Source: a virus | Lineage: Duplodnaviria > Caudoviricetes | Length of the DNA stretch: 52,855 bases | Virus record (IMG/VR): IMGVR_UViG_3300036820_000025 | Span: 1-52,855 of that record | Reading direction: 5' to 3' (one strand) | Shown: one piece after another, positions 1 to 52,855 of the stretch | Position numbering within the stretch: position 1 is the stretch's first letter | How the letters are laid out: each line of letters starts with the position of its first letter | Made by a program: the position numbers and the translations under genes | The notes under the pieces: model-generated | Told to the model about the DNA's origin: nothing | Databases searched by the model: none | The model's input: only the letters and a program-made list of their open reading frames with translations

Positions 1-194
1 TCGGTAAGCTGTTCAACCAATGGCCCACGCGCCGGGTGAAGGCATGAGCGGGGGCAGGGCATGCAAGGACCCCACGCATAGGCCGGCGTGGGTCGTGCTC
101 GTGCGCGGCGGGAATCATTCAGCGTTCAACGGGTATCGTTGGCAGCCGAGCGCGTACAGCTCAGTGCATTGCCCATGCTGCCCGGCGAACTGGC
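1..194. repeat. Terminal direct repeat / circular overlap, left copy
   Basis: 1-194 matches 52662-52855 except at positions 43, 49, 59 and 67; 68-194 (127 nt) is identical. Confidence 0.95.
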
Positions 195-244
195 GCACCA
201 AGGCCAGTTATGTTGCCTCGTTGCCCGACCGGCCACCATATTGA
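44..244 (+). CDS. Small Cys-containing (possible Zn-binding) phage protein
   Basis: ATG at 44 overlaps the TGA of the gene wrapping round from 52163 (ATGA); NHSAFNGY..S.V.CxxC...WRTKA pattern. Confidence 0.7.
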   Translation: MSGGRACKDPTHRPAWVVLVRGGNHSAFNGYRWQPSAYSSVHCPCCPANWRTKASYVASLPDRPPY

Positions 245-246
245 AC

Positions 247-289
247 TGTGACGCGGCGCACGGTATTCTGACGAGCGCGTCAGTACACT
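247..289 (+). promoter_or_regulatory. CRP/Clp-like class II promoter with embedded TGACG-N4-CGTCA operator
   Basis: TGTGA-cgcggc-GCACG (247-262), 21-nt spacer containing TGACG-agcg-CGTCA (269-282), -10 TACACT (284-289). Confidence 0.8.
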
Positions 290-319
290 ACGCACACTGA
301 CTAAACTGGAGCTACTGAG

Positions 320-481
320 ATGGAAACGATTCGAGAAGATGTCACCAACGCGGTTGCGATGGCTCAGCTTGAGCTGACGCACAGCGAGGCCGCCAAGGCT
401 GACACCTACAATTACAAGCTCATCGAGAGCTACCGGAGCGACCCGGTAGAACTCGGCGAGTGGCCCGGCGACGCGCGATGA
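320..481 (+). CDS. Small acidic protein, 53 aa (not in ORF track)
   Basis: GGAG SD upstream; METIREDVTNAVAMAQLELTHSEAAKADTYNYKLIESYRSDPVELGEWPGDAR; stop overlaps next ATG (ATGA 478-481). Confidence 0.75.
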   Translation: METIREDVTNAVAMAQLELTHSEAAKADTYNYKLIESYRSDPVELGEWPGDAR

Positions 482-708
482 ACGCCGTCGCCACGCTCGC
501 GTCGCTGGCGCTCTACCTTGTCGGTGGATTCGTTGCTACCGCGGTCGTCGGGCACGTATGGGGCGTCCACGCCGGGGCTGAAGTGATGGCCGCCAATGCA
601 TTACTTGGCTTCGCGCTCATCCCCGGAATTCTCATCGGTCGCCCGCTCGTGCGATGGATCGCGCGGCGCTGGCGCTCACACAACTACAGGATACGCCGCT
701 ATGCGTGA
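478..708 (+). CDS. Small membrane protein (two predicted TM helices)
   Basis: Two hydrophobic segments then a basic tail; coupled to the upstream gene. Confidence 0.65.
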   Translation: MNAVATLASLALYLVGGFVATAVVGHVWGVHAGAEVMAANALLGFALIPGILIGRPLVRWIARRWRSHNYRIRRYA

Positions 709-946
709 CACTCCGCATTGCATACATGGACAGTTAATCGGGCATGTCTGCCAGCAATGCCCGTTCGGCTTCGCAATTGCTCATGCTGATGGCATCGAGC
801 GTCACGAGTACGTATACACGGACGGTATCGTCGTGGCTGAGCATGCGATGTGGTCCGAGGACGAATTGCAGATGGCGAACGAACGCGCGCAGATTGCGAC
901 CGGCGGCACGTGGCGTTGGGAGCTGCGCGAAGGGTATTTGTACTAG
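701..946 (+). CDS. Hypothetical protein (CxHG...CxxC)
   Basis: ATG at 701 overlaps the end of the upstream gene; operon tiling. Confidence 0.55.
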   Translation: MRDTPHCIHGQLIGHVCQQCPFGFAIAHADGIERHEYVYTDGIVVAEHAMWSEDELQMANERAQIATGGTWRWELREGYLY

Positions 947-958
947 GAGGCATTGAGA

Positions 959-1168
959 ATGACTGACGGTTTTGTGCCAATAAGTGAGCTGGCCCCGCGC
1001 ATCGGCGAGGTTGAGCGCATCGAACTCGCGGGACCGTTTGCATATCATTCGGTTGCGCCCGAGCACGTGGCGCACTACGAACAGATTGCAGCCGGCGCGC
1101 ACGCGCAGATGCTGCGCAGGCTGTGCATGGAAAATTGCGGGCGTCCGCAGCTTAGGAGGGTCAAGTAA
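959..1168 (+). CDS. Hypothetical protein
   Basis: AGGAGG SD upstream; stop overlaps next start (TAATG). Confidence 0.6.
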   Translation: MTDGFVPISELAPRIGEVERIELAGPFAYHSVAPEHVAHYEQIAAGAHAQMLRRLCMENCGRPQLRRVK

Positions 1169-1725
1169 TGAGCACTCGTGAAATGAAACTGTTGTATTTG
1201 CTCGCACTCGTCACGTGCGCCGCGCTGTGCGTGGGGCTCGGCGGATGCGCCACCATAACGCCGGCTGACTCTACGGTCACGGCCGCAGCTACGGCCAGCG
1301 TTCCCACGGGAACAGAGAGCGCCACGCCCGAGCAGTCGGTCGTATTCCAAAATATAGTGAGCGAGGAAAAAGCCTCGATGTACGCCGAGGGCGCTTGGCT
1401 CGTGCTCGACGGCATCGACACTGCACAGACGATGCGGATAGCGCGCGAGCCCAACCGATTCCAAGAGAACGACCCGATTGCAGCGGCGCTCTATGGTGGC
1501 AAGCACCCCAACCAATACCGCGTGCTCGGCATCAACGTGGCGCTTGCATTCGCTCACACGCTTGTAACCTCGTGGCTCGACGATGAGGTATCGCAGCGCG
1601 AGATAAGCGACCCACACGGCACGCTCGGCGCATGGTATTGTGCGCGGGTTGCGTGGCACGTGGTCTCGATTCTAGGCTCGGGCAGCGCAGTGATTCACAA
1701 CTACAGCATTGGAGTTACGCCGTAA
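1168..1725 (+). CDS. Putative lipoprotein / membrane protein
   Basis: Hydrophobic N-terminus ending LGGC (lipobox-like), Thr/Ala linker, hydrophobic C-terminal segments. Confidence 0.65.
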   Translation: MSTREMKLLYLLALVTCAALCVGLGGCATITPADSTVTAAATASVPTGTESATPEQSVVFQNIVSEEKASMYAEGAWLVLDGIDTAQTMRIAREPNRFQENDPIAAALYGGKHPNQYRVLGINVALAFAHTLVTSWLDDEVSQREISDPHGTLGAWYCARVAWHVVSILGSGSAVIHNYSIGVTP

Positions 1726-2012
1726 TGTTTATGCGACGTGGAATAGGCGGCCGATTGGGTCCCGTCTCGATTCTCGGGGCTGCCCTCGCTATGGCGATGG
1801 GACAGCAGGTCATCCGCGTACAGCCTGCGCCGGAGCCCATCGAGGCGCCTTCGGCGCCCAAGCCTGCACGCAAGCGTCAGATTGGCACGCGCAAGGGGCG
1901 CCGGGCACTGCATGCAATGCGGCGTCGTGCCGAGCTGCAGCAGAAAAACCGCGGAAACAAAATAGCCGCGGTGCTTGCGAAGGGCAAGCACGGCCACGCA
2001 ATCTACGGATGA
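1725..2012 (+). CDS. Basic hypothetical protein
   Basis: TAATG coupling at 1723-1727; Lys/Arg-rich C-terminus. Confidence 0.55.
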   Translation: MFMRRGIGGRLGPVSILGAALAMAMGQQVIRVQPAPEPIEAPSAPKPARKRQIGTRKGRRALHAMRRRAELQQKNRGNKIAAVLAKGKHGHAIYG

Positions 2013-2357
2013 GCCCCGGGGCAGCCCGCGCGCTCGCGTCGATGGCGAGCGACACCCCGCGGGAAATTCAGCGAACAGAAACGCCGCGCACGACAACGCG
2101 GCGTGCCCTTCGAGCTGACGTTCGCGCAGTGGTGGGAGCTATGGCAAGAGTCTGGAAAATTCGAGCTGCGCGCGACCAACGGCAAAGGCTACGTGATGCG
2201 TCGCTACGGCGACGAGGGCGCCTACCGCGTGGGCAATGTCTATATCGGCACGCACACCGAGAATGCCATCGAGGGTTGGCGCAATGGATTGTGCAGGGCT
2301 GCTATGATCCGCGATGCCCGCGAGCACGAGCGCCTATACTGCCCTGCCGATGATTGA
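2009..2357 (+). pseudogene. HNH-like (His-Me) endonuclease family gene with apparent 1-nt frameshift near the 5' end
   Basis: Conserved-looking QKxxAxxRGVPFELTFxxWW...YVMxRxxDxGxYxxGNV...EN frame has no in-frame start before GTG 2103; the coupled ATG at 2009 is one base out of frame. Confidence 0.55.
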
Positions 2358-2461
2358 TTAAGCGCGCCAGAAATAGACGCGCAGCGGCCCGAGACGAACG
2401 CATTTCCGTCGGGCGCCCATCAATACAAACGGCGCATTGCGCCATCTGAGCCCGACGCATA

Positions 2462-4756
2462 TCACTCGGTCTTAACCCATCGCTTCGCCTGCATGCCGTC
2501 AACCCGCATGTTACGGCTCTCGTACCCCAACTGTTTGAGGGTCCGCGCGACCCGCTTCTCGGCCTTGGCGTCCATGCGCTCTTTATTCATCAGCAGAGCA
2601 TCGCGCAGGACCTCAAACGCTGTGAAGGGGCGCGAGCAGGGGGCCGGCACAACCTCGCCATTAGGGGCCGCTGTGGGCGTTATGAGCCACTGCCCGATGA
2701 CAGTCTCCCACACGTCGCGCTGCTCATGGCGGGAGTGACGGCCTTTCGCAAGGCGCTCGGCCTCCTCGAACTCAACGCCCGGCAGGTCGAGCATTTTGCG
2801 CATTCGGTAGATGTGCGCGCCCTCGGCCCATAGTTGATTGCGGTCGCGCTTTATCAGCTCGCGTAGGATTTGCCCGATTTCCATTGGCAACCATCGGCGC
2901 TGCCCGGTCTCATCGAGCGGTAGATGCTGCTCTTGATTGGTCGTTGCAAAGAGCATCCCGCGACGAGCGTACCGAGTCGGTAGCGTCTGCCACTTCTCGA
3001 CCCACTCCTCGTGTGTGCGCGTAATAACGCGCTTGATGTGCTCGGCTGAACCTGTGGATACGTTGACCATCTCCGCAATTTCCGACACGAGCTTGCCCTT
3101 GAGCATGCGCTTAAAATTGTCGTCATCTTTGGATAGGTCGAGCCCATCGGTAAAAAACTCAGGGTCGGGCACCAATGATTTAAGCGCCGAGGATTTGTAT
3201 AGCCCTTGCTGCCGCGAGAAAAACGTCGGCACCATGTCGAGCTGACAACCGGGCTCGAAGATACGCGAGGCGAGCCCCGACCAAATGTAGCGGCTCACAG
3301 CCTTGGCGTACTCGTCGTCGGCTGCGCCGCAGTAGTCGGCCATGAACCTATCGACGCGCGGCACGCCATCCCACGCGAGGGAATCGAGCCACACCATTGC
3401 GCTGTCGAACTTCAGGCGATCCGCCACGAGCGCGAGCGCATCGCGCATCATGTCTTTGCCGATTGCCGCATAGCGCAGCTCACGTTCGAGCTTTTCACGC
3501 AGCGCAGTCATATCGTTGTCGGTTAGGCGCATCCAATTGGCGCCGCCGTCCCGCGAAATCATGATGCACCCCCGGAACTCATCGAACCCGACCATGGTCT
3601 GCGTCTGCGAGCCTAACGTCTTAACGAGATTGGGCAGGCTGGCCTCGGCGAGCCCCTTACCGTTGATAGTAAGGTTTGCCATCGTCGTGGCTGTGACCGG
3701 AGGCGGCGGGGGCTCGGCTCCGACAATCTCAACAGTTAGAGTAGTGCCGGTTACAGCGTCCGGCGTCCCGCTTAGCTGCGCCGATGAGGTCTCCGCGGGG
3801 GGTGCAGAAGACAACGGCAGGGACTGCGCGGGCTCAGCATACCACTGCGTTTGAGACGCGCAAGCCCGCAGTATCGTGCCCCGGAAGTAATCGGGCCGGT
3901 GCCACTTGTCGCGCTGCAGTCCCTCGCATTTCCACATCAGCCGGGCCATGCGTTCGCAATCGTTGCCGGTCCAAAACGCGAGATGATTCGCGAGCGCGAT
4001 GTCGGCGCCCGAGCGGTCCCACGCATCGTGTCCGTTCTGCGTGGGGAAGGCTCGCGACAGAACATCAACGTTGGCCGTCCACAGAGCCGCGAATGAGGCG
4101 CCCTTGCCGAACGCGGCCTGTGCTGAGGTCGAGCGCATGGCCCGGTCTAGGAGCGCCGTATCGTCTGCAGGGCCACGCCACGCGGCGACAGGCTTGTCGG
4201 TCCATTCGACGGTGCCGTCGGTTTCCTCGCGCGGCGGGAAGTAGGCGGCAAGGAACCGCAATAGAGTGCCGGTACAGTCGGTCAGCACTGAGCCCGAAAT
4301 ATGCTGCCCAAGAGCGATGAACCGCGCCTCGGTATAGCACTCGGCCCGGTAATCGCTGTTGCGCGTGCGATGGTCGGGCAGCTCGCCGTGATAAGCACCG
4401 ATGATATGACCGCCCGTGCCGCTGACACTGCGCTCGACGTAGGCGTCGGGGAACCACTGCAGGAACGCGGCCACGTGGGGCTGCCAGCCGCCGGAGGGCT
4501 CGACGCATTGGTCAAAGTCGATGGCGAATCGTCCTGACTCGCGCGTAATGACGATGCCCACGCCGTAGCCGGCGCCCCATTGCTCGGCCCACATCGCGGC
4601 CTCGGCCGGCAGCATGTGCGTAGCAGGGTCCTGCGCGTTGATGGCTTCGCCCGAGAGCGGGTCAATCGGTATCTTGTCCGTCTTGCCGTTCTCTCGGGGA
4701 ACGAGCTTGTACAGGACGAACAAGCGCCGGTTTGACAGCTCGTCAAGTATGCTCAT
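2462..4756 (-). CDS. Primase-helicase: NrS-1-type prim-pol + helical bundle + VapE/VirE helicase
   Basis: IDFD and ERSVSGTGGH AEP motifs; DRSGADIALANHLAFWTG helical bundle; WDGVPRVD, QGLYKSS, TTN..LPLDETGQRRW VapE motifs. Confidence 0.88.
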   Translation of the reverse strand: MSILDELSNRRLFVLYKLVPRENGKTDKIPIDPLSGEAINAQDPATHMLPAEAAMWAEQWGAGYGVGIVITRESGRFAIDFDQCVEPSGGWQPHVAAFLQWFPDAYVERSVSGTGGHIIGAYHGELPDHRTRNSDYRAECYTEARFIALGQHISGSVLTDCTGTLLRFLAAYFPPREETDGTVEWTDKPVAAWRGPADDTALLDRAMRSTSAQAAFGKGASFAALWTANVDVLSRAFPTQNGHDAWDRSGADIALANHLAFWTGNDCERMARLMWKCEGLQRDKWHRPDYFRGTILRACASQTQWYAEPAQSLPLSSAPPAETSSAQLSGTPDAVTGTTLTVEIVGAEPPPPPVTATTMANLTINGKGLAEASLPNLVKTLGSQTQTMVGFDEFRGCIMISRDGGANWMRLTDNDMTALREKLERELRYAAIGKDMMRDALALVADRLKFDSAMVWLDSLAWDGVPRVDRFMADYCGAADDEYAKAVSRYIWSGLASRIFEPGCQLDMVPTFFSRQQGLYKSSALKSLVPDPEFFTDGLDLSKDDDNFKRMLKGKLVSEIAEMVNVSTGSAEHIKRVITRTHEEWVEKWQTLPTRYARRGMLFATTNQEQHLPLDETGQRRWLPMEIGQILRELIKRDRNQLWAEGAHIYRMRKMLDLPGVEFEEAERLAKGRHSRHEQRDVWETVIGQWLITPTAAPNGEVVPAPCSRPFTAFEVLRDALLMNKERMDAKAEKRVARTLKQLGYESRNMRVDGMQAKRWVKTE

Positions 4757-4782
4757 AATGGCCGGGTGCGTGCGGTGACATT

Positions 4783-4813
4783 GGGCGGGCTCTCACGGGC
4801 TCGCCCTCTTTTT
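4783..4813 (+). terminator. Rho-independent terminator-like hairpin, antisense to flanking genes
   Basis: GGGCGGGCT/GGCTCGCCC stem (G-U pairs on + only) followed by TCTTTTT. Confidence 0.5.
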
Positions 4814-5108
4814 ACGCGGCCAGTATGCGCGCAGCTTTACGCTTCAGTGCCTCCGGGGCTTTTCTAGTTGGCAGGTAGTCGATTGCGAGCCCCTGCGCGA
4901 CGACTTCTAATACCTCGTGCTCGATGGCGTGGGCCATGATCGCGGCGCGCATATCCCGCATTGTGCCGAAATGGTACGACACAGTGCCCTCGACGCAGCC
5001 CGCGGCCTTGGCGATTTCAACGCGAAACACCCGCATAAACCCTTTCTGCTTCGACAGATTGACGGCCGCCTGCAATATGGCGTTTTTTAGGGCGACTGTG
5101 TTTTGCAT
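4812..5108 (-). CDS. TetR-like HTH DNA-binding protein (candidate repressor)
   Basis: ILQAAVNL...GF....RVEIAKAAGCVEGTVSYHFGT TetR-type HTH, with no full ligand-binding domain. Confidence 0.85.
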   Translation of the reverse strand: MQNTVALKNAILQAAVNLSKQKGFMRVFRVEIAKAAGCVEGTVSYHFGTMRDMRAAIMAHAIEHEVLEVVAQGLAIDYLPTRKAPEALKRKAARILAA

Positions 5109-5114
5109 GTGCGT

Positions 5115-5144
5115 ATCCTACTGTAGCGCTGACGGCTACGTCAA
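5115..5144 (-). promoter_or_regulatory. Sigma70-like promoter with operator overlapping -35
   Basis: TTGACG (5144-5139), 18 nt, TAGGAT (5120-5115); operator TGACG-gcta-CGTCA at 5130-5143; ATG 6 nt after the -10. Confidence 0.7.
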
Positions 5145-5608
5145 AGAGTGTCGGCAGTATTTGTGATGATAGCCCGGCCGCCCTGCGCGTTGACGAGGGC
5201 CGCCCATTTATTTTGTGCCATGTCTTCAAGGCTGTTAGATGGTTTCCAATTACGGCGCTTGCATTCCACGCTGAGGAATTGCGCGACGACACGCCCCACC
5301 ATCTCGGGCCGTATCACGAGCGGCTGCCATCCGATGAGATCCCCCGATTTAAACTCGTCGCCAAGCTGCTTAGAATCATTGGCGAGCCCGTACCGCACGA
5401 ACGTTCCCGAAGCCATTTTGCCGGCGCCGCGGTTGTTGCGGAATAGATAGCGGCCTGACTTTGCAGCCGCTAAGCGTACCTCAGACTGCACCCGCGCCTC
5501 AAGGTCGTTATCATCAGCCGGCGCGATGTACTGCGCAGATTCGCACAGCTCGCGCAGCGCCTCGGGCGGTATCTTCCATTTGAGCGCCCATTCGATTAAT
5601 GAAGCCAT
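5141..5608 (-). CDS. VRR-NUC-like nuclease
   Basis: LFRNNRGA...VRYGL...SGDLIG...FLSVECKR PD-(D/E)xK pattern. Confidence 0.8.
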   Translation of the reverse strand: MASLIEWALKWKIPPEALRELCESAQYIAPADDNDLEARVQSEVRLAAAKSGRYLFRNNRGAGKMASGTFVRYGLANDSKQLGDEFKSGDLIGWQPLVIRPEMVGRVVAQFLSVECKRRNWKPSNSLEDMAQNKWAALVNAQGGRAIITNTADTL

Positions 5609-6093
5609 CGGGTAGGGTTCCATAGTTGGGGTTCGAGGTCGCCCGGCAAGTACAGCGGGTGCTGCGGATTGCCGGCCTTAGTGACGCGCATTGAGTAGAT
5701 GGGGCCAAGCGGGTGCATAGTGTTGACCGCGCGCTGCGCGAGGTCCTTGTGCGCCTTGTCGCCCCATCCGCAGATGACTTTCGCAGCGTAGGCGATAGCG
5801 TTCACGAGCCACGCATCATTGGTAGATAGCACGTGTTCGGGCGGCACCGTGGCGAGCTTGGGGTCAGTCGAGCGGAACGGATTTGTGTTGACCACGACCA
5901 TAGCCGCATAACGCCAATCGAGCGTATATTGCCACAAGCGCCGCACCGTGGGGTCGTCTTGCTCCTCGTCGGCTGTGCTCGGATTGTTGAGCACCCACGC
6001 AATAAAGGACATGCCCGGTTGCCACGAGTCGATGCAACGGCCGAGTTGCATACGGTACAGCCGGTCGGGGCTGATGACTGCCCAGCGGCGCAT
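5596..6093 (-). CDS. DUF1643 protein
   Basis: WVLNNPSTADEEQDDPTVRR...WG...TKAGNPQHPLY signature. Confidence 0.85.
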   Translation of the reverse strand: MRRWAVISPDRLYRMQLGRCIDSWQPGMSFIAWVLNNPSTADEEQDDPTVRRLWQYTLDWRYAAMVVVNTNPFRSTDPKLATVPPEHVLSTNDAWLVNAIAYAAKVICGWGDKAHKDLAQRAVNTMHPLGPIYSMRVTKAGNPQHPLYLPGDLEPQLWNPTRWLH

Positions 6094-6350
6094 TAGAACG
6101 GCACCGCGTCAGATTTTGAGTACCAATCGCGCATAGCCTGCGCCACGTCGAGCGCATCATAAAATTTCTGCCGCTGCTCGACGGTCATTGCAAGCCATCC
6201 GCCTTTACTCTCGCGGTACTGCGTGGCCCACATGATGACTGCGGCCGGTGCCGCCGGGTCGTTGGCGCGCAGCACGAACACGGGCTCGTCAAGCTCGGCG
6301 CGATTCCAGCACGAACGCGGCTCGATGATGTTGTCGGCTTTGGTGCTCAT
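6093..6350 (-). CDS. Conserved phage hypothetical protein
   Basis: DEPVFVLRANDPAAP motif; coupled to neighbouring genes. Confidence 0.7.
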   Translation of the reverse strand: MSTKADNIIEPRSCWNRAELDEPVFVLRANDPAAPAAVIMWATQYRESKGGWLAMTVEQRQKFYDALDVAQAMRDWYSKSDAVPF

Positions 6351-8029
6351 GCGGCAGCCTCGACTACGTTATGTTTGTTGAGCTGTTCGACGATACGCGC
6401 CTGCAGCGCCTCGGCCTCCGGGCGGCCGAGCGTGCGCGCGGTTTCAACATCAACCCCGAAGGTCAGATAAAACCGCTTTTGCGCCTCTCGGTCGCTCTCG
6501 CCGACGAGGGTACGCCAACCGCCCCACAGTCGCATGGCGTCGCGTAGGATGGCCTGCGCGCGCTGCCGCTCGGCGTGGGCACGCTGTATGTACGCTGGCC
6601 CGAACATCACGCCATCAATCCGGGCAATCTCGCCGCGGATGCGCGCCAATACTGCAGGGTCCAATTCCACGAGGTCGCCATCGACCGCCTCGGGCGTGCC
6701 TCGGCCGCCGGGCATTGGGACCTCGGCGCCGCAGTATGGGCAGCACGTGCGAAAGCGTTCATAAGGCTGAGCGCATGATATGCAAACCCGCAGCGGTATA
6801 GCGTCGCTGTTGCCTCGTGATTCACGGGCCGGGCGCCGGTCGAGGCTGTATTGTTGCGGGACATCGGGCAACCCGTGATAGATGCAGTTGCCCACGTGGT
6901 CGATAATGATTGCCTTGGGTTTCGGGCTCGCGGCGATGATTGCGAGCCGTTCCGCGTCGGTGAACTCGTGCAGGCGATGGTCAAAGCCCGGCGCCATCAC
7001 ACGCAGCGAGCGGCCGAACTGCTGCGCATAGAGCTGAAACGATGCCGTCTTGCGCACCATCGAGACAACCTCGATTGCTGGCACGTCTACGCCCTCGCCG
7101 AGACAGTCCACGCTCACGAGCTGCAGCAACTGCCGCGCGCGAAATTGCGCCATGAGCTGCGCGCGCTTACCTATCGGCGTTTTGGCCGTGATGATTTCCG
7201 CCGGCACGCCGGCCGCGTTGTACCCGATTGCCAACTCGCGCGCGGCTTCGATGTCTACCGCGAACGTTACGCCAAGTCGTCCGGCGGCCACTTTGAGATA
7301 ATTTTTGACAACATCGCCAACGATGCGGTTTGACTTGTGAGTGACTGCTCTAAGCTGTGGCATAGAATAGTCGCCAGTGTTCCCAATCGAAACGCTGCTA
7401 AAGTCGATGTCAGAGCTAGGGCACAAAAGACGGTAATCAGTGAGATAACCTCGGTTGATGAGTTCGCGGCACGAAGGGCCAATAATGAGGCGATCAACAA
7501 GCCCGTCAGCGCTGCGCCCGAGACCACTGCCATCAGCGCGTATCGCGTGAGCCGTCGGGAAAAGGCCGCGAGCGTTGGGGAACAACTGCATTGCAGTAGC
7601 CCATTTATTGCCTTGTACGACGTGGTGTCCCTCGTCGATGACGACGAGTCGGACGGCAGCGAGCCATCGGTCTGCGGGGTCGTGTCCTGTGAGGGTATCG
7701 ACTCCGGCGACGCGCACGTCGGCTCGGTAGTGGTAGCTAGAGTGTCCGTGTGTTTCATGCTCGGCCCTCACAATCTGCTGAATAACAGGTTTCGGTGCGA
7801 TGATTCCGTGCGGAATGCGTTCGCGGTTCAGCGCGAGCGCGGTTTGCGCGACAAGCTCTTGTCGGTGCGCTATGGCGACGGTTGGCTGTTGGCAATCTGA
7901 GATGATGCTGCAGAACGTAACCGTTTTGCCCGAGCCCGTGGGCATTACAGGCATGACGTTGTAGACATTCGGCTCAGACCATGCGGCGTACACCGCCGCT
8001 TTTACGTTCTGTTGGAAGTCTCGAAGCAA
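6347..8029 (-). CDS. SF2 DEXH helicase with C-terminal Zn ribbon
   Basis: PTGSGKT, DEGHH, EGVDVP, QQFGRSLR, CxxC...CPYC; TTG start. Confidence 0.92.
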   Translation of the reverse strand: MLRDFQQNVKAAVYAAWSEPNVYNVMPVMPTGSGKTVTFCSIISDCQQPTVAIAHRQELVAQTALALNRERIPHGIIAPKPVIQQIVRAEHETHGHSSYHYRADVRVAGVDTLTGHDPADRWLAAVRLVVIDEGHHVVQGNKWATAMQLFPNARGLFPTAHAIRADGSGLGRSADGLVDRLIIGPSCRELINRGYLTDYRLLCPSSDIDFSSVSIGNTGDYSMPQLRAVTHKSNRIVGDVVKNYLKVAAGRLGVTFAVDIEAARELAIGYNAAGVPAEIITAKTPIGKRAQLMAQFRARQLLQLVSVDCLGEGVDVPAIEVVSMVRKTASFQLYAQQFGRSLRVMAPGFDHRLHEFTDAERLAIIAASPKPKAIIIDHVGNCIYHGLPDVPQQYSLDRRPARESRGNSDAIPLRVCISCAQPYERFRTCCPYCGAEVPMPGGRGTPEAVDGDLVELDPAVLARIRGEIARIDGVMFGPAYIQRAHAERQRAQAILRDAMRLWGGWRTLVGESDREAQKRFYLTFGVDVETARTLGRPEAEALQARIVEQLNKHNVVEAAA

Positions 8030-8042
8030 ACAATATCCCCTG

Positions 8043-8072
8043 TTGACGGCGCCGTCAGGTTAGCAGTACAGT
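8043..8072 (+). promoter_or_regulatory. Sigma70-like promoter with perfect palindromic operator
   Basis: TTGACG (8043-8048), 18 nt, TACAGT (8067-8072); TGACGGCGCCGTCA at 8044-8057 in the divergent intergenic gap. Confidence 0.75.
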
Positions 8073-8114
8073 TCGCCCCGTTCAAGCCTCACACCGCACA
8101 TCGGAGCACCAATA

Positions 8115-9074
8115 ATGCGCTTGGAAATTGACACCACATGCGACCATTCACAGCAGGAGCTGCGCGCCGCCGCCGCATTCCTGTTGTCGCTCTCGGGCGA
8201 TATTACGCTCGAAGCTCTCGACGCCGCACGAGTTCCCACGGGAACACCGAAGCCCCCTGAAGTTCCCCGGCCGCCGCGCGCTCCTGCCGAGCGTCCTAGC
8301 GACCCCACGCCGCCGACTGCTCCGAGTAGCGAGCCGTGGCCGCCCGCGCCGCCGCCGGCCGCAGAGTCGAACGTGTTGCCTTTTCCGACGCCGCCCGCGC
8401 CTGCCGTTGTTGCGGCGCCCCCGGCGGCTGCGTCTACCCTGATTGCCCCCACGGCTGGCGAGAGCGTGCTTGCCCCCACTGCGGGAGCTACGGCCGCTGT
8501 CCCTGCTGAGTATGACAGCGCCGGCATGCCGTGGGACGCGCGCATTCATCAAAAGGCCAAGAGCAAAAAGAAAGACGGTACTTGGAAACTGCAGAAGGGC
8601 ATCGACATGAACCTAGTTCAGTCGGTGACTGCTGAGCTTGCCAAGGCAAAGCTCGTCGCTGCCGCCCCGAACGCCGCGATTGCCGCCGCGCTCGCCGCTA
8701 CTCCTACGGTCTCGGCTCCCGTGCCGCCCCCGCCGGCAGCGGTGACAGCCGCGGTGCCACTTCCACCAAGCGGAAATACCTTGCCTCTGCTTCCGCAGTC
8801 GAATGGAGCCGCCGATAACGGAGTGCCTGTGCCGCCGCCTCCCGCGTCTGTGCCTGTTCCGCCAGTCGCCGCCGTTGGGGGCGTACCTTCACCATCAGAG
8901 GTCATCGTAAAGCGATGCGTTGATGCGACCGTCGCAAAGAAACTCACGCCGGTTGAAGTTCGCGACCTGCTACTGCGCCACGGATGCCCGGGGCTGCAGA
9001 TGCTCTCGCAGATGCCTGACCTTGTGCCGGCAATCAGCGCTGAGCTTGACATTATCCTCGCGGCGAAGGGCTAA
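8115..9074 (+). CDS. Pro/Ala-rich replication-module protein
   Basis: GGAG SD; central DSAGMPWDARIH...K..DGTWK block flanked by Pro-rich linkers; precedes DUF2800. Confidence 0.75.
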   Translation: MRLEIDTTCDHSQQELRAAAAFLLSLSGDITLEALDAARVPTGTPKPPEVPRPPRAPAERPSDPTPPTAPSSEPWPPAPPPAAESNVLPFPTPPAPAVVAAPPAAASTLIAPTAGESVLAPTAGATAAVPAEYDSAGMPWDARIHQKAKSKKKDGTWKLQKGIDMNLVQSVTAELAKAKLVAAAPNAAIAAALAATPTVSAPVPPPPAAVTAAVPLPPSGNTLPLLPQSNGAADNGVPVPPPPASVPVPPVAAVGGVPSPSEVIVKRCVDATVAKKLTPVEVRDLLLRHGCPGLQMLSQMPDLVPAISAELDIILAAKG

Positions 9075-9077
9075 GCG

Positions 9078-10226
9078 ATGGCAGGCGCACACGCACGCAT
9101 CGCGCCCTCGGGGCTCGCCCTCACGGTTGCCTGCCACGCTTCAGTGCAGTTGCAGGAAGCCGCGGGCGAGCAGCCCGAGACCGACGAGGAGGCCGAAGGC
9201 ACAGCGGCCGACCTCGTGGCGCAGGCATACGCTGCCGGCGACCCGTGGCCGATTGGGCATAAGTTTGAGAGCAGCGGCCGGCAATGGGCGGTCGATGTCG
9301 ATATGGTGAACGGCGCGAAACTGTTCGTCGAGACGCTGCGCGGCGAGGGCGGCGACGTGCGCCTGCACGATGGCGTGCGCTGTTCAGCCATTCACGAAAC
9401 GGACTGTTGGGGTACGCCCGACGGTTGGCGCTTTTTCCCGCGTGGCACTGGCCCGCAGCAAACACCCGTGTTGCGTGCTGTCGAGTACAAGTACGGGTTC
9501 CGTTATGTCGAAGTGTTCGAGTGTTGGCAGCTCATCGCTTACGCCGTGGGCGTCATTGAGCGTCTGCAGCTCGACGACCAAAATTTGATACTCGAACTCG
9601 TCGTCGTGCAGCCGCGCTCGTACACCATCGAGGGCAAGGTGCGAACGTGGCGCGTCTCTGCGACCGATATTCGCGCGCTCGTCAACATCGCCGAGCATGC
9701 TGCCCACGAGGCGCTAAAGCCGAACCCAACAGCAACAACCGGCGCCCATTGCATCGACTGCAAGGCGCGCCATCTCTGCACGACTCTGCAGCGCTCGGCG
9801 GCCAATCTCGTGGACTACAGCGCGCAGGCCGACGCAAACGAGCTGAGCGCGGATGCGATGGGCTCGGAGCTGCACATTCTCGACCAAGCAATGCAGCGGC
9901 TCGAAGCCCGCCGCACGGGGCTCGCAATCCGCGCCGAGGCCGCGCTGCGTGCTGGCGTGCAGGTCCCGTTCTATGAGCTGAAACCCGGTCGGTCCAATCT
10001 CAAATGGTTGGAGACTGTGAAACCCGAAGACATTGCCGCGCTCGGCGATATACTAGGGGTCACCGTACGCAAGCCGCTCGAAGTTTTCACGCCGCGCCAG
10101 TGCATTGACGCCGGCATCGGCGAGGACCTTATCAACAACTACGCCAGCCGACCGGCCGCCGGGCTCAAGCTGGCCCCCGTTTCCATGACCGCAACCCGTA
10201 AAATGTTTGGAGCTAATCGCACATGA
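9078..10226 (+). CDS. DUF2800 Cas4-like PD-(D/E)xK exonuclease
   Basis: HARIAPS...C, WGTPD, EYKYG, QL..YA.G, QPR, HCxxCK....C. Confidence 0.85.
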   Translation: MAGAHARIAPSGLALTVACHASVQLQEAAGEQPETDEEAEGTAADLVAQAYAAGDPWPIGHKFESSGRQWAVDVDMVNGAKLFVETLRGEGGDVRLHDGVRCSAIHETDCWGTPDGWRFFPRGTGPQQTPVLRAVEYKYGFRYVEVFECWQLIAYAVGVIERLQLDDQNLILELVVVQPRSYTIEGKVRTWRVSATDIRALVNIAEHAAHEALKPNPTATTGAHCIDCKARHLCTTLQRSAANLVDYSAQADANELSADAMGSELHILDQAMQRLEARRTGLAIRAEAALRAGVQVPFYELKPGRSNLKWLETVKPEDIAALGDILGVTVRKPLEVFTPRQCIDAGIGEDLINNYASRPAAGLKLAPVSMTATRKMFGANRT

Positions 10227-11182
10227 GCACCGCACAGCCAAAGAATTTCGTTTCAGATACCGGCCGTATCCTATGGGGCGACCTGTACGCACCGCAGACC
10301 GAGGACATCGACGGCAATCCGTTGTTGATTAAAAACGGCCCCGATGCTGGCAAGCCCACGCAGCGCTATAACTTCGGCCTTGGGGTCGAGAAGCGCCCGG
10401 GGGAGACGCATTGGTCACAGTCGAAGCTCGGCGCCGAGATTTGGGCCGCGGGTTATGCCGCATTCCCACATCTACAGGACCCGACCACGCGGCAGCTACC
10501 GGAAACCTTCGCGTGGAAAGTCACCGACGGCGACTCGACCAAGCCCGGCAAACCGTTTCGTGGCAAGCCCGGCCGCAGACCCTGCGACAAAGAGGGCTAC
10601 CCGGGGCATTGGGTATTCAGTTTCAGCAGCTCCTACCCGCCCAAGGTCGTGAACGCCGACGGCTCGGCTTATATCCTCGACAAAGACGCGGTGCAGCCGG
10701 GCGACTACGTGCAGGTTGCCGGCAGCGTGTCGGGTAACTCGGGCTCGAATCCGGGGGTGTACCTGAATCACAATTTTGTGTCGCTGCAGTACAAGGGCCA
10801 GCGGATCATGAGCGGCCCCGACCCGTCTGCATTGGGCTTCGGCAGCGGCGCCAAGCCGGCCGGATACCTGCCCCCCGTGGGCGGTATGGCGGCCCCGCCT
10901 GCCGCCGTCCCTGCGGCTACTCCGGGCGCCCCCGTGCCTCCGCCGGCAACCCCGGCGGCCCCCGCCGCCCCGGCGCCTGCTCCGGTGCCCGTGGTGCCCT
11001 CTGCGACGTTCATTCCGCCAGCCCCGGCCGGTGCTGCCCCGCCGCCTCCGGCTGCTCCTGCAGCGCCTCCGGCGCCCGTGGGGCCGCAGATGACACCCAA
11101 GGCGGCCGGGATGAGTTACGACGCATTCCGCTCGAAGGGCTGGACCGACGAACAGCTCCGCGCAAACGGGTACATGGTCTGA
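10223..11182 (+). CDS. ssDNA-binding protein (DUF2815-like) with Pro-rich tail
   Basis: WKVTDGDS, EGYPGHW, PGDYV, GVYLN motifs; lies between DUF2800 and the polymerase. Confidence 0.75.
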   Translation: MSTAQPKNFVSDTGRILWGDLYAPQTEDIDGNPLLIKNGPDAGKPTQRYNFGLGVEKRPGETHWSQSKLGAEIWAAGYAAFPHLQDPTTRQLPETFAWKVTDGDSTKPGKPFRGKPGRRPCDKEGYPGHWVFSFSSSYPPKVVNADGSAYILDKDAVQPGDYVQVAGSVSGNSGSNPGVYLNHNFVSLQYKGQRIMSGPDPSALGFGSGAKPAGYLPPVGGMAAPPAAVPAATPGAPVPPPATPAAPAAPAPAPVPVVPSATFIPPAPAGAAPPPPAAPAAPPAPVGPQMTPKAAGMSYDAFRSKGWTDEQLRANGYMV

Positions 11183-11377
11183 CGAGCCGCGGGGCTCGCC
11201 CGAGCGGTCGGCTGTCCCTGCCGAGGGATACCGCGACGGCGAGCCCTGCCGCATGCGTTCGGCCCGTGCGCGGCGCCCGGACGACGCGCGGGCGAGCCGG
11301 GCGGGTCGGATCAGCTCGGGGCGGGAGTCATAACCCCGCCCTCGGGGCGCACATCCCCGCGACCCGTTCGTTTTTTT
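11183..11377 (+). ncRNA. Structured intergenic RNA element ending in a terminator
   Basis: Stems 11189-11200/11238-11249, ~11262-11270/11285-11293, and 11298-11308/11360-11370 (multibranch), followed by T7. Confidence 0.5.
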
Positions 11378-11391
11378 AAGGATCTGCTGAA

Positions 11392-13617
11392 TTGATCGAG
11401 CTACTAGCAGGGCAGCAGTTCATCGCCGGCCACGGTGTCGCAACCGTGGTAGCCGACCTCGATTTCGAGACCTATAGCGAAGCCGGTTACCGATGGGACC
11501 CGCTGCTATGCAAATGGAAGTCACTCGAAGGGCTCGCCGAACAGAACCGCGGCCTTCCGGCCGTGGGCGTCTACAACTACGTGACGCACCCAACGTTCGA
11601 GGTTTTATCGGTGGCCTACGACCTCAAAGACGGCCGCGGCAAGCGTTGGTGGCGCCCGGGCATGCCACAGCCCGAGGACCTGCTGCAGCACGTGCGCGAG
11701 GGCAAACCGCTTGAGGCTCATAATGAAGGGTTCGAGTGGCACGTGTGGATGCTCTATTGCGTCCGCGCGTTTGGTTGGCCGCCGCTGCTGCCGGAGGCCG
11801 AGCGCTGCTCGCAGGCTAAGGCTCGCGCGTGGTCGTTACCTGCGAAGCTCGCGAACGTCGGTATTGCACTGAGGCTCCCGCCGGAGCTGATGAAAGACAA
11901 AGACGGCACGCGACTGATTCAAAAATTGACGGTGCCGCGCAACCCTACTAAGGGCAACCCTGACCTGCGTTGGTATCCCCACACGGCACCCGAGGATTTC
12001 GCAGCGTTCTATCGCTACAACGTGCAGGACATCGAGAGCGAGGGCGCGGCGAGCATACGCATTCCCGACCTCGTGCCGCGCGAGCTGGAAATATGGCGCG
12101 TTGACCAAAATATCAACCGCCGCGGAATGCAGATAGACACCGTGGGCGTGCAGCACTGCATTAACATTGTTGAGCAAGCCACGGCGAAGTATAGCGGCCG
12201 ACTGCGCGAGATTACCGGCTACCGCGTGCATAAGCACACCGAGGTTGCGCAAACCCTCGAATGGTTGCAGACGCAGGGCGTGTACCTTGGCAATCTCGAC
12301 GAGGAGACGGTCGGCGAACAACTGAAAGTCGCACACTCCGATGGCGTCAGAGAGGTCCTGCGCATCCGGCAGGCACTGAGCTTCGGCAGCGTCAAAAAGC
12401 TCTATGCGATGCGCGCGCAAGTCTGCAGCGACGGCCGGCTGCGCGATCAGTACGCATTCCACGGTGCCCATACCGCGTTGTGGAACGGGCAGGGCGTGCA
12501 GGTCGCGAACCTATACACTCCGGGCGATGCGTTCAAATCGCCCGATAACGTCGAGATGGCGCTTGCGTGCATTGCTTCGGGCTCGCTCGATTACGTCGAG
12601 GGCGTGTACGGCGATGCGCTCGAATGCGTGGCGAACTGTTTGCGCTCAATGATTGTTGCGCCCAAAGGCAAGCTATTAATCTCGTCCGACTTCACAGCGA
12701 TACAGGCCGTCATTACCTCGGCGCTCGCAGGCGAGCAGTGGCGCCTCGATGTGTTCGCTACGCACGGCAAGATTTATGAAACTATGGCGTCGCTCATCAC
12801 GGGCAAGCCGCTGCAGTTTTATCTCGACTACAAGAAAGAAACCGGCAAGCACCACGCCGACCGGCAGCTCGGCAAGCTGGCCGTTCTGTCGGCTGACTTC
12901 GGCGCGTGGATCAACGGATGGAAGCGATTCGGCGCCGACAAAATCCTCGGCCCCGATGAGGAAATCAAGCGCGTTATTCTGCTCACGCGCAACGCGCAGC
13001 CGATGGTCGGCGAGCTGTGGGGCGGACAGGTTCGCGACAAATTCCGCTCGACGGAACGCCCCGAGCTGTTCGGGCTTGAGGGCGCAGCTATCAAGGCCGT
13101 CCTCGACCCGGGCAAATGCTACGGCTACCGCGGCATCCGGTATGTTGTCCATGATGACGTACTCTACTGCCAGCCGCCCGGCGACGGCGCGCCGCTGTGC
13201 TACCACGAACCCCGGCTGACGCCCACGCATCGCGAGTACAGCCGCCCGTGGGAACTCGATTTGTCATATATGGGCTGGAACTCGAATCAGACCAAAGGCG
13301 CGGGCGGATGGGTTCGCATGCCGCTCTATGGTGGCGTGCTCACGCAGAATGTTGTCGCTAAGTCAGCGCGCGAGTTCCAAGCCGACGCCCTCGTCGAGTT
13401 CGAGCGCTCGGGCTGGGCCGTCCCGGTCATGCACACCCACGACGAGGGCGTCTGCGAAATCGACGAGGAGCGCGGAACCAAGGCCGAGGGCATATGTAAA
13501 GCCGAGTTTGAATACATGATGACCGTACGCGCCCGGCGCCCGGAGTTCGCCGGCTGGCCGATCAAGGCGCCGGGGGCTTGGATACACGGACGTTTCGGTA
13601 AATGGGAAGGATTGTGA
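11392..13617 (+). CDS. Family A DNA polymerase with 3'-5' exonuclease domain (atypical motifs)
   Basis: ExoI DFET, ExoII AHN..FE, ExoIII YNVQD; motif A SDFTAIQ; motif B RQLGK; motif C HTHDE. Confidence 0.92.
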   Translation: MIELLAGQQFIAGHGVATVVADLDFETYSEAGYRWDPLLCKWKSLEGLAEQNRGLPAVGVYNYVTHPTFEVLSVAYDLKDGRGKRWWRPGMPQPEDLLQHVREGKPLEAHNEGFEWHVWMLYCVRAFGWPPLLPEAERCSQAKARAWSLPAKLANVGIALRLPPELMKDKDGTRLIQKLTVPRNPTKGNPDLRWYPHTAPEDFAAFYRYNVQDIESEGAASIRIPDLVPRELEIWRVDQNINRRGMQIDTVGVQHCINIVEQATAKYSGRLREITGYRVHKHTEVAQTLEWLQTQGVYLGNLDEETVGEQLKVAHSDGVREVLRIRQALSFGSVKKLYAMRAQVCSDGRLRDQYAFHGAHTALWNGQGVQVANLYTPGDAFKSPDNVEMALACIASGSLDYVEGVYGDALECVANCLRSMIVAPKGKLLISSDFTAIQAVITSALAGEQWRLDVFATHGKIYETMASLITGKPLQFYLDYKKETGKHHADRQLGKLAVLSADFGAWINGWKRFGADKILGPDEEIKRVILLTRNAQPMVGELWGGQVRDKFRSTERPELFGLEGAAIKAVLDPGKCYGYRGIRYVVHDDVLYCQPPGDGAPLCYHEPRLTPTHREYSRPWELDLSYMGWNSNQTKGAGGWVRMPLYGGVLTQNVVAKSAREFQADALVEFERSGWAVPVMHTHDEGVCEIDEERGTKAEGICKAEFEYMMTVRARRPEFAGWPIKAPGAWIHGRFGKWEGL

Positions 13618-13655
13618 CGCAGGTCTCGACAAACTGACGCGGGCGTCAGTATGAT
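13613..13655 (+). promoter_or_regulatory. CRP/Clp-like class II promoter with operator
   Basis: TGTGA-cgcagg-TCTCG, 21 nt containing TGACG-cggg-CGTCA (13635-13648), -10 TATGAT (13650-13655). Confidence 0.8.
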
Positions 13656-13683
13656 GGCTCCAAGATAAAACGGAGTCTCAGCC

Positions 13684-15144
13684 ATGCCCACTTGGTCGCC
13701 CTATCAAGAAACCGCTTTCGACTTCATCGCCAACGGCGCCGGCAACGCGATTGTTAAAGCCGTCGCGGGCTCGGGCAAGACGACGACCGGCGTTGAGATG
13801 GTCAAGCGCATCCCGGCCGGTAAGTCGCACATTTTCTTGGCCTTCAACAAGTCGATTGCGACCGAGCTGTCATCGCGCGGCATCAACGGCCGCACGTTCC
13901 ACAGTCTTTGCTACTCGCCTGTGCTGCGCGCCAAGGACGTGAAAACGGTCACGACCGACAAGCTGCGCCGCGGAGTCGATGAGAACATCGGCGACGCCGA
14001 GGCGCGCCTGTATGGCTCGTTTATCGTCCGCCTCGTGGGGCTCGCTCGCAACGCTGGCGTGGGCGTGCTCTCGCCGGATGAGCCCGAGACGTGGGAAGCC
14101 CTCGCCGAGCACCACGACCTCGAACTCGACGACGAGGCTGCGAAGCCGGCGCGCGCCATTGAGTTGGCCCGCAAGCTCCTCGCGTGGTCGAACAGCGCCG
14201 ACGCGCTCGACTTCGACGATCTGCTGTACCTTGCCGTCAAGGACGGTATCAGCCTTCCCAAGTTCGACTATGTGTTCGTCGATGAGGCGCAGGACACCAA
14301 CGCGATACAGCGCGCCATCCTGCGCAAGCTGATGAAACCCGCGAGCCGCTTAATCGCGGTCGGCGACCCGGCGCAGGCCATATATGGTTTCCGCGGTGCC
14401 GACAGCGATTCAATGGGCCTCATCAAAGACGAGTTTGCCTGCACTGAACTGCCGCTGACAGTCACGTACCGCTGCCCCACGTCGGTTGTCGAATTCGCCC
14501 GCGAGTGGGTTGACCACATCGAGCCGGCACCGGGCGCAGCCGAGGGCACCGTCACAGAGCTGGGCGAGTCGTGGAAGCCGGCGCAGTTTCAGGCCGACGA
14601 CCTCATCGTGTGCCGCACAACCAAGCCCCTCATTGCGCTGTGCTACAGCCTGATTCGTGCCAAGGTGCCGGCCCGCATGATGGGCCGCGAGATTGGCGCC
14701 GGCCTTAAATCTCTCGTCACTCGCATGAATGCCAAGGGCATCGACGCGCTCGTCGAAAAGCTCAGCATCTACACGGCGCGCGAAGTCGAGAAGCACATCG
14801 CCAAGCGGCAGCAGGCGAAGGCCGAGGCCGTGCAAGACAAGACGGACGCGATTTTTTGTCTCATCGAAGGGCTGTACGAGACTGAGCGCACGGTGCCGGC
14901 GCTGCTCGCCGTCATCGACTCACTGTTCGATGAGGCTGCCGGGCAGTGCGTGCTCGCCACGATCCACAAGGCCAAGGGGCTCGAAGCAAACCGCGTATAT
15001 TGGCTCAACAGCTCGCAGTGCCCCGCCAAGTGGGCCACGCAACCGTGGCAGCAACAGCAGGAGCGCAACCTGTGCTACGTCGCCGTGACGCGCGCCAAGA
15101 GCGAGCTGCTATTGATTGAGGAACGAAAGGAGCGCAACCGATGA
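13684..15144 (+). CDS. UvrD/Rep-like SF1 helicase
   Basis: AVAGSGKTT, DEAQD, VGDPAQAIYGFRGAD, TIHKAKGLE, YVAVTRAK. Confidence 0.93.
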   Translation: MPTWSPYQETAFDFIANGAGNAIVKAVAGSGKTTTGVEMVKRIPAGKSHIFLAFNKSIATELSSRGINGRTFHSLCYSPVLRAKDVKTVTTDKLRRGVDENIGDAEARLYGSFIVRLVGLARNAGVGVLSPDEPETWEALAEHHDLELDDEAAKPARAIELARKLLAWSNSADALDFDDLLYLAVKDGISLPKFDYVFVDEAQDTNAIQRAILRKLMKPASRLIAVGDPAQAIYGFRGADSDSMGLIKDEFACTELPLTVTYRCPTSVVEFAREWVDHIEPAPGAAEGTVTELGESWKPAQFQADDLIVCRTTKPLIALCYSLIRAKVPARMMGREIGAGLKSLVTRMNAKGIDALVEKLSIYTAREVEKHIAKRQQAKAEAVQDKTDAIFCLIEGLYETERTVPALLAVIDSLFDEAAGQCVLATIHKAKGLEANRVYWLNSSQCPAKWATQPWQQQQERNLCYVAVTRAKSELLLIEERKERNR

Positions 15145-15422
15145 ACACCTACGACCTGCCCGTCATCGACTACGGCAAGCGCCGTCGCAAGGCGCTTAAA
15201 TGGCTCGGCGTCCGCTACCTACTTGCTCGGCCCGTTCCGCGTCGCGAGCCAAGCTCGGTAATGCGCCGTAGTGTCGAAGTCACCGTCAACGAGCATGACG
15301 CCCTCGGGGCCGAGTGCTCGGGCGTCGGAGCGCCACGCGGGGCCACCGAACCAATGCACGGCAAGGTAGAACATCTGCGCTTGCGCGCGGGAGCAGCCGT
15401 CGGCAATCATCGCCGCTCGTAG
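15141..15422 (+). CDS. Hypothetical protein (convergently overlaps DUF1353 gene)
   Basis: AAGGAG SD and ATGA coupling to the helicase stop. Confidence 0.5.
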   Translation: MNTYDLPVIDYGKRRRKALKWLGVRYLLARPVPRREPSSVMRRSVEVTVNEHDALGAECSGVGAPRGATEPMHGKVEHLRLRAGAAVGNHRRS

Positions 15423-15674
15423 AAACTCATCGTGGTTCGCTTTGTCGAGGAGCCCATGAGCCCGGGCGGATGCGTACAGCCAATCGTGGCCGGTCGCTGC
15501 GCGCCGGCTGCGGCCGTTAGAGCCAATGTGTAGCGGCGTCGAGGCAAGGTCAGTACGAAAGCCCACGGGTACCGTAATGCGGCCGAACGTGGGGTCAACC
15601 CATATGAGCGGCTTGTCGAGGACCCACACATTCGGTACGGGGTCCTCGCGCAGCTCAAGCTCGGTCAGGAACAC
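15219..15674 (-). CDS. DUF1353 protein
   Basis: ITVPVGFRTDLASTP...AATGHDWLY...FYLAVHWFG. Confidence 0.85.
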   Translation of the reverse strand: MFLTELELREDPVPNVWVLDKPLIWVDPTFGRITVPVGFRTDLASTPLHIGSNGRSRRAATGHDWLYASARAHGLLDKANHDEFLRAAMIADGCSRAQAQMFYLAVHWFGGPAWRSDARALGPEGVMLVDGDFDTTAHYRAWLATRNGPSK

Positions 15675-15676
15675 CG

Positions 15677-16327
15677 TCAGCCGCCGCTGGCAGCAATCAC
15701 GGCGTTGATGACATCAGCCGCGGCGGCCTGCGCGTTTGCAAGCGAGGCGTTGCTGCCGATTCGCTCGGTAATCGCCACGGATAGGGCCGCCTCAAGAATC
15801 TGCGCCGCGGCGAGGTCGCCGGCCGGCAGCTTGAGGGATGCCAGCTCGACATTTACGACCCCGGCAACGGCCGCCAGCGAGGCCGAGGCGCCCTGATCGG
15901 CCGCCAATGCCTTGTGGGCAATGCTGTTGATTTGCGCGGCCGTAATGCCGTGCTGCTCGGCCGTGGCGACTGTCACATCGGCAACCGCGCCGAGCGTGGC
16001 CTGCCCGACCGGGCTCGACAGGGCGGCCGGCACCGAGGCGCAAGCAGTCAGGCCAAGGGCAAAGGCTACGGCCAGAACGGGCGCCACGGCTTTGGCTGCG
16101 GTCGTTGCGGCGGTCTGCACCGTCACGCCGCTGGCCTGTGCCTGATGGATGCCGAGGCCGGCAGCGGTCGCCACGAGCGCCACAATGCCAGTCGGCCCGA
16201 CGTAGGGCTGCAGCGGGGCGAGGCTCGGGAACTTTGCGACAGCGGCAGGGGTAAGGGTTTCAGCGATGCCCACGGCCGCGGCGACGTAGCCGAGCAGATG
16301 GGCGCCGTACGACTTCCAAAAATTCAT
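15677..16327 (-). CDS. Lysis-module membrane protein (holin/spanin-like, internal lipobox)
   Basis: Several TM segments and an internal LTAC; directly after the endolysin. Confidence 0.6.
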   Translation of the reverse strand: MNFWKSYGAHLLGYVAAAVGIAETLTPAAVAKFPSLAPLQPYVGPTGIVALVATAAGLGIHQAQASGVTVQTAATTAAKAVAPVLAVAFALGLTACASVPAALSSPVGQATLGAVADVTVATAEQHGITAAQINSIAHKALAADQGASASLAAVAGVVNVELASLKLPAGDLAAAQILEAALSVAITERIGSNASLANAQAAAADVINAVIAASGG

Positions 16328-16770
16328 GGTGCGATACCTGTTGATAGAATTTTGCGCAATGGGGCGTAGCGTGATGCGTCAAGACGTGCATCAGCGACGC
16401 TACACTGTTTCGCACATTCTGTCCAATCGCCCTTGGCCGCCGCGGCGAGCATGTGGGGGAAGCCACCGACGAGCCCATGCACGCCCTCGTTGTACGCGAT
16501 GTCGAGGAACACAGACTGCCGCGCCGGGCCGGCGTTCTGGTACCACGCATAACCCACAAGCTGCGCCTCGACCTGCTCCGCGAGATACGCGAGCATTACA
16601 GAGAACAGCCCGGCCGAACCGCATTGCATGAGGTTGAAGCCGATGCCCCACGATAGGTTGCCCACGGGGGCGGACACGGGCTCGTCGGTCGCGTCGTCGT
16701 AGGGTTTGAGCTTTGAGCCCTCCTCGCGCACGGCGCGGGCGACGAACTTCTGCAGAGCTAGACTGCTCAT
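16324..16770 (-). CDS. Endolysin, T4-like/GH24 lysozyme
   Basis: EEG.KLKPYDD (E-x8-D), GNLSWGIGFNL, RQSVFLDIAYN.G...F..ML.A...GDW..A. Confidence 0.85.
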   Translation of the reverse strand: MSSLALQKFVARAVREEGSKLKPYDDATDEPVSAPVGNLSWGIGFNLMQCGSAGLFSVMLAYLAEQVEAQLVGYAWYQNAGPARQSVFLDIAYNEGVHGLVGGFPHMLAAAAKGDWTECAKQCSVADARLDASRYAPLRKILSTGIAP

Positions 16771-17024
16771 CAGTGATGCCGCCGAAACAAAATCTCGAAA
16801 ATACTTGCAATCACGCCCGAGCCTACGACCGCGCTTGCGATAGCCTTCAACACGCGCGCAGCCCCGTGGCGCCGGTTACGCTCGGCTATCAAATGGTCGA
16901 GCTTCGCATTAACGCTCGTGAAGCCGGTCGATTGATCGGCCTTCAGCTCGGCGAACTGCGTATCGTGAACATCGAGCCGTGCGCCGATGGCGCCTAGCTC
17001 GCGGGCTACGTCGGTGTCGTTCAT
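16770..17024 (-). CDS. Putative holin/antiholin (coiled coil + C-terminal TM)
   Basis: Immediately upstream of the endolysin; single C-terminal hydrophobic helix. Confidence 0.55.
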   Translation of the reverse strand: MNDTDVARELGAIGARLDVHDTQFAELKADQSTGFTSVNAKLDHLIAERNRRHGAARVLKAIASAVVGSGVIASIFEILFRRHH

Positions 17025-17040
17025 TTTGAAGGGCCAACTA

Positions 17041-17478
17041 TTATTTATAATGGAAAGTGTTAGTGCCTACGCCCACGCAACCCGATGTGGTTGTCCACGT
17101 CCACGTGCCGGAGCCGCTAGAGAAAGCATATGCCGCGGAGCTTGAAGCGTACGCCGTCGCGCCGATAGTCAGTGTGGTGAAATAGCTTTGCCCTAAGTTA
17201 GTGCCCGTGCTGATCGTTAAAAAACAAACCGCTGAGCTTTGGGCAAACAGCTGTTCTATGTTGTGCCCATTTGCATCATTGCCCGGCGAGACGCTGCCAC
17301 ACGGGCCGCTAGCGCTGAAGCCGACCCCAGTCGGGCACGAGCCGCCGGTTGCCCCCACGATGGCGCCATTGTAAGTGAATGCCGGGGGGATTGACGCACC
17401 TAGCAAAATGTTGGTGACGCCCGTAGCGGACGCCGCGCCAACAGCAAGCAAGCACAGCAGAGGAAGCAGACGACGCAT
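17041..17478 (-). CDS. Small beta-rich protein with signal peptide, following the fibre-like gene
   Basis: MRRLLPLLCLLAVGAASA signal-like N-terminus; Gly/Ser/Thr-rich with four Cys in the mature part; TGATG coupling. Confidence 0.7.
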   Translation of the reverse strand: MRRLLPLLCLLAVGAASATGVTNILLGASIPPAFTYNGAIVGATGGSCPTGVGFSASGPCGSVSPGNDANGHNIEQLFAQSSAVCFLTISTGTNLGQSYFTTLTIGATAYASSSAAYAFSSGSGTWTWTTTSGCVGVGTNTFHYK

Positions 17479-19106
17479 CAGGAAACTCCCGAGCCGGTAA
17501 TACACGCAAACGTTGCCGTGGCAAAAAGGATCGTTGCCACGGATTGAGCGGTCATCGTGCGCGTGCCGGTCGCTGCGGTGCCATTGCACCATCCTAGCGT
17601 GACGCCAGCGCCCGCGGCTATAGTGATGGTTCCGGCGATATCAAAGATGGTGACAGTATCCCCTCCGCTGAAAACTGACGGCGGGATAGTGATTGTCTCG
17701 CCTCCGGCCCCGTGGTAATAAACGGCTTTACCGCGATCTGATAACGTCAGTGTATAACTTGAATTACCTTGGTCATTGAGGGGCGCCCCGAGGTACCCAA
17801 CGTTGAAAGGGCCGCCGCCGCTTGAATCTTCTAGCGTAAGAGTGCTATTGAACCGCCATGCGCCCGTCATTGTCGGCGCAATTGATTGCGACAACGCGGG
17901 GGCGGCGTCTGAGCGCATCCACGTGCTGGCCGACCCGTTAACCGCAGTCAGCCCCACTGAGGCCGAAGGATTCGCGCCATTCGCCGGCAGGTCAGCCGCA
18001 ACCATCGCGCGGAAATTCGGCTGAGCCGCGCTGCCGCTCGACGGGCCGGCAAATATCGTATTGGCACTCTGAGTTTTCAGCGTCTCCGTCAATGTGCCCG
18101 ACGTTGTGACGGGCGAACCACTGATGGCATATATGGCCGATGTGCTGCCATCCGCCAGCGACACACTAGTAACGGACCCTGCGCCCCCCGTGGGCGTTAC
18201 GCACTGACCATCGCCGCGCAGGTAGGTGCTGCTGCTGCATGTGCCTGACCACAGTCCGGTTACATCGCCATAGAGTGCCGCCGTGAATGGCGACGAGCCG
18301 TTCGCCTTGAGAATCCCGGTAATCGTGCCGGCCTCGCCGCTGCCGCCGTAGGCCGCGCCTACCGCAGCACCCTGCCACGTACCTGCGCCAATGGTGCCCA
18401 CGGTCGCGAGTGTTGACGCCGATGTGAGCGCCGGTAATGACGTGGGGATGTCGTCGGATGCGATGGCGCGTAGCCCAATCGCGCCGCTTGAACCGTCAGG
18501 GGTTGCAAGAAACTCGTTAGCCGTCTGCCCCGTGGCGAACGTCAGCGCAAGCGTGCCCGCACCCGTGACAGGCGAACTGCCCACAGAAAATACGGAGGGG
18601 GTCGATAGGCCCACACTGGTAACCGTGCCTGCGCCTGCGCTATGGCACGCACCATCGGCGCCGAGATATTCCGTGCCGCTGCAACTCGTGAACAATCCCA
18701 CGATGTCGGACGCGGCGGCCGTGCTGAATCCGCTGCCCGTCCCTAAGAGCGGCCCCGATAGGGTCGTGGTGACGGCCAGCGTGGCGCTATTGGTTACGGG
18801 CGAGTTCGCGACTGCAAAGCCGCTAGGCATTGATAGGCCGACACTGTTGACAGTGCCGCCGCCAGTGCCCGGGGGCGTCGCGCACTCCCCATCGCCGCGC
18901 AGATAAGTCGTGCTACTGCATGTTCCGGTCCACAGGCTTTCGACATCGCCGGCTGCAGCAGCGCGTGTCTGCGGCGAGCTGGAATCGCCATATAGAATCC
19001 CGGTGACGGGGCCGAAGTAATTAAACCATGTTGATGCGAGCGCGAGCCCGCCGACCAACGTAAACCCGGCCGCGGCCCCGATAATCCAACTGCGAAAGCG
19101 CTTCAA
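17478..19106 (-). CDS. Fibre/adhesin-like repeat protein with signal-peptide-like N-terminus
   Basis: TTG start overlapping upstream TGA; three C-x10-C / GTVTSVGL repeats; C-terminal YTLTLSDRGK...TITIP...GDTV fibre-tip-like domain. Confidence 0.75.
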   Translation of the reverse strand: MKRFRSWIIGAAAGFTLVGGLALASTWFNYFGPVTGILYGDSSSPQTRAAAAGDVESLWTGTCSSTTYLRGDGECATPPGTGGGTVNSVGLSMPSGFAVANSPVTNSATLAVTTTLSGPLLGTGSGFSTAAASDIVGLFTSCSGTEYLGADGACHSAGAGTVTSVGLSTPSVFSVGSSPVTGAGTLALTFATGQTANEFLATPDGSSGAIGLRAIASDDIPTSLPALTSASTLATVGTIGAGTWQGAAVGAAYGGSGEAGTITGILKANGSSPFTAALYGDVTGLWSGTCSSSTYLRGDGQCVTPTGGAGSVTSVSLADGSTSAIYAISGSPVTTSGTLTETLKTQSANTIFAGPSSGSAAQPNFRAMVAADLPANGANPSASVGLTAVNGSASTWMRSDAAPALSQSIAPTMTGAWRFNSTLTLEDSSGGGPFNVGYLGAPLNDQGNSSYTLTLSDRGKAVYYHGAGGETITIPPSVFSGGDTVTIFDIAGTITIAAGAGVTLGWCNGTAATGTRTMTAQSVATILFATATFACITGSGVS

Positions 19107-19855
19107 GCTGCTACCCATTTGTCTGCACCTTGCGAATACTGAATTGTGATGGATTGATTGTGAACTAGCCCGACATCGGCCGCCAAGCGCATCTGATTCC
19201 CGGTCAAGCTGCTGCCGCTAAGTGCCGAGAATGTTAGCAGGTTCGAGCCGGTGCCTACGTTGGTGAATGTCACCCGCTGGCCGTCTCGCTGCGCTACGAA
19301 GCCGGTATAGTCGATTGCGCCGGCTGAAGTGTCCACGTCAATGACGTAATCGGATGGCCCGGGGAGCACAACGTTATTTGTGCCCGTGAGCGCAACCACG
19401 CTATATAGTGGTACCGATGAAATCCAACCCGCTGCGCCCGGCGTGCCGCTGTCCGGGTCGCTTGCATTGCCATCAACGGTGTTGATCCACAAGGCAGACG
19501 TGTCGCCGGTCTGCTGCAGCACTGCGCCGAGCGCGTAGCCGCTCATATCTTCGGCGAGGTCTGCATCGAACGCCGGAATTTGCCCGGCCGCGAGGAATGC
19601 AACCCACGCACTGATGAGGTACAGGATACCGTTCATGTCCTCGCCCCACGGCGGGATGCCGCCCGCTGTGGGGTCGGTCATCGTCAGCGGCGGAAACCCA
19701 TCGTTCAACGATGCCGCACCATTGATGACGCCGGTTTGCGATGGCACCGGAAACGGGTTCGTCTTCGCACCCGCGGTGCCATTAGGCGCCGTGACATTCG
19801 GGGCGTTGACCGCGAACGCTTCAACTATCCGCGGGGGTGTCGGTTGTCCGGTCAT
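19103..19855 (-). CDS. Tail fibre/baseplate-attachment protein (paralog 2)
   Basis: AS...GFPPLTM....GG.PP.GEDMNG motif shared with 19858..21054. Confidence 0.75.
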   Translation of the reverse strand: MTGQPTPPRIVEAFAVNAPNVTAPNGTAGAKTNPFPVPSQTGVINGAASLNDGFPPLTMTDPTAGGIPPWGEDMNGILYLISAWVAFLAAGQIPAFDADLAEDMSGYALGAVLQQTGDTSALWINTVDGNASDPDSGTPGAAGWISSVPLYSVVALTGTNNVVLPGPSDYVIDVDTSAGAIDYTGFVAQRDGQRVTFTNVGTGSNLLTFSALSGSSLTGNQMRLAADVGLVHNQSITIQYSQGADKWVAA

Positions 19856-19857
19856 GG

Positions 19858-21054
19858 TCAGTACCCTATCGCGATCCACACGCAAGCGCAGTAAGTGTTC
19901 TCATTATTGACCTCTTTCATGGTCACGTTGAATTGATTGGTTGCGTACCCCCACGTAGACCAATAGCCGCCGGTACTGTCGAGCATTTGCCCGGACTGGC
20001 ACGCCATTGCCTGCAACATTGCATTGGGAAAAGCAATGTTCAGTGGCACCGTAAACGAGGTCGTAGCGTTATGAGATTGCCCGCTGTCGTATCGGCCCCA
20101 CTGAACAATCAAACCGCCGGGCAATTTTATGTAGCCGTTGGCCGCAATACTCGTGGAAAATCCAAGCTGCGACAGGAAATTCGCCAGCGTGGCGAACCGG
20201 ATATAACCATCGGCCGCGGTGCTCATCACGGCAACGGAACCTATCGCCGGATTCTCCGACGGGCTCGCGCTGCTGTTGAAGTACGTCGCGAGCACATAGC
20301 CCGCGTTGGTCCGCTGCACAAGCGTCGAGCCCGTGGGCGATTGGCTGTAGCTTGGCAGCGTGGCCGCCGCGGTCTGCGGGTAGATGCTCCCGTCGCCGAT
20401 GCCGTACACCGGAACTGGCGCAGCGAATCCGCCCTGCGCAACCTGCACGCTATTGGCACCGCCAGCGCTCACGGTCGTTGTAAACGCCCCCGTGGTGTTG
20501 TTGATGATGAGCCATTCCTGCACGTTTGCCGGCAGGACAATCGTCAGGTTCGACACGAGCGCGCCCGTCAGCACGAGCACCGGCTTTTTCGACTGCGCGG
20601 CCGTCAGCGTGACTGTGCCGCCGGTCAGCCCCGTAATGGCCGCATAACCGTAGCTCGCAATCGGCACCCATCCGCTGCCGCCCGTGTCCGGGTTATTGCT
20701 GTTGCCGTTGGTCGTGCAAAGCCACATGCCCGAGCCGTCGGACATGCCGAGCACCGTGCCGGCGAGATAGCCGCCAATCGCGGTTGCAAGGTCGGAGTTG
20801 AACAGGTAGAGCTGCCCACACTCGACGTACAGCGTGTGCGAGGACAGCAGGAAAAATAGACCGTTGAAATCTTGCCCGAGCGGGGGCTTGCCGCCTGACA
20901 GCTCGGGCTCCATCGTGATAGGTGGGAAGCCGCCAGTAACCGACGCCGAGTTCGAGCCCGTGGGGCTTTCGGGCATCGGGTTTGTAATGTTCCCGCCTGC
21001 GGCAGCCGAGGCAATCGCAGCAAGTAGGTTCGGGGGTGTAGCTGCACCGGGCAT
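19858..21054 (-). CDS. Tail fibre protein
   Basis: N-terminal GFPPITM...GGKPPLGQDFNG; C-terminal NGYIKLPGGLIVQWG fibre domain. Confidence 0.85.
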   Translation of the reverse strand: MPGAATPPNLLAAIASAAAGGNITNPMPESPTGSNSASVTGGFPPITMEPELSGGKPPLGQDFNGLFFLLSSHTLYVECGQLYLFNSDLATAIGGYLAGTVLGMSDGSGMWLCTTNGNSNNPDTGGSGWVPIASYGYAAITGLTGGTVTLTAAQSKKPVLVLTGALVSNLTIVLPANVQEWLIINNTTGAFTTTVSAGGANSVQVAQGGFAAPVPVYGIGDGSIYPQTAAATLPSYSQSPTGSTLVQRTNAGYVLATYFNSSASPSENPAIGSVAVMSTAADGYIRFATLANFLSQLGFSTSIAANGYIKLPGGLIVQWGRYDSGQSHNATTSFTVPLNIAFPNAMLQAMACQSGQMLDSTGGYWSTWGYATNQFNVTMKEVNNENTYCACVWIAIGY

Positions 21055-21060
21055 CGTTTG

Positions 21061-21708
21061 TTACCTGTTGAACACGCCAAACTCGAAAGGCTTCACAATC
21101 GGCCCGGCCTCGGCAAATCCAAAATTGCCGCCCGTGGGAATTACCACGATGCCGACGAGCACCCCGGCCGGATGGGGCAGCACGCCGCTATTTGACAGTA
21201 TAGCCAACTCGACCGAAGACAGCGAGAATTCAAAGACATACCGCATGGACATATTGCCGAGGTCGAGCGTATAGCAGCGCCCGCGGCCCGGGAATAGGTT
21301 TTGTATCAGGGCGTTAAGCGCGGGAGCTGTCGTCGCCACGATGTTGGCGAGGGCTTTCGTCAGGATCAACGTGCGGTAACTGCTGTCGCTGAGCGCATAC
21401 CCGCCGGTCGTCTGCTGCCCGGAGAAAAACGGGCCGCCTCCGAAATTCTCCCAATCCGGCGGCACGTCGTCATTGTCGAAGCCGAACGAGCCGGACGTGC
21501 CCGGGATGGGGATGACGCGCGACACGCCGACGATGCGGCCCCAAATGTCGAGCCCAAAGCCGACAGCCGTGTCGATGTTCCACACGTTGTTGTAGAACGC
21601 GAGCAGGTCCGCGCGCGGGTCAATGTACCCGTTCAAATTTGCGATGAGCTGCGACAGCGTGGGGCTGTTCGCATACTGCGAAATGATTGTCTGCTCGTAG
21701 TTCAGCAT
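21061..21708 (-). CDS. DUF2612 baseplate wedge protein
   Basis: TIISQYANSP...WNIDTA.GFGLDIWGRIVG...LP.PAGV. Confidence 0.88.
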   Translation of the reverse strand: MLNYEQTIISQYANSPTLSQLIANLNGYIDPRADLLAFYNNVWNIDTAVGFGLDIWGRIVGVSRVIPIPGTSGSFGFDNDDVPPDWENFGGGPFFSGQQTTGGYALSDSSYRTLILTKALANIVATTAPALNALIQNLFPGRGRCYTLDLGNMSMRYVFEFSLSSVELAILSNSGVLPHPAGVLVGIVVIPTGGNFGFAEAGPIVKPFEFGVFNR

Positions 21709-21712
21709 CGCA

Positions 21713-23203
21713 TCACACGAGATTTACAGTGATGGTGCCCAGCGTGGGCGCTTGGTCGATGCCGATTTGCTGCGCAGTACCGCCGGCCATCGACACGGCC
21801 TCGGCGCTCTCGTCGGCCGTAGCATTGGCTGAGAGCTGGTAAGTTCCCACGCCGCCCGCGCTGCCGCTGAGCTGCTGCACAATCGTTGTTCCCGCGGGAA
21901 CACCCGTAGCAGTCACCACTGAGCCAATTTGCACAGCGCCCGAGGTCACAACCCCGATGGTCAGCACACCGCTGCCGTTGGTCACTGAGCCCGTGCCTAC
22001 GAACGCGCCGCCGATGAAAATTGACAGGACCTGTACGGGCACGCTCGGCCCTTCGCACGTCGCCACGGGGCCGTAATAGCTCGCAGCGAGAAGTAACGCG
22101 CCGATGCGCGCCCGCTGGCCGCTCGTGCTTGGCGTTACGCCATTCGAGGCAAGCGGGGTGTTGGTCACGCCGTTAAACTGTTGCGTGATAGCGCCTTGCA
22201 CGTCCGTCGTGATTGTGCCCGGCAGGTTCGAGCTGTTCACGATGTTGACGACAAAATTTATCGTCGCCGCGTTCTCGGCGTTGTTGTTGTACTTGATGGT
22301 ATATGACGGGAACGGGTAGCTGTAGCCGCTTTGGTCAGTGACCGTCTGCGACGTGTTGCCGTTCATGTTGGACCCTTCATTTTTCTTGGTCCAAATCGCG
22401 TTGGCGATATCGGCCGCGGCGCCCCCAATAACGCCGACAAAAAATGAATGCGGCAACAGCTCGTAGTTGGTCGAGCCGATATAGATAGGGTTGTCGGTAA
22501 CGTTCTCGTACACGTAGCAGTCGATAACGTCGTCAACATCGAACACGGCCGCATAGATGCTCGGCAGCGACCCGTGGGCATTCGCCGCGACGCTGTTCTG
22601 CCGGCGGAACTCGAAAGCCGCGGCAGTCTCAACATTCGAGCCCTCAATGCCGGCCGCCGCGTTGTTGCACGTATCCCAACCGGCGCCGAGCGGCCCGGCC
22701 TGATAGATAATCGTGACTGTATCCTCGGGGCACGGCACGGGGCCGAGTACGACATTGGCGAACGGAAGCGTAATCGAGCCGCCTACCGGAATTTGCCCGG
22801 TCTGCTGGCACACGTAGATATTGCCGCTCGTATCCTGAACTTGCGCAGTACCCGCCTGTATCGTAGTGCCGAGCTGCCCCACGCAGAGAACCTGCACCGT
22901 GGTCGGCGTGCCCGGGTTGCGGTTCATGAAATAGATTCGGCCGATAGCGTCCTGCATGAACCCGGTCGCGTTGTCCGGGTCCACTTGGTCAACGAGCTGT
23001 GCGATGGCCGCATTTTTGTCCGCAATGATGGCGGTCTCGCTCGATGCGAATTGGCCCTGCGGCGTCTGTAACGCAGGGTTCATGTTGCCGCCAAAGGCCG
23101 CATTCATGTCCGCTTGGGCGCCCGCCAATATCTCGGCCTCGGTCGGCAGGACAAGCCCCGTGGGCGTCCACTGAATACCGGGCACGCTGCTCGTGTCGCT
23201 CAT
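21713..23203 (-). CDS. Baseplate J-like wedge protein
   Basis: TPQGQ.A, QDAIGRIYF, ET...FE.RR..SVA; extra C-terminal beta module. Confidence 0.88.
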   Translation of the reverse strand: MSDTSSVPGIQWTPTGLVLPTEAEILAGAQADMNAAFGGNMNPALQTPQGQFASSETAIIADKNAAIAQLVDQVDPDNATGFMQDAIGRIYFMNRNPGTPTTVQVLCVGQLGTTIQAGTAQVQDTSGNIYVCQQTGQIPVGGSITLPFANVVLGPVPCPEDTVTIIYQAGPLGAGWDTCNNAAAGIEGSNVETAAAFEFRRQNSVAANAHGSLPSIYAAVFDVDDVIDCYVYENVTDNPIYIGSTNYELLPHSFFVGVIGGAAADIANAIWTKKNEGSNMNGNTSQTVTDQSGYSYPFPSYTIKYNNNAENAATINFVVNIVNSSNLPGTITTDVQGAITQQFNGVTNTPLASNGVTPSTSGQRARIGALLLAASYYGPVATCEGPSVPVQVLSIFIGGAFVGTGSVTNGSGVLTIGVVTSGAVQIGSVVTATGVPAGTTIVQQLSGSAGGVGTYQLSANATADESAEAVSMAGGTAQQIGIDQAPTLGTITVNLV

Positions 23204-23577
23204 AGGTCTATCAATCCGGGGTTGCCGTTGTTATCGACGAACTGAACCTGCCCCTTCACTAATCGCGTGGCAGGATCAAATGAGGTCACAACGCAGCGAG
23301 CTTTCGCCACGTACACATCGCCCGTCGTGGGCGCCGCCGTCAACGCAGCAGCGACTAGTTGCTCCTGAAAGTACGACACGGGCGGCGTCTTTCCTAGTAT
23401 CTGCTGGAAATACTCAACGCCGAGTGTGTCGTCGTACCAGCACTCGGCGAGGAATGTGCGGCATGCGCTCGCGACATCCTGCGCGAGCCCATAGGGCGGC
23501 GACGCCACGGCCCAATTACCGGCCGCGTCGGTGAACACATCCCATGTCGATTGATCGAGCAATAGCGTATCCATCAC
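23200..23577 (-). CDS. Baseplate gp25-like protein
   Basis: TLLLD...WD...GN.A....Y..AQDVA...RTF..ECWYD..LGV.Y; position in the baseplate cluster. Confidence 0.75.
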   Translation of the reverse strand: MMDTLLLDQSTWDVFTDAAGNWAVASPPYGLAQDVASACRTFLAECWYDDTLGVEYFQQILGKTPPVSYFQEQLVAAALTAAPTTGDVYVAKARCVVTSFDPATRLVKGQVQFVDNNGNPGLIDL

Positions 23578-24191
23578 GTATTGACCGAGCCGGAATTTCC
23601 TGTTACTGGCGTACTTCCGGCAGTATAACCTCCGGGCGGGTGCGTGTGCTGCAGGAAATCCACGCCGTCTATTGTGGTGTCTCCCCCGTTGCTCTTGATG
23701 TTGACCACGCCGGCAGCCACAACGTTTACCGTGGTGCCATCAACTTGCACGTAGCACGTGGGCGCGCCGTTCAGGAACCCGCCAAGGTACAGGCCGTCGG
23801 CCCAATCGTGCATGGCGTCGCTGCCCGGGTTGGCTTGCGCCTTGGAAGCCTTCACGAGCGAGATGTCACGGTCGCAGAATGCGCACATGCCGATGTCGCC
23901 CGCCTTGGGGTCCATGATGACCGCGGCCGGGCCGCCCTGCAGCCGGAAGTAAGGCACGTCGTACAGTGGGCCATGCGGCACCGGCTGCCCGCTGCCGGTA
24001 ACTTGATTGACGAGCGCCTGCACGGTCACGGTGCCCACGGGCGACACGCCGCCCGAGTTCGAGCACGCAATGACCTTGACGAGCTTCAATGTGTTGAGCT
24101 TCGCCAGCGCTTGAGCGATGACGAACAGCAGCACGTTGTAATCACTCGCCGCGGTGCCCGGCGTCTCGTTGCTTGTAAGAGTATCGGTCAT
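23574..24191 (-). CDS. Baseplate central spike (Gp138 N-terminal OB-fold family)
   Basis: VPYFRLQGG...DP..GDIG...FCDRDIS; C-terminal HTH metal-binding tip motif. Confidence 0.85.
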   Translation of the reverse strand: MTDTLTSNETPGTAASDYNVLLFVIAQALAKLNTLKLVKVIACSNSGGVSPVGTVTVQALVNQVTGSGQPVPHGPLYDVPYFRLQGGPAAVIMDPKAGDIGMCAFCDRDISLVKASKAQANPGSDAMHDWADGLYLGGFLNGAPTCYVQVDGTTVNVVAAGVVNIKSNGGDTTIDGVDFLQHTHPPGGYTAGSTPVTGNSGSVNT

Positions 24192-25105
24192 TGGCCGTAC
24201 TTGAACCCCGGCAGTGGCTGCAGGCGCATGGTGCTAAACCAAGGGCCATCGGGGAGCCCGGTCGCGAGATCGTGGTCGATGTTGATTATCTGCCACGTCC
24301 CGTTGACGTTGTACTGCGGGTTGTTACTGAGCTGCTGCGAGCCCTGAATTTTCGCTTGGCCGCCGTATACCAATGCCGGGTTGAACACGCACTGCGCGTT
24401 CACTATGTTGATGTCCTCAAAGCTCGGATAACCGACGAGCCCCGTCTGCGGCGAGAGCACGAACAGCGGCCGGTTGCGCGGGCTGCCGCTCGGCGTAATC
24501 TCGACCACGCCCGGTTGATCGGTGTACACCGCAATGCCGGCCTTTTTGCAGGCCGCCGCGAGCTGCTGCTTAGCTGTGCCCGGGAAGTAGGTCGAGCCGC
24601 TGAAAGTCTGCGAGACGCCCGTATTAACGAGCGCGCATGCCGGGCTGAGCTTTTGGCAGATGGCAGCAATTACCGTCGCCACATCGGCCGAGGGCGCGTA
24701 GCTCGTAGGCGTCGCCGGGTTGATCGCGTCAAACCCGAGCGTGAGCGCAACGAACCGCAAGCATACGTTCGGCAGGTCACTATAGTCGGGCAGCGTCGTG
24801 ACGAGTTGGCCTGCGAATATCGCTGACCATCCGGCGCCGCTGTTGGCTTCGATGACGACCGAGTTTCGCTGCGTGGTCAACACAAGCTGCGTCAGCGCTG
24901 TAAGCGCATTCATATCCGATTGCAACATGCCGTAGACGCGGCCCGCGACGGTCGGGAAAGCCGGCGGCGGCGGGAACGACATCTTGACCGCAGCGCGCAG
25001 CCCGGTAATGACGAGCGTGTTATTGGCGCCGCTGAACTTCGCGTTATTGGATAGCGTGAACGTGAATCGCAGTTGCTTTTTGGCGAAGGTCTGTGGGCCA
25101 CTCAT
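24188..25105 (-). CDS. Baseplate hub protein
   Basis: VYGM..SDMN.L, F.G, LSPQTGLVGYP, NG.W....H.L motifs; position. Confidence 0.75.
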   Translation of the reverse strand: MSGPQTFAKKQLRFTFTLSNNAKFSGANNTLVITGLRAAVKMSFPPPPAFPTVAGRVYGMLQSDMNALTALTQLVLTTQRNSVVIEANSGAGWSAIFAGQLVTTLPDYSDLPNVCLRFVALTLGFDAINPATPTSYAPSADVATVIAAICQKLSPACALVNTGVSQTFSGSTYFPGTAKQQLAAACKKAGIAVYTDQPGVVEITPSGSPRNRPLFVLSPQTGLVGYPSFEDINIVNAQCVFNPALVYGGQAKIQGSQQLSNNPQYNVNGTWQIINIDHDLATGLPDGPWFSTMRLQPLPGFKYGQ

Positions 25106-25458
25106 TGCAGCACCGCGGCCAAGTCGCTGGCCTCAAGGTACAGCAGCACGTAACGCGAGCCGAGCCCGGCATACTGCGGGTCGCTCGTGCCCTGCGTATC
25201 CACGAACATAAAGTCGCCCACGAACCCGAGGTATTGCCGGTTGATGAGCAGACGCTTTTCGTTCAGGCACACGGCCGTAGTTGTCAGCGTCACGCCGTTA
25301 TAGCTGATGTCTGCATAGAGCTGCGCAGCCGTGGTGCTGAGTGTGGGGTCAGTCAGGTCATATCCGGTTTTCGTGTAAAACGATAGCGCGCACGACTGCC
25401 CGCCAAGCGTAATCTGCAGCGTCTGCGAAGGCACAGCGTTGAGAGGTATGGCTTGCAT
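25102..25458 (-). CDS. Baseplate plug-like protein
   Basis: IPL..VPSQ.L...LGGQ.C...F.GD..F.DTQG..DP.Y.GLGSRY.L.Y. Confidence 0.75.
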   Translation of the reverse strand: MQAIPLNAVPSQTLQITLGGQSCALSFYTKTGYDLTDPTLSTTAAQLYADISYNGVTLTTTAVCLNEKRLLINRQYLGFVGDFMFVDTQGTSDPQYAGLGSRYVLLYLEASDLAAVLQ

Positions 25459-26156
25459 CAGTTGAACGTGTTGGTAATTGCAGTCTGCGCGGCTGCAGTC
25501 GCAGCGGCCGGAACGTTGGTCGAGGGCTGCACGTTCCCGAGCGATACCGAGGGGGTAGCGGCGGGGCTTTTGGCGTTGGTCGTGTCTGCGGTGCTGATGC
25601 TGTACTGCGCAGATACTTGGTTGATCTGCCGGAAAAATACATCGACCTCAATAAAGTACGCGCCCTCTTTGCTCCGGCGCACAAGTTCCGTGCGACGGAT
25701 GTTGCAATTGAGATAGGTTTTTTCGGGCGTCAGAATCGCATACAAATTTGTGTCGCCCGCTATGGCGTCAATGGCGTTCAGCATCTGCGTGCGATCCGCA
25801 AGGCTACCGCCTTTGTTGAGCCGCACCGACAGCTCGAACGGCAATGTTACTTTGTCGTAGCTCGCAAAGCCGCCATTCTGTAAAACGAAATCGGGCGTTT
25901 TCCACTCCTGCGATTGGTCGAATGCGTAGATACTGTCCGGCAACACCACGGGGTCGAGCCCCGCGGATAGATTGAAAATTCCCCACGAGGGCGGATTCAT
26001 GGCGGCAGCCGAGAGCAGCGCTTGTTGTTTCGTCGTCTGCGCGACGAGCTGCGTGTAGTTCGGGGGCTGATTCAACGCAATGCGAACGAGCTGCGGTACT
26101 CCGAGGAGCGCCGGCACGTTGGGGTATTGCGGTTTTGAGATGTTCGGCAGCGGCAT
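25458..26156 (-). CDS. Tail tube initiator / baseplate protein
   Basis: Follows the tape measure; WGIF, G.FASYDKV..P, Y...TPE..Y motifs. Confidence 0.7.
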   Translation of the reverse strand: MPLPNISKPQYPNVPALLGVPQLVRIALNQPPNYTQLVAQTTKQQALLSAAAMNPPSWGIFNLSAGLDPVVLPDSIYAFDQSQEWKTPDFVLQNGGFASYDKVTLPFELSVRLNKGGSLADRTQMLNAIDAIAGDTNLYAILTPEKTYLNCNIRRTELVRRSKEGAYFIEVDVFFRQINQVSAQYSISTADTTNAKSPAATPSVSLGNVQPSTNVPAAATAAAQTAITNTFN

Positions 26157-27814
26157 CAGTTCATCCCCGAGTTAGCCTGCGCGATGACGCCCTTGCGCCG
26201 AATCGCCTCGGGTATCGTAGCAGCTATCCCGTTCGCGTCGGTCGCCTGCGTAACGATGTTGATATTGTCTATCTCAACGTTCGTGCCGCCCCCGCCCGTG
26301 GACGCCGTAAGAGCCCCTGCACCGGCTCGGCCGCCCGGGCCGGGCGCAGCAGAGGCCGACGACGCAAAGCCCGCATAGGCGCCCGCGTTGGGCATACCGC
26401 TGAGAATCCGCGGCACATACTGCAGCGTTTCGTCGGGCGCCGCGGTGCCGCCTTTTAGACGCTTGTCGAGGTTCCCCTGCCCGTCGTTGTAGGCCATCAG
26501 GGCAAGCATCATGTTGCCCTTGTAGACCTTCAGCAATCGCGACATCTCGCGGCCTGCGTCGTCAACGTCCTTGCCTTGGTCCTGCCCAGCATTCGGAAAA
26601 TACTGCGGCATGAGCTGCATTAGCCCCACGGCTCCGCGCTTCGACTTCGCGTTCGGGTTGAAGCTCGATTCAACGCGCGCGATGTTCTCAAGCAACCCCG
26701 TGGGCAAGCCGTATTTTTTCTCGGCTGAGCGGAACATCATTGTTTGCCGGGCGTCACCGTGAGATGGCGTACGACGCATGCTCTGCGTGGCATGGCTCCA
26801 TAGCTTCTCGACTGCATGCAATTGAAAATCAATCATGCCTTGCGTGTAATCGCCAAATCCTCGCAGCAAATGGCCGCCCGACAGATCATTGAGCGTTTTT
26901 GTGACGGCAGGCATTGTTTCGCCCACTACGTCTTTTTGCCACACGCCCCTAGCGGTGTTTTTCAGATTCGCCCACGCTCGCGAGGTAGCCTCGGCATTCT
27001 TGACCTTTTGGGCGTCAACCGCGTTGGTGCGTTCGGCCGCGCGTAGTATGTCCTCGCGCGCTTTGGCTTCCTGCACAACGTAGAGCTGCACAGCCGCGGC
27101 CGACAGCCCCATTTCTTCCATGTACTGCGCTTGGTCCTTGAGGCTCGCACCCGAGCGGCGCAGCGTGTCGCCGACATCTTTTAGAATCGCCATCGGGTCG
27201 CGGTCCTTGCCCGTCTTCGCATCGAATAGCCCGATGCCCTGCCGGCGAGCCCACGCGGCGAACGCATCAGGCGCGCCTATCCGTTGGCTGAACTGCGCGT
27301 GCGCGATTGTCTGCAGGTCGCGCGTCGCGTCCTCGGGTTTGCCTCCGACCTGCGAATATGCGTTGCCGAGCTTGCCGATAGTCTTTGGATCAACACCCAC
27401 GGTGGACGCAAACCGGCCTATATTGGCGAGGTTGCCCACGGTGTTGCCGTATTCGATAATCGCGCCCTTCAGCGTCTCGAAGCCAATAACCGCCGTGGCA
27501 GCCATGCGGCCAATCGACTTCAACCCGTCGATGGTCGCATCGGTATGTTTCTTTTGGTCGGCGGCGTCGCGGCGCGCCTGCTGCGATGCCTGCTGACGGC
27601 GCTTGCGCTCGGCCTCGGCCTCGACTTTGCGCGTCTTGGCGAGCTTAGCGCCGAGGTCGCCCGTTTTCTTGGTCGTCTGCTCCGCTGTGGTCGCGCCCGC
27701 AACGGTGCTTTTCTTCAGGTCCTCAGTGGCCTGTTTAGCGTCAGCCGCGCCCTTACGGAAGCCCTTGGAGTCGAGCCCGAGCGTAACTATCAGCGAGTCG
27801 ATAATCGTTGCCAT
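26156..27814 (-). CDS. Tape measure protein with lytic transglycosylase (SLT) domain
   Basis: ATIIDSLIVTLGLD N-terminus; ESSFNPNAKS..GAVGLMQLMP, AYN.G.G, ET..YV. Confidence 0.9.
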   Translation of the reverse strand: MATIIDSLIVTLGLDSKGFRKGAADAKQATEDLKKSTVAGATTAEQTTKKTGDLGAKLAKTRKVEAEAERKRRQQASQQARRDAADQKKHTDATIDGLKSIGRMAATAVIGFETLKGAIIEYGNTVGNLANIGRFASTVGVDPKTIGKLGNAYSQVGGKPEDATRDLQTIAHAQFSQRIGAPDAFAAWARRQGIGLFDAKTGKDRDPMAILKDVGDTLRRSGASLKDQAQYMEEMGLSAAAVQLYVVQEAKAREDILRAAERTNAVDAQKVKNAEATSRAWANLKNTARGVWQKDVVGETMPAVTKTLNDLSGGHLLRGFGDYTQGMIDFQLHAVEKLWSHATQSMRRTPSHGDARQTMMFRSAEKKYGLPTGLLENIARVESSFNPNAKSKRGAVGLMQLMPQYFPNAGQDQGKDVDDAGREMSRLLKVYKGNMMLALMAYNDGQGNLDKRLKGGTAAPDETLQYVPRILSGMPNAGAYAGFASSASAAPGPGGRAGAGALTASTGGGGTNVEIDNINIVTQATDANGIAATIPEAIRRKGVIAQANSGMN

Positions 27815-28035
27815 CAGCTCGGCCGTTCATTGTGGGCGTCAACTGCGACGACTTCCAAAAGGTCGTATGCGTCCTGCGTACCATACACGGTCTGTAACTC
27901 TACGAGCGACGCAACGCCCGCCGATACCAGCCGCCCAACGACTCTAGGAACGTTGGCGTATTCGACGGCTTTTCGCCGTTTTCCCCCTCCGTGGATGTAC
28001 CCGAAGTCGGGGGCGCGTCGGGCACGGAAAAACCT
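27814..28035 (-). CDS. -1 frameshift extension of the tail chaperone (T-like)
   Basis: Slippery A GGT TTT T at 28035-28028; the -1 frame is open to TGA at 27816-27814 (..YANVPRVVG...LVELQTVYGTQDAYDLLEV..) and has no obvious SD-associated start of its own. Confidence 0.7.
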   Translation of the reverse strand, partial: RFFRARRAPDFGYIHGGGKRRKAVEYANVPRVVGRLVSAGVASLVELQTVYGTQDAYDLLEVVAVDAHNERPS

Positions 28036-28418
28036 AGATGCAGCTCGAACACAGCGAGGCGTAGCGACAGGCGCGTGGTTACCTCCTCAATCTGTGAGTT
28101 GTTGCCCGTCATCAGCTCCTGCGGCGCTATACGCGCGTCTGCGGGCTGATACTGCACGCAGGTAAACATCTCCTCAAGGAGCGGCTGTGCGGTCTCCCAC
28201 GAGAGGCCGCCGAGCGCAGACACGCCGATAGCCGCAATGCTCGCCATGCCGGCGTGCAGCGCATCCTCGGAGATGACCGCACCGGATTGGATGAGGGCGA
28301 GCAGGGCGCGAATCGCCCAGCGCTCGGCTTGGTCCGCCGGGAGTTCCGTGATAAGGAACGACTTACCCTTATCTCGACCCTCGGCGGTAATCGTTACCCG
28401 CTTTGTCTTTCGTCCCAT
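27900..28418 (-). CDS. Tail assembly chaperone (G-like)
   Basis: GRDKGK.F.ITE..A.QAE.WA.RA...IEEV.T...LR...F.LH..F; lies between tube and tape measure. Confidence 0.82.
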   Translation of the reverse strand: MGRKTKRVTITAEGRDKGKSFLITELPADQAERWAIRALLALIQSGAVISEDALHAGMASIAAIGVSALGGLSWETAQPLLEEMFTCVQYQPADARIAPQELMTGNNSQIEEVTTRLSLRLAVFELHLGFSVPDAPPTSGTSTEGENGEKPSNTPTFLESLGGWYRRALRRS

Positions 28419-28433
28419 ACATGCGTGCGCTTG

Positions 28434-28865
28434 TTAGATCGGTGTGGTTGTGATGTCCTGAAACCCGATTGAGTACGACTGAGGGTCGAGTACCTTTTTG
28501 GCGTCGGGCAGCGCCTTGAAATTCTTCAGCCATCCCGTTGTGAGATGGTATGCCTTGCCGATGCTCGGGAGCACCACAGTAAGCGAGCAGGCGAATTTTT
28601 CCTTGGCCTGATTCTCAGCCTGCCCCCAAATATCGAACGCGGCCACGCTCGATGAGTCGGGCTGAAACGTGATGTGGAACGGCTTCTCGTTGGGCGTGAA
28701 GCCTGCCGACAGAACGCCATCGACGCCCATGCGGGTCTCTGCCGTGTCGTATGCGTCCTGCGTAAACGCATCGTCGGCAGCGAAGCCCTGCAACTGCACG
28801 GAAGTCGGGAACACGCCCGGTACGCTGAGGAATACCTGCGAGTTCGCTGATGTGATCGTGGGCAT
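28434..28865 (-). CDS. Tail tube protein
   Basis: TITSAN...LQGFAADD...MGVDG.LSAG; follows the sheath. Confidence 0.8.
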   Translation of the reverse strand: MPTITSANSQVFLSVPGVFPTSVQLQGFAADDAFTQDAYDTAETRMGVDGVLSAGFTPNEKPFHITFQPDSSSVAAFDIWGQAENQAKEKFACSLTVVLPSIGKAYHLTTGWLKNFKALPDAKKVLDPQSYSIGFQDITTTPI

Positions 28866-28883
28866 GTGCTATCGCCTCGGGAG

Positions 28884-30644
28884 TTACTGAACGTCGATGC
28901 TGGCGAGCTGGACCTGTTGAATCGAGCCGCCGTCGGTGTACCAAAAGGTCATGGGCGGCGACGTGCGATTGCCGCGCGTCTGCGCATTCGCCGGCAGAAT
29001 CTGCAGGTACCAGCCGGTTTGCGCGATGGTCTGCGCCGCAGTGCTGTTGCCCGCGGCCGTGTTGATCTGCTGAATTTGCGACTGCGACAACGCAACGCCC
29101 GGCTGTATCGCGCCGAAATTCAGAAACTGCGTGATAGGGTCGAGCAATGCGGCGCGCAGCCCGGCATAGCCCGAGCTGTTGTACGGCAGGCTCTTGACCG
29201 ATGTCAGATACGACATGATGGCGAGCTGAAACGCCGAGTTCATGAGGATTTGGTCGATGTACGCATCGGCCCATTTCCACGGTCCCGGCATCGAGCCCGG
29301 ATACTCGAACGTGAACTGCTGATTTGCAGTCCCATACGTGCCGTAATAGTTGTAACCGTTCGACTGCAGATTTGCGGCCGTGGTCGCGTCGGTCACGTCC
29401 GCGGCGAGCCCGGCAGTGCTCGTCTTGAACGCGAAGGTAATGCGGCCCTGCGTCTCGTTCACGTCGATGCACGCAGCGCAGCCCATGACGAACGCGGCGC
29501 CCGCGCCGCTCTGCAGGTCATAGCGCACATACGTACCGTTGTAGCCGGCGGCCTTCACCGCGGAGCCGAAGCAATCGGTAAGGTTCGCCGTCTGCCCGGG
29601 GGCCTTGTTCGGGTCCCATCCTACGTACGTGAACCGCTCCTGACCGGCCGGGCTCGCCGCGGAGGTCCACGCGCTGAATGCGAGCTTGTTCGTGTAGACG
29701 CCCGGCTCGTCGGGGTCGTCCACAGTGGCAAAGGTCACCCAATTCTGCGTGGACGCCACAACGCCGTTCATGGCGCCGGCTGGCGTGGCCGCTGCGGCGC
29801 CAATCGACTGCACCGCACCCGTGGCCGAGGTCAGCAGCACATCGGCCGACAGCGTGCCCGTGGCGAAGCCTACGGAGCTATTCGCCCCCGTGCTGCCGCT
29901 CTCGACGACGAACGCATTGCGGAGCGCATCATATGTGACGGTCGCATCGCTCGACACCGTGACGGCCTCGGCCTCGGACACCGTAGCCGTGGCGTTCTGG
30001 CTCAGCGTCACCGTGCCGACGCCTGATTCCGTGGTGTAGGTGCCAAACGCCGTAATCGTAGTTGCGGCCGGAATGTCCGTGCCGACCACAACGTCGCCGA
30101 TGTGCAGCTCGCCCGAGACGGTCGAGGCAACGGTCATCGTCGGCGTGGCCGTGACGAGGGTCGCCGTACCGCTGAAAATGCCGCCGGTCGTCTGCAGGGC
30201 GGTCTGAATCAGGGCCGCCGCGTTGCTCTGCGAGGTCGCGCCGGCAAGATTGATCGCGGCCGAGGTTACCTCGGCGCCGTCAATGTCGATGATGAGGTCG
30301 CCCGAGTAACCCACGAGCACCGACAGCGCCGGCAGCTCGCCCGAGCGCAGGTACGCGGACGCCGCGGCGTCGTTGTACTGATAGAAATACAGCACGCCCG
30401 GGAGCTGATTTGCCCCGTTAAAGCCGCTGAAATACTGCTCGGCTAGGGTCGCCTGAATCGAATTCGCCCCGTACCAGTCCTCGACAGCGAGCAGATTCGG
30501 GAACCCTTGCGCAACCCCGATTGGGATTGAGGTATCGCCGCTGTTATCCACGAGTACGCCGTTAGGCGACAGGGGATTGCCGCCCGCGCCAAGTACGCTC
30601 GGGATGGCGCTGACAATCTGACTCGCGGGGATGGACTGAATCAT
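28884..30644 (-). CDS. Tail sheath protein (DUF3383)
   Basis: IPASQIV...PSVL.AGG; TQNW..F; GYNYYG; R..R.SPP..FWY.DGGSIQ. Confidence 0.9.
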   Translation of the reverse strand: MIQSIPASQIVSAIPSVLGAGGNPLSPNGVLVDNSGDTSIPIGVAQGFPNLLAVEDWYGANSIQATLAEQYFSGFNGANQLPGVLYFYQYNDAAASAYLRSGELPALSVLVGYSGDLIIDIDGAEVTSAAINLAGATSQSNAAALIQTALQTTGGIFSGTATLVTATPTMTVASTVSGELHIGDVVVGTDIPAATTITAFGTYTTESGVGTVTLSQNATATVSEAEAVTVSSDATVTYDALRNAFVVESGSTGANSSVGFATGTLSADVLLTSATGAVQSIGAAAATPAGAMNGVVASTQNWVTFATVDDPDEPGVYTNKLAFSAWTSAASPAGQERFTYVGWDPNKAPGQTANLTDCFGSAVKAAGYNGTYVRYDLQSGAGAAFVMGCAACIDVNETQGRITFAFKTSTAGLAADVTDATTAANLQSNGYNYYGTYGTANQQFTFEYPGSMPGPWKWADAYIDQILMNSAFQLAIMSYLTSVKSLPYNSSGYAGLRAALLDPITQFLNFGAIQPGVALSQSQIQQINTAAGNSTAAQTIAQTGWYLQILPANAQTRGNRTSPPMTFWYTDGGSIQQVQLASIDVQ

Positions 30645-30705
30645 GGCGTGGGGGCTCCGGCTGCTTGCCCCGCGAGTATATGTCGAATCGCCGGATTATG
30701 CCAAA

Positions 30706-31245
30706 TTAGGTCGGCGGGTATGCCTCATCGACGTTCACAAGCACGACCTCGGCCTCGGCCATGAACTGCTGCGAAATGGTCGTGACGGGGTTGTACTGCA
30801 GGATCGCGCCCACAATCCAACGCTGCTCGTACTGCTCCTCGGAGTCGTCGAGCGGGGCAAGAATCGGCTCCTCAGCGTACAGCGGGGCGCATGTTGGCAG
30901 CAGCGCCTCGACTCCGGCCGAGTCTTTCAGCACCGTGGACAGCATCGTCGCCCAATCGCCGGCCGAGGCGCCGTAGCAATCGAGCTGCATGCGTATCTCG
31001 GTGCCCTGCTCAAGCTGTAGGGTCGTCGGCGCCGGGTTCGTGGTGTCCCACGTGTCGATATTGTAACGCAGGCGCTTGGTGCGCGTGACCGTCATCGACA
31101 CATAGCCCGGCGAGGCCGGCGGCATCGCGGCACGATTCGGCAAACCCTGAATAACGACGCTGCTGTCGAGCCCGGTTACTGCGGCCACAAACGGCTGCAC
31201 GGCCTCGTAGAGCTGCTGCAGAGTAATGCTGACGCTGTAAGTCAT
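30706..31245 (-). CDS. Tail terminator / neck protein
   Basis: G..NR..MP, Q.D.YG...D.A, PLYA, EQYE.RW.....QYNP. Confidence 0.75.
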   Translation of the reverse strand: MTYSVSITLQQLYEAVQPFVAAVTGLDSSVVIQGLPNRAAMPPASPGYVSMTVTRTKRLRYNIDTWDTTNPAPTTLQLEQGTEIRMQLDCYGASAGDWATMLSTVLKDSAGVEALLPTCAPLYAEEPILAPLDDSEEQYEQRWIVGAILQYNPVTTISQQFMAEAEVVLVNVDEAYPPT

Positions 31246-31667
31246 GGGTTCGCCGGGTCGAGCTGCAGCGTCACGATAACACGGCACCACGCAAGGCCAC
31301 CGTTGCCGGCGGTCCAAGGCTCATCGACTTTGGTCACGAGCCACGTGCGCGGCGAGCCGTTCGGGTACTGTGGGAACACGAGCTTGTCGCCGCCTTTCGA
31401 TTCCACGCGGTTGATTGCATCGGGCGCACCGTACATATACACCGCGCGGAACACCCCCTGCGCCTGCAGGAAATTGTACTTGCGCAGGTCCTGCCCGGTC
31501 ACAGCCTGAACCTGCGCATTCAACGTCACGGGCGCCGCGTATGCCGCCGTTTGCTTCCCGCCGGTCGCCGTCGTCGCGCCCATGCTCACGTACCACTGCA
31601 CGGGAATATCGGGGTTCACGGTGTTGATGGCGCCGCGCACGAGCCCGTGTAGATTGCCGATGCCCAT
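31242..31667 (-). CDS. Head closure / head-tail adaptor
   Basis: NLH..VRGAI..VNP, AQVQ, KGGD...F, WLV..V.E.W; position. Confidence 0.75.
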   Translation of the reverse strand: MGIGNLHGLVRGAINTVNPDIPVQWYVSMGATTATGGKQTAAYAAPVTLNAQVQAVTGQDLRKYNFLQAQGVFRAVYMYGAPDAINRVESKGGDKLVFPQYPNGSPRTWLVTKVDEPWTAGNGGLAWCRVIVTLQLDPANP

Positions 31668-32230
31668 TACTTCACAACCTCATAATCGACATTGCGCTGC
31701 ATGACGTCGCTGTCGATGAGCCCTTTATTGAAGCCCTTAATTTCCACGGTCAGCGGCGCATTGTCAGACGGCCAATCAACGATGGCTTTTACAATTTGGT
31801 CCTTGATGCGCTCGCCCATTGCTCGCAACACGGTCTGTGTGTTGTAGCCCATTGCTTTGGCGATCTTTCCTAGGTCCTCGCCCCACGCGGGCGACTTATC
31901 GCGCACAGTGTTGCTGAAAAAAGGCCGCGCGGGCGAGCGCGCAGTACCGAAGTTATTCCAGAACGCAACCTGTGCAACGGGAAGCGGAGCACCCGAGAGT
32001 GGCAGCCGCATTTGCGGAGATGGCGCGCCCGGAGCTTTGGCGCCGGGCTTCCTCGGCCCCATGATGCTGGCCTTGAATTTCGCGACGCCTTTCAAAAATC
32101 GTTCGGTGCCGTTCTCAACCGGGTACATCGCCGATTCAAGGAACCCTACGCGCACAGTGCCCGAGGTCATTTTGCGGGCCATGTCGCCGAGCTTGAGTTC
32201 GAGCCGGCGCCCGCCGGACCCCGAGGCCAT
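31667..32230 (-). CDS. Neck protein (HK97 gp10-like)
   Basis: VRVGFLE...YP, VA.VA..N.FG...P.RPFF, NAP.T...KGFNK.LID. Confidence 0.75.
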   Translation of the reverse strand: MASGSGGRRLELKLGDMARKMTSGTVRVGFLESAMYPVENGTERFLKGVAKFKASIMGPRKPGAKAPGAPSPQMRLPLSGAPLPVAQVAFWNNFGTARSPARPFFSNTVRDKSPAWGEDLGKIAKAMGYNTQTVLRAMGERIKDQIVKAIVDWPSDNAPLTVEIKGFNKGLIDSDVMQRNVDYEVVK

Positions 32231-32733
32231 CAGCCTACGCCATCGTCAAAAAACGAGAAGCCCGGGCCATTCGGCCCATATGACGGTGCAGCAGTGTAGA
32301 ACGCCATGCGATAGGCCATCGTCTGCTGCCAGAACTTCGCGCCGTACTTGGTCTGTATGTAGTAAGCCTCGCTCTGCGACACCTCCGAGCTGTACTCGGC
32401 GCTCACAGATACCGAGCCCTCGGCAGCGTTCGCCACGCGGCCCACGATGCCCTGCGGCGGCGTCACGTTGCCGGCGCCGTCGTTCGTGCCGAAGTCGATA
32501 GCGCACACGTGAGCCGTGAGCGTATAGAGCAGGATCAACCGCTTGTTGGCGTCCTGCACGGCCGAGCCGCACGTGTTGTCGAGCAGGAGCTGCGCGTCGT
32601 TGAACGCTGTCAGCATATTCGCGTTGGTCAGCCCCGCAAACTCGGGCCACAACGCCACGAACTCAGGCGCAGAGAACTGAACGATTCCCCGCGTGACCGG
32701 AGGGCATGGCGAAGGGCACGAGACTACGGGCAC
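32230..32733 (-). CDS. DUF4054 head-tail connector
   Basis: PEF, L..LTAH, VGRV..A.EGSVSVS, QT.YGA.FW. Confidence 0.85.
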   Translation of the reverse strand: MPVVSCPSPCPPVTRGIVQFSAPEFVALWPEFAGLTNANMLTAFNDAQLLLDNTCGSAVQDANKRLILLYTLTAHVCAIDFGTNDGAGNVTPPQGIVGRVANAAEGSVSVSAEYSSEVSQSEAYYIQTKYGAKFWQQTMAYRMAFYTAAPSYGPNGPGFSFFDDGVG

Positions 32734-32737
32734 GGCT

Positions 32738-33199
32738 TTACTCGTCGATGCGCTTCGAGATTTCGTTCGCTTCAATCTTCATCGTGACGCCCGGGTCGAG
32801 CGGCGCGAAGACTTCCGGCGATTTGGCCTTTGCGTCGAGCACAACGGCTTTCGTCGTGGATGTGTCAGTCTTCGGCACGAGGAAAATTTGCCCCGTCTTG
32901 AGAGCCCACGAGCGCGGGTTCTCTTTTACCCAACGGTCCCAAAAATCCTTGGGCACGCCTTGGTTGATGAACGGCTCGCGCCCAATCTGCGCGGGTGCCG
33001 TGGCGAATGGCTTGCCCTGCGCGTCACGCAGCAGCGAGCGCTGATTCAGCCCCTTGAGCACAAAAACTTGGTAGTCCTCGTGCTTGCGATACAGCGCGAA
33101 CGGCGCGCCGCCCTTGCCGGGGTCGTTGACACTGAATCCGACTTCGAGCCGATAGCCGTTCGGCAACCGGCATCCGATAGATACTGTTTCGGTGCTCAT
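32738..33199 (-). CDS. Virion-associated hypothetical protein
   Basis: V.IGCRLPNG..L, V..DFW..W, G.IF; follows capsid genes; GAGGA SD. Confidence 0.7.
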   Translation of the reverse strand: MSTETVSIGCRLPNGYRLEVGFSVNDPGKGGAPFALYRKHEDYQVFVLKGLNQRSLLRDAQGKPFATAPAQIGREPFINQGVPKDFWDRWVKENPRSWALKTGQIFLVPKTDTSTTKAVVLDAKAKSPEVFAPLDPGVTMKIEANEISKRIDE

Positions 33200-33206
33200 T
33201 TTGTCC

Positions 33207-33782
33207 TCATGTAAAGCGTGCGTTCGATGAAACAATCGCGAGCCCGCGGCCGGCGTTCTGGCACACCTTGAACCGTGTCGCCACAGTTCCCGAGGCTGCA
33301 CCCGAGACGGCCGAGCCATCGGCCTGCGAAGCGTAAACAGTATCCCCGTAATTGGCCCCGCCGGCAAATCGCAGGTAGAACGCCCCCGTGGGCATCAGTG
33401 TGACCACGAGCCCGGCACGCAGGCGCCACGCCATGTTGCCTCGATCCCACGTCATCCACGTCCAACGCGCTTGAGGGCCGCCAAGGCGCGCAGGGCCGCC
33501 TACAACGCCGCCATTGGCGTAGTTGATGCTCTCCAACGGGATGACCACGCCGAGGGCGTCCTGCGCGGTCTGCTGAGCGTTTGAGACGAGCCCCGTTGCA
33601 GGGTCGCCCCATCCGAACCGGCCCTGCAAGAGCCCGCCCGGAGCGGCGCGCCACGCGCCCGTGCCGCCGAGCGCGGACGCGAAGGGCGCGAGGGTTTCGA
33701 GGTTCTGACCGAGAACGGCAGAAGCAAACGCCCCCTCATAGGGGGCGTTCGTTGGGCCGCCAGTGCCCCAACCGGGGCGCAT
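33207..33782 (-). CDS. Capsid cement/decoration-like protein (paralog)
   Basis: GL..GRFGW...LG.V...VTL...G.F...F..GA..GD.VYA...DG, matching the N-terminus of 34855..36027. Confidence 0.65.
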   Translation of the reverse strand: MRPGWGTGGPTNAPYEGAFASAVLGQNLETLAPFASALGGTGAWRAAPGGLLQGRFGWGDPATGLVSNAQQTAQDALGVVIPLESINYANGGVVGGPARLGGPQARWTWMTWDRGNMAWRLRAGLVVTLMPTGAFYLRFAGGANYGDTVYASQADGSAVSGAASGTVATRFKVCQNAGRGLAIVSSNARFT

Positions 33783-33786
33783 CGCT

Positions 33787-34815
33787 TTACCCGAGCATCG
33801 AAGCGACGAGAATCGGGCGGTAGAAAATCACGCCCCAAGTTCCCGCCGACTTCTTCTGCTCCCACGAGGAGGTTTTGACGACCATCGCGTGAGCGCGCAT
33901 CTTCTCGGTGAATGCCGCCTCGACCGTCTTCCCGCCCTCGGGAATCTCGGCGATGAGCTGCACGAACTCCGTACCGCCGGCAACCGCACCGCCGCCAGCG
34001 ATGGCGAACTCGGGCACCGTCACGATGGACAGATTGGGAAAATTCTTCGCAATCTGATCGTTGACGTTGTAGTTGTACTGGTTCGTCTTGCTGAAATTTG
34101 AATTGTTGCCGGGGCTCAGGCCAAGACGAAATTTCGTGTTGGTGTCCACGAGGCCGTTGCCCTGCGCGATGGCCTGCTGCACGAGGCGCAGCACGTCGCC
34201 GAAAATGACGGTCGGGTCCGACTCGGTGAACCAAGACTCGGTGGGCGCAATCGGCGCCGGCAGGTACGGGTCGTTGGTGCCGCCGTAGTTCTGCAGCCCC
34301 GCGATGCCGTACAGGTACGCGAAATTCTGGTACTTCTCGATGGACAGCGCAGACGACCGCTGTTTCCAGTTCGCGAGGTCAACCTTTGCCTCGGCAGCGC
34401 GCGCGATTTCGCGCTCGCCCCAACGGGTGTTGGTCTGGTAGTGGTAGCTCTGACGCTGCGGAAAGTCGAGGTTCGCGTCGGACATTCCGTCCTGATTGAA
34501 GTCACCGTAAGACACGACCTCGCCCGTACGCTCCGCCTGAATGAACATGGCGGTATCGGAGACCCATGTGCCTTTCTTGACCTCGCCGTACAGCTCGGCA
34601 GCCTTGGTCGGCCGTACCAGAATTTCAATCTGATTCGGGTCAACGTAGGTCGTGAACAGCGACGGGATACCCGCGTTCGCCTGCGTCACGAGCGTCGGCT
34701 GCGCATCAAACGCAAGCCGCTCGGGGCTGTCGTAGTACATGGTGCCCTGACGGCCCATGAACACGATGCCGTAGCGTCGCTCAAGGTCCGCATGGTCAAC
34801 TGCAATCCGCGTCAT
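33787..34815 (-). CDS. Major capsid protein (DUF2184-like)
   Basis: DAQP.LVT..NAGIP...TTY.DP, E.KKG.W, YGD, QRQSY..QT...WGERE, GLQNYG..NDP. Confidence 0.9.
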   Translation of the reverse strand: MTRIAVDHADLERRYGIVFMGRQGTMYYDSPERLAFDAQPTLVTQANAGIPSLFTTYVDPNQIEILVRPTKAAELYGEVKKGTWVSDTAMFIQAERTGEVVSYGDFNQDGMSDANLDFPQRQSYHYQTNTRWGEREIARAAEAKVDLANWKQRSSALSIEKYQNFAYLYGIAGLQNYGGTNDPYLPAPIAPTESWFTESDPTVIFGDVLRLVQQAIAQGNGLVDTNTKFRLGLSPGNNSNFSKTNQYNYNVNDQIAKNFPNLSIVTVPEFAIAGGGAVAGGTEFVQLIAEIPEGGKTVEAAFTEKMRAHAMVVKTSSWEQKKSAGTWGVIFYRPILVASMLG

Positions 34816-34854
34816 GTTCGTATCCTGTTATCGGTCGGTCGTTGGTCGAAACTG

Positions 34855-36027
34855 TTACCGGGTGCTGATCTTCCAAACGCCCTGATCCGTGGGCGCCTGA
34901 TTCGCGGTATAGGTGCCGCGCACCCGGAACCCGGTGTCTTGCGCAGTGCCTGCCACGGTGACAGTCGTCGGCGCCGACGCGGTGCCGATGGCCTGCGGGC
35001 CGTCACTGATGGTGTACAGTCCGGTGCCGCCGGGCGCATCCGCCGTGGTGACTGCCACGCCGGCCTGCGTCACCGTCGAAGCAGCCGACAGCGTGTAGAC
35101 GCCGACGCCGCCCGGAGTGCCGCTTACCTGCGCGCTGATGGTCGTGCCGGCGGGAACGCCATCGGCGACCACAACTGCGCCCACGCGCAGCAGGTCCGTG
35201 CCGGGCTGGACCGAAGTCACGGTCAACGCCGTGGAAGTCGCCAGCGAGCAGACGCCCGCAAACGGGGCCGCCTGCCCCTCGACGGTCGTACCGCTCGCAA
35301 CGCCCGTGCCGGTAAGGACATCGCCGAAGTTCAGCGAACCGTCAGCGACCGCAGTCACGAGCAGGTAGCTCGACTTGACGACGATGGCCTCGTCGCTTTC
35401 GTCCGCGGACGCATTCGCCGACATCGTGTACGTGCCAGCGCCGCCCGGAGTGCCGGTCAACTGATTCAGAATCGTTGTGTTGGACGGAATGCCGGTGCCC
35501 GTGATTGAGTCGCCCGGCGAAATGATGCCGTGGGTGACAGTGGTCACGGTCAGGACCGCGCTTCCGCTCGTCAGACTGGCTGAGGACGAGGTATTGCCCG
35601 CGGTCGCCGTCACAGTGCCCAGCGTGGGGGCGCTGTCAGTTGAGGCTGCAACCGGCGTGCCGTCGTTCGGATCGGCGAACACGTAGTCGCCGGGGGCGGC
35701 GCCCGCCGGGAAGTTCGCCCAAAAATCGCCCTCGTTGAACAGGGTAATCATGAACCCCTCGGGAACAACCATCGAGGCTTCGCCGAGAAATTCTGTGATA
35801 AGCGCCTGCTCATTGCGGCCAAGGAAACCGAGCTGATAGCCGGCCACGTAGGACTGTGAGACCTGCCCCTCGGGGCCGACCCACGCGAAGTTGCCGACAA
35901 TCAGGCCGCCAGCCGGAGCAACGAGCGCGCCGGGACCGGCGAGGACGTTCGCAAACGGGTTCGTCGAGGCGAAGTCGCCAGCGACGCCGGGCGCCTGATA
36001 ATCCTTGATGACTGTCTGAAACGGCAT
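34855..36027 (-). CDS. Capsid cement/decoration protein with three beta modules
   Basis: FQ.....APGVAGDFAS.NP, G.FAW, GF..R..QALIT..L, GDFW; repeated G.GV..GT.I..Q..GT.GG.G.Y modules. Confidence 0.8.
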   Translation of the reverse strand: MPFQTVIKDYQAPGVAGDFASTNPFANVLAGPGALVAPAGGLIVGNFAWVGPEGQVSQSYVAGYQLGFLGRNEQALITEFLGEASMVVPEGFMITLFNEGDFWANFPAGAAPGDYVFADPNDGTPVAASTDSAPTLGTVTATAGNTSSSASLTSGSAVLTVTTVTHGIISPGDSITGTGIPSNTTILNQLTGTPGGAGTYTMSANASADESDEAIVVKSSYLLVTAVADGSLNFGDVLTGTGVASGTTVEGQAAPFAGVCSLATSTALTVTSVQPGTDLLRVGAVVVADGVPAGTTISAQVSGTPGGVGVYTLSAASTVTQAGVAVTTADAPGGTGLYTISDGPQAIGTASAPTTVTVAGTAQDTGFRVRGTYTANQAPTDQGVWKISTR

Positions 36028-36051
36028 GTTCGTTGTGTCCTGCGCTGAAAA

Positions 36052-36738
36052 TTAAGAGAGCCGGCCGTAGTGCGGAATCAGTTTCGTGACTTCCGCGCGC
36101 ATGCCGCTGTCCATCGTGACGCCCGTCGGCGTTGCAGCCGCGGCGCGATCCTTGGCGAGCTGCAGCACCGTGCGGAGCGCGCTGTCGTGCATGTCCTTGT
36201 GGTCGATGCCGAGCTTGTCGAGCGCGGCGCGGTACGCGGCGGGCGCGCTGTCGAAGGTCACGACACCAAGTACCGGCTCGACTTCGCGGCACGCAGCGTG
36301 CGCAGCGTCGCGCACAGCGACAGCGGCAGCGATGCGGCGGTCAACCTCGGCTGAGTCGAGGGCACCCTTTTCGCTCTTGCCACCGTGGGCGGCCGTGCTC
36401 GGGTCCGCTTGGGACAGGTCGGCGTCGGTGCCCTCGGGGTCCGTCTCCGCGTCCTTGGCGGCCTTGCGGTCGGCGGCGCGCTTGTCGCGAGCAGACTTGC
36501 GCGCATCGCGCGCGGCCTTGCGATCCTTGGCGGCGGCGTCCTCGGCCTTTTCCTTGTCGGCCTTTTCCTCGGCCTCGTCCATACCTGCTTCGCGCGCATC
36601 CATTGCGGCTTCGCGCTCCTCCGGGTCGGCGTCCTTGGCTTTCTTGTCGGCGGCAATGACCGCGCGGCGCAGGTCCTCGGGCGTCTTGTCCGCGGCCAGC
36701 AAGGGCGCGGCAACCTTGAGCAAGTCAGCGAGTTTCAT
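36052..36738 (-). CDS. Scaffold protein
   Basis: Charged helical AD/KD-rich region; A.REV.P..G....DSA...YR.AL; between protease and cement. Confidence 0.75.
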   Translation of the reverse strand: MKLADLLKVAAPLLAADKTPEDLRRAVIAADKKAKDADPEEREAAMDAREAGMDEAEEKADKEKAEDAAAKDRKAARDARKSARDKRAADRKAAKDAETDPEGTDADLSQADPSTAAHGGKSEKGALDSAEVDRRIAAAVAVRDAAHAACREVEPVLGVVTFDSAPAAYRAALDKLGIDHKDMHDSALRTVLQLAKDRAAAATPTGVTMDSGMRAEVTKLIPHYGRLS

Positions 36739-36799
36739 TGTGGGGAATCTCGATTATGGAAAATAAGACTGTGGGCCGGATTATGTCGCGTGTTGCGAT

Positions 36800-37813
36800 C
36801 TATTGCAACTGCGTGGTGGCGCGGTCGTTCACCACGACATCGGGGCCGGTACGTCCGGTGTCCACGATGGCGAGATGATTCGCGCGAATGTCAAGCATGC
36901 GGCCATCAAACGGTTTGCCGTCGATAACGCCCGAGTTCATCTCGGGGCGATAGTAGTAGCCGGGGCTCAGCTCCTGCTGCCGCTCCGACTCGATGGCCTC
37001 AATACCGGCGGAATCCCACACGGTCAGGTCGGCAACCAAATATGGCGCTTGCCAACGCACGTTGGAAACGGTGCCTATCATCAGCTCTTTCTGCGGACTG
37101 TCGGCACTCACGCCAACGTGGTGCATCATCAACGGTATGCGCTCGAACGTCGGCGCAGCAGCCGCGAGCGAAGCCGCGTCGCGATAAAGGTTGTACACGT
37201 GCTCGGCGTCGAGCCCGAGCTTTTCAGAGTCAGGAATCTCGCGGCCGAGGTACGGGCATATGTTGGCCTTGCTGATGCGGCAATCGCGCACATGCAGGTA
37301 GCCGTTCACGTCCTTGGAGCGGAGCGAGCCGCGGTCGAACGCCATGCGCGGCAGCTCGTCGTGCGCGGCCTTCGGTGTTCCCGCGGGAACATCGCCGCCC
37401 TCGTCTTCGCAATCGACCTCAAGCTCGCGCAGCGCGGCCTCCTCAAGCTCGACATCGGGGTCGCCGTCACGACCCCCGCGACGCGCCGCCTTGATGGCTG
37501 CAGCATTGCGAGAATTGAAATTCTGTAGTTCGGACATCGCCTGATCGTAGTCGCGTTTCGCGGCCCGGTAGGCATCGTCTTTTTTGTGTTCGGGGGTCAT
37601 CCCCATCGCGCCCCCGCCCGAGCGAGATTTTAGAGCGCGGCTTGCGTCCTGCATCTTGCGGTATAGCCGGTCCTGCTCATCGAGCACACCATCGCTCGCG
37701 CGGCGCTGCGAGTAGGCAATCGCCACGGCTTGACGCTGCGGCTTGCCGGCGTTTACCTCAACCTCGACGTTGTGAGAGAACGCGGCCTTAGACTTTCCTG
37801 ATTCGAGAGGCAT
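36800..37813 (-). CDS. Prohead protease (DUF2213) with N-terminal extension
   Basis: R..D.NG.LH....ISKAN.CPYLGREIP, ELS.GY.Y, NHLAIV..GR.G.DV.V.D. Confidence 0.88.
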   Translation of the reverse strand: MPLESGKSKAAFSHNVEVEVNAGKPQRQAVAIAYSQRRASDGVLDEQDRLYRKMQDASRALKSRSGGGAMGMTPEHKKDDAYRAAKRDYDQAMSELQNFNSRNAAAIKAARRGGRDGDPDVELEEAALRELEVDCEDEGGDVPAGTPKAAHDELPRMAFDRGSLRSKDVNGYLHVRDCRISKANICPYLGREIPDSEKLGLDAEHVYNLYRDAASLAAAAPTFERIPLMMHHVGVSADSPQKELMIGTVSNVRWQAPYLVADLTVWDSAGIEAIESERQQELSPGYYYRPEMNSGVIDGKPFDGRMLDIRANHLAIVDTGRTGPDVVVNDRATTQLQ

Positions 37814-37845
37814 GCCGCCATATTACGGCGGCACGTTCTGTTAAA

Positions 37846-39540
37846 TCAATCGTCACGCCCGGAGCTGTCGGGAACCTGCTTCAGCTCTTTGGCGCGACCG
37901 TGGGCGGCCTCGGCCGACTCCTCGCCGCGTTCGTGGTCCGCTTGCTTGCCTTGCTCGCCTAGCTCGGCGCCGACTTGCTGCTCCTGAATCTGCGGCGGGT
38001 CCGGCGCGTCGCCTTGCAGGTCGTCGTATCCGCTCTCGGGGTCGCGGCGCAGTTTGTCGCGTACCTCATCAGCGCTCACGATGCCGCCATTGACGAGCGC
38101 GACATCACGGTCAGCGTCCGACTTACGCAGGTCCGCAAGTTCCTTTGGCGTGGGTTCGTACAGCGACAGCCACTCGAACGTAATGTCGTCATCCACGGTT
38201 CCGAACAGGTCCATTTGCACGAGGTCAACAACGCGCTTCATATGCGGCGTGTAGCCGAGTTCCTGCAACGCATGCACGTAGTCGTACCACGCTTGGAACT
38301 CGCCGTCGCTCGTGGTGCTCAACCCCGTGGGCGTGATGCCGAAAAACTTGATAAGCGGCATGCGACCCGGAGTCGCCATGTGCTCCTGCGCCTGCGCCTG
38401 TAGCTTGTCGAGCGAGGCAAGCGATGCCTCGTTTACTGTTAGCTCCTCGGTGCTCTTGTTGATCGCGAGCAGGCCGCGGTTGTCGCGCTGTGCGACGAAA
38501 GCATCAAGGCGCTCTTTGAACTTACCCGGGTCCGACAGCAGCGCCTGCAAATCGGTCGCCAGCGTGAGCACTGAAAAAATGTTGATGAGGTCGTTAACAT
38601 TCTTCGCAGTGCGCAGCCACCGATTTACATACGGCATCATTAGCTGCGTCATGCTGATTCCCGCGAAATCGTAAGCGGGTTTCAACAGGTCGGGAACCTC
38701 GCGGAAAATGAACGTCATCAGCCGCGAGTGGTGCGTCTTTTTGCCGAGCACGAACCACGACTGCGGGCGGTAAAAATCGGGCTGCTCGGGCCGCAGCGAG
38801 TTCCACGAGTACGGCGTCAACCAATACGGCTCGATGCAGGTAAGCCCGAGCAACGTGCCTTGTTTGATAGTGGTCAGCGGTAGCTGTCGCGTGATGTCGT
38901 CGTCTTGGCCTTTGATCGACACGTAAATGTGCGAACGCCCGAACTGCTCCGTTTTTAGGGCAGCCTCGCGGAACAGGTCGCGTACGCGCAGCTCCTCAAG
39001 TCGCGCGTCGAGCTGCTTAATTTTCTCGGTACGTGCCTCGTCCTTGTCCGTGTCGATGTCCACGTCATCGGGCTCGGGCTGCTTCGCCTGCGCGGCTTTG
39101 CTGAGGTTCGACTTTTCGTTAGTCTCGCCCTTGCTCTTGAGCCGCAGCCATCGGCGCGTCATCTCGGTTGAGAGCGATTCCGCGGGCGTGCGGTACTCGG
39201 TAATCTGCGCCAGCTCGGCGAGATACGGGAACCCGAGAAATGCAAGCCCCGGCCCGAGCGCGCCGGAGCCAAGGCCGCCCCACGCAGCCGGCGCCCCGAG
39301 GTCCTGCGCCATGCGGCGCGTCTCGCCGCCGTGGTCCATCGCAAGTTTGAGCCCATCGCCTGACGGCAGCACAGTAGGCACCACGCCGGGCAACGGCGTA
39401 GGCATCACATATTCGCGCCGGCCATCGCCGACAGGGACTAGGGCGCGATCCCAGCGTATTGGCGTGGGTTTGGGGGCGGGGGCAGGGGCGGGGGCCGGCT
39501 GCGGAAACAGACGGCACCACAGACGGCGCAGGACGTTCAT
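37846..39540 (-). CDS. Portal protein (DUF1073 family)
   Basis: F.G.PYLAEL.Q..EYR, PDFY.P..W, H.SRL, PD.LKPAY.F.G.S, P..K..GITP.GL. Confidence 0.9.
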   Translation of the reverse strand: MNVLRRLWCRLFPQPAPAPAPAPKPTPIRWDRALVPVGDGRREYVMPTPLPGVVPTVLPSGDGLKLAMDHGGETRRMAQDLGAPAAWGGLGSGALGPGLAFLGFPYLAELAQITEYRTPAESLSTEMTRRWLRLKSKGETNEKSNLSKAAQAKQPEPDDVDIDTDKDEARTEKIKQLDARLEELRVRDLFREAALKTEQFGRSHIYVSIKGQDDDITRQLPLTTIKQGTLLGLTCIEPYWLTPYSWNSLRPEQPDFYRPQSWFVLGKKTHHSRLMTFIFREVPDLLKPAYDFAGISMTQLMMPYVNRWLRTAKNVNDLINIFSVLTLATDLQALLSDPGKFKERLDAFVAQRDNRGLLAINKSTEELTVNEASLASLDKLQAQAQEHMATPGRMPLIKFFGITPTGLSTTSDGEFQAWYDYVHALQELGYTPHMKRVVDLVQMDLFGTVDDDITFEWLSLYEPTPKELADLRKSDADRDVALVNGGIVSADEVRDKLRRDPESGYDDLQGDAPDPPQIQEQQVGAELGEQGKQADHERGEESAEAAHGRAKELKQVPDSSGRDD

Positions 39541-39554
39541 TCGCCGAGTGTACC

Positions 39555-40094
39555 CTAGGCGGGGATGCGGCGGCGAGTCGGGCAGTCCTTGCCGCGCGGA
39601 ATTGGCCCCGAGCCGTTGAATGAGCAGGCGCAGCCGATGCCGTGGCCCCACTCGCGGCCATCGTTGTGTGCGCCATCGTCGCCCCTGCGCGGCACTCTAG
39701 CCCGGGGCGCCAACGGAGCCCCGCCTAGCCGTTCGTGCAATTCCTGCGACTGCGCCAGCGCGCGCCAGCAATTCGCGTTGGCCTCATTGAGAATCAGGTC
39801 AACGAGCGCGTGAATGCTGCCGTCAGGAAGCATGACGGTATCCGCGCCGCGTTCGAGCAGCGCGAGCATGTCGGCCATGTCCATTTGATGCCGCGCGATG
39901 CAATCCGCGTGGTCGCTCGATTTGCCGCGCGCGTGGTGCATCTCCTCGCCCGGGTTGTGCTTGTCGTTGCCAGCCTTCGAGTGCTTCGCCACGCCAGCGA
40001 GCGCGGCCGGGAAGTAGCAATAGCAGCCGGTATGCACCGGCACATTTTTGCGGGCGGCACTGTCCCACGGTAGGGTTATCAGTTTCTCAGACAT
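39555..40094 (-). CDS. dATP/dGTP diphosphohydrolase-domain protein (DUF5664-like)
   Basis: RK..P...G...YFP.ALA.VA..S..GNDKHNPG...H..R.KS.DH.D...RH...WRALA..Q. Confidence 0.8.
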   Translation of the reverse strand: MSEKLITLPWDSAARKNVPVHTGCYCYFPAALAGVAKHSKAGNDKHNPGEEMHHARGKSSDHADCIARHQMDMADMLALLERGADTVMLPDGSIHALVDLILNEANANCWRALAQSQELHERLGGAPLAPRARVPRRGDDGAHNDGREWGHGIGCACSFNGSGPIPRGKDCPTRRRIPA

Positions 40095-40350
40095 TGCGGT
40101 ATCTCCAAGCCAGCGCGATCCACACCGTATTGCCGGCGACAATGAACAGGCCGCCAGTAAACGAGAGCCACTGCGCGAGATGAGGGTAATAAAACAGGTT
40201 CCAAAATCCCCACGAGGTAAAGAATGCTGTTGATTTCAGCGACACGCCGCGCGTGCAACGGTCGCGTGATATGCGGCGAACGTTGCCCCAAATCGCAACG
40301 CCGCCCCATCCCTCGAACAGCCCATTTATCAGGTCGGGCGTGTGGATCAT
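40087..40350 (-). CDS. PQ-loop/SemiSWEET-like three-TM membrane protein
   Basis: 87 aa, three hydrophobic helices, RD+..+GVS loop, WN..YY. Confidence 0.65.
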   Translation of the reverse strand: MIHTPDLINGLFEGWGGVAIWGNVRRISRDRCTRGVSLKSTAFFTSWGFWNLFYYPHLAQWLSFTGGLFIVAGNTVWIALAWRYRNV

Positions 40351-40985
40351 ACCGAGAGCGGGCGCAGCAGCCGGTACTCGGTTAGAAATCGGTCGTATGC
40401 CTCGCGCGGCTCCCAGCACCGTTGTAGGTCATACCGGCTCGTGCCCTCGTAGAGTTTCAGCGCGTAATCACGCATGCCGGGCTCGGGCTGCAGCCAATCC
40501 GCGGTGACATTGTGGCCGAGCAACTGTTCGGCTTCGATGTACAGCGCGCACCAATCGGCAAATTTGACGCCCGCGCTTACCGTGGGCGGCAAACCGAACT
40601 GCTCACGCATCGCGTGTTCGATTCGCGTCTCGAACGGCCGATAGTCCTTGACCGTGACTTTCCACGGGGCGGCCATGTCGGACACGTAGCCCTCGTGGGC
40701 GTCGTGCATCAGCCCCTCATAGGGCGTGCCGCCGCGCATAGCGATAGCCGGCTCATACATCAGCGTTGCGACGAGCACGCCATGCTGAGCGACGCTGTAG
40801 CGCCGCTGCACGTGGCCGGTAAACCGGCACTGCATCGAAGTCGCCCACGCCATTTCGCGAATATCGCATATGGGGCGCTGGCAGTAGAATTTGCGAGTGG
40901 CGAACCCGCCCTTATCGTCGGGGCGGATGGCAACGACGTATTGGTCGTCGCCGTCAGCCTCGTATGTCTCGGCTGCATTTTTCAT
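40347..40985 (-). CDS. HD-domain deoxynucleotide phosphohydrolase (YfbR/YfdR/DatZ-like)
   Basis: CRF.GH....YSVAQH, LMHDAHEGYVSD...P.K, VK.AD...L..E. Confidence 0.88.
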   Translation of the reverse strand: MKNAAETYEADGDDQYVVAIRPDDKGGFATRKFYCQRPICDIREMAWATSMQCRFTGHVQRRYSVAQHGVLVATLMYEPAIAMRGGTPYEGLMHDAHEGYVSDMAAPWKVTVKDYRPFETRIEHAMREQFGLPPTVSAGVKFADWCALYIEAEQLLGHNVTADWLQPEPGMRDYALKLYEGTSRYDLQRCWEPREAYDRFLTEYRLLRPLSV

Positions 40986-41006
40986 GTGTGCGTGCGGTCC
41001 TAGTTG

Positions 41007-42497
41007 TTAGAGCGGTGCGCGGTATTCCCCGTCGATGATGAACAGGAGCTGCCGCTTGTCGTTGGCATCGAGCGCGCAATGCGCCTGATGCCACGACGAC
41101 GGGCCGGCGTTGTACTCAAGCCGAAGCCCGGTAGACGTGCCGACCTGCGTGCAACCCTCGTCCTCACCCGGGCTGTGCGGGTGCCCGGTAATCGTCTTGA
41201 CGCCGATGCGGCGTAGATTGCGGATTGAGCCCCGCGCGCCGTTCGGGCCGCGGTTGCCGTGCATGCCAAGCTCGTGGGTGCCAAGCATAAAAGACTCGTC
41301 CTCGTCGAGTATTCGAGTCTGCGGCATGTTGTAGCGGCGCATCCAATATGTGAATGCGTTCGGGTACTCGGTGCCCTTGTTGGTCAGCTTGGTATTGCGG
41401 ACCATATGCAGCGCCGTCTCAAGATACCATTCGGCGTTGGTAGGGTCCTCGCGCCAATCGGCATCGACGATGTACCGCGTCAAAAAGTCATCGTGGTTAG
41501 AGGTAACAATCACGTTCTGCGTGTCTTTGATCGTGTGCGCTTCGATGAACCGGCGCAGCGACTCCAAGCTCGCGCGCACAGAATCGAGGCCACCAAAGCG
41601 CTTTGCCACGCGATTGAACGGATTGTGCTTATGATGCGGGTTGACCGGGTAACCATCCGTCGAATCGTGCAGTAGGATGTTCCGCGGGCGCAGAACGCCA
41701 ACCATGCCGCCTTGTCCGTATGTGGCGCGAATGACGCCCTTGTCGGTGAATGGGTCATGCCAATCCCCCGTGATGAGCCCGAGCGCGCGGGGCGCCTGTT
41801 GCACGCTGTCGGCGAAATACTGTTCGCCGCGCGCGGAATCAATCGCCGACTTCGAGCGGCCATCGAAATGAATGCGGCGCATGTGGAACCGCTTTTTATT
41901 GACGACTTCCACGAGGACGCACGACAACGAGTGATGAAACTGGCCCACGCGCCCGGCGCGCGTATCGCTGTAGTTCTCGACCGTGCAAGAGCCCGAGGTC
42001 ATCAAAATTTTCGCCATGCGATTCTGTGGCGTGGCGATGGTGCGCGTCTGAATCTTCGGGTGTGCAACTATCGCGCTGGCCGCGCCTGAGACGGCCTCAA
42101 AGCCCGTCAGCGGGTCCGCGGCCGTGGGCTGTATCTTGATGTCTCCGAGCAGCGTAAGGTTGTCGTTCAACGGCTGGCGCACATTGGCGAGAAACGGCCG
42201 CGTTTCCTTGGCCCAAAAATCCTTGCCTTCCTGCGAGCCGACCCAACGCGACGTGGGGTTTTTATAGCGCATCGGCAACACCACGAGGTCGGCCCCGCGG
42301 TGCTCGGCGATGCGCTGTAGTACGGCCCACCACTCCGCGTGTACCGGCGTCGAGTTCTGCGCGGCGACGACGAGCAGCGTTTTAACACGCTTGCCGAGGC
42401 GCCACGGGAAAATCGCTACGGGCGATTTGTCCTCGTAGAGCGGGTCATTCTCCCGCGTGAACGTGTCAAGGTTGCGGGGTGTCGTTGAATTGGTCAT
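41007..42497 (-). CDS. Calcineurin-like metallophosphoesterase (long, two-domain)
   Basis: GDWH, LHD..DG, SNHDD, MHG..G.NG.RG, TGHPHSP in the C-terminal half. Confidence 0.78.
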   Translation of the reverse strand: MTNSTTPRNLDTFTRENDPLYEDKSPVAIFPWRLGKRVKTLLVVAAQNSTPVHAEWWAVLQRIAEHRGADLVVLPMRYKNPTSRWVGSQEGKDFWAKETRPFLANVRQPLNDNLTLLGDIKIQPTAADPLTGFEAVSGAASAIVAHPKIQTRTIATPQNRMAKILMTSGSCTVENYSDTRAGRVGQFHHSLSCVLVEVVNKKRFHMRRIHFDGRSKSAIDSARGEQYFADSVQQAPRALGLITGDWHDPFTDKGVIRATYGQGGMVGVLRPRNILLHDSTDGYPVNPHHKHNPFNRVAKRFGGLDSVRASLESLRRFIEAHTIKDTQNVIVTSNHDDFLTRYIVDADWREDPTNAEWYLETALHMVRNTKLTNKGTEYPNAFTYWMRRYNMPQTRILDEDESFMLGTHELGMHGNRGPNGARGSIRNLRRIGVKTITGHPHSPGEDEGCTQVGTSTGLRLEYNAGPSSWHQAHCALDANDKRQLLFIIDGEYRAPL

Positions 42498-42810
42498 CGG
42501 CCTTCTGCTTTGCTCGTGCCTTCGCGGCAATCTTTGCGCTCGCGAACCAAATATGCTTCTTGCCGTCTGCGTTCTCACGCTTCACCACGACGATATGCGC
42601 GGCGAATTGGTCTCGAACTCGGGCAAGGTCCTTTGGCGCGCAGCGGATGCGTTTCTGCAGCTCGCTCTCGGCCTCGTACCATTCTGCGCCGAGCTTGAGC
42701 ATTTCAGCAAGCGCGGCCCGTATCTGCTGCGGGAGCTTCACGGCTTTGACGTGAGTCACGCCGAAAGTATCAAGCGAACGTGCGGGTGCGGTGTTTTTCT
42801 TAGCGGACAT
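42466..42810 (-). CDS. Small basic protein (possible DNA-binding)
   Basis: Lys/Arg-rich; tiled between the GNAT and phosphoesterase genes. Confidence 0.65.
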   Translation of the reverse strand: MSAKKNTAPARSLDTFGVTHVKAVKLPQQIRAALAEMLKLGAEWYEAESELQKRIRCAPKDLARVRDQFAAHIVVVKRENADGKKHIWFASAKIAAKARAKQKADDQFNDTPQP

Positions 42811-42817
42811 TGGTTGC

Positions 42818-43243
42818 TCACAGTGACAAACGGAAGTAGTGATAACGCTTGCCAGCGTATGGGGTCTCGGGTCGATAGAACGAGAACCCCTCGCGCAGCA
42901 GATTGACCATCGACGGATAGTTTTGCAGCGTTGTATAGGTGCGAATTTCTTCGGCCCCCTGCCACCATCCCCAAAACACGCGATGAGCTATCAGCCGGCG
43001 CTGTAAATGTTGCCCTTGATACTTCGCGACGACAGCAGCGCGCGATAGGAAAACATAGGGCTTGTCGCCCTCGGGGGCGCGAAATATCGCCGACGCAAAC
43101 CCCACGGTGCGGTTGCCGGCGTCGGGGTCGCGCGCGACCCAAAACGTATGATCGTCGCCGACCCATTTGTCAGCCTCGAATGCGAGGTCATGCAGCACGC
43201 GCGCCGAGTCGATGTCGTCGAGCCTGCGCACCGTAATTGTCAT
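42818..43243 (-). CDS. GNAT N-acetyltransferase
   Basis: VGFA, FLSRAAV..KYQGQHLQRRLI (AcCoA-binding motif A), N.PS..NL...GF. Confidence 0.85.
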   Translation of the reverse strand: MTITVRRLDDIDSARVLHDLAFEADKWVGDDHTFWVARDPDAGNRTVGFASAIFRAPEGDKPYVFLSRAAVVAKYQGQHLQRRLIAHRVFWGWWQGAEEIRTYTTLQNYPSMVNLLREGFSFYRPETPYAGKRYHYFRLSL

Positions 43244-44055
43244 TCTTCAATCCCCGGGATGATTGCGCGGCTCGTGCAGCGGCAGTTGATAAGCTGGCCC
43301 GGCAAAACGAACTCTTTTTCGTCGGGGTCCCACATGCCTTTGGCGAGGTCGAAAATTTTATTATTCATCTCGACGTGTGCGGGCCGGGGCTCTTTGCCGC
43401 CGTGCGAGTGCTGCCATATGGCCTGCCGGATGCCGAGCTGCTGCCGGCGCGTGTTCTCAATAGTGGCCTTGGCCTTCGCGTTTTGATCGCGCGAGATGAG
43501 CGCGGCGCGGCGCACGGTCACGCCATACTGTTGCCGGAGCTTCACCGACAGCGCCGACATATCGCTGCCGCGCTGCACGGACTGCCACACGAGCGACTGT
43601 ACGTTCGTCAGGTACTGCTGCGGAATCGAGCGTATAAGCCCCACGTTCTCAGCGATGACAGAGCGGTAGGCGTCCATGCTCGCGCGCGTGGGCTTGAACT
43701 GCACCGTAAACCCGGCGTCACGCAATGCGGCCTTGAATGAGGTCTCGGCCGCGGCGAAATTCTTTGTAGCGAATTGCTTCGCAATCTTCGGCGCGAGCGC
43801 ATCGAACTTTCGCGCCCAGCGGTCGCCCCACATCTTAAGCCGCTGTTTAATCGAAGCGACGCCCGCGTCGTGCGCGAGCTGCTGCACGACTTTCGGTGTT
43901 CCCACGGGAACAACAGGCCACGCGGGCGCAAGCATAAGCATTAGCTCTTGGTGCGCCTGCTGTAGCTGTGCGTCGAGTTGGTCGTGATACCAAACAGCCA
44001 CCCCCGCGTTTGGTTGTATCGCGTGGACTGTCTTTAGAATGCGACGGGCCGGCAT
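43240..44055 (-). CDS. Minor head protein (MuF / SPP1 gp7 family)
   Basis: ENVGLIRSIP, RAALISRDQN.KA, W.HS...EPR..H, PG.LINCRC. Confidence 0.9.
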   Translation of the reverse strand: MPARRILKTVHAIQPNAGVAVWYHDQLDAQLQQAHQELMLMLAPAWPVVPVGTPKVVQQLAHDAGVASIKQRLKMWGDRWARKFDALAPKIAKQFATKNFAAAETSFKAALRDAGFTVQFKPTRASMDAYRSVIAENVGLIRSIPQQYLTNVQSLVWQSVQRGSDMSALSVKLRQQYGVTVRRAALISRDQNAKAKATIENTRRQQLGIRQAIWQHSHGGKEPRPAHVEMNNKIFDLAKGMWDPDEKEFVLPGQLINCRCTSRAIIPGIEE

Positions 44056-44063
44056 GGGTGCGG

Positions 44064-44093
44064 AGCCTACTGTAACGCTGACGCTGCCGTCAA
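44064..44093 (-). promoter_or_regulatory. Sigma70-like promoter with operator overlapping -35
   Basis: TTGACG-gcagCGTCAGcgttacag-TAGGCT, near-identical in layout to 5144-5115; operator at 44079-44092. Confidence 0.72.
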
Positions 44094-44317
44094 TCCCCGG
44101 GCGACCGGGCGACGTGTGCGCGATAATTGCCATTGCCAATGTCTGCTTTTCCTGCTAGGAAATCGCCCCACGAGGAGCTGCCCCCGGCGACCCTGTGCCG
44201 ACGCAACCGGGCGCGCTGGCGGTCCTTGCACGAGCAGGGCGGCGCTACGCCCTTGCGCGCGTCGGGGTCGTTGTCGAGCGAAACGGCGCAATCGGGGTCG
44301 TGCACAAAACGCTTCAT
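44090..44317 (-). CDS. Small hypothetical protein (H..C...CxC)
   Basis: ATGA coupling to the terL stop. Confidence 0.5.
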   Translation of the reverse strand: MKRFVHDPDCAVSLDNDPDARKGVAPPCSCKDRQRARLRRHRVAGGSSSWGDFLAGKADIGNGNYRAHVARSPGD

Positions 44318-46059
44318 ATAACCGCCATAATTTCAGGGCCAAAGTTCAGCGCCGGGCGCGAGTAACCGAACGCCATCATTACCGCGTCAGCCATATTCGG
44401 CGACGCCATGCCGTCGGGGGTTTTATCAATCATCAGCTTGCCATTTTTCGACCACGTGCGCGTGGGCTGTGCAAGCTCCGTTTCGAGCAGGCCGATAGCA
44501 ACTATCTTCGGGTTGATGATGATGACCTCATCGGGGTTGAACTTCTCGCCGTTCAGTCCCTTATAAACCTCGACAAACCGCATGCGCGTACACATCCACG
44601 ACTGCGCTTTGAGATTTTCATAGTAGTCCTTGTTGGTGCGATCCGAGCCCGGCGCGCGTGCGTCCGGGTCCTCGACCGCGCCGCCGCCTTGGAATTTCTG
44701 CACGAGGATAGGTTTTTGCCCGTTGGCTTTACGCTCCTCGTTCACCATCGCAAAGTATTCATGCCACGAGCCGCCCATGCCCGAGGCATCGTAAACGAGC
44801 CGCTTGCAGCCGTATTTGTCGCAGATAGAAAACGCGCGGCGAATCGACTGCATGGGGTTCGAGTTATTGCCCGACCATTGCTCGACGTGGTGCAGCTCGA
44901 CGCCGTGCCGGATCGCTACCGCATTTTTGTCGGTGCCTAGGTCGGCCACGTCGTAAGTTGCGACCCACTCGCCCGAGGGCGTGATGCCGAGTTTTTCACC
45001 CGCGCCTATCGCTGCGTGTATATGCACAGCCTCGATGACGCCGCCCTCGATGGACGCAAGGAAATCGCAGCCATACTCTTGGTTAAAAATTACCTCGTCC
45101 ATATCGTAGACGTGCTTGGCAAACTCGTGCGTAAAATCGCCTATGCCCACGTGCGCGATGTGCCGGCCGTCCTCGGTCGTCGTAACTTTCAGGCGCTTGC
45201 CGGCGCGGATTTTCTCGGCGTCCTCGGCGTTGAGTTCTATGTCGTAGGGCTCGCCTTGGTTGACTTTGGTCGGGTCGTCGCGGTAGCTGAAATCAAACCG
45301 TGGGATGAGGCCGCCGCGCGCATGTTCGGCAAAGACGTTGTTCACACCGCGCACCGTGGACATTTCGAGGCGCGTGTCGGTGTTGGCTGATAGGTTTGTC
45401 TCGATGAGCTTTGGCCGCTCGATGACTGCGTACTCGTCAACAAAAAACATCGAGGTTCGACCGCCAACGCCGATGTTATCGCCCGCGCCGCCCACGATGG
45501 CCGACTCGGTATTCGGATAGAGCAGGCGCATTTGCGCGCTGTGTTTCTTTGGGTCGTAGCCGGGCTTAAAGATTGCCGGCAGGTATTTGAGAAAGGTTCG
45601 GCCCTTGTAGAATAGGCAAGTAGGGTCGCCGCTCTTATCGACGAACTCCTCCTTTGCCGAGCCGAACCCAATTGTTAGGTTATCCCAAAACAGCGAGAGC
45701 GTAACGCTAATCGCCATCGCCATCCACGAGGCGCCGCACTCGCGCGACTTTACTAGCACGCCATTTTCGTGACGACGCCAACGCGCGATAACCCAATCAA
45801 CAAATTCGCGCTGCTTCGGGTAGAGCAGAAACGGCATGATGATAGGGCGCCCGCGCGTAGCGTTTTTCGGATTGACCGTGACGCCCCAATCTTGAATAAA
45901 GTCGGCCACGTGGTCGCGGTACCACATACGCGCGGCGACTAGTTTCTCCGGGTCGCTCTCAAGCTCTATCAGCTTGCGTTCGCGCTGCAGCCATATCTCA
46001 GTATAGGCCGCGGTCGGGTTGAGCCAATCGAAGCCCGCCGGGATTTTGATGAGTGACAT
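44314..46059 (-). CDS. terL: Terminase large subunit
   Basis: PF.L.P.Q, KSRECGASW, GRT...FVDE, DVAD.G.DKNA, SPNMADA. Confidence 0.93.
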   Translation of the reverse strand: MSLIKIPAGFDWLNPTAAYTEIWLQRERKLIELESDPEKLVAARMWYRDHVADFIQDWGVTVNPKNATRGRPIIMPFLLYPKQREFVDWVIARWRRHENGVLVKSRECGASWMAMAISVTLSLFWDNLTIGFGSAKEEFVDKSGDPTCLFYKGRTFLKYLPAIFKPGYDPKKHSAQMRLLYPNTESAIVGGAGDNIGVGGRTSMFFVDEYAVIERPKLIETNLSANTDTRLEMSTVRGVNNVFAEHARGGLIPRFDFSYRDDPTKVNQGEPYDIELNAEDAEKIRAGKRLKVTTTEDGRHIAHVGIGDFTHEFAKHVYDMDEVIFNQEYGCDFLASIEGGVIEAVHIHAAIGAGEKLGITPSGEWVATYDVADLGTDKNAVAIRHGVELHHVEQWSGNNSNPMQSIRRAFSICDKYGCKRLVYDASGMGGSWHEYFAMVNEERKANGQKPILVQKFQGGGAVEDPDARAPGSDRTNKDYYENLKAQSWMCTRMRFVEVYKGLNGEKFNPDEVIIINPKIVAIGLLETELAQPTRTWSKNGKLMIDKTPDGMASPNMADAVMMAFGYSRPALNFGPEIMAVI

Positions 46060-46097
46060 AACGGGCCGGGAGCCTAGCAGACTGTGATGCAGTCGTG

Positions 46098-46125
46098 TTG
46101 ACGCCGCCGTCAGTTTTGGTATCGT
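46098..46125 (+). promoter_or_regulatory. Promoter with operator overlapping -35
   Basis: TTGACG (46098-46103), 16 nt, TATCGT; TGACG-ccgc-CGTCA at 46099-46112; a TGTGA half-site at 46083. Confidence 0.68.
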
Positions 46126-46154
46126 AGCGCTCAGGGTTTAGGAGGGTTCACAAC

Positions 46155-46301
46155 ATGATGATTCGCAAATGGCAGAACAGCGCAGCGCGCCGCCGGGCGC
46201 ACGCCAAGTTTCGCCGCCATCTCTGCCGCCTGCTCGGTTGCCCGTTCGAGAGCTGCTACACCACGGGCGAGCTGCTGCGCGACGCGAGGGCTGCACGATG
46301 A
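46155..46301 (+). CDS. Small basic Cys/His protein, 48 aa (not in ORF track)
   Basis: AGGAGG SD; MMIRKWQNSAARRRAHAKFRRHLCRLLGCPFESCYTTGELLRDARAAR; ATGA coupling to the next gene. Confidence 0.65.
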   Translation: MMIRKWQNSAARRRAHAKFRRHLCRLLGCPFESCYTTGELLRDARAAR

Positions 46302-46690
46302 ACAAGACGCAAGCTATAGCCGCCATGCTCAAACTCGTGGGCAAGCGGGTTAATTATCGCTATGACGAGAGCGCCCCCAAGGCCGAGGAGCGCGAGGAGC
46401 TGCACGCCAAACTGCCGGCGCTGCAGGCTGCTCGGGACGCCACGCGGACAGCGATGGACCAACGCATTAAGGACCTGCTCGCAGGCGATGCCGAATACCA
46501 GCGCCTGCGCGCCGAAGCAGCAGCCGCGCGCAAGGCCGCTGCCGACGCTTCAAGCCGAGCACGCCACTACCGCGTGACCATCGGCGATAGTAGCGACGGA
46601 TTCTGCAACCTCATTCTAGCCGAGGGCGACAACTGGCAAGACGCCATCGACAAGCTGAAAATCGCAGTCACACGGACACGCGCACGATGA
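46298..46690 (+). CDS. Coiled-coil hypothetical protein
   Basis: ATGA coupling at both ends. Confidence 0.7.
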   Translation: MNKTQAIAAMLKLVGKRVNYRYDESAPKAEEREELHAKLPALQAARDATRTAMDQRIKDLLAGDAEYQRLRAEAAAARKAAADASSRARHYRVTIGDSSDGFCNLILAEGDNWQDAIDKLKIAVTRTRAR

Positions 46691-46974
46691 GCCTACTATC
46701 ACGCATCGCCGGGCTGTTCCGCCGATTCCCCGAGCTGGACATCAAGACGGCCGCGGGGCGGGACCTCGACCGCCTCGCAGGGCTCAAGGAGCGCCCCGCG
46801 GGCATGACCGACGCAACCCTGCGCAGCCTCGCCATAGCCGACGAGCCGGCCCCGTGCGTCATTTGCGGGCAGATGGCAAACCCGCCGTTTTGGGTCGAAC
46901 GCCCGTTGCCGTTTCACGGAATCGAACGCGGCGGCCCTTACTGCTTCCCGCACTGGCCGGGGCGGGCGTACTGA
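46687..46974 (+). CDS. Hypothetical protein (CxxC...CxxH)
   Basis: Operon tiling. Confidence 0.6.
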   Translation: MSLLSRIAGLFRRFPELDIKTAAGRDLDRLAGLKERPAGMTDATLRSLAIADEPAPCVICGQMANPPFWVERPLPFHGIERGGPYCFPHWPGRAY

Positions 46975-47159
46975 TGAGCCGCCGTATCAAACGCCGCAAG
47001 TCGCAGCAGTTCCGCGAGAGGCGGCGCCGATTCAACGCCGCGCGCGAGGAACTGCGCAGCATGATGCAAGCCGAGATATTGAAGCTACTACGCGACGAGG
47101 CGAAGGCCGCGATTCTGCGGTATCAGGACAAGGGCGCGCAGGCCCGGGCGGCGGCGTAA
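46974..47159 (+). CDS. Small basic hypothetical protein
   Basis: TGATG and TAATG coupling. Confidence 0.55.
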   Translation: MSRRIKRRKSQQFRERRRRFNAAREELRSMMQAEILKLLRDEAKAAILRYQDKGAQARAAA

Positions 47160-47515
47160 TGCCGCGCCCCACGGCCGCCGAGCTGACGGTGCAGTGCCGC
47201 GAGAGCGCGCTGCGCGAGGGCGCGCTGCGCGAAGCCCTTAACCTGATGGTCAACGACAAACCCGCGGCCGTCGAGCGCGTCCGTATCGCAGTAGGCGAGC
47301 GGTACGAGCTGCGGCTGTACGGCCCGCAGCGCGCCCACGGGGGCGTGGTCGTAACCGTGCATTATGTGAAGGGCCAGCGGGCCTACGTGGACGCCGACTA
47401 CCTCGACGCGCTCGCGCGGCGCTGGCGCGGGCATCATCCGGTAGGCGGCGCGTTCGAGCGGCTGGCCGTCACACGTGACAGAATCGTGAACGGGGTCACA
47501 ACGCCAAAAACGTGA
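47159..47515 (+). CDS. Hypothetical protein
   Basis: TAATG coupling; ends at the next promoter. Confidence 0.6.
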   Translation: MPRPTAAELTVQCRESALREGALREALNLMVNDKPAAVERVRIAVGERYELRLYGPQRAHGGVVVTVHYVKGQRAYVDADYLDALARRWRGHHPVGGAFERLAVTRDRIVNGVTTPKT

Positions 47516-47553
47516 CGCGGGTCCTAGAAAACTGACGCGCGCGTCAGTATACT
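47485..47553 (+). promoter_or_regulatory. CRP/Clp-like class II promoter with operator and second upstream CRP-like site
   Basis: CGTGA-acgggg-TCACA (47485-47500); CGTGA-cgcggg-TCCTA (47511-47526); perfect palindrome ACTGACGCGCGCGTCAGT (47531-47548); -10 TATACT (47548-47553). Confidence 0.8.
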
Positions 47554-47591
47554 GGCCTCACTGAATAACGGAACGGATGAGGTCTCGCACC

Positions 47592-48059
47592 ATGAACAAG
47601 TTTGAAGCCGGCAAGTCATATTGGACCCGCGGCATCTGCGACCATGACTGCATCTACACATGCGCCCATGACTGCATCTACACAATCGCCGTCGTCTCGC
47701 GCACTGCCAAGACGGTCAAGATTCAGGACAACCGCGGCGAGCGCACGCTGCGCGTGTTCATCGACTACAACGGCCACGAGGCTGTCAAGCCGCACGGCTC
47801 CTACTCAATGGCCGCCATCATCAGCGCGGACGACGAGGGCAGCGGCCCCGCCCCGCGCCCGGAGCCGGCCTCGGTGCTCAAGCGCCCCACGATGACGCCG
47901 GCCGAGATGGTCGAAGCCTGCGCGCTGTCGATGGGCGACGCTAACGTGCAGCTTAAGGTCAACACGGCTAGCGGCTCGGTATGCCTGCCGAACGGCTCGC
48001 AGTGGCTCTACGACAGCCGTTTCGGCCATTGGGCTTGCACCCGGGGGCCGCGGTCATGA
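47592..48059 (+). CDS. Hypothetical protein with in-frame 8-aa tandem duplication
   Basis: GAGG SD; F..GK.Y..R..CDHDC....V.RTAKTV. Confidence 0.7.
   Translation: MNKFEAGKSYWTRGICDHDCIYTCAHDCIYTIAVVSRTAKTVKIQDNRGERTLRVFIDYNGHEAVKPHGSYSMAAIISADDEGSGPAPRPEPASVLKRPTMTPAEMVEACALSMGDANVQLKVNTASGSVCLPNGSQWLYDSRFGHWACTRGPRS
47637..47684 (+). repeat. 24-bp tandem duplication
   Basis: TGCGACCATGACTGCATCTACACA / TGCGCCCATGACTGCATCTACACA (1 mismatch). Confidence 0.95.
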
Positions 48060-48256
48060 GCGTGCAGGAATGGAAAGCCGAAATAGCCAACCGCGAGATA
48101 CGCGACCGACTCGCAGCGTACGAGGCGCGAGGTTATGACGTGTCTTGCACATCGACCGCGCGCCGCGTAGTAATGTGCCGCGTCGCCGAGCAACTATCGA
48201 ATTTAGGGATTCTATGCCTAGTCAAGAGCACAACACAATTGATCGTGTTTCCGTGA
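48056..48256 (+). CDS. Hypothetical protein
   Basis: ATGA coupling (MSVQEWKAEI...). Confidence 0.55.
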   Translation: MSVQEWKAEIANREIRDRLAAYEARGYDVSCTSTARRVVMCRVAEQLSNLGILCLVKSTTQLIVFP

Positions 48257-48408
48257 GCTGGCGCTGCCACGCGCATCCCGCCCACATGGACGGAGAAACC
48301 TGCGGCCACGTGAACGAGAACGGCGGCACCGTACACAACGACCTCGTATGTTGCGAGCGCTGCGGCTGCACGTGGACAGCGAGCGAGCACCGGAGGCGGG
48401 CAGAATGA
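48253..48408 (+). CDS. Small Zn-finger-like protein
   Basis: GTGA coupling; WRC...CGH.N...CERCG. Confidence 0.55.
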   Translation: MSWRCHAHPAHMDGETCGHVNENGGTVHNDLVCCERCGCTWTASEHRRRAE

Positions 48409-48617
48409 CGGCGCCTGTTCGCCGTTCACGGCAGCACCGCGCAGCGTTCGATGCCTCCGGGCTCACGGAGCGCGCCCGGTCATTCATCCGCGCGCAGGTC
48501 GCGCTCAATGACGGCGATGTCGAGCGCGTGGTGCGCTACTTCAGCCGAACCCTACGCTTTGCGCGCGCCGACGTGTGCCGCGCGATGGTAGTTGCAGCAA
48601 CGGAGCCGCAGCGATGA
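48405..48617 (+). CDS. Hypothetical protein
   Basis: GGAGG SD and ATGA coupling. Confidence 0.6.
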   Translation: MTAPVRRSRQHRAAFDASGLTERARSFIRAQVALNDGDVERVVRYFSRTLRFARADVCRAMVVAATEPQR

Positions 48618-48805
48618 GCCTAGAGGACTACTGCGCACACAACGAGCGACGCGCGGCGCCGGGCAAACCCTTCGAGTGCGTTGATTTCTACATCGACCCT
48701 GCCGAGGGCATAGTGCTTGTCGAGCATACGTTCGAGACTGCGGCCGAGCGCGATGCGTACGTGTTCCGCCATTTCGGCATCCGCGTAGGGCTCGCGCATG
48801 GGTAA
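48614..48805 (+). CDS. Small acidic hypothetical protein
   Basis: GGAG SD and ATGA coupling. Confidence 0.6.
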   Translation: MSLEDYCAHNERRAAPGKPFECVDFYIDPAEGIVLVEHTFETAAERDAYVFRHFGIRVGLAHG

Positions 48806-48977
48806 AGCCACTCGCCTTGCAGAACGTCGCGCGCGCCTTGAACGCTATCGGGCTGCGCGCTCGGCGTCGATGGACAACGCGCGATGCTACGAGCCGGGCA
48901 ACGAGTGGCGCGCGCAGTGGGTGCGTGTCGCTCGCGAGATGCACGCGCGCTTGATGGCGCGGCTACGCGCTACCTAA
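48798..48977 (+). CDS. Small Arg-rich protein, 59 aa (not in ORF track)
   Basis: MGKATRLAERRARLERYRAARSASMDNARCYEPGNEWRAQWVRVAREMHARLMARLRAT; 8-nt overlap with the upstream gene. Confidence 0.5.
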   Translation: MGKATRLAERRARLERYRAARSASMDNARCYEPGNEWRAQWVRVAREMHARLMARLRAT

Positions 48978-48984
48978 CGACTGC

Positions 48985-49242
48985 TCACTGCACGGTAATC
49001 GTAACGCTGTTCGACTGCGCGCTCGCGACGCCCTCGGCGTTGTACGCCTGCATGGGCGGCGCTGGCGTGGGGAATATCTGCGGCCCGGGCGTTGGGTGCG
49101 CTGTCCACGGTGCAGGAGCTGCCGCAGTCGGAGGCGGGGCGCTCGAAGTCGGCGCGCTAGGGCTCTGCGTCGTCGTGGTGTGATCCCCGCACGCTACGAG
49201 CGCGAGGCATGCGAGGGCAACGGCAAGTGTGCGGCGTGTCAT
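48985..49242 (-). CDS. Small Pro/Thr-rich lipoprotein
   Basis: MTRR + hydrophobic core + LVAC lipobox. Confidence 0.7.
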   Translation of the reverse strand: MTRRTLAVALACLALVACGDHTTTTQSPSAPTSSAPPPTAAAPAPWTAHPTPGPQIFPTPAPPMQAYNAEGVASAQSNSVTITVQ

Positions 49243-49279
49243 AACGTGACAGCGTGCGCACGCAGCGAACGTTGCGCAA

Positions 49280-49322
49280 CGTGACGCAAATCACAGACGC
49301 GCCGCGCGGCCGGCAGTACAGT
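49280..49322 (+). promoter_or_regulatory. CRP/Clp-like class II promoter with degenerate operator
   Basis: CGTGA-cgcaaa-TCACA (49280-49295), 21 nt, TACAGT (49317-49322); the operator position reads CCGCG-cggc-CGGCA. Confidence 0.72.
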
Positions 49323-49328
49323 ACGCAC

Positions 49329-49520
49329 ATGGACGCAGCACGCAGCAACCGCAAATATCCCTCCTACACGCTGGCCGACCTTGAGCGTTTTGTCGCCGAG
49401 GGGCAGGGCACGCCTTCGATGGTGCAGGAGATTGCCGACCGCAAGGCCGGGCGCAGTGTCACGCTGGTAACGCCGCAGCTCCTCGGCGGGCGCCCCGTCG
49501 TCAAGGTCGGCCGCCTGTGA
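49329..49520 (+). CDS. Small hypothetical protein (probably leaderless)
   Basis: ATG 6 nt after the -10; GTGA coupling to the next gene. Confidence 0.65.
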   Translation: MDAARSNRKYPSYTLADLERFVAEGQGTPSMVQEIADRKAGRSVTLVTPQLLGGRPVVKVGRL

Positions 49521-49813
49521 AACGCATCGCCGAGTACGTGCATGTGCCGGCGCCCGGCTCGCCGCTGCTCGACACGCGACTCGGCGCGTACTACGTGAGC
49601 GTGCAGGACGGCAAGCGCACGGCGCTACTCGCTGGCCCGTGGCCGACGCATCGCGAGGCGCTTGACATGGTGGATACGGTGCGCGCGCTGGCGCAGTCGC
49701 TCGACCCGCGCGGCGCGTTCTACGCTTTCGGCACTGCGCGGCTGCCGGACGACGACAGCGTGCCGCTACGCTATGGCTCGCTCAACGCGCAGCTTGGCTT
49801 GCCGTACCGCTGA
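49517..49813 (+). CDS. Hypothetical protein
   Basis: YYVSV.DG.R..LLAGP..TH.EAL...DP...FY.FGTA pattern; coupled start. Confidence 0.7.
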   Translation: MKRIAEYVHVPAPGSPLLDTRLGAYYVSVQDGKRTALLAGPWPTHREALDMVDTVRALAQSLDPRGAFYAFGTARLPDDDSVPLRYGSLNAQLGLPYR

Positions 49814-49920
49814 CCATCGCTGCGAGCGCCGGGCGCCCTTGGCTGTCGGGCAGTATCCACCGAACAGTGGCACGAGCCCTAGGCCGCGCACAGCAACGCA
49901 GAGCTTTGCGCAGCGGGCTA

Positions 49921-50850
49921 TCACTGCGACATTTCGAGATAGATGCGCGCCGCGGCTTCGGGCGTCATCTCGCGCGTGATCTTCGCGAGGCGCTTGGATG
50001 CAGCGACGCCAGCCATAGCGCCCGCTACCGCGCCACGGGCGACGCTGGCGGCATCGTCACCAAACGCCCCAGCCGCGCGATACAGGCGCTCTGCGGCCTT
50101 GTCCGGGTCGCGGGTGCGGTATTTGATGCCGTTGTTTGTTTGCTCGACGCCCATATACAGCGCTCGCACGTTCGGCGATAGGTGGCGCGTGTCAGCAAAC
50201 ACTGCGCGCTGTTCCCCGAGGCCGCCGCACACTGCGCACCCCGGGTGCGGCTCGCGGTTGCGGTCGAAGCCATATCCGCCCTCATCGCTCGGCAACGGTG
50301 CTTGGCGGGTGTGCTTCTCAACAGCGATGGCGTTGTCGTCCATGACCTTGGCGAGCGCGGCGATGTACTCGGCTGCGTCGCGATACTGGTACGCATGGTT
50401 GGTGCCGTGGCAATAGCGACAGCACGACCACACGTAACCGCTAAGCTCCTCGACGTGCTCGGCTGCGCGCACGATAGCGCGGTCTCGTTCCAACAGCTCG
50501 GCAACGTCGATGACCGCAAGGCGCGCGGCTTCGGATTCGAGTTCGGCAACACGCTTGCGCACCCACGGGCGGTTACTGACTTGGCAACCTTTCGTCCACG
50601 ACACGTTGAGCTGCGCATCGCGCTTGCCGTAGACCTCTCGCCATGCCTTCGCCTTGTTGCGGCATGCAACGTAGCGCTGCGCGAACAGCTCCTCGCGCGG
50701 CGTGCATTCGCGCCAGCCGGCGAGCTGCGTTCCCGCGGGAACCGACGGCGCAGCTTGCAACGCCAACGCGCCAGCGCTGCCCGAGGTTGCGGCAGGTTCG
50801 GCGGGCGGCGTCTCGGGGGCGGGCGCGGCGGTTTCCGTAAGCAATTCCAT
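49921..50850 (-). CDS. terS: Terminase small subunit with Zn-finger insertion
   Basis: TPREE.F...Y....N...A.R..Y HTH; CCRYCHG...YQY...GGYGF....P.P.CxxCxGxG...DT. Confidence 0.82.
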   Translation of the reverse strand: MELLTETAAPAPETPPAEPAATSGSAGALALQAAPSVPAGTQLAGWRECTPREELFAQRYVACRNKAKAWREVYGKRDAQLNVSWTKGCQVSNRPWVRKRVAELESEAARLAVIDVAELLERDRAIVRAAEHVEELSGYVWSCCRYCHGTNHAYQYRDAAEYIAALAKVMDDNAIAVEKHTRQAPLPSDEGGYGFDRNREPHPGCAVCGGLGEQRAVFADTRHLSPNVRALYMGVEQTNNGIKYRTRDPDKAAERLYRAAGAFGDDAASVARGAVAGAMAGVAASKRLAKITREMTPEAAARIYLEMSQ

Positions 50851-50896
50851 GCCCTACCTTGCCATAACTCAAGCCCGCAGCGCTACACCGTCGCAC

Positions 50897-51070
50897 GTTA
50901 CCGGGCGCATCTCCCACGGTTGCCCACGCTACCGAACCTGAGAGCGCTACCGCCGCGCCTTGGATTTGTTACCTGTTACCGCTGATACCCCCCGCCCCTC
51001 ATTCTTACCTTTAATTATTTCTTCTAGACCCCTTAATAGGGAAACAGCGGTAACAGCGGTAACAGGTAAC
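50897..51070. repeat. Inverted iteron-like repeats flanking an AT-rich tract (putative origin)
   Basis: GTTACCTGTTACCGCTG (50968-50984) is the exact reverse complement of 51054-51070; extra CAGCGGTAA at 51045; AT-rich 51001-51044. Confidence 0.75.
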
Positions 51071-51226
51071 GGTTGTTGAGAATCGTTCTCGTTATCTAGC
51101 GTTGTAGGCAAATTCCTGCGCACGTTGCACCTTGCAGCCTACAGCTTGCGCATGTTGCAACGTGCAGAATGGCCCTCAGCGTCGTGCAACGCGCAGGACG
51201 CGCACACTCACTAGGAGTCACGCTAT

Positions 51227-51907
51227 ATGGACGTTGTAACGAAAATCACTGCTGCCAAGTACCGCGCAACCGAAGCCGACATCGAGGCGCTGACCGCCGC
51301 GAGCGTTGAGTCATCGCGCATCGGCCCTACTTACATGCGTGCGCTGATGGCCGAGACGCTGCACGCCACGGGAGCCAAACGCCGCCCCGCGCAACTGAAG
51401 ATATTCGAGGCCACGCACGAGAGATTTTATGCCGCCGTTCTACGTGGTATTGATTCGGCGATTAAAGGCGCCCCGCCACCGGAGGCCGAGGCCGCCGTGC
51501 GACGCGCCCACGCCCTTGAGCGCAACCGGCAGGGCACGTTTGCCCGTTCGGCCGCCTCGACCGTGCGCTCGTACCTGCGTGCGGGCGGCGATCTGCGCGA
51601 CGTGGACATCGCTGCAGTGACCAAAGCCGAGCTGCGCGCGAAGTTCGCACCCAAGGGCACCCGCTCGGAGCGGATAGCCGCTCAGTGGCAACGAGCGCAC
51701 GATACGCTGCTGCGCATCGCGAAGGCCGAGGAAAACCCCACGCAGGCTCGCGAGCGGGTCGAGGGGCTGTTAGAGGAGCTGCAGGGCGTGCTCGATGCGC
51801 TCGACGAGAAGCCGGCCGCTGAGCCCGCGCACGAGCGTCCGGTACAGCGCGCGCGAGCAGCCCGAGGGCGCCGCCGGTCACAGCCTGCAGCGCAGCCGGT
51901 ACATTAA
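51227..51907 (+). CDS. Hypothetical helical protein
   Basis: AGGAG SD; long ORF with GC-rich third codon positions. Confidence 0.75.
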   Translation: MDVVTKITAAKYRATEADIEALTAASVESSRIGPTYMRALMAETLHATGAKRRPAQLKIFEATHERFYAAVLRGIDSAIKGAPPPEAEAAVRRAHALERNRQGTFARSAASTVRSYLRAGGDLRDVDIAAVTKAELRAKFAPKGTRSERIAAQWQRAHDTLLRIAKAEENPTQARERVEGLLEELQGVLDALDEKPAAEPAHERPVQRARAARGRRRSQPAAQPVH

Positions 51908-51912
51908 GGTAA

Positions 51913-52105
51913 CTCGGGCGCACAACGGGGCTGGGCTGTAATAGGCTCAGTCCCGTTGGCGCTGTTTGAGACCCGGCGCCGGCAATTGGGCCGCGTTGCC
52001 TGCCGGTGCGATTGGTGCCGGTAGGGCGAACCCTCCCTTTCGTACCAACGCGGCCCCCTTTACGCCCCGGCGTCTGAGCAGAACTCAGCACGGGGCGTTT
52101 TCTTT
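51913..52105 (+). ncRNA. Structured intergenic RNA ending in a terminator
   Basis: Stems 51923-51936/51945-51958, 51988-51998/52046-52056 (multibranch) and 52062-52069/52091-52098, then TTTCTTT. Confidence 0.5.
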
Positions 52106-52112
52106 GGTGGAA

Positions 52113-52155
52113 TGTGATGCAGGTCATGGAATCCTGACGCGGCCGTCAGTATAGT
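52113..52155 (+). promoter_or_regulatory. CRP/Clp-like class II promoter with operator
   Basis: TGTGA-tgcagg-TCATG, 21 nt containing TGACG-cggc-CGTCA (52135-52148), -10 TATAGT (52150-52155). Confidence 0.8.
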
Positions 52156-52162
52156 GCAGCAC

Positions 52163-52708
52163 ATGGATACAGCAAACCTCATCGAACAGGCCGTCGCGCC
52201 TCTCAAGGCCGATGCAATGAACCGGGCCGAGGAGCAGGCAACGCAGCTCATCGAGCGCGTGCGCGCAGAGCTTGAGGCCGCCGGCAACGATGCCCAGCTC
52301 GCCGCGCCGTTCCCGAAGTCGTTCAACATGGACCGCGCGAGCTACATGCAGGCCAAGGCGAAATATGAGCTGTTCCGGCGCCTCACATTGTCGGCTGATG
52401 GTGCCGCCAGCCGTCGCCACGGTGCCCCCGAGCCGCGCGTGATGTCGCCCCCGGCCGCCGCCGCGCTCATCGCTGAGTTTCGCGAATCGGCCGCCGCGAG
52501 TTATGAGGCGTATGTCGCCAAGCTCGTGGCGAAGATTGGCCCCGTGCAGGCTGCCACGCTCGCAGGCGCCGCGCTGTGGGGCTACAGCGAGTTGACAGTC
52601 ACGACTGAGGCCGGCGAGCTGCAGAAATGGCGCACACAGATGATTCTAAACGTCAGCGTGCTCGGTAAGCTGTTCAACCAATGGCCCACGCGCCGGGTGA
52701 AGGGATGA
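52163..52708 (+). CDS. Conserved phage hypothetical protein (probably leaderless)
   Basis: ATG 7 nt after the -10; W..S.L.V....GE...W.TQ.I.NVS.LGKLFNQWPTR C-terminus. Confidence 0.75.
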   Translation: MDTANLIEQAVAPLKADAMNRAEEQATQLIERVRAELEAAGNDAQLAAPFPKSFNMDRASYMQAKAKYELFRRLTLSADGAASRRHGAPEPRVMSPPAAAALIAEFRESAAASYEAYVAKLVAKIGPVQAATLAGAALWGYSELTVTTEAGELQKWRTQMILNVSVLGKLFNQWPTRRVKG

Positions 52709-52855
52709 GTGGGGGCAGGACATGCAAAGACCCCACGCATAGGCCGGCGTGGGTCGTGCTCGTGCGCGGCGGGAATCATTCAGCGTTCAACGGGTATCGT
52801 TGGCAGCCGAGCGCGTACAGCTCAGTGCATTGCCCATGCTGCCCGGCGAACTGGC
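52662..52855. repeat. Terminal direct repeat / circular overlap, right copy
   Basis: Matches 1-194 with 4 mismatches. Confidence 0.95.

Follow-up and report, generated by a model that had tools for sequence, protein, structure and literature searches.

The polymerase encoded by the viral DNA analyzed here (Caudoviricetes; IMG/VR record IMGVR_UViG_3300036820_000025, 52,855 nucleotides, henceforth referred to in its entirety as the window) belongs to a large, natural and uncultured clade, maintained by purifying selection, in which the counterparts of Klenow R668, E710, N845 and Q849 are all replaced. These are the residues that, by textbook accounts, set catalysis, sugar choice and fidelity in enzymes of the Pol I type. 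The protein is probably a working replicative family A polymerase whose polar cluster on the minor-groove side was exchanged as one co-adapted unit. The gene, its motifs and the surrounding replication genes are listed below.

2462-4756, minus strand: primase-helicase of the replication module (NrS-1-like HBD plus VapE/D5-like), common to relatives with a canonical polymerase
6347-8029, minus strand: SNF2/DEAD-type helicase of the replication module
9078-11182, plus strand: DUF2800 exonuclease (9078-10226) and gp2.5/Enc34-like ssDNA-binding protein (10223-11182), directly upstream of the polymerase
11392-13617, plus strand: family A DNA polymerase gene, SPO2-like/Leu762 type, in the variant active-site state (741 aa, TTG start, from the ORF list)
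11455-11478, plus strand: Exo I, 3'-5' exonuclease motif DLDFETYS (D24, E26), by sequence motif
11719-11736, plus strand: Exo II, HNEGFE (F114, E115), with F114 invariant in alignments A1 and A2
12010-12030, plus strand: Exo III, YRYNVQD, with Y209 and D213 invariant
12463-12489, plus strand: equivalent of the TGR motif, GAHTALWNG (aa 358-366), with L363 (codon 12478-12480) at Klenow R668 by profile alignment to E. coli PolA
12688-12705, plus strand: motif A, DFTAIQ (aa 433-438), with D433 at the catalytic D705 and Q438 (codon 12703-12705) at the steric-gate E710 by profile alignment
12862-12903, plus strand: motif B/O-helix, RQLGKLAVLSADFG (RQLGK plus AVLSADFG, aa 491-504), with R491, K495, L499 and F503 at R754, K758, F762 and Y766 by spacing
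13345-13374, plus strand: motif 6, QNVVAKSARE (aa 652-661), with A656 (codon 13357-13359) at Q849 by profile alignment and Q652 (codon 13345-13347) at N845 by helical register
13432-13446, plus strand: motif C, HTHDE (H683-D684-E685 at H881-D882-E883), by family-profile alignment to Klenow and E. coli PolA
13684-15144, plus strand: UvrD-like helicase directly downstream of the polymerase, an accessory gene found in four of eight complete variant genomes

Judged from its sequence, the 741-aa protein is a SPO2-like ("Leu762") family A polymerase with an intact proofreading exonuclease. The ORF matched the phrog_17 DNA polymerase family with an E value of 1e-57. Its score against Pfam DNA_pol_A was 16.2 bits, under the gathering cut-off of 34.3, but homology to family A is clear despite this from the phrog_17 match, the profile alignment and the fold. 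The AlphaFold2 model (pLDDT 95.8) displayed a Pol I-type fold with palm, fingers, thumb and a 3'-5' exonuclease domain. Foldseek matched it to Pol I-type structures with E values of 1e-16 to 1e-12 and a probability of 1.00; the best matches were phage G20c Pol I and Klenow, with M. smegmatis Pol1 and Bst also recovered. No PDB sequence was matched by a single-sequence search or by a profile of variant sequences only, and a broader family profile succeeded.

SPO2-like polymerases (cluster #3 of Czernecki et al. 2023, CDD cd08642; the 'Leu762' PolA of Schmidt, Nasko and Keown) share a Leu at position B3 of motif B and a 3'-5' exonuclease, and passages of PMC10201439 use this Leu to define the subfamily. 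The corresponding residue, L499 (B3, Klenow F762), was invariant in 337 relatives. SNF2-like, UvrD-like and RecB/Cas4-like neighbors, described for Leu762 groups in parts of PMC6302109, were also found here. The polymerase shares 28–42% identity with those of Staphylococcus, Streptococcus, Clostridium, Paenibacillus, Vibrio and Shewanella phages. Identities of 28–30% showed kinship with polymerases from phages of Staphylococcus, Streptococcus, Clostridium, Paenibacillus and Brevibacillus. The protein probably belongs to cluster #3 rather than the neighboring KPP25-like cluster #12. Described SPO2-like enzymes retain Arg in the TGR motif, Glu in motif A and Gln in motif 6, whereas the window protein and its clade do not; in the window protein these family A residues are replaced by L363, Q438 and A656, respectively.

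Residue equivalences were established by aligning a family profile to Klenow chains and full-length E. coli PolA. The profile placed the TGR Arg on R668, the motif A Asp and Glu on D705 and E710, the motif 6 Gln on Q849 and the HDE triad on H881-D882-E883. T7 R429 also aligned with the family TGR Arg; the match of T7 gp5 to the family HMM was weak (E 0.006) and covered the TGR and Exo III stretches only, so T7 was not used at other positions. Two equivalences stand on weaker ground. F503 is placed at Y766 by the R-x3-K-x3-L-x3-F spacing, as the HMM alignment skipped motif B, and Q652 probably corresponds to N845 from the i/i+4 spacing within one predicted helix. A sequence-only reading of this DNA had drawn such equivalences by eye; they proved to be in register by profile alignment to Klenow and E. 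coli PolA, and all of the motifs it quoted were present in the ORF at 11392–13617, at the positions it gave or a few bases away.

The four positions were compared across 337 full-length aligned relatives, a biased sample gathered by similarity to two variant queries; the family as a whole counts roughly 9,440 representatives. Residues 363, 438, 652 and 656 fell into three combinations: canonical R/E/E/Q (196 sequences), variant L, H or M/Q/Q/A or S (121 sequences) and intermediate R/E/Q/G (20 sequences). Position 363 was Leu in 105, His in 14 and Met in two variant sequences, and Arg in every canonical (196/196) and intermediate (20/20) sequence. Gln occupied position 438 in all 121 variant sequences and Glu in the other 216. 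At position 652, Gln was observed in 121 variant and 20 intermediate sequences, with Glu in 188 and Asn in eight canonical ones. Position 656 was Ser (61) or Ala (60) in the variant state, Gln (195) or Ser (1) in the canonical state and Gly (20) in the intermediate state. No mixing of states at 363 and 438 was seen among the 337 sequences. P0240, which lies outside this set because it was excluded by length, breaks the strict coupling by combining R363 with Q438, E652 and M656.

When every column of the alignment was scanned, the four best discriminators between the two states were 363, 438, 652 and 656, in agreement with the sequence-only claim of coordinated changes limited to the pocket of the nascent and terminal base pair. 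The coordinated pattern is far from chance. Secondary coupled charge changes were K/R649 to V, R360 to H and D661 to E; H360, within GAHTALWNG, stands where the family usually has Arg. That reading had also named four changed positions. Its changes at R668, E710 and Q849 stood, but Y766F did not hold as a clade-specific change: F503 was found in 121/121 variant sequences and Phe also in 94/196 canonical ones. D502, the new Asp of AVLSADFG, was limited to the main subclade (72/121 variant sequences).

Cultured-phage polymerases carried Arg and Glu at 363 and 438 in 16 of 16 cases, and Glu or Asn together with Gln at 652 and 656 in all 15 that aligned there. Since all 16 enzymes are canonical at 363 and 438, the changes are not common in phages with ordinary DNA, and the objection that the same substitutions might be widespread in phages with unmodified DNA was not borne out by these 16 polymerases.

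The catalytic machinery was retained throughout. The carboxylates D433, D684 and E685 align to D705, D882 and E883 and are conserved in the family. The O-helix residues R491 and K495, equated with R754 and K758 by spacing rather than HMM alignment, are invariant or nearly so, and D24 and E26 of the DxE motif are conserved in all three states, gapped rows aside. In 50 variant sequences with a mean column identity of 47%, the invariant residues were Q438, Q652, F503, D433, R491, K495, L499, D684, E685, Y209 and D213. Q438, Q652 and F503 were in addition invariant across all 121 variant sequences, which have diverged to about 47–60% identity. This conservation in the alignments shows the new residues to be under strong purifying selection.

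Phylogenetic trees were built without the signature columns. Support for the main variant clade was 1.0 in FastTree and 100 (SH-aLRT) in IQ-TREE. IQ-TREE grouped a second variant pair, P0127 and P0269, with canonical and intermediate sequences in a clade that had a support of 100. This placement suggests two origins of the variant state, i.e. convergence; it is a suggestion only because an AU test did not reject a single origin (p 0.192). From the intermediate clade, the likely order of events is that motif 6 changed first (E652Q, with Q656G/S/A), followed by R363L together with E438Q.

Klenow is strongly impaired by the loss of R668 or Q849 alone. Passages of PMC10520511 attribute to either loss a disabled substrate binding or catalysis, report lower fidelity for R668, E710 and N845 mutants, and describe the Bst Pol I counterparts of Q849, R668, E710 and D882 as close together and interacting electrostatically. 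According to parts of PMC3715850, the single change E710Q turns Klenow into a mutator that incorporates poorly and whose initial binding of dNTPs is ~ 20-fold weaker, Klenow Y766F is like wild type, and E710 and Y766 are "universally conserved within A-family polymerases".

In the proposed mechanism, R668, E710, N845 and Q849 would have been exchanged as one unit for Leu (or His/Met), Gln, Gln and Ala/Ser, respectively, on the side of the primer-terminal and nascent base pairs that faces the minor groove. The exchange would be balanced in charge, with R360, R363 and K649 lost along with E438 and E652, and the full set is proposed to compensate for single changes that cripple Klenow when made alone (E710Q yielding a slow mutator). 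Gln would retain the steric-gate shape of Glu, so ribonucleotides should stay excluded. Arg and Gln would no longer read the minor groove directly through hydrogen bonds, or would do so less strongly, and as a result base pairs would be checked by pocket shape and proofreading. Contacts among L363, Q438, Q652 and A656 are carried over by analogy from the Bst literature, and we infer the activity and fidelity of the variant enzymes from their sequences.

The exchange may instead have been selected for a changed phenotype, either a built-in mutator or the extension of mismatched, damaged or non-standard primer termini and templates, which we consider rather unlikely. R668, E710, N845 and Q849, all four of the side chains reported to act in fidelity or mismatch handling, are the ones altered, and the E710Q substitution makes Klenow a mutator. 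The best tree has the same combination in two places, and P0240 is a third lineage in which E710Q is present and Q849 is lost; such repeated occurrence is a hint of selection rather than drift. The AU test, however, allows a single origin, and the fully conserved proofreading exonuclease counts against a selected high error rate. A difference in base composition was looked for and not seen, with a median GC of 0.584 in variant loci (n = 24) and 0.566 in the others (n = 56). These loci were collected with an alignment as query, which retrieved 80 related loci compared to one with a single protein.

The sequence-only reading had favored a pocket adapted to a non-standard dNTP, modified on its minor-groove side or sugar, with genes at 39.5–43.2 kb assisting and the phage DNA modified; this now appears very unlikely. 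The changed residues do lie along the minor groove and around the sugar of the nucleotide being incorporated. The window also encodes an HD-type protein of the 'dNMP phosphatase' family (phrog_318, E 2e-40) and a protein weakly similar to dATP/dGTP diphosphohydrolase N-terminal domains (dGTP_diPhyd_N-like, E 0.0012, below cut-off). Enzymes of the dGTP-diphosphohydrolase and dNMP-phosphatase types accompany base replacement in some phages. These genes are, however, sporadic. The HD phosphohydrolase occurred in one of 16 other variant-polymerase records and one of 23 non-variant records, and in eight complete variant genomes the dGTP_diPhyd_N-like gene was present in two, the A1-like gene in one and the GNAT gene in none. 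The A1-like gene was also found in G017, a 51.6-kb sister phage that has a canonical polymerase and carries every window gene present in all eight complete variant genomes, such that no window gene is both universal to the variant genomes and absent from this sister.

Searches for PF00303 (thymidylate-synthase-like), PF01702 (TGT/DpdA) and PF00709 (adenylosuccinate-synthetase/PurZ) returned 0 of 18 records each, the window included, with responding controls. Apart from 2-aminoadenine, we know of no natural modification of the minor groove or the sugar, and PurZ is absent here. Because a Glu-to-Gln change at the steric gate would keep the side-chain shape, it is by itself no argument for a new sugar. 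A link between the variant polymerase and the 39.5–43.2 kb genes was rejected on the distribution of these genes across records and genomes. Some interplay with nucleotide pools is possible in the window's own phage, as it encodes both the dGTP_diPhyd_N-like gene and the HD phosphohydrolase.

Decay or inactivity of the polymerase, with replication by another enzyme such as the NrS-1-like primase-polymerase at 2462–4756, is highly improbable and was rejected on conservation: single Klenow mutations at the replaced residues disable binding or catalysis, the Pfam score is under the gathering cut-off and a primase-polymerase-type protein is encoded nearby, but every state keeps the catalytic residues of both polymerase and exonuclease, the O-helix Arg and Lys and the new Q438, Q652 and F503 are retained as described above, the ORF is intact in all 121 variant sequences and the same primase-helicase is encoded by relatives with a canonical polymerase. 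The earlier statement that the changes do not reflect decay was thus upheld.

A compensated exchange in a working polymerase remains the preferred reading, and it was compared to known systems. The Klenow mutants E710Q, E710A, R668A, N845A, Q849A and Y766F concern the same positions (E710Q and Y766F being the same substitutions) and define the roles of these side chains as steric gate, minor-groove contacts and fidelity determinants. Each of these laboratory mutants has a single change, and most are impaired or mutators, whereas the variant clade combines four to seven changes in natural enzymes under purifying selection, in more than 100 sequence clusters. Searches of open-access literature text turned up neither R668L nor Q849S. 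Positions 668, 710 and 849 are never mentioned in the main texts of PMC6302109 and PMC9069017, and parts of PMC10201439 treat the TGR and catalytic motifs as conserved in all 19 PolA clusters and mention no such subclade.

DpoZ, from ZTGC-DNA phages of the phiVC8-like and Wayne-like groups, is a phage family A polymerase tied to a minor-groove-altered base, and phiVC8 DpoZ (7pbk) was among the Foldseek matches. According to passages of PMC10201439, DpoZ has Phe at B4 (Y766), as does the window protein at F503, but Phe at this position also occurs in the canonical relatives counted above. DpoZ forms a different PolA cluster and co-occurs with PurZ; kinship with DpoZ was rejected because PurZ occurred in none of the 18 records.

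A stronger statement, judged somewhat doubtful, is that this lineage no longer reads the minor groove through Arg668, Gln849 and Asn845 and uses an amide in place of the Glu gate, having arisen perhaps more than once via the intermediate. If true, base pairs would be checked by a different mechanism, and these enzymes might naturally tolerate minor-groove-altered or unnatural base pairs, or replicate an undescribed kind of DNA with synthesis genes that are not recognizable. The variant clade comes with an intermediate clade and a canonical sister enzyme close to it, such that nature has in effect already set up an experiment on active-site epistasis in a polymerase. Among the close canonical relatives is P0124, at about 50% identity. 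Variant enzymes are also candidate scaffolds for polymerase engineering, e.g. for unnatural base pairs without minor-groove acceptors.

Among the 120 sequences closest to the window polymerase, 18 had a PF00476 match on record; the corresponding figure for P0127, whose 120 closest sequences are mostly canonical, was 112. Most members of the variant clade lie under the Pfam DNA_pol_A threshold, and marker-gene surveys of viral PolA would therefore under-count the clade. A scan of genome contigs yielded 15 loci, all of them on metagenome-assembled contigs and none a prophage in an isolate genome; nine were classified and one of these (L131) was variant. Long homologues carry inserts that may be inteins, read as such mainly from the C...HN|C junctions of P0240. 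A Hint-type domain (Pfam) was recorded below cut-off in only one of three long homologues.

The window record (52,855 bp; G+C about 62%) is complete according to CheckV (100%); despite that rating, it is listed as a linear record lacking end repeats. The polymerase gene is located within a replication module, and the remainder of the genome carries siphovirus-type genes for structure and packaging. The genes of the replication module are as follows:

2462-4756, minus strand: primase-helicase with NrS-1-like HBD and VapE domains
6347-8029, minus strand: SNF2/DEAD helicase
9078-10226: DUF2800 exonuclease
10223-11182: gp2.5/Enc34-like ssDNA-binding protein, before the polymerase
11392..13617, plus strand: family A DNA polymerase, ORF of 741 aa with a TTG start
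13684-15144: UvrD-like helicase, after the polymerase

The 741-aa query matched phrog_17 'DNA polymerase' (E 1e-57) and scored 16 bits against Pfam DNA_pol_A, which has a cut-off of 34.3. A profile of 106 family members matched the Klenow, Taq and Bst chains with E values of 1e-16 to 1e-9. The AlphaFold2 model of the query (pLDDT 95.8, pTM 0.93) retrieved Pol I-type structures exclusively in Foldseek, including phage G20c Pol I, Klenow, M. smegmatis Pol1, Bst, Taq and phiVC8 DpoZ. The polymerase motifs quoted in the sequence-only reading were all found in ORF 11392..13617, in place or displaced by a few bases. Residue numbering was taken from a 220-sequence family HMM aligned to full-length E. 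coli PolA, in which the family T-G-R corresponds to T666-G667-R668, the motif A D/E to D705/E710, the motif 6 Q to Q849 and HDE to H881-D882-E883. By this alignment, L363, Q438 and A656 of the query are the equivalents of R668, E710 and Q849, and the register previously set by eye for these residues was right. Two further assignments are weaker. Since the HMM alignment stopped short of motif B, F503 is matched to Y766 from the R491-x3-K495-x3-L499-x3-F503 spacing, and Q652 would correspond to Klenow N845 by helical register, four residues before A656 in a predicted helix (H647-673). Asn occupies position 652 in eight canonical relatives.

Relatives were collected by a word-index search with the query as bait, a full HMMER search of 50%-identity representatives (best 150 of 9,440 matches, E<=0.001), a word-index search with a second variant query (P0127), and from named phage records. 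An initial MAFFT alignment (220 sequences) sorted the four active-site positions into two classes with zero mixtures. A second set of 337 full-length sequences (640-870 aa, a length filter that leaves out intein-bearing sequences and fragments) was aligned to the family HMM and resolved canonical, variant and intermediate states.

Residues at five active-site positions (query numbering) in the 337 full-length sequences
State (n): 363; 438; 503; 652; 656
Canonical (196): R196; E196; Y102/F94; E188/N8; Q195/S1
Variant (121): L105/H14/M2; Q121; F121; Q121; S61/A60
Intermediate (20): R20; E20; Y20; Q20; G20

When every query-mapped column was ranked, without bias, by how far residue use overlaps between variant and canonical sequences, 363, 438, 652 and 656 took the top four ranks (overlap 0.00-0.01). 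The earlier observation of coordinated active-site changes is confirmed, in a stronger form than originally stated. Other changes coupled to the variant state were R360 to H, K/R649 to V, D661 to E and A657 to K/H, while those giving N365 and D502 belong to the main subclade. The Asp previously described as new, D502, does accompany the variant state, but in only 72 of the 121 variant sequences. When long and short proteins were taken in (381 in total), one mixed state was observed, P0240 (R363, Q438, F503, E652, M656), and one N-terminally truncated fragment was variant-like. P0240 (1054 aa) also carries Y-D-E in place of H-D-E in motif C. Because relatives were recruited for their similarity to either of two variant queries, proportions in this sample are not natural frequencies; the best 150 of the 9,440 representatives comprised 8 variant sequences plus the fragment, 140 canonical and 1 mixed.

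All three states keep the residues of catalysis and of the exonuclease (D433, D684, E685, R491, K495, D24, E26, D213), and Q438, Q652 and F503 never vary among 50 variant sequences with a mean column identity of 47%, which marks the variant pocket as a constrained alternative and not as decay.

The pocket had also been read as adapted to a non-standard dNTP and linked to a gene cassette at 39.5-43.2 kb, which is flanked by the genes for the portal and for MuF head morphogenesis and contains the following:

39555-40142, minus strand: dATP/dGTP-diphosphohydrolase-N-like ORF (weak, E 0.0012, below cut-off)
40347-40985, minus strand: HD-type protein, phrog_318 'dNMP phosphatase'
41007-42578, minus strand: phrog_1745 'DNA transfer protein' (A1-like), 523 aa, no Pfam domain
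42818-43243, minus strand: GNAT

The phrog names of the HD and phrog_1745 genes call to mind dmp and A1, two pre-early genes in phage T5, and would suggest takeover of host DNA or of the nucleotide pool. Among 39 whole records, the HD protein was found in 1 of 16 with a variant polymerase and 1 of 23 without. The 67 window ORFs were then compared by tblastn with 12 whole records, namely eight complete variant genomes, three canonical 41-44-kb phages and G017, a 51.6-kb sister phage that agrees with the window's in structural and replicative type, with a canonical polymerase and shared proteins 26-62% identical. The dGTP_diPhyd_N-like gene was present in two of the eight variant genomes, the HD phosphohydrolase and A1-like genes in one each and the GNAT gene in none; of these four, G017 carries only the A1-like gene. 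The cassette is therefore an accessory island, sporadic among relatives. Every window ORF matching all eight variant genomes also matches G017, hence none of the window genes varies in step with the polymerase state. Three Pfam families representing known base-replacement routes (thymidylate-synthase-like hydroxymethylases, TGT/DpdA and PurZ-type adenylosuccinate synthetase) were detected in 0 of 18 records (the window, 16 variant and G017) while control genomes responded, although these Pfam and co-occurrence tests would overlook an unknown or host-supplied nucleotide pathway. Thus the changes are coordinated, confined to the pocket and distinct from decay, whereas their modified-nucleotide and cassette links lack support.

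The residues of Bst Pol I that correspond to Q849, R668, E710 and D882 are close to one another and interact electrostatically; Klenow mutants of these residues are disabled for binding or catalysis, hydrogen bonds to the terminal base pair come from R668 and Q849, and fidelity is lowered in R668, R682, E710 and N845 mutants (PMC10520511). Conservation of E710 and Y766 is described as universal across the A family, and Klenow E710Q is a mutator with a low incorporation rate and a correct-dNTP Kd1 of 120 vs 5.1 uM; Y766F resembles wild type (PMC3715850). Judged by the Bst arrangement, the co-switching residues form one physical cluster. In the variant lineage, a charged cluster would have been swapped for an uncharged one, with loss of three positive residues (R360, R363, K649) and two negative residues (E438, E652) and frequent gain of K/H657; such changes may be harmful singly and tolerated jointly. 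Because Gln keeps the bulk that excludes a 2'-OH, a DNA polymerase still using dNTPs is expected, presumably with weaker direct minor-groove reading and the intact proofreading domain as backup.

Trees were built without the signature columns. FastTree (337 sequences) recovered a single main variant clade of 119 (support 1.0), and placed a second variant pair, P0127 and P0269, as sister to the 20 intermediates in a clade that also has five canonical sequences (support 1.0); this placement requires two state changes. IQ-TREE (LG+C20 PMSF, quick search) on a 62-sequence subsample (21 of 119 main-clade, all 23 non-intermediate sister-group members, 7 of 20 intermediates, 11 outgroups) gave a matching picture, with SH-aLRT values of 100 for the main clade, 97 for the pair and 100 for the enclosing 14-row clade. 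Two origins of the variant state are only suggested, because the best tree uniting all variant sequences, 28.9 log-likelihood units worse, was not rejected (AU test p 0.192). The intermediate clade (P0271-P0281, P0318 and others; loci L051 and L052) is a natural 'Q849-less' state, keeping R668 and E710 with Gln at the N845 position and Gly-Gly at 656-657, and suggests that motif 6 changed first (E652Q, Q656 lost), followed by R363L and E438Q jointly. In its TGR region, His replaces Thr (A-H-H-G-R). P0240 is a further lineage pairing E710Q with loss of Q849.

All 16 cultured-phage polymerases examined were canonical at 363 and 438, as were the 15 readable at 652/656, with E or N at 652 (Shewanella SppYZU01; Pseudomonas PaMx74, SS2019XI and vsMR; Staphylococcus phi7401PVL; Clostridium phiCT453A; Proteus P2-71; Brevibacillus Emery; Burkholderia Bcep43; Acinetobacter Scuro; Stenotrophomonas B2; Vibrio CKB-S1 and 1.009.O; Enterobacter Mulvp2; Streptococcus Javan183; Escherichia phage 26). 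The highest identity in the phage collection, a set that may lack records very close to the window, was 42.0% to the query and 43.6% to P0127. In IMG/VR, 24 of 80 retrieved loci were variant, mostly on contigs of about 51-54 kb and several with terminal repeats. Among relatives in the window's phage group, several (G002, G003, G005, G008, G011, G012, G015, G016) have records of 51-55 kb that bear direct terminal repeats. The species-genome collection gave one variant among nine contigs classified (15 retrieved), in a metagenome-assembled bin and not an isolate prophage. A PF00476 match is recorded for 18 of the 120 nearest query relatives (all variant) and 112 of the 120 nearest P0127 relatives (mostly canonical); Pfam-based surveys would therefore largely miss the variant clade.

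With Leu at B3, the query agrees with cluster #3, the SPO2-like subfamily of Czernecki et al. 2023 (PMC10201439); cluster #3 is its probable placement over the neighbouring KPP25-like cluster #12. It likewise fits the 'Leu762' groups, with SNF2, UvrD and RecB-like neighbours, of Nasko et al. 2018 (PMC6302109). Motifs TGR, A, B, 6 and C are described as conserved in all 19 PolA clusters, the sole exception singled out in the sections consulted being Ala for Thr in TGR in one cluster (Czernecki et al. 2023, PMC10201439). The main texts of Nasko 2018 (PMC6302109) and Keown 2022 (PMC9069017) make no mention of 668, 710 or 849, and searches of open-access full text turned up no clade with a steric-gate Gln in phage PolA or with changed R668/Q849. 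On that basis, the variant clade appears new within a known subfamily.

Many relatives of about 1000-1350 aa (P0017, P0047, P0133-P0246 and others) carry insertions of 250-350 aa at query ~378-383, just past the TGR region, and at 500/501, inside motif B. The motif-B insertion of P0240 starts with Cys and ends with His-Asn ahead of Cys, an intein-like junction. A single Hint-domain match, below the Pfam threshold, was obtained (P0174), and one phage record among the matches is annotated as an intein-containing polymerase precursor. Elsewhere in the window, a plus-strand ORF at 5148-5450 has weak coding statistics (GC1 0.45) and tblastn matches in 12 of 12 compared phage records; it falls where the row of minus-strand genes is interrupted (5108-5596) and may shadow a conserved gene on that strand that was left uncalled.

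Follow-up and report, generated by a model that had tools for sequence, protein, structure and literature searches.

A T5 A1-related cassette among the head genes of a myophage: a candidate module for host-DNA degradation and deoxynucleotide disposal

What are six closely packed genes, several of them with predicted nucleotide-directed products, doing among the head genes of a phage? The locus lies in a 52,855-nt stretch (the window), which is the complete 52.9-kb record of a myophage. An earlier note, made from the sequence, had proposed a new pathway for making or importing a modified and possibly acylated nucleotide, one that would also remove the canonical competitor of this nucleotide and pair with an altered polymerase.

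Layout of the cassette

The six co-directional genes are on the minus strand, between the genes for a MuF-like head morphogenesis protein (43240..44139; Pfam Phage_Mu_F E 1.3e-13, PHROG 324 E 2.8e-63) and the portal protein (37846..39540; Pfam Phage_portal_3 E 2.3e-67). The upstream end of the operon, on the same strand, is marked by the large terminase gene (44314..46059; PHROG 2 E 4e-17, with a weak match to Pfam Terminase_6N). Relatives of MuF align from about residue 26-41, which makes the ATG at 44055 a more probable start than the longest-ORF start at 44139; relatives of the portal protein align from residue 31-42, and M38 of the longest ORF is its probable start.

In the direction of transcription, the cassette encodes a small GNAT acetyltransferase (141 aa, 42818..43243), a basic protein (114 aa, 42466..42810), a T5 A1-family metallophosphoesterase (496 aa from M28, 41007..42497; longest ORF to 42578), an HD-domain phosphohydrolase (212 aa, 40347..40985), a three-helix membrane protein (87 aa, 40087..40350) and a divergent DUF5664-like protein (179 aa from MSEK, 39555..40094). 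The GNAT start lies over the MuF stop codon (ATGA, 4-nt overlap), and 7 nt separate the GNAT and basic-protein genes. The latter overlaps the phosphoesterase gene by 32 nt, given a start of the phosphoesterase at M28 (42497). After a gap of 21 nt comes the HD gene, whose stop codon is overlapped by the start of the membrane-protein gene (ATGA, 4 nt); the membrane-protein and DUF5664-like genes overlap by 8 nt, and the tail of the DUF5664-like gene runs over the portal start in a 16-nt overlap. These coordinates and overlapping start and stop codons agree with the tight coupling of six genes between muF and portal described earlier. The operator-bearing promoter that had been placed at 44064-44093 was not recovered: a promoter scan of 37500-46500 gave no promoter-like site there and two sites in total (2.8 ± 1.5 in shuffles), and 43990-44330 contains no inverted repeat of at least 8 nt. 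In relatives, the gaps flanking MuF hold small unrelated genes, the pattern that a cargo hotspot would give, and we propose that the cassette landed in such a hotspot within the head-gene operon region.

Predicted activities of the cassette proteins

The phosphoesterase had been called calcineurin-like. It has no Pfam match at E ≤ 0.1, and the assignment is better refined to a full-length homologue of T5 A1 (PHROG 1745, E 9e-127; 27% identity to T5 A1 across 478 aa, E 2e-49). Searching with tblastn matched 1132 phage records, and 861 homologues, mostly of about 490 aa, were found at E ≤ 1e-10. All metallophosphoesterase-type His/Asp/Asn positions (D245/H247, H277/D278, N334/H335, H413 and H439/H441) are invariant across 29 A1 sequences. 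The accessible text of a recent preprint describes T5 A1 as both necessary and sufficient for degrading the host chromosome in vivo and as required for second-step DNA transfer (bioRxiv 10.64898/2026.04.02.716235). By homology, we propose that the cassette protein is a putative host-DNA degradation factor. Elsewhere A1 is annotated as 'DNA transfer protein'.

The protein encoded directly upstream is indeed basic (pI 9.9) and falls into no family in Pfam or PHROG. Its AF2 model (pLDDT 85.4) predicts a winged-helix fold, and every one of the 50 matches listed in a VIA search is to a winged-helix domain (Z 5.1-6.8). No resemblance in sequence to T5 A2 was found; by fold and by its position, analogous to that of A2, we propose that it may act as a nucleic-acid-binding partner of A1.

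For the HD protein, the earlier call of a deoxynucleotide hydrolase of DatZ type holds as regards the HD domain but is not supported as regards the type. The protein matches PHROG 318 (E 2e-40) and the Agrobacterium protein Atu1052 (PDB 2gz4, E 8e-11); a profile search against PDB ranks 2gz4 (E 9e-33) ahead of 3mzo (2.7e-5), Escherichia coli YfbR (2paq, 1.1e-4), OxsA (0.03) and DatZ (0.45). These values do not support a DatZ-type assignment. The nearest characterised structure is thus that of the 5'-deoxynucleotidase YfbR, although Atu1052 is closer than YfbR and the substrate of the cassette enzyme is putative. The HD fold and the H...HD..E....D...D pattern are common to all three proteins. 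Within the family H68, H94, E98, D103 and D144 are invariant, and HE replaces HD in three members. We propose that the enzyme is a candidate dNMP 5'-nucleotidase.

The DUF5664-like protein scores below the Pfam cut-off for PF18909 (E 1e-3; 19.2-19.4 bits, cut-off 27), and an hhalign comparison with canonical DUF5664 gave E 1e-3 at a probability of 21%. It matches PHROG 27780 (E 4e-32) and is about 50% identical to Xp10 33L, which passes PF18909 at 51.6 bits. The DUF5664 protein of Arthrobacter phage Wayne is described as converting dATP, dUTP and dGTP to dNMPs (PMC12884076, in the accessible text), and we propose a putative dNTP pyrophosphohydrolase here.

The earlier description of the membrane protein as PQ-loop/SemiSWEET-like is supported by structure and by the Atlas feature search (score 0.95) and not by Pfam: among 32 family members PQ-loop matched none and MtN3_slv one, at E 0.029, with no match significant. 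The best Foldseek matches of its AF2 model (pLDDT 94.6) in PDB are SemiSWEETs (4rng, TM 0.83/0.87, rmsd 1.7), VIA aligns 81 of 81 residues with 4qnc (Z 11.3), and viral proteins in BFVD that match at TM 0.8-0.89 carry PQ-loop or SemiSWEET names. With SemiSWEETs (4qnc, 4rng, 4x5m) it shares a length of about 87 aa and the same bundle of three membrane helices (TM-score 0.83-0.87). It differs from them in having WGNVRR where they have the PQ motif, and in being encoded beside nucleotide enzymes, not sugar genes. From the model we propose a small-molecule transporter, perhaps for deoxynucleosides. The GNAT assignment was confirmed by Pfam Acetyltransf_1 (24.8 bits, cut-off 20.7), and tblastn of the protein against 50,697 phage records gave no match.

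Recurrence of the gene families around A1 homologues

We compared 80 viral loci carrying an A1 homologue with 30 related loci lacking one; the samples contain near-duplicates (L082/083, L101/102, L116/117, L050/052, L136-143), and the counts are phylogenetically uncorrected. The most constant partner of A1 is the winged-helix gene, which lies directly upstream of it in 27 of 80 loci. A DUF5664 gene, of the window-like or the canonical type and never both, is present in 46, and an HD gene in only 16. Nine loci contain a DUF4406 gene, in every case adjacent or close to DUF5664 and in no case together with HD; DUF4406 shares a clan with nucleoside deoxyribosyltransferases. GNAT homologues adjoin A1 in three loci (L056, L063, L112), and the GNAT gene is thus a real but rare add-on. 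None of the winged-helix, DUF5664, HD and DUF4406 genes was found in any of the 30 related loci without A1; two control-set loci hold an A1 fragment, both with DUF5664. Complete relatives without A1 likewise have neither DUF5664 nor HD.

For the membrane-protein gene, the commonest neighbour is the HD gene (18-19 of 80 membrane-centred loci), only 3 of these 80 include A1, and only 4 of the A1 loci include the membrane-protein gene. Gene order is shuffled with the neighbours retained in L074, L108, L082, L122, L129 and L132, and the families are found grouped on many unrelated viral contigs, with Microcystis phage Mwe-JY26 (PP438418.1) as the one isolate example. There, at 18380-22316, co-directional genes on one strand, all annotated 'hypothetical protein', encode in order an HD protein (hhalign probability 99.8% against the window HD), two unassigned products, a GNAT (Pfam E 3e-11), an 87-aa membrane protein and an A1 homologue (31% identity, E 7e-68). 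In contrast to the window, the order is different and the site, between helicase and polymerase genes, is in the replication module; DUF5664 was not detected in the stretch examined, and the GNAT is not detectably related to that of the window. Recurrence of the gene set around A1 homologues exceeds chance. This recurrence supports the earlier suggestion that the six genes work as one unit directed at nucleotides, and its GNAT, HD, DUF5664-like and SemiSWEET-like family calls are essentially correct.

A possible demolition and disposal module, and its alternatives

On balance, we somewhat favour reading the cassette as an accessory module, horizontally mobile and T5-like, that demolishes host DNA, breaks down deoxynucleotides and may export the products. 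The A1-family enzyme and its small winged-helix partner would degrade the host chromosome, as T5 A1 does; the DUF5664-like enzyme would convert dNTPs to dNMPs and pyrophosphate; the YfbR-like HD enzyme would take the 5'-phosphate off dNMPs to give deoxynucleosides; and the SemiSWEET-like protein, judging by how it folds and how closely its gene is linked to that for the HD enzyme, might pass the uncharged products across the membrane. With A1 at just 3 of 80 membrane-gene loci, an exporter step would not be obligatory in A1 systems, and the GNAT is an occasional add-on. Overall, host DNA and the pool of deoxynucleotides derived from the host would be cleared, with no new base produced; host and competitors would thereby be shut down, and dNMP danger signals perhaps eliminated as well. 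Ribonucleotide reductase, thymidylate synthase and dNMP kinase were not found in the phage genome, and a dNTP drain would therefore compete with the phage's own replication unless limited by timing or specificity.

By analogy, we propose that the cassette resembles the pre-early A1/A2/Dmp system of T5 (NC_005859, 124-4134), though some of its components are not homologous. For A1 the homology extends along the whole protein; in both, one transcription unit has a small-protein gene before A1 and a gene for a dNMP-directed phosphatase (here predicted) after it; and T5.005, for a small two-helix membrane protein, adjoins T5 A1. The T5 chemistry, as given in the accessible text, runs from DNA through dNMP to deoxynucleoside via Dmp, followed by excretion (bioRxiv 10.64898/2026.04.02.716235). 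Several differences set the cassette apart from T5. The cassette phosphatase is an HD protein unrelated to Dmp (PHROG 318 against PHROG 415; BLASTP E 0.23), the protein upstream of A1 is unlike A2, and the DUF5664-like and SemiSWEET-like proteins are additions. The window genome has no terminal repeats, and the surroundings of the cassette, a structural operon of a 53-kb myophage and not a first-step-transfer region, look late, whereas T5 A1 is pre-early. The non-homologous phosphatase and upstream protein, the late-looking setting, the DUF5664-like score below the Pfam cut-off and the low frequency of HD and membrane-protein genes among A1 loci tell against the reading that we favour.

The modified-nucleotide pathway of the earlier note now appears improbable. 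In Z-genome phages, which make 2-aminoadenine with PurZ, HD (DatZ) and DUF5664/MazZ-type (DUF550) enzymes are described as clearing canonical dATP and dGTP, and a DUF5664 and NDT-like pair as supporting base exchange in PurZ0 phages (PMC12884076, accessible text). The cassette shares with them an HD phosphohydrolase and a DUF5664-family enzyme predicted to act on deoxynucleotides, it includes a transporter-like protein and a GNAT, and the DUF4406-DUF5664 pairs at A1 loci are in keeping with such a role. Against it, the absence of PurZ, DpdA and hydroxymethylase genes stated earlier was upheld across the whole record (PF00709, PF01702 for TGT/DpdA, and PF00303 for thymidylate synthase/hydroxymethylase, which matched 14/14, 14/14 and 10/14 control genomes, respectively), and no other candidate base-synthesis gene was found among the ORFs scanned. 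The anchor of the cassette is homologous to a factor that degrades host DNA and not to an enzyme of base synthesis, its HD protein is nearer YfbR than DatZ, and the GNAT is rare and not detectably related to that of Mwe-JY26. Nor is pairing with the polymerase supported: the same polymerase (54-60% identity) occurs in all three complete relatives (G003, G004 and G005) without A1, DUF5664 or HD, which is part of what the earlier note had named as counting against its proposal. Still less probable, in our judgement, is packaging of the cassette products in the capsid for ejection with the DNA and action at entry. The site within the head-gene operon, translational coupling to MuF, the role of T5 A1 in second-step transfer and its annotation would suit such cargo, but A1 genes lie in replication or early regions of Atu_ph03, Xoo-sp13 and Mwe-JY26, the unrelated small genes in the MuF-flanking gaps of relatives fit a cargo hotspot, and a protein that spans the membrane several times would hardly be expected to travel in the capsid.

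That the six are independent accessory genes, such as nucleotide-pool sanitisers, sharing an insertion hotspot is unlikely, if less so than either of these. DUF5664-like genes do occur without A1 (Xp10 33L lies in a replication module), HD homologues are spread over 268 phage records of many kinds, and 77 of 80 membrane-gene loci have no A1; yet the families co-recur in several gene orders and on unrelated backbones, are missing from the A1-free control loci, and are joined by start/stop overlaps through the whole cassette. We give rather more room, while still doubting it, to counter-defence, which the earlier note had raised as its alternative and to which recent work on m6dAMP-sensing defences gives a concrete form. 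Here the HD and DUF5664-like enzymes, along with export, would accompany A1 chiefly in order to destroy nucleotide danger signals, e.g. m6dAMP from methylated host DNA or other immune messengers, and so silence sensing defences. Three unrelated dNMP-destroying folds would accompany A1: the HAD-type Dmp in T5, HD and DUF4406. In the accessible text of two preprints, m6dAMP from phage-driven degradation of the host genome triggers Metis and PUA-Cal-HAD, and MisB, a HAD phosphatase of the host, switches this signal off by dephosphorylation to m6dA; both systems nonetheless protect against Dmp-bearing T5, so that under those conditions having a dNMP phosphatase is evidently not enough to blind them, and the passages on them do not mention Dmp (bioRxiv 10.1101/2025.11.05.686725, 10.64898/2026.01.15.699771). 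Counter-defence also overlaps with the demolition and disposal reading that we favour: the chemistry would be identical, and the selective reason different.

Gene order and genome context

At 52,855 bp (G+C ~62%), the viral record that makes up the window is complete, with a CheckV completeness of 100. Its PHROG matches are those of a contractile-tailed phage (sheath, baseplate, tail fibre, major head protein, protease, portal and terminase) and include a T7-like replication set consisting of primase-helicase, DNA polymerase A, a gp2.5-like single-strand-binding protein, exonuclease and helicases. Minus-strand transcription proceeds from the large terminase (46059-44314), at the upstream end, through the MuF-like gene (start at 44139 or, more likely, 44055; end at 43240) and the six cassette genes to the portal (probable start 39540), at the downstream end, and the prohead protease. 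The cassette genes, all on the minus strand, encode a GNAT acetyltransferase (43243-42818), a 114-aa basic protein with a pI of 9.9 (42810-42466), an A1-family ‘phosphoesterase’ (start at 42497 or 42578, end at 41007), an HD protein (40985-40347), an 87-aa membrane protein (40350-40087) and a DUF5664-like protein (40094-39555). Adjacent cassette genes overlap or are separated by at most 32 nt, and two of the junctions are ATGA overlaps; coordinates and junctions bear out the earlier note's description of six tightly coupled genes between MuF and portal. The promoter and operator it had placed at 44064-44093 did not hold up: the promoter is absent from our consensus-scan list, the region contains fewer sites than shuffled sequence, and there is no inverted repeat of 8 nt or longer within 43990-44330. 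Most of this same terminase-MuF spacer is filled by a possible 75-codon basic ORF (44317-44090, minus strand; pI 9.6, GC3 0.75) whose start codon overlaps the stop codon of the terminase as ATGA.

Elsewhere in the genome, the sole small-terminase-like ORF (49921-50850, minus strand; PHROG 51, E 1.2e-12) lies ~4 kb away from the large terminase, with small genes without assigned function (46169-49813, plus strand) between the two, and the replication region encodes a DUF1643 protein (5596-6093, minus strand; Pfam E 1.4e-25). At the DNA level the cassette gave a single 100-nt match to phages, within an A1 gene, and an NCBIfam search returned nothing useful. A 29-nt stretch of the tail region (25938-25966) resembles a segment of the A1 gene (query positions 1267-1294; 93% identity), probably by chance.

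Protein families of the cassette

The protein earlier described as a calcineurin-like phosphoesterase is a full-length homologue of phage T5 A1 (BLASTP: 27% identity across 478 aa, E 2e-49) and matches PHROG 1745 (‘DNA transfer protein’) with an E-value of 9e-127 over profile positions 82-540 of 542. Residues D245, H247, H277, D278, D281, N334, H335, H413, H439 and H441 are invariant across 29 A1 homologues, and we take them to be the classic metallophosphoesterase metal-binding His/Asp/Asn motifs. Pfam Metallophos gave no match at E<=0.1, and the original label is refined to membership of the T5 A1 family. PDB sequence and profile searches returned nothing for A1. A recent preprint (bioRxiv 10.64898/2026.04.02.716235) describes T5 A1 as both required for degradation of the host chromosome in vivo and sufficient to cause it, and as ‘predominantly associated’ with Demerecviridae; T5 A2 is described there as a DNA-binding protein required together with A1 in second-step transfer.

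No family in Pfam or PHROG accommodates the basic protein. Its model, built with 21 homologues (pLDDT 85.4), has the order helix-strand-helix-helix-strand-strand, and winged-helix domains account for 50 of the 50 matches listed in VIA, with Z-scores of only 5.1-6.8. We rejected a similarity to T5 A2 (PHROG 1725), given a BLASTP E-value of 0.53, no PHROG match and its absence from the BFVD list; a jackhmmer query with T5 A2 matched 0/80 A1 loci (best 80 of 241). Complex prediction for A1 and the basic protein scored 0.14 and 0.05 (mark: 0.32), which counts neither way. Despite the lack of sequence and fold similarity, the protein may, given its predicted winged-helix fold, act like T5 A2, and it is a candidate controller of A1 or of the sparing of phage DNA.

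In the HD family, H68, H94(-D95), E98, D103 and D144 vary little or not at all across 15 sequences (pattern HDxxE....D) and presumably map onto the metal-ligand residues of YfbR. A profile of the 15 members matched Atu1052 best in the PDB (E 9e-33), then Lin2634, and also found 5′-deoxynucleotidase YfbR (2paq, E 1.1e-4; 2par, E 4.7e-3) and OxsA (E 0.03); DatZ (6zpa) reached only E 0.45. The description as an HD hydrolase stands on the HD-domain ligands and the relation to YfbR, the ‘DatZ-type’ label is not supported, and by profile comparison the protein appears to be nearer YfbR than DatZ. Homology to the T5 dNMP phosphatase Dmp was rejected (BLASTP E 0.23; the two fall in different families, Dmp in PHROG 415 and the HD protein in PHROG 318), and a jackhmmer query with Dmp matched 0/80 A1 loci (best 80 of 241). 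The 223-aa genes downstream of A1 in Atu_ph03 and Xoo-sp13 were likewise rejected as HD homologues.

For the membrane protein (87 aa) we found 135 homologues of similar length. Its model (pLDDT 94.6) consists of three helices (4-30, 38-58 and 61-83), and the top Foldseek matches in the PDB are all SemiSWEETs (4rng: TM 0.83/0.87, rmsd 1.7 Å), followed by the mitochondrial pyruvate carrier, SWEET, cystinosin and the KDEL receptor. A search independent of Foldseek placed SemiSWEET 4qnc first (rmsd 1.7, 81/81 residues aligned; Z 11.3, where values below ~13 can be common among helical bundles) and 4qnd second. In BFVD it matches viral proteins named ‘PQ loop repeat’ and ‘SemiSWEET’, and an Atlas feature search scored 0.95 to a viral ‘MtN3/saliva’ cluster. 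Against this stand the sequence signatures: 0/32 family members match PQ-loop (PF04193) in Pfam, one of the 32 matches MtN3_slv (PF03083) at E 0.029, below the cut-off, and the family alignment has N or H instead of the PQ dipeptide, ahead of a basic loop and ‘GVS’, at what we take to be the place of the PQ motif in helix 1. A PDB profile search with the family found no SemiSWEET. ‘SemiSWEET-like’ is thus apt for the predicted fold, and the PQ-loop sequence signature is missing. Among titles and abstracts, we found none that describes a nucleoside-linked SemiSWEET or PQ-loop protein from a phage.

The DUF5664-like protein scores 19.2-19.4 bits in PF18909 (dGTP_diPhyd_N), below the gathering score of 27, and matches PHROG 27780 at E 4e-32. 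Its assignment to DUF5664, made before, falls short in Pfam; the protein is 50% identical to 33L of Xanthomonas phage Xp10, which itself scores 51.6 bits in PF18909, and its hhalign alignment to canonical DUF5664, though weak (E 1e-3, probability 21%), is in register. Neither this protein nor either DUF5664 alignment found anything in the PDB by sequence or profile search. According to PMC12884076, the DUF5664 protein of Arthrobacter phage Wayne converts dATP, dUTP and dGTP to dNMPs, and phages with canonical DNA also carry DUF5664-like proteins. The GNAT call was confirmed by Pfam (Acetyltransf_1, 24.8 bits against a gathering score of 20.7, E 2.8e-5); sequence and profile searches of the PDB gave only E 0.44 for this protein, and tblastn found no match in the phage collection.

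Recurrence of the module in other viruses

Searching with the portal protein retrieved 32 loci (564,653 bases altogether); in 28 of these the genes run terminase-portal-(gap)-MuF-(gap)-protease. In L005, L006 and L035 the protease directly follows the portal, as in the window, and L009 stops after the portal. The terminal part of an A1 gene lies a short way upstream of the portal in L005 and L006, and one canonical DUF5664 gene separates the two (Pfam E 2e-20 and 1.4e-20, respectively); the remaining 30/32 loci contain none of the cassette families. A1 is absent from the complete related genomes G003, G004 and G005, and PF18909 and the HD family are absent from these and from provirus G007. 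Unrelated small genes and, in one relative, a 413-aa DUF5710 protein occupy the portal-MuF and MuF-protease gaps of relatives (L007:6742-7080, L008:10379-10717, L024:7124-8365 and L014:13186-15559). This suggests that the two gaps are general cargo hotspots of the head operon.

A single-sequence A1 search yielded no loci; with an alignment of 29 A1 homologues as the query, 241 viral loci were confirmed, and we examined the best 80 (44-69% identity), counting neighbour families by jackhmmer on their ORFs. The locus samples contain near-duplicates (L082/083, L101/102, L116/117, L050/052 and L136-143), and the counts that follow are phylogenetically uncorrected. Among these best 80 of 241 A1 loci, the winged-helix gene lies directly upstream of A1 in 27/80, and DUF5664 lies mostly just downstream of it, in the window type in 26/80 and in the canonical type in 20/80; unbiased clustering ranked the same three families as the top A1 neighbours. 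The two DUF5664 types never occur together and fill the same genomic position and role. HD is found in 16/80 loci; in 11 of them it shares the strand of A1 and is flanked by A1 and DUF5664, and in the others it lies elsewhere in the flank. DUF4406 (identity confirmed by Pfam in L063 and L071) is found in 9/80, adjoining DUF5664 in 7/9 and never together with HD. The membrane gene occurs in 4/80, always adjoining HD, and window-type GNAT in 3/80, always touching A1 or its partner; GNAT is a rare, non-conserved companion of A1. About ten loci have the order portal-MuF-winged-helix-A1-(HD)-DUF5664-protease (e.g. L041, L042, L078, L079 and L084), and therefore the same head-operon gaps receive the module in related phages. 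The nearest A1 relatives, L039 and L040, share the window's terminase-MuF-...-A1 order and have other small genes at the GNAT position. The cassette is a real, recurrent and mobile gene module.

Several further genes were seen near A1. A MazG-like small ORF (Pfam MazG E 0.0095, below the cut-off; L040:2954-3277, L039:5435-5770 and L065:7431-7961) lies, in L039 and L040, between MuF and the A1 partner gene, where the window has GNAT. A DUF6899 (Pfam E 8e-27) and DUF4406 pair immediately precedes DUF5664 in 7/80 loci of the best 80 of 241 (e.g. L071:8502-9217 and L063:8483-9733). In 15/80 of the same loci (e.g. L039:6186-6638, L064:6406-6960 and L092:6251-6778) there is a ~150-230-aa protein starting ‘...IAYRDG.IAADTR’, in many cases immediately ahead of the winged-helix gene. 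It has no Pfam match at E<=0.01 and is not in the window; its start presumably resembles the N-terminus of HslV/proteasome-type Ntn hydrolases.

Centring the search on the membrane gene gave 169 confirmed loci. Among the best 80 of these 169, HD lies within 5 kb of the membrane gene in 19/80 and, with 18 loci, makes up the biggest cluster of neighbours; DUF5664 is present in 12/80, a third DUF5664 type in five more (one Pfam-checked, E 2e-12), and A1 in 3/80. Gene orders vary: A1-membrane-HD-DUF5664, HD-membrane-A1-DUF5664 and winged-helix-A1-HD-membrane. In the isolate Microcystis phage Mwe-JY26, the stretch between helicase and polymerase contains, one after another, HD, two unassigned genes, a GNAT, the membrane gene and an A1 homologue, all of them annotated as hypothetical. 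Its GNAT was rejected as a relative of the window's (unrelated by BLASTP, matching 0/160 loci), and hhalign rejected its 217-aa gene as a DUF5664 member.

Candidate functions and alternative readings

The simplest reading of the cassette is a T5-like programme: by homology, it is probably a variant of the T5 system for host-DNA degradation and nucleotide disposal, one whose enzymes are non-orthologous and which may include an exporter. Host DNA would be broken down by A1 with its winged-helix partner, the DUF5664-like enzyme would take dNTPs down to dNMPs, and the HD enzyme would destroy the dNMPs, as DUF4406 may do in other phages and Dmp does in T5. The host-DNA, dNTP and dNMP steps derive from homology to characterised proteins. 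The SemiSWEET-like protein, linked as it is to the HD gene, is a candidate exit route for breakdown products and may release uncharged ones, a suggestion that we base only on fold and gene linkage. In T5, Dmp dephosphorylates the dNMPs from host-DNA breakdown and the products are excreted, according to the T5 preprint (bioRxiv 10.64898/2026.04.02.716235). The A1 proteins are homologous; the cassette's winged-helix and HD proteins show no homology to A2 and Dmp. The weak points of the T5-like reading are that the window phage has no evident deoxynucleotide synthesis genes, that the cassette lies within a structural operon, and that most A1 loci (best 80 of 241) are without HD and the membrane gene.

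A different purpose for the same enzymes is suggested by anti-phage defence. The defence systems Metis and PUA-Cal-HAD sense m6dAMP from phage-driven host-DNA degradation, and a host phosphatase that dephosphorylates m6dAMP silences the signal, as stated in two preprints (bioRxiv 10.1101/2025.11.05.686725; 10.64898/2026.01.15.699771). Such sensing provides a concrete selective reason for keeping a nuclease and dNMP-destroying enzymes together; yet Metis and PUA-Cal-HAD, according to the same preprints, still protect against T5, which has Dmp. We consider it improbable that the module is a full nuclease-to-exporter pipeline, in which the SemiSWEET-like protein is an efflux channel for deoxynucleosides (or base and deoxyribose) and an interchangeable HD, DUF4406 or HAD-type Dmp enzyme chiefly removes dNMP danger signals (m6dAMP) before Metis or PUA-Cal-HAD fire. 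If true, efflux would be the first function for many viral PQ-loop/SemiSWEET proteins.

The earlier note had favoured a pathway for a modified nucleotide, paired with the variant polymerase. In PurZ0 phages, DUF5664 and an NDT-like enzyme together support base exchange (PMC12884076), and some A1 loci carry DUF5664 with DUF4406. However, the absence of PurZ, DpdA and hydroxymethylase genes that the note itself remarked on is borne out across the complete record, where PF00709 (PurZ), PF01702 (DpdA/TGT) and PF00303 (thymidylate-synthase-like/hydroxymethylase) have no match and control genomes do. The polymerase follows the phage lineage and not the cassette, since G003, G004 and G005 share it at 54-60% identity and have no A1, PF18909 or HD. 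With HD apparently nearer YfbR than DatZ and GNAT rare and non-conserved, the modified-base pathway is not supported, and the cassette indicates no new base chemistry.

DNA demolition and nucleotide discard have hitherto been treated as peculiar to T5-like phages; here an A1 homologue is found in a myophage of small genome and, beyond it, in hundreds of viral contigs. It comes as a portable package, together with a conserved winged-helix partner and exchangeable enzymes that would destroy nucleotides, and m6dAMP-sensing defences suggest one reason for discarding nucleotides. Literature searches on DUF5664 and on A1 and T5 turned up no account of the A1-DUF5664-HD association. Several annotations can be sharpened, among them ‘DNA transfer protein’, ‘hypothetical protein’ (Mwe-JY26, Xp10 33L) and the PHROG 318 label ‘deoxyribonucleoside 5′ monophosphate phosphatase’, T5 Dmp not being in PHROG 318. 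Xp10 33L (NC_004902.1 27408-28175) is a DUF5664 member (PF18909 E 9.7e-14), with related ‘hypothetical’ DUF5664 genes in Xanthomonas, Stenotrophomonas and Sphingomonas phages and in SIO1-like roseophages; these genes lie in replication modules, with no A1 gene within the stretch examined.
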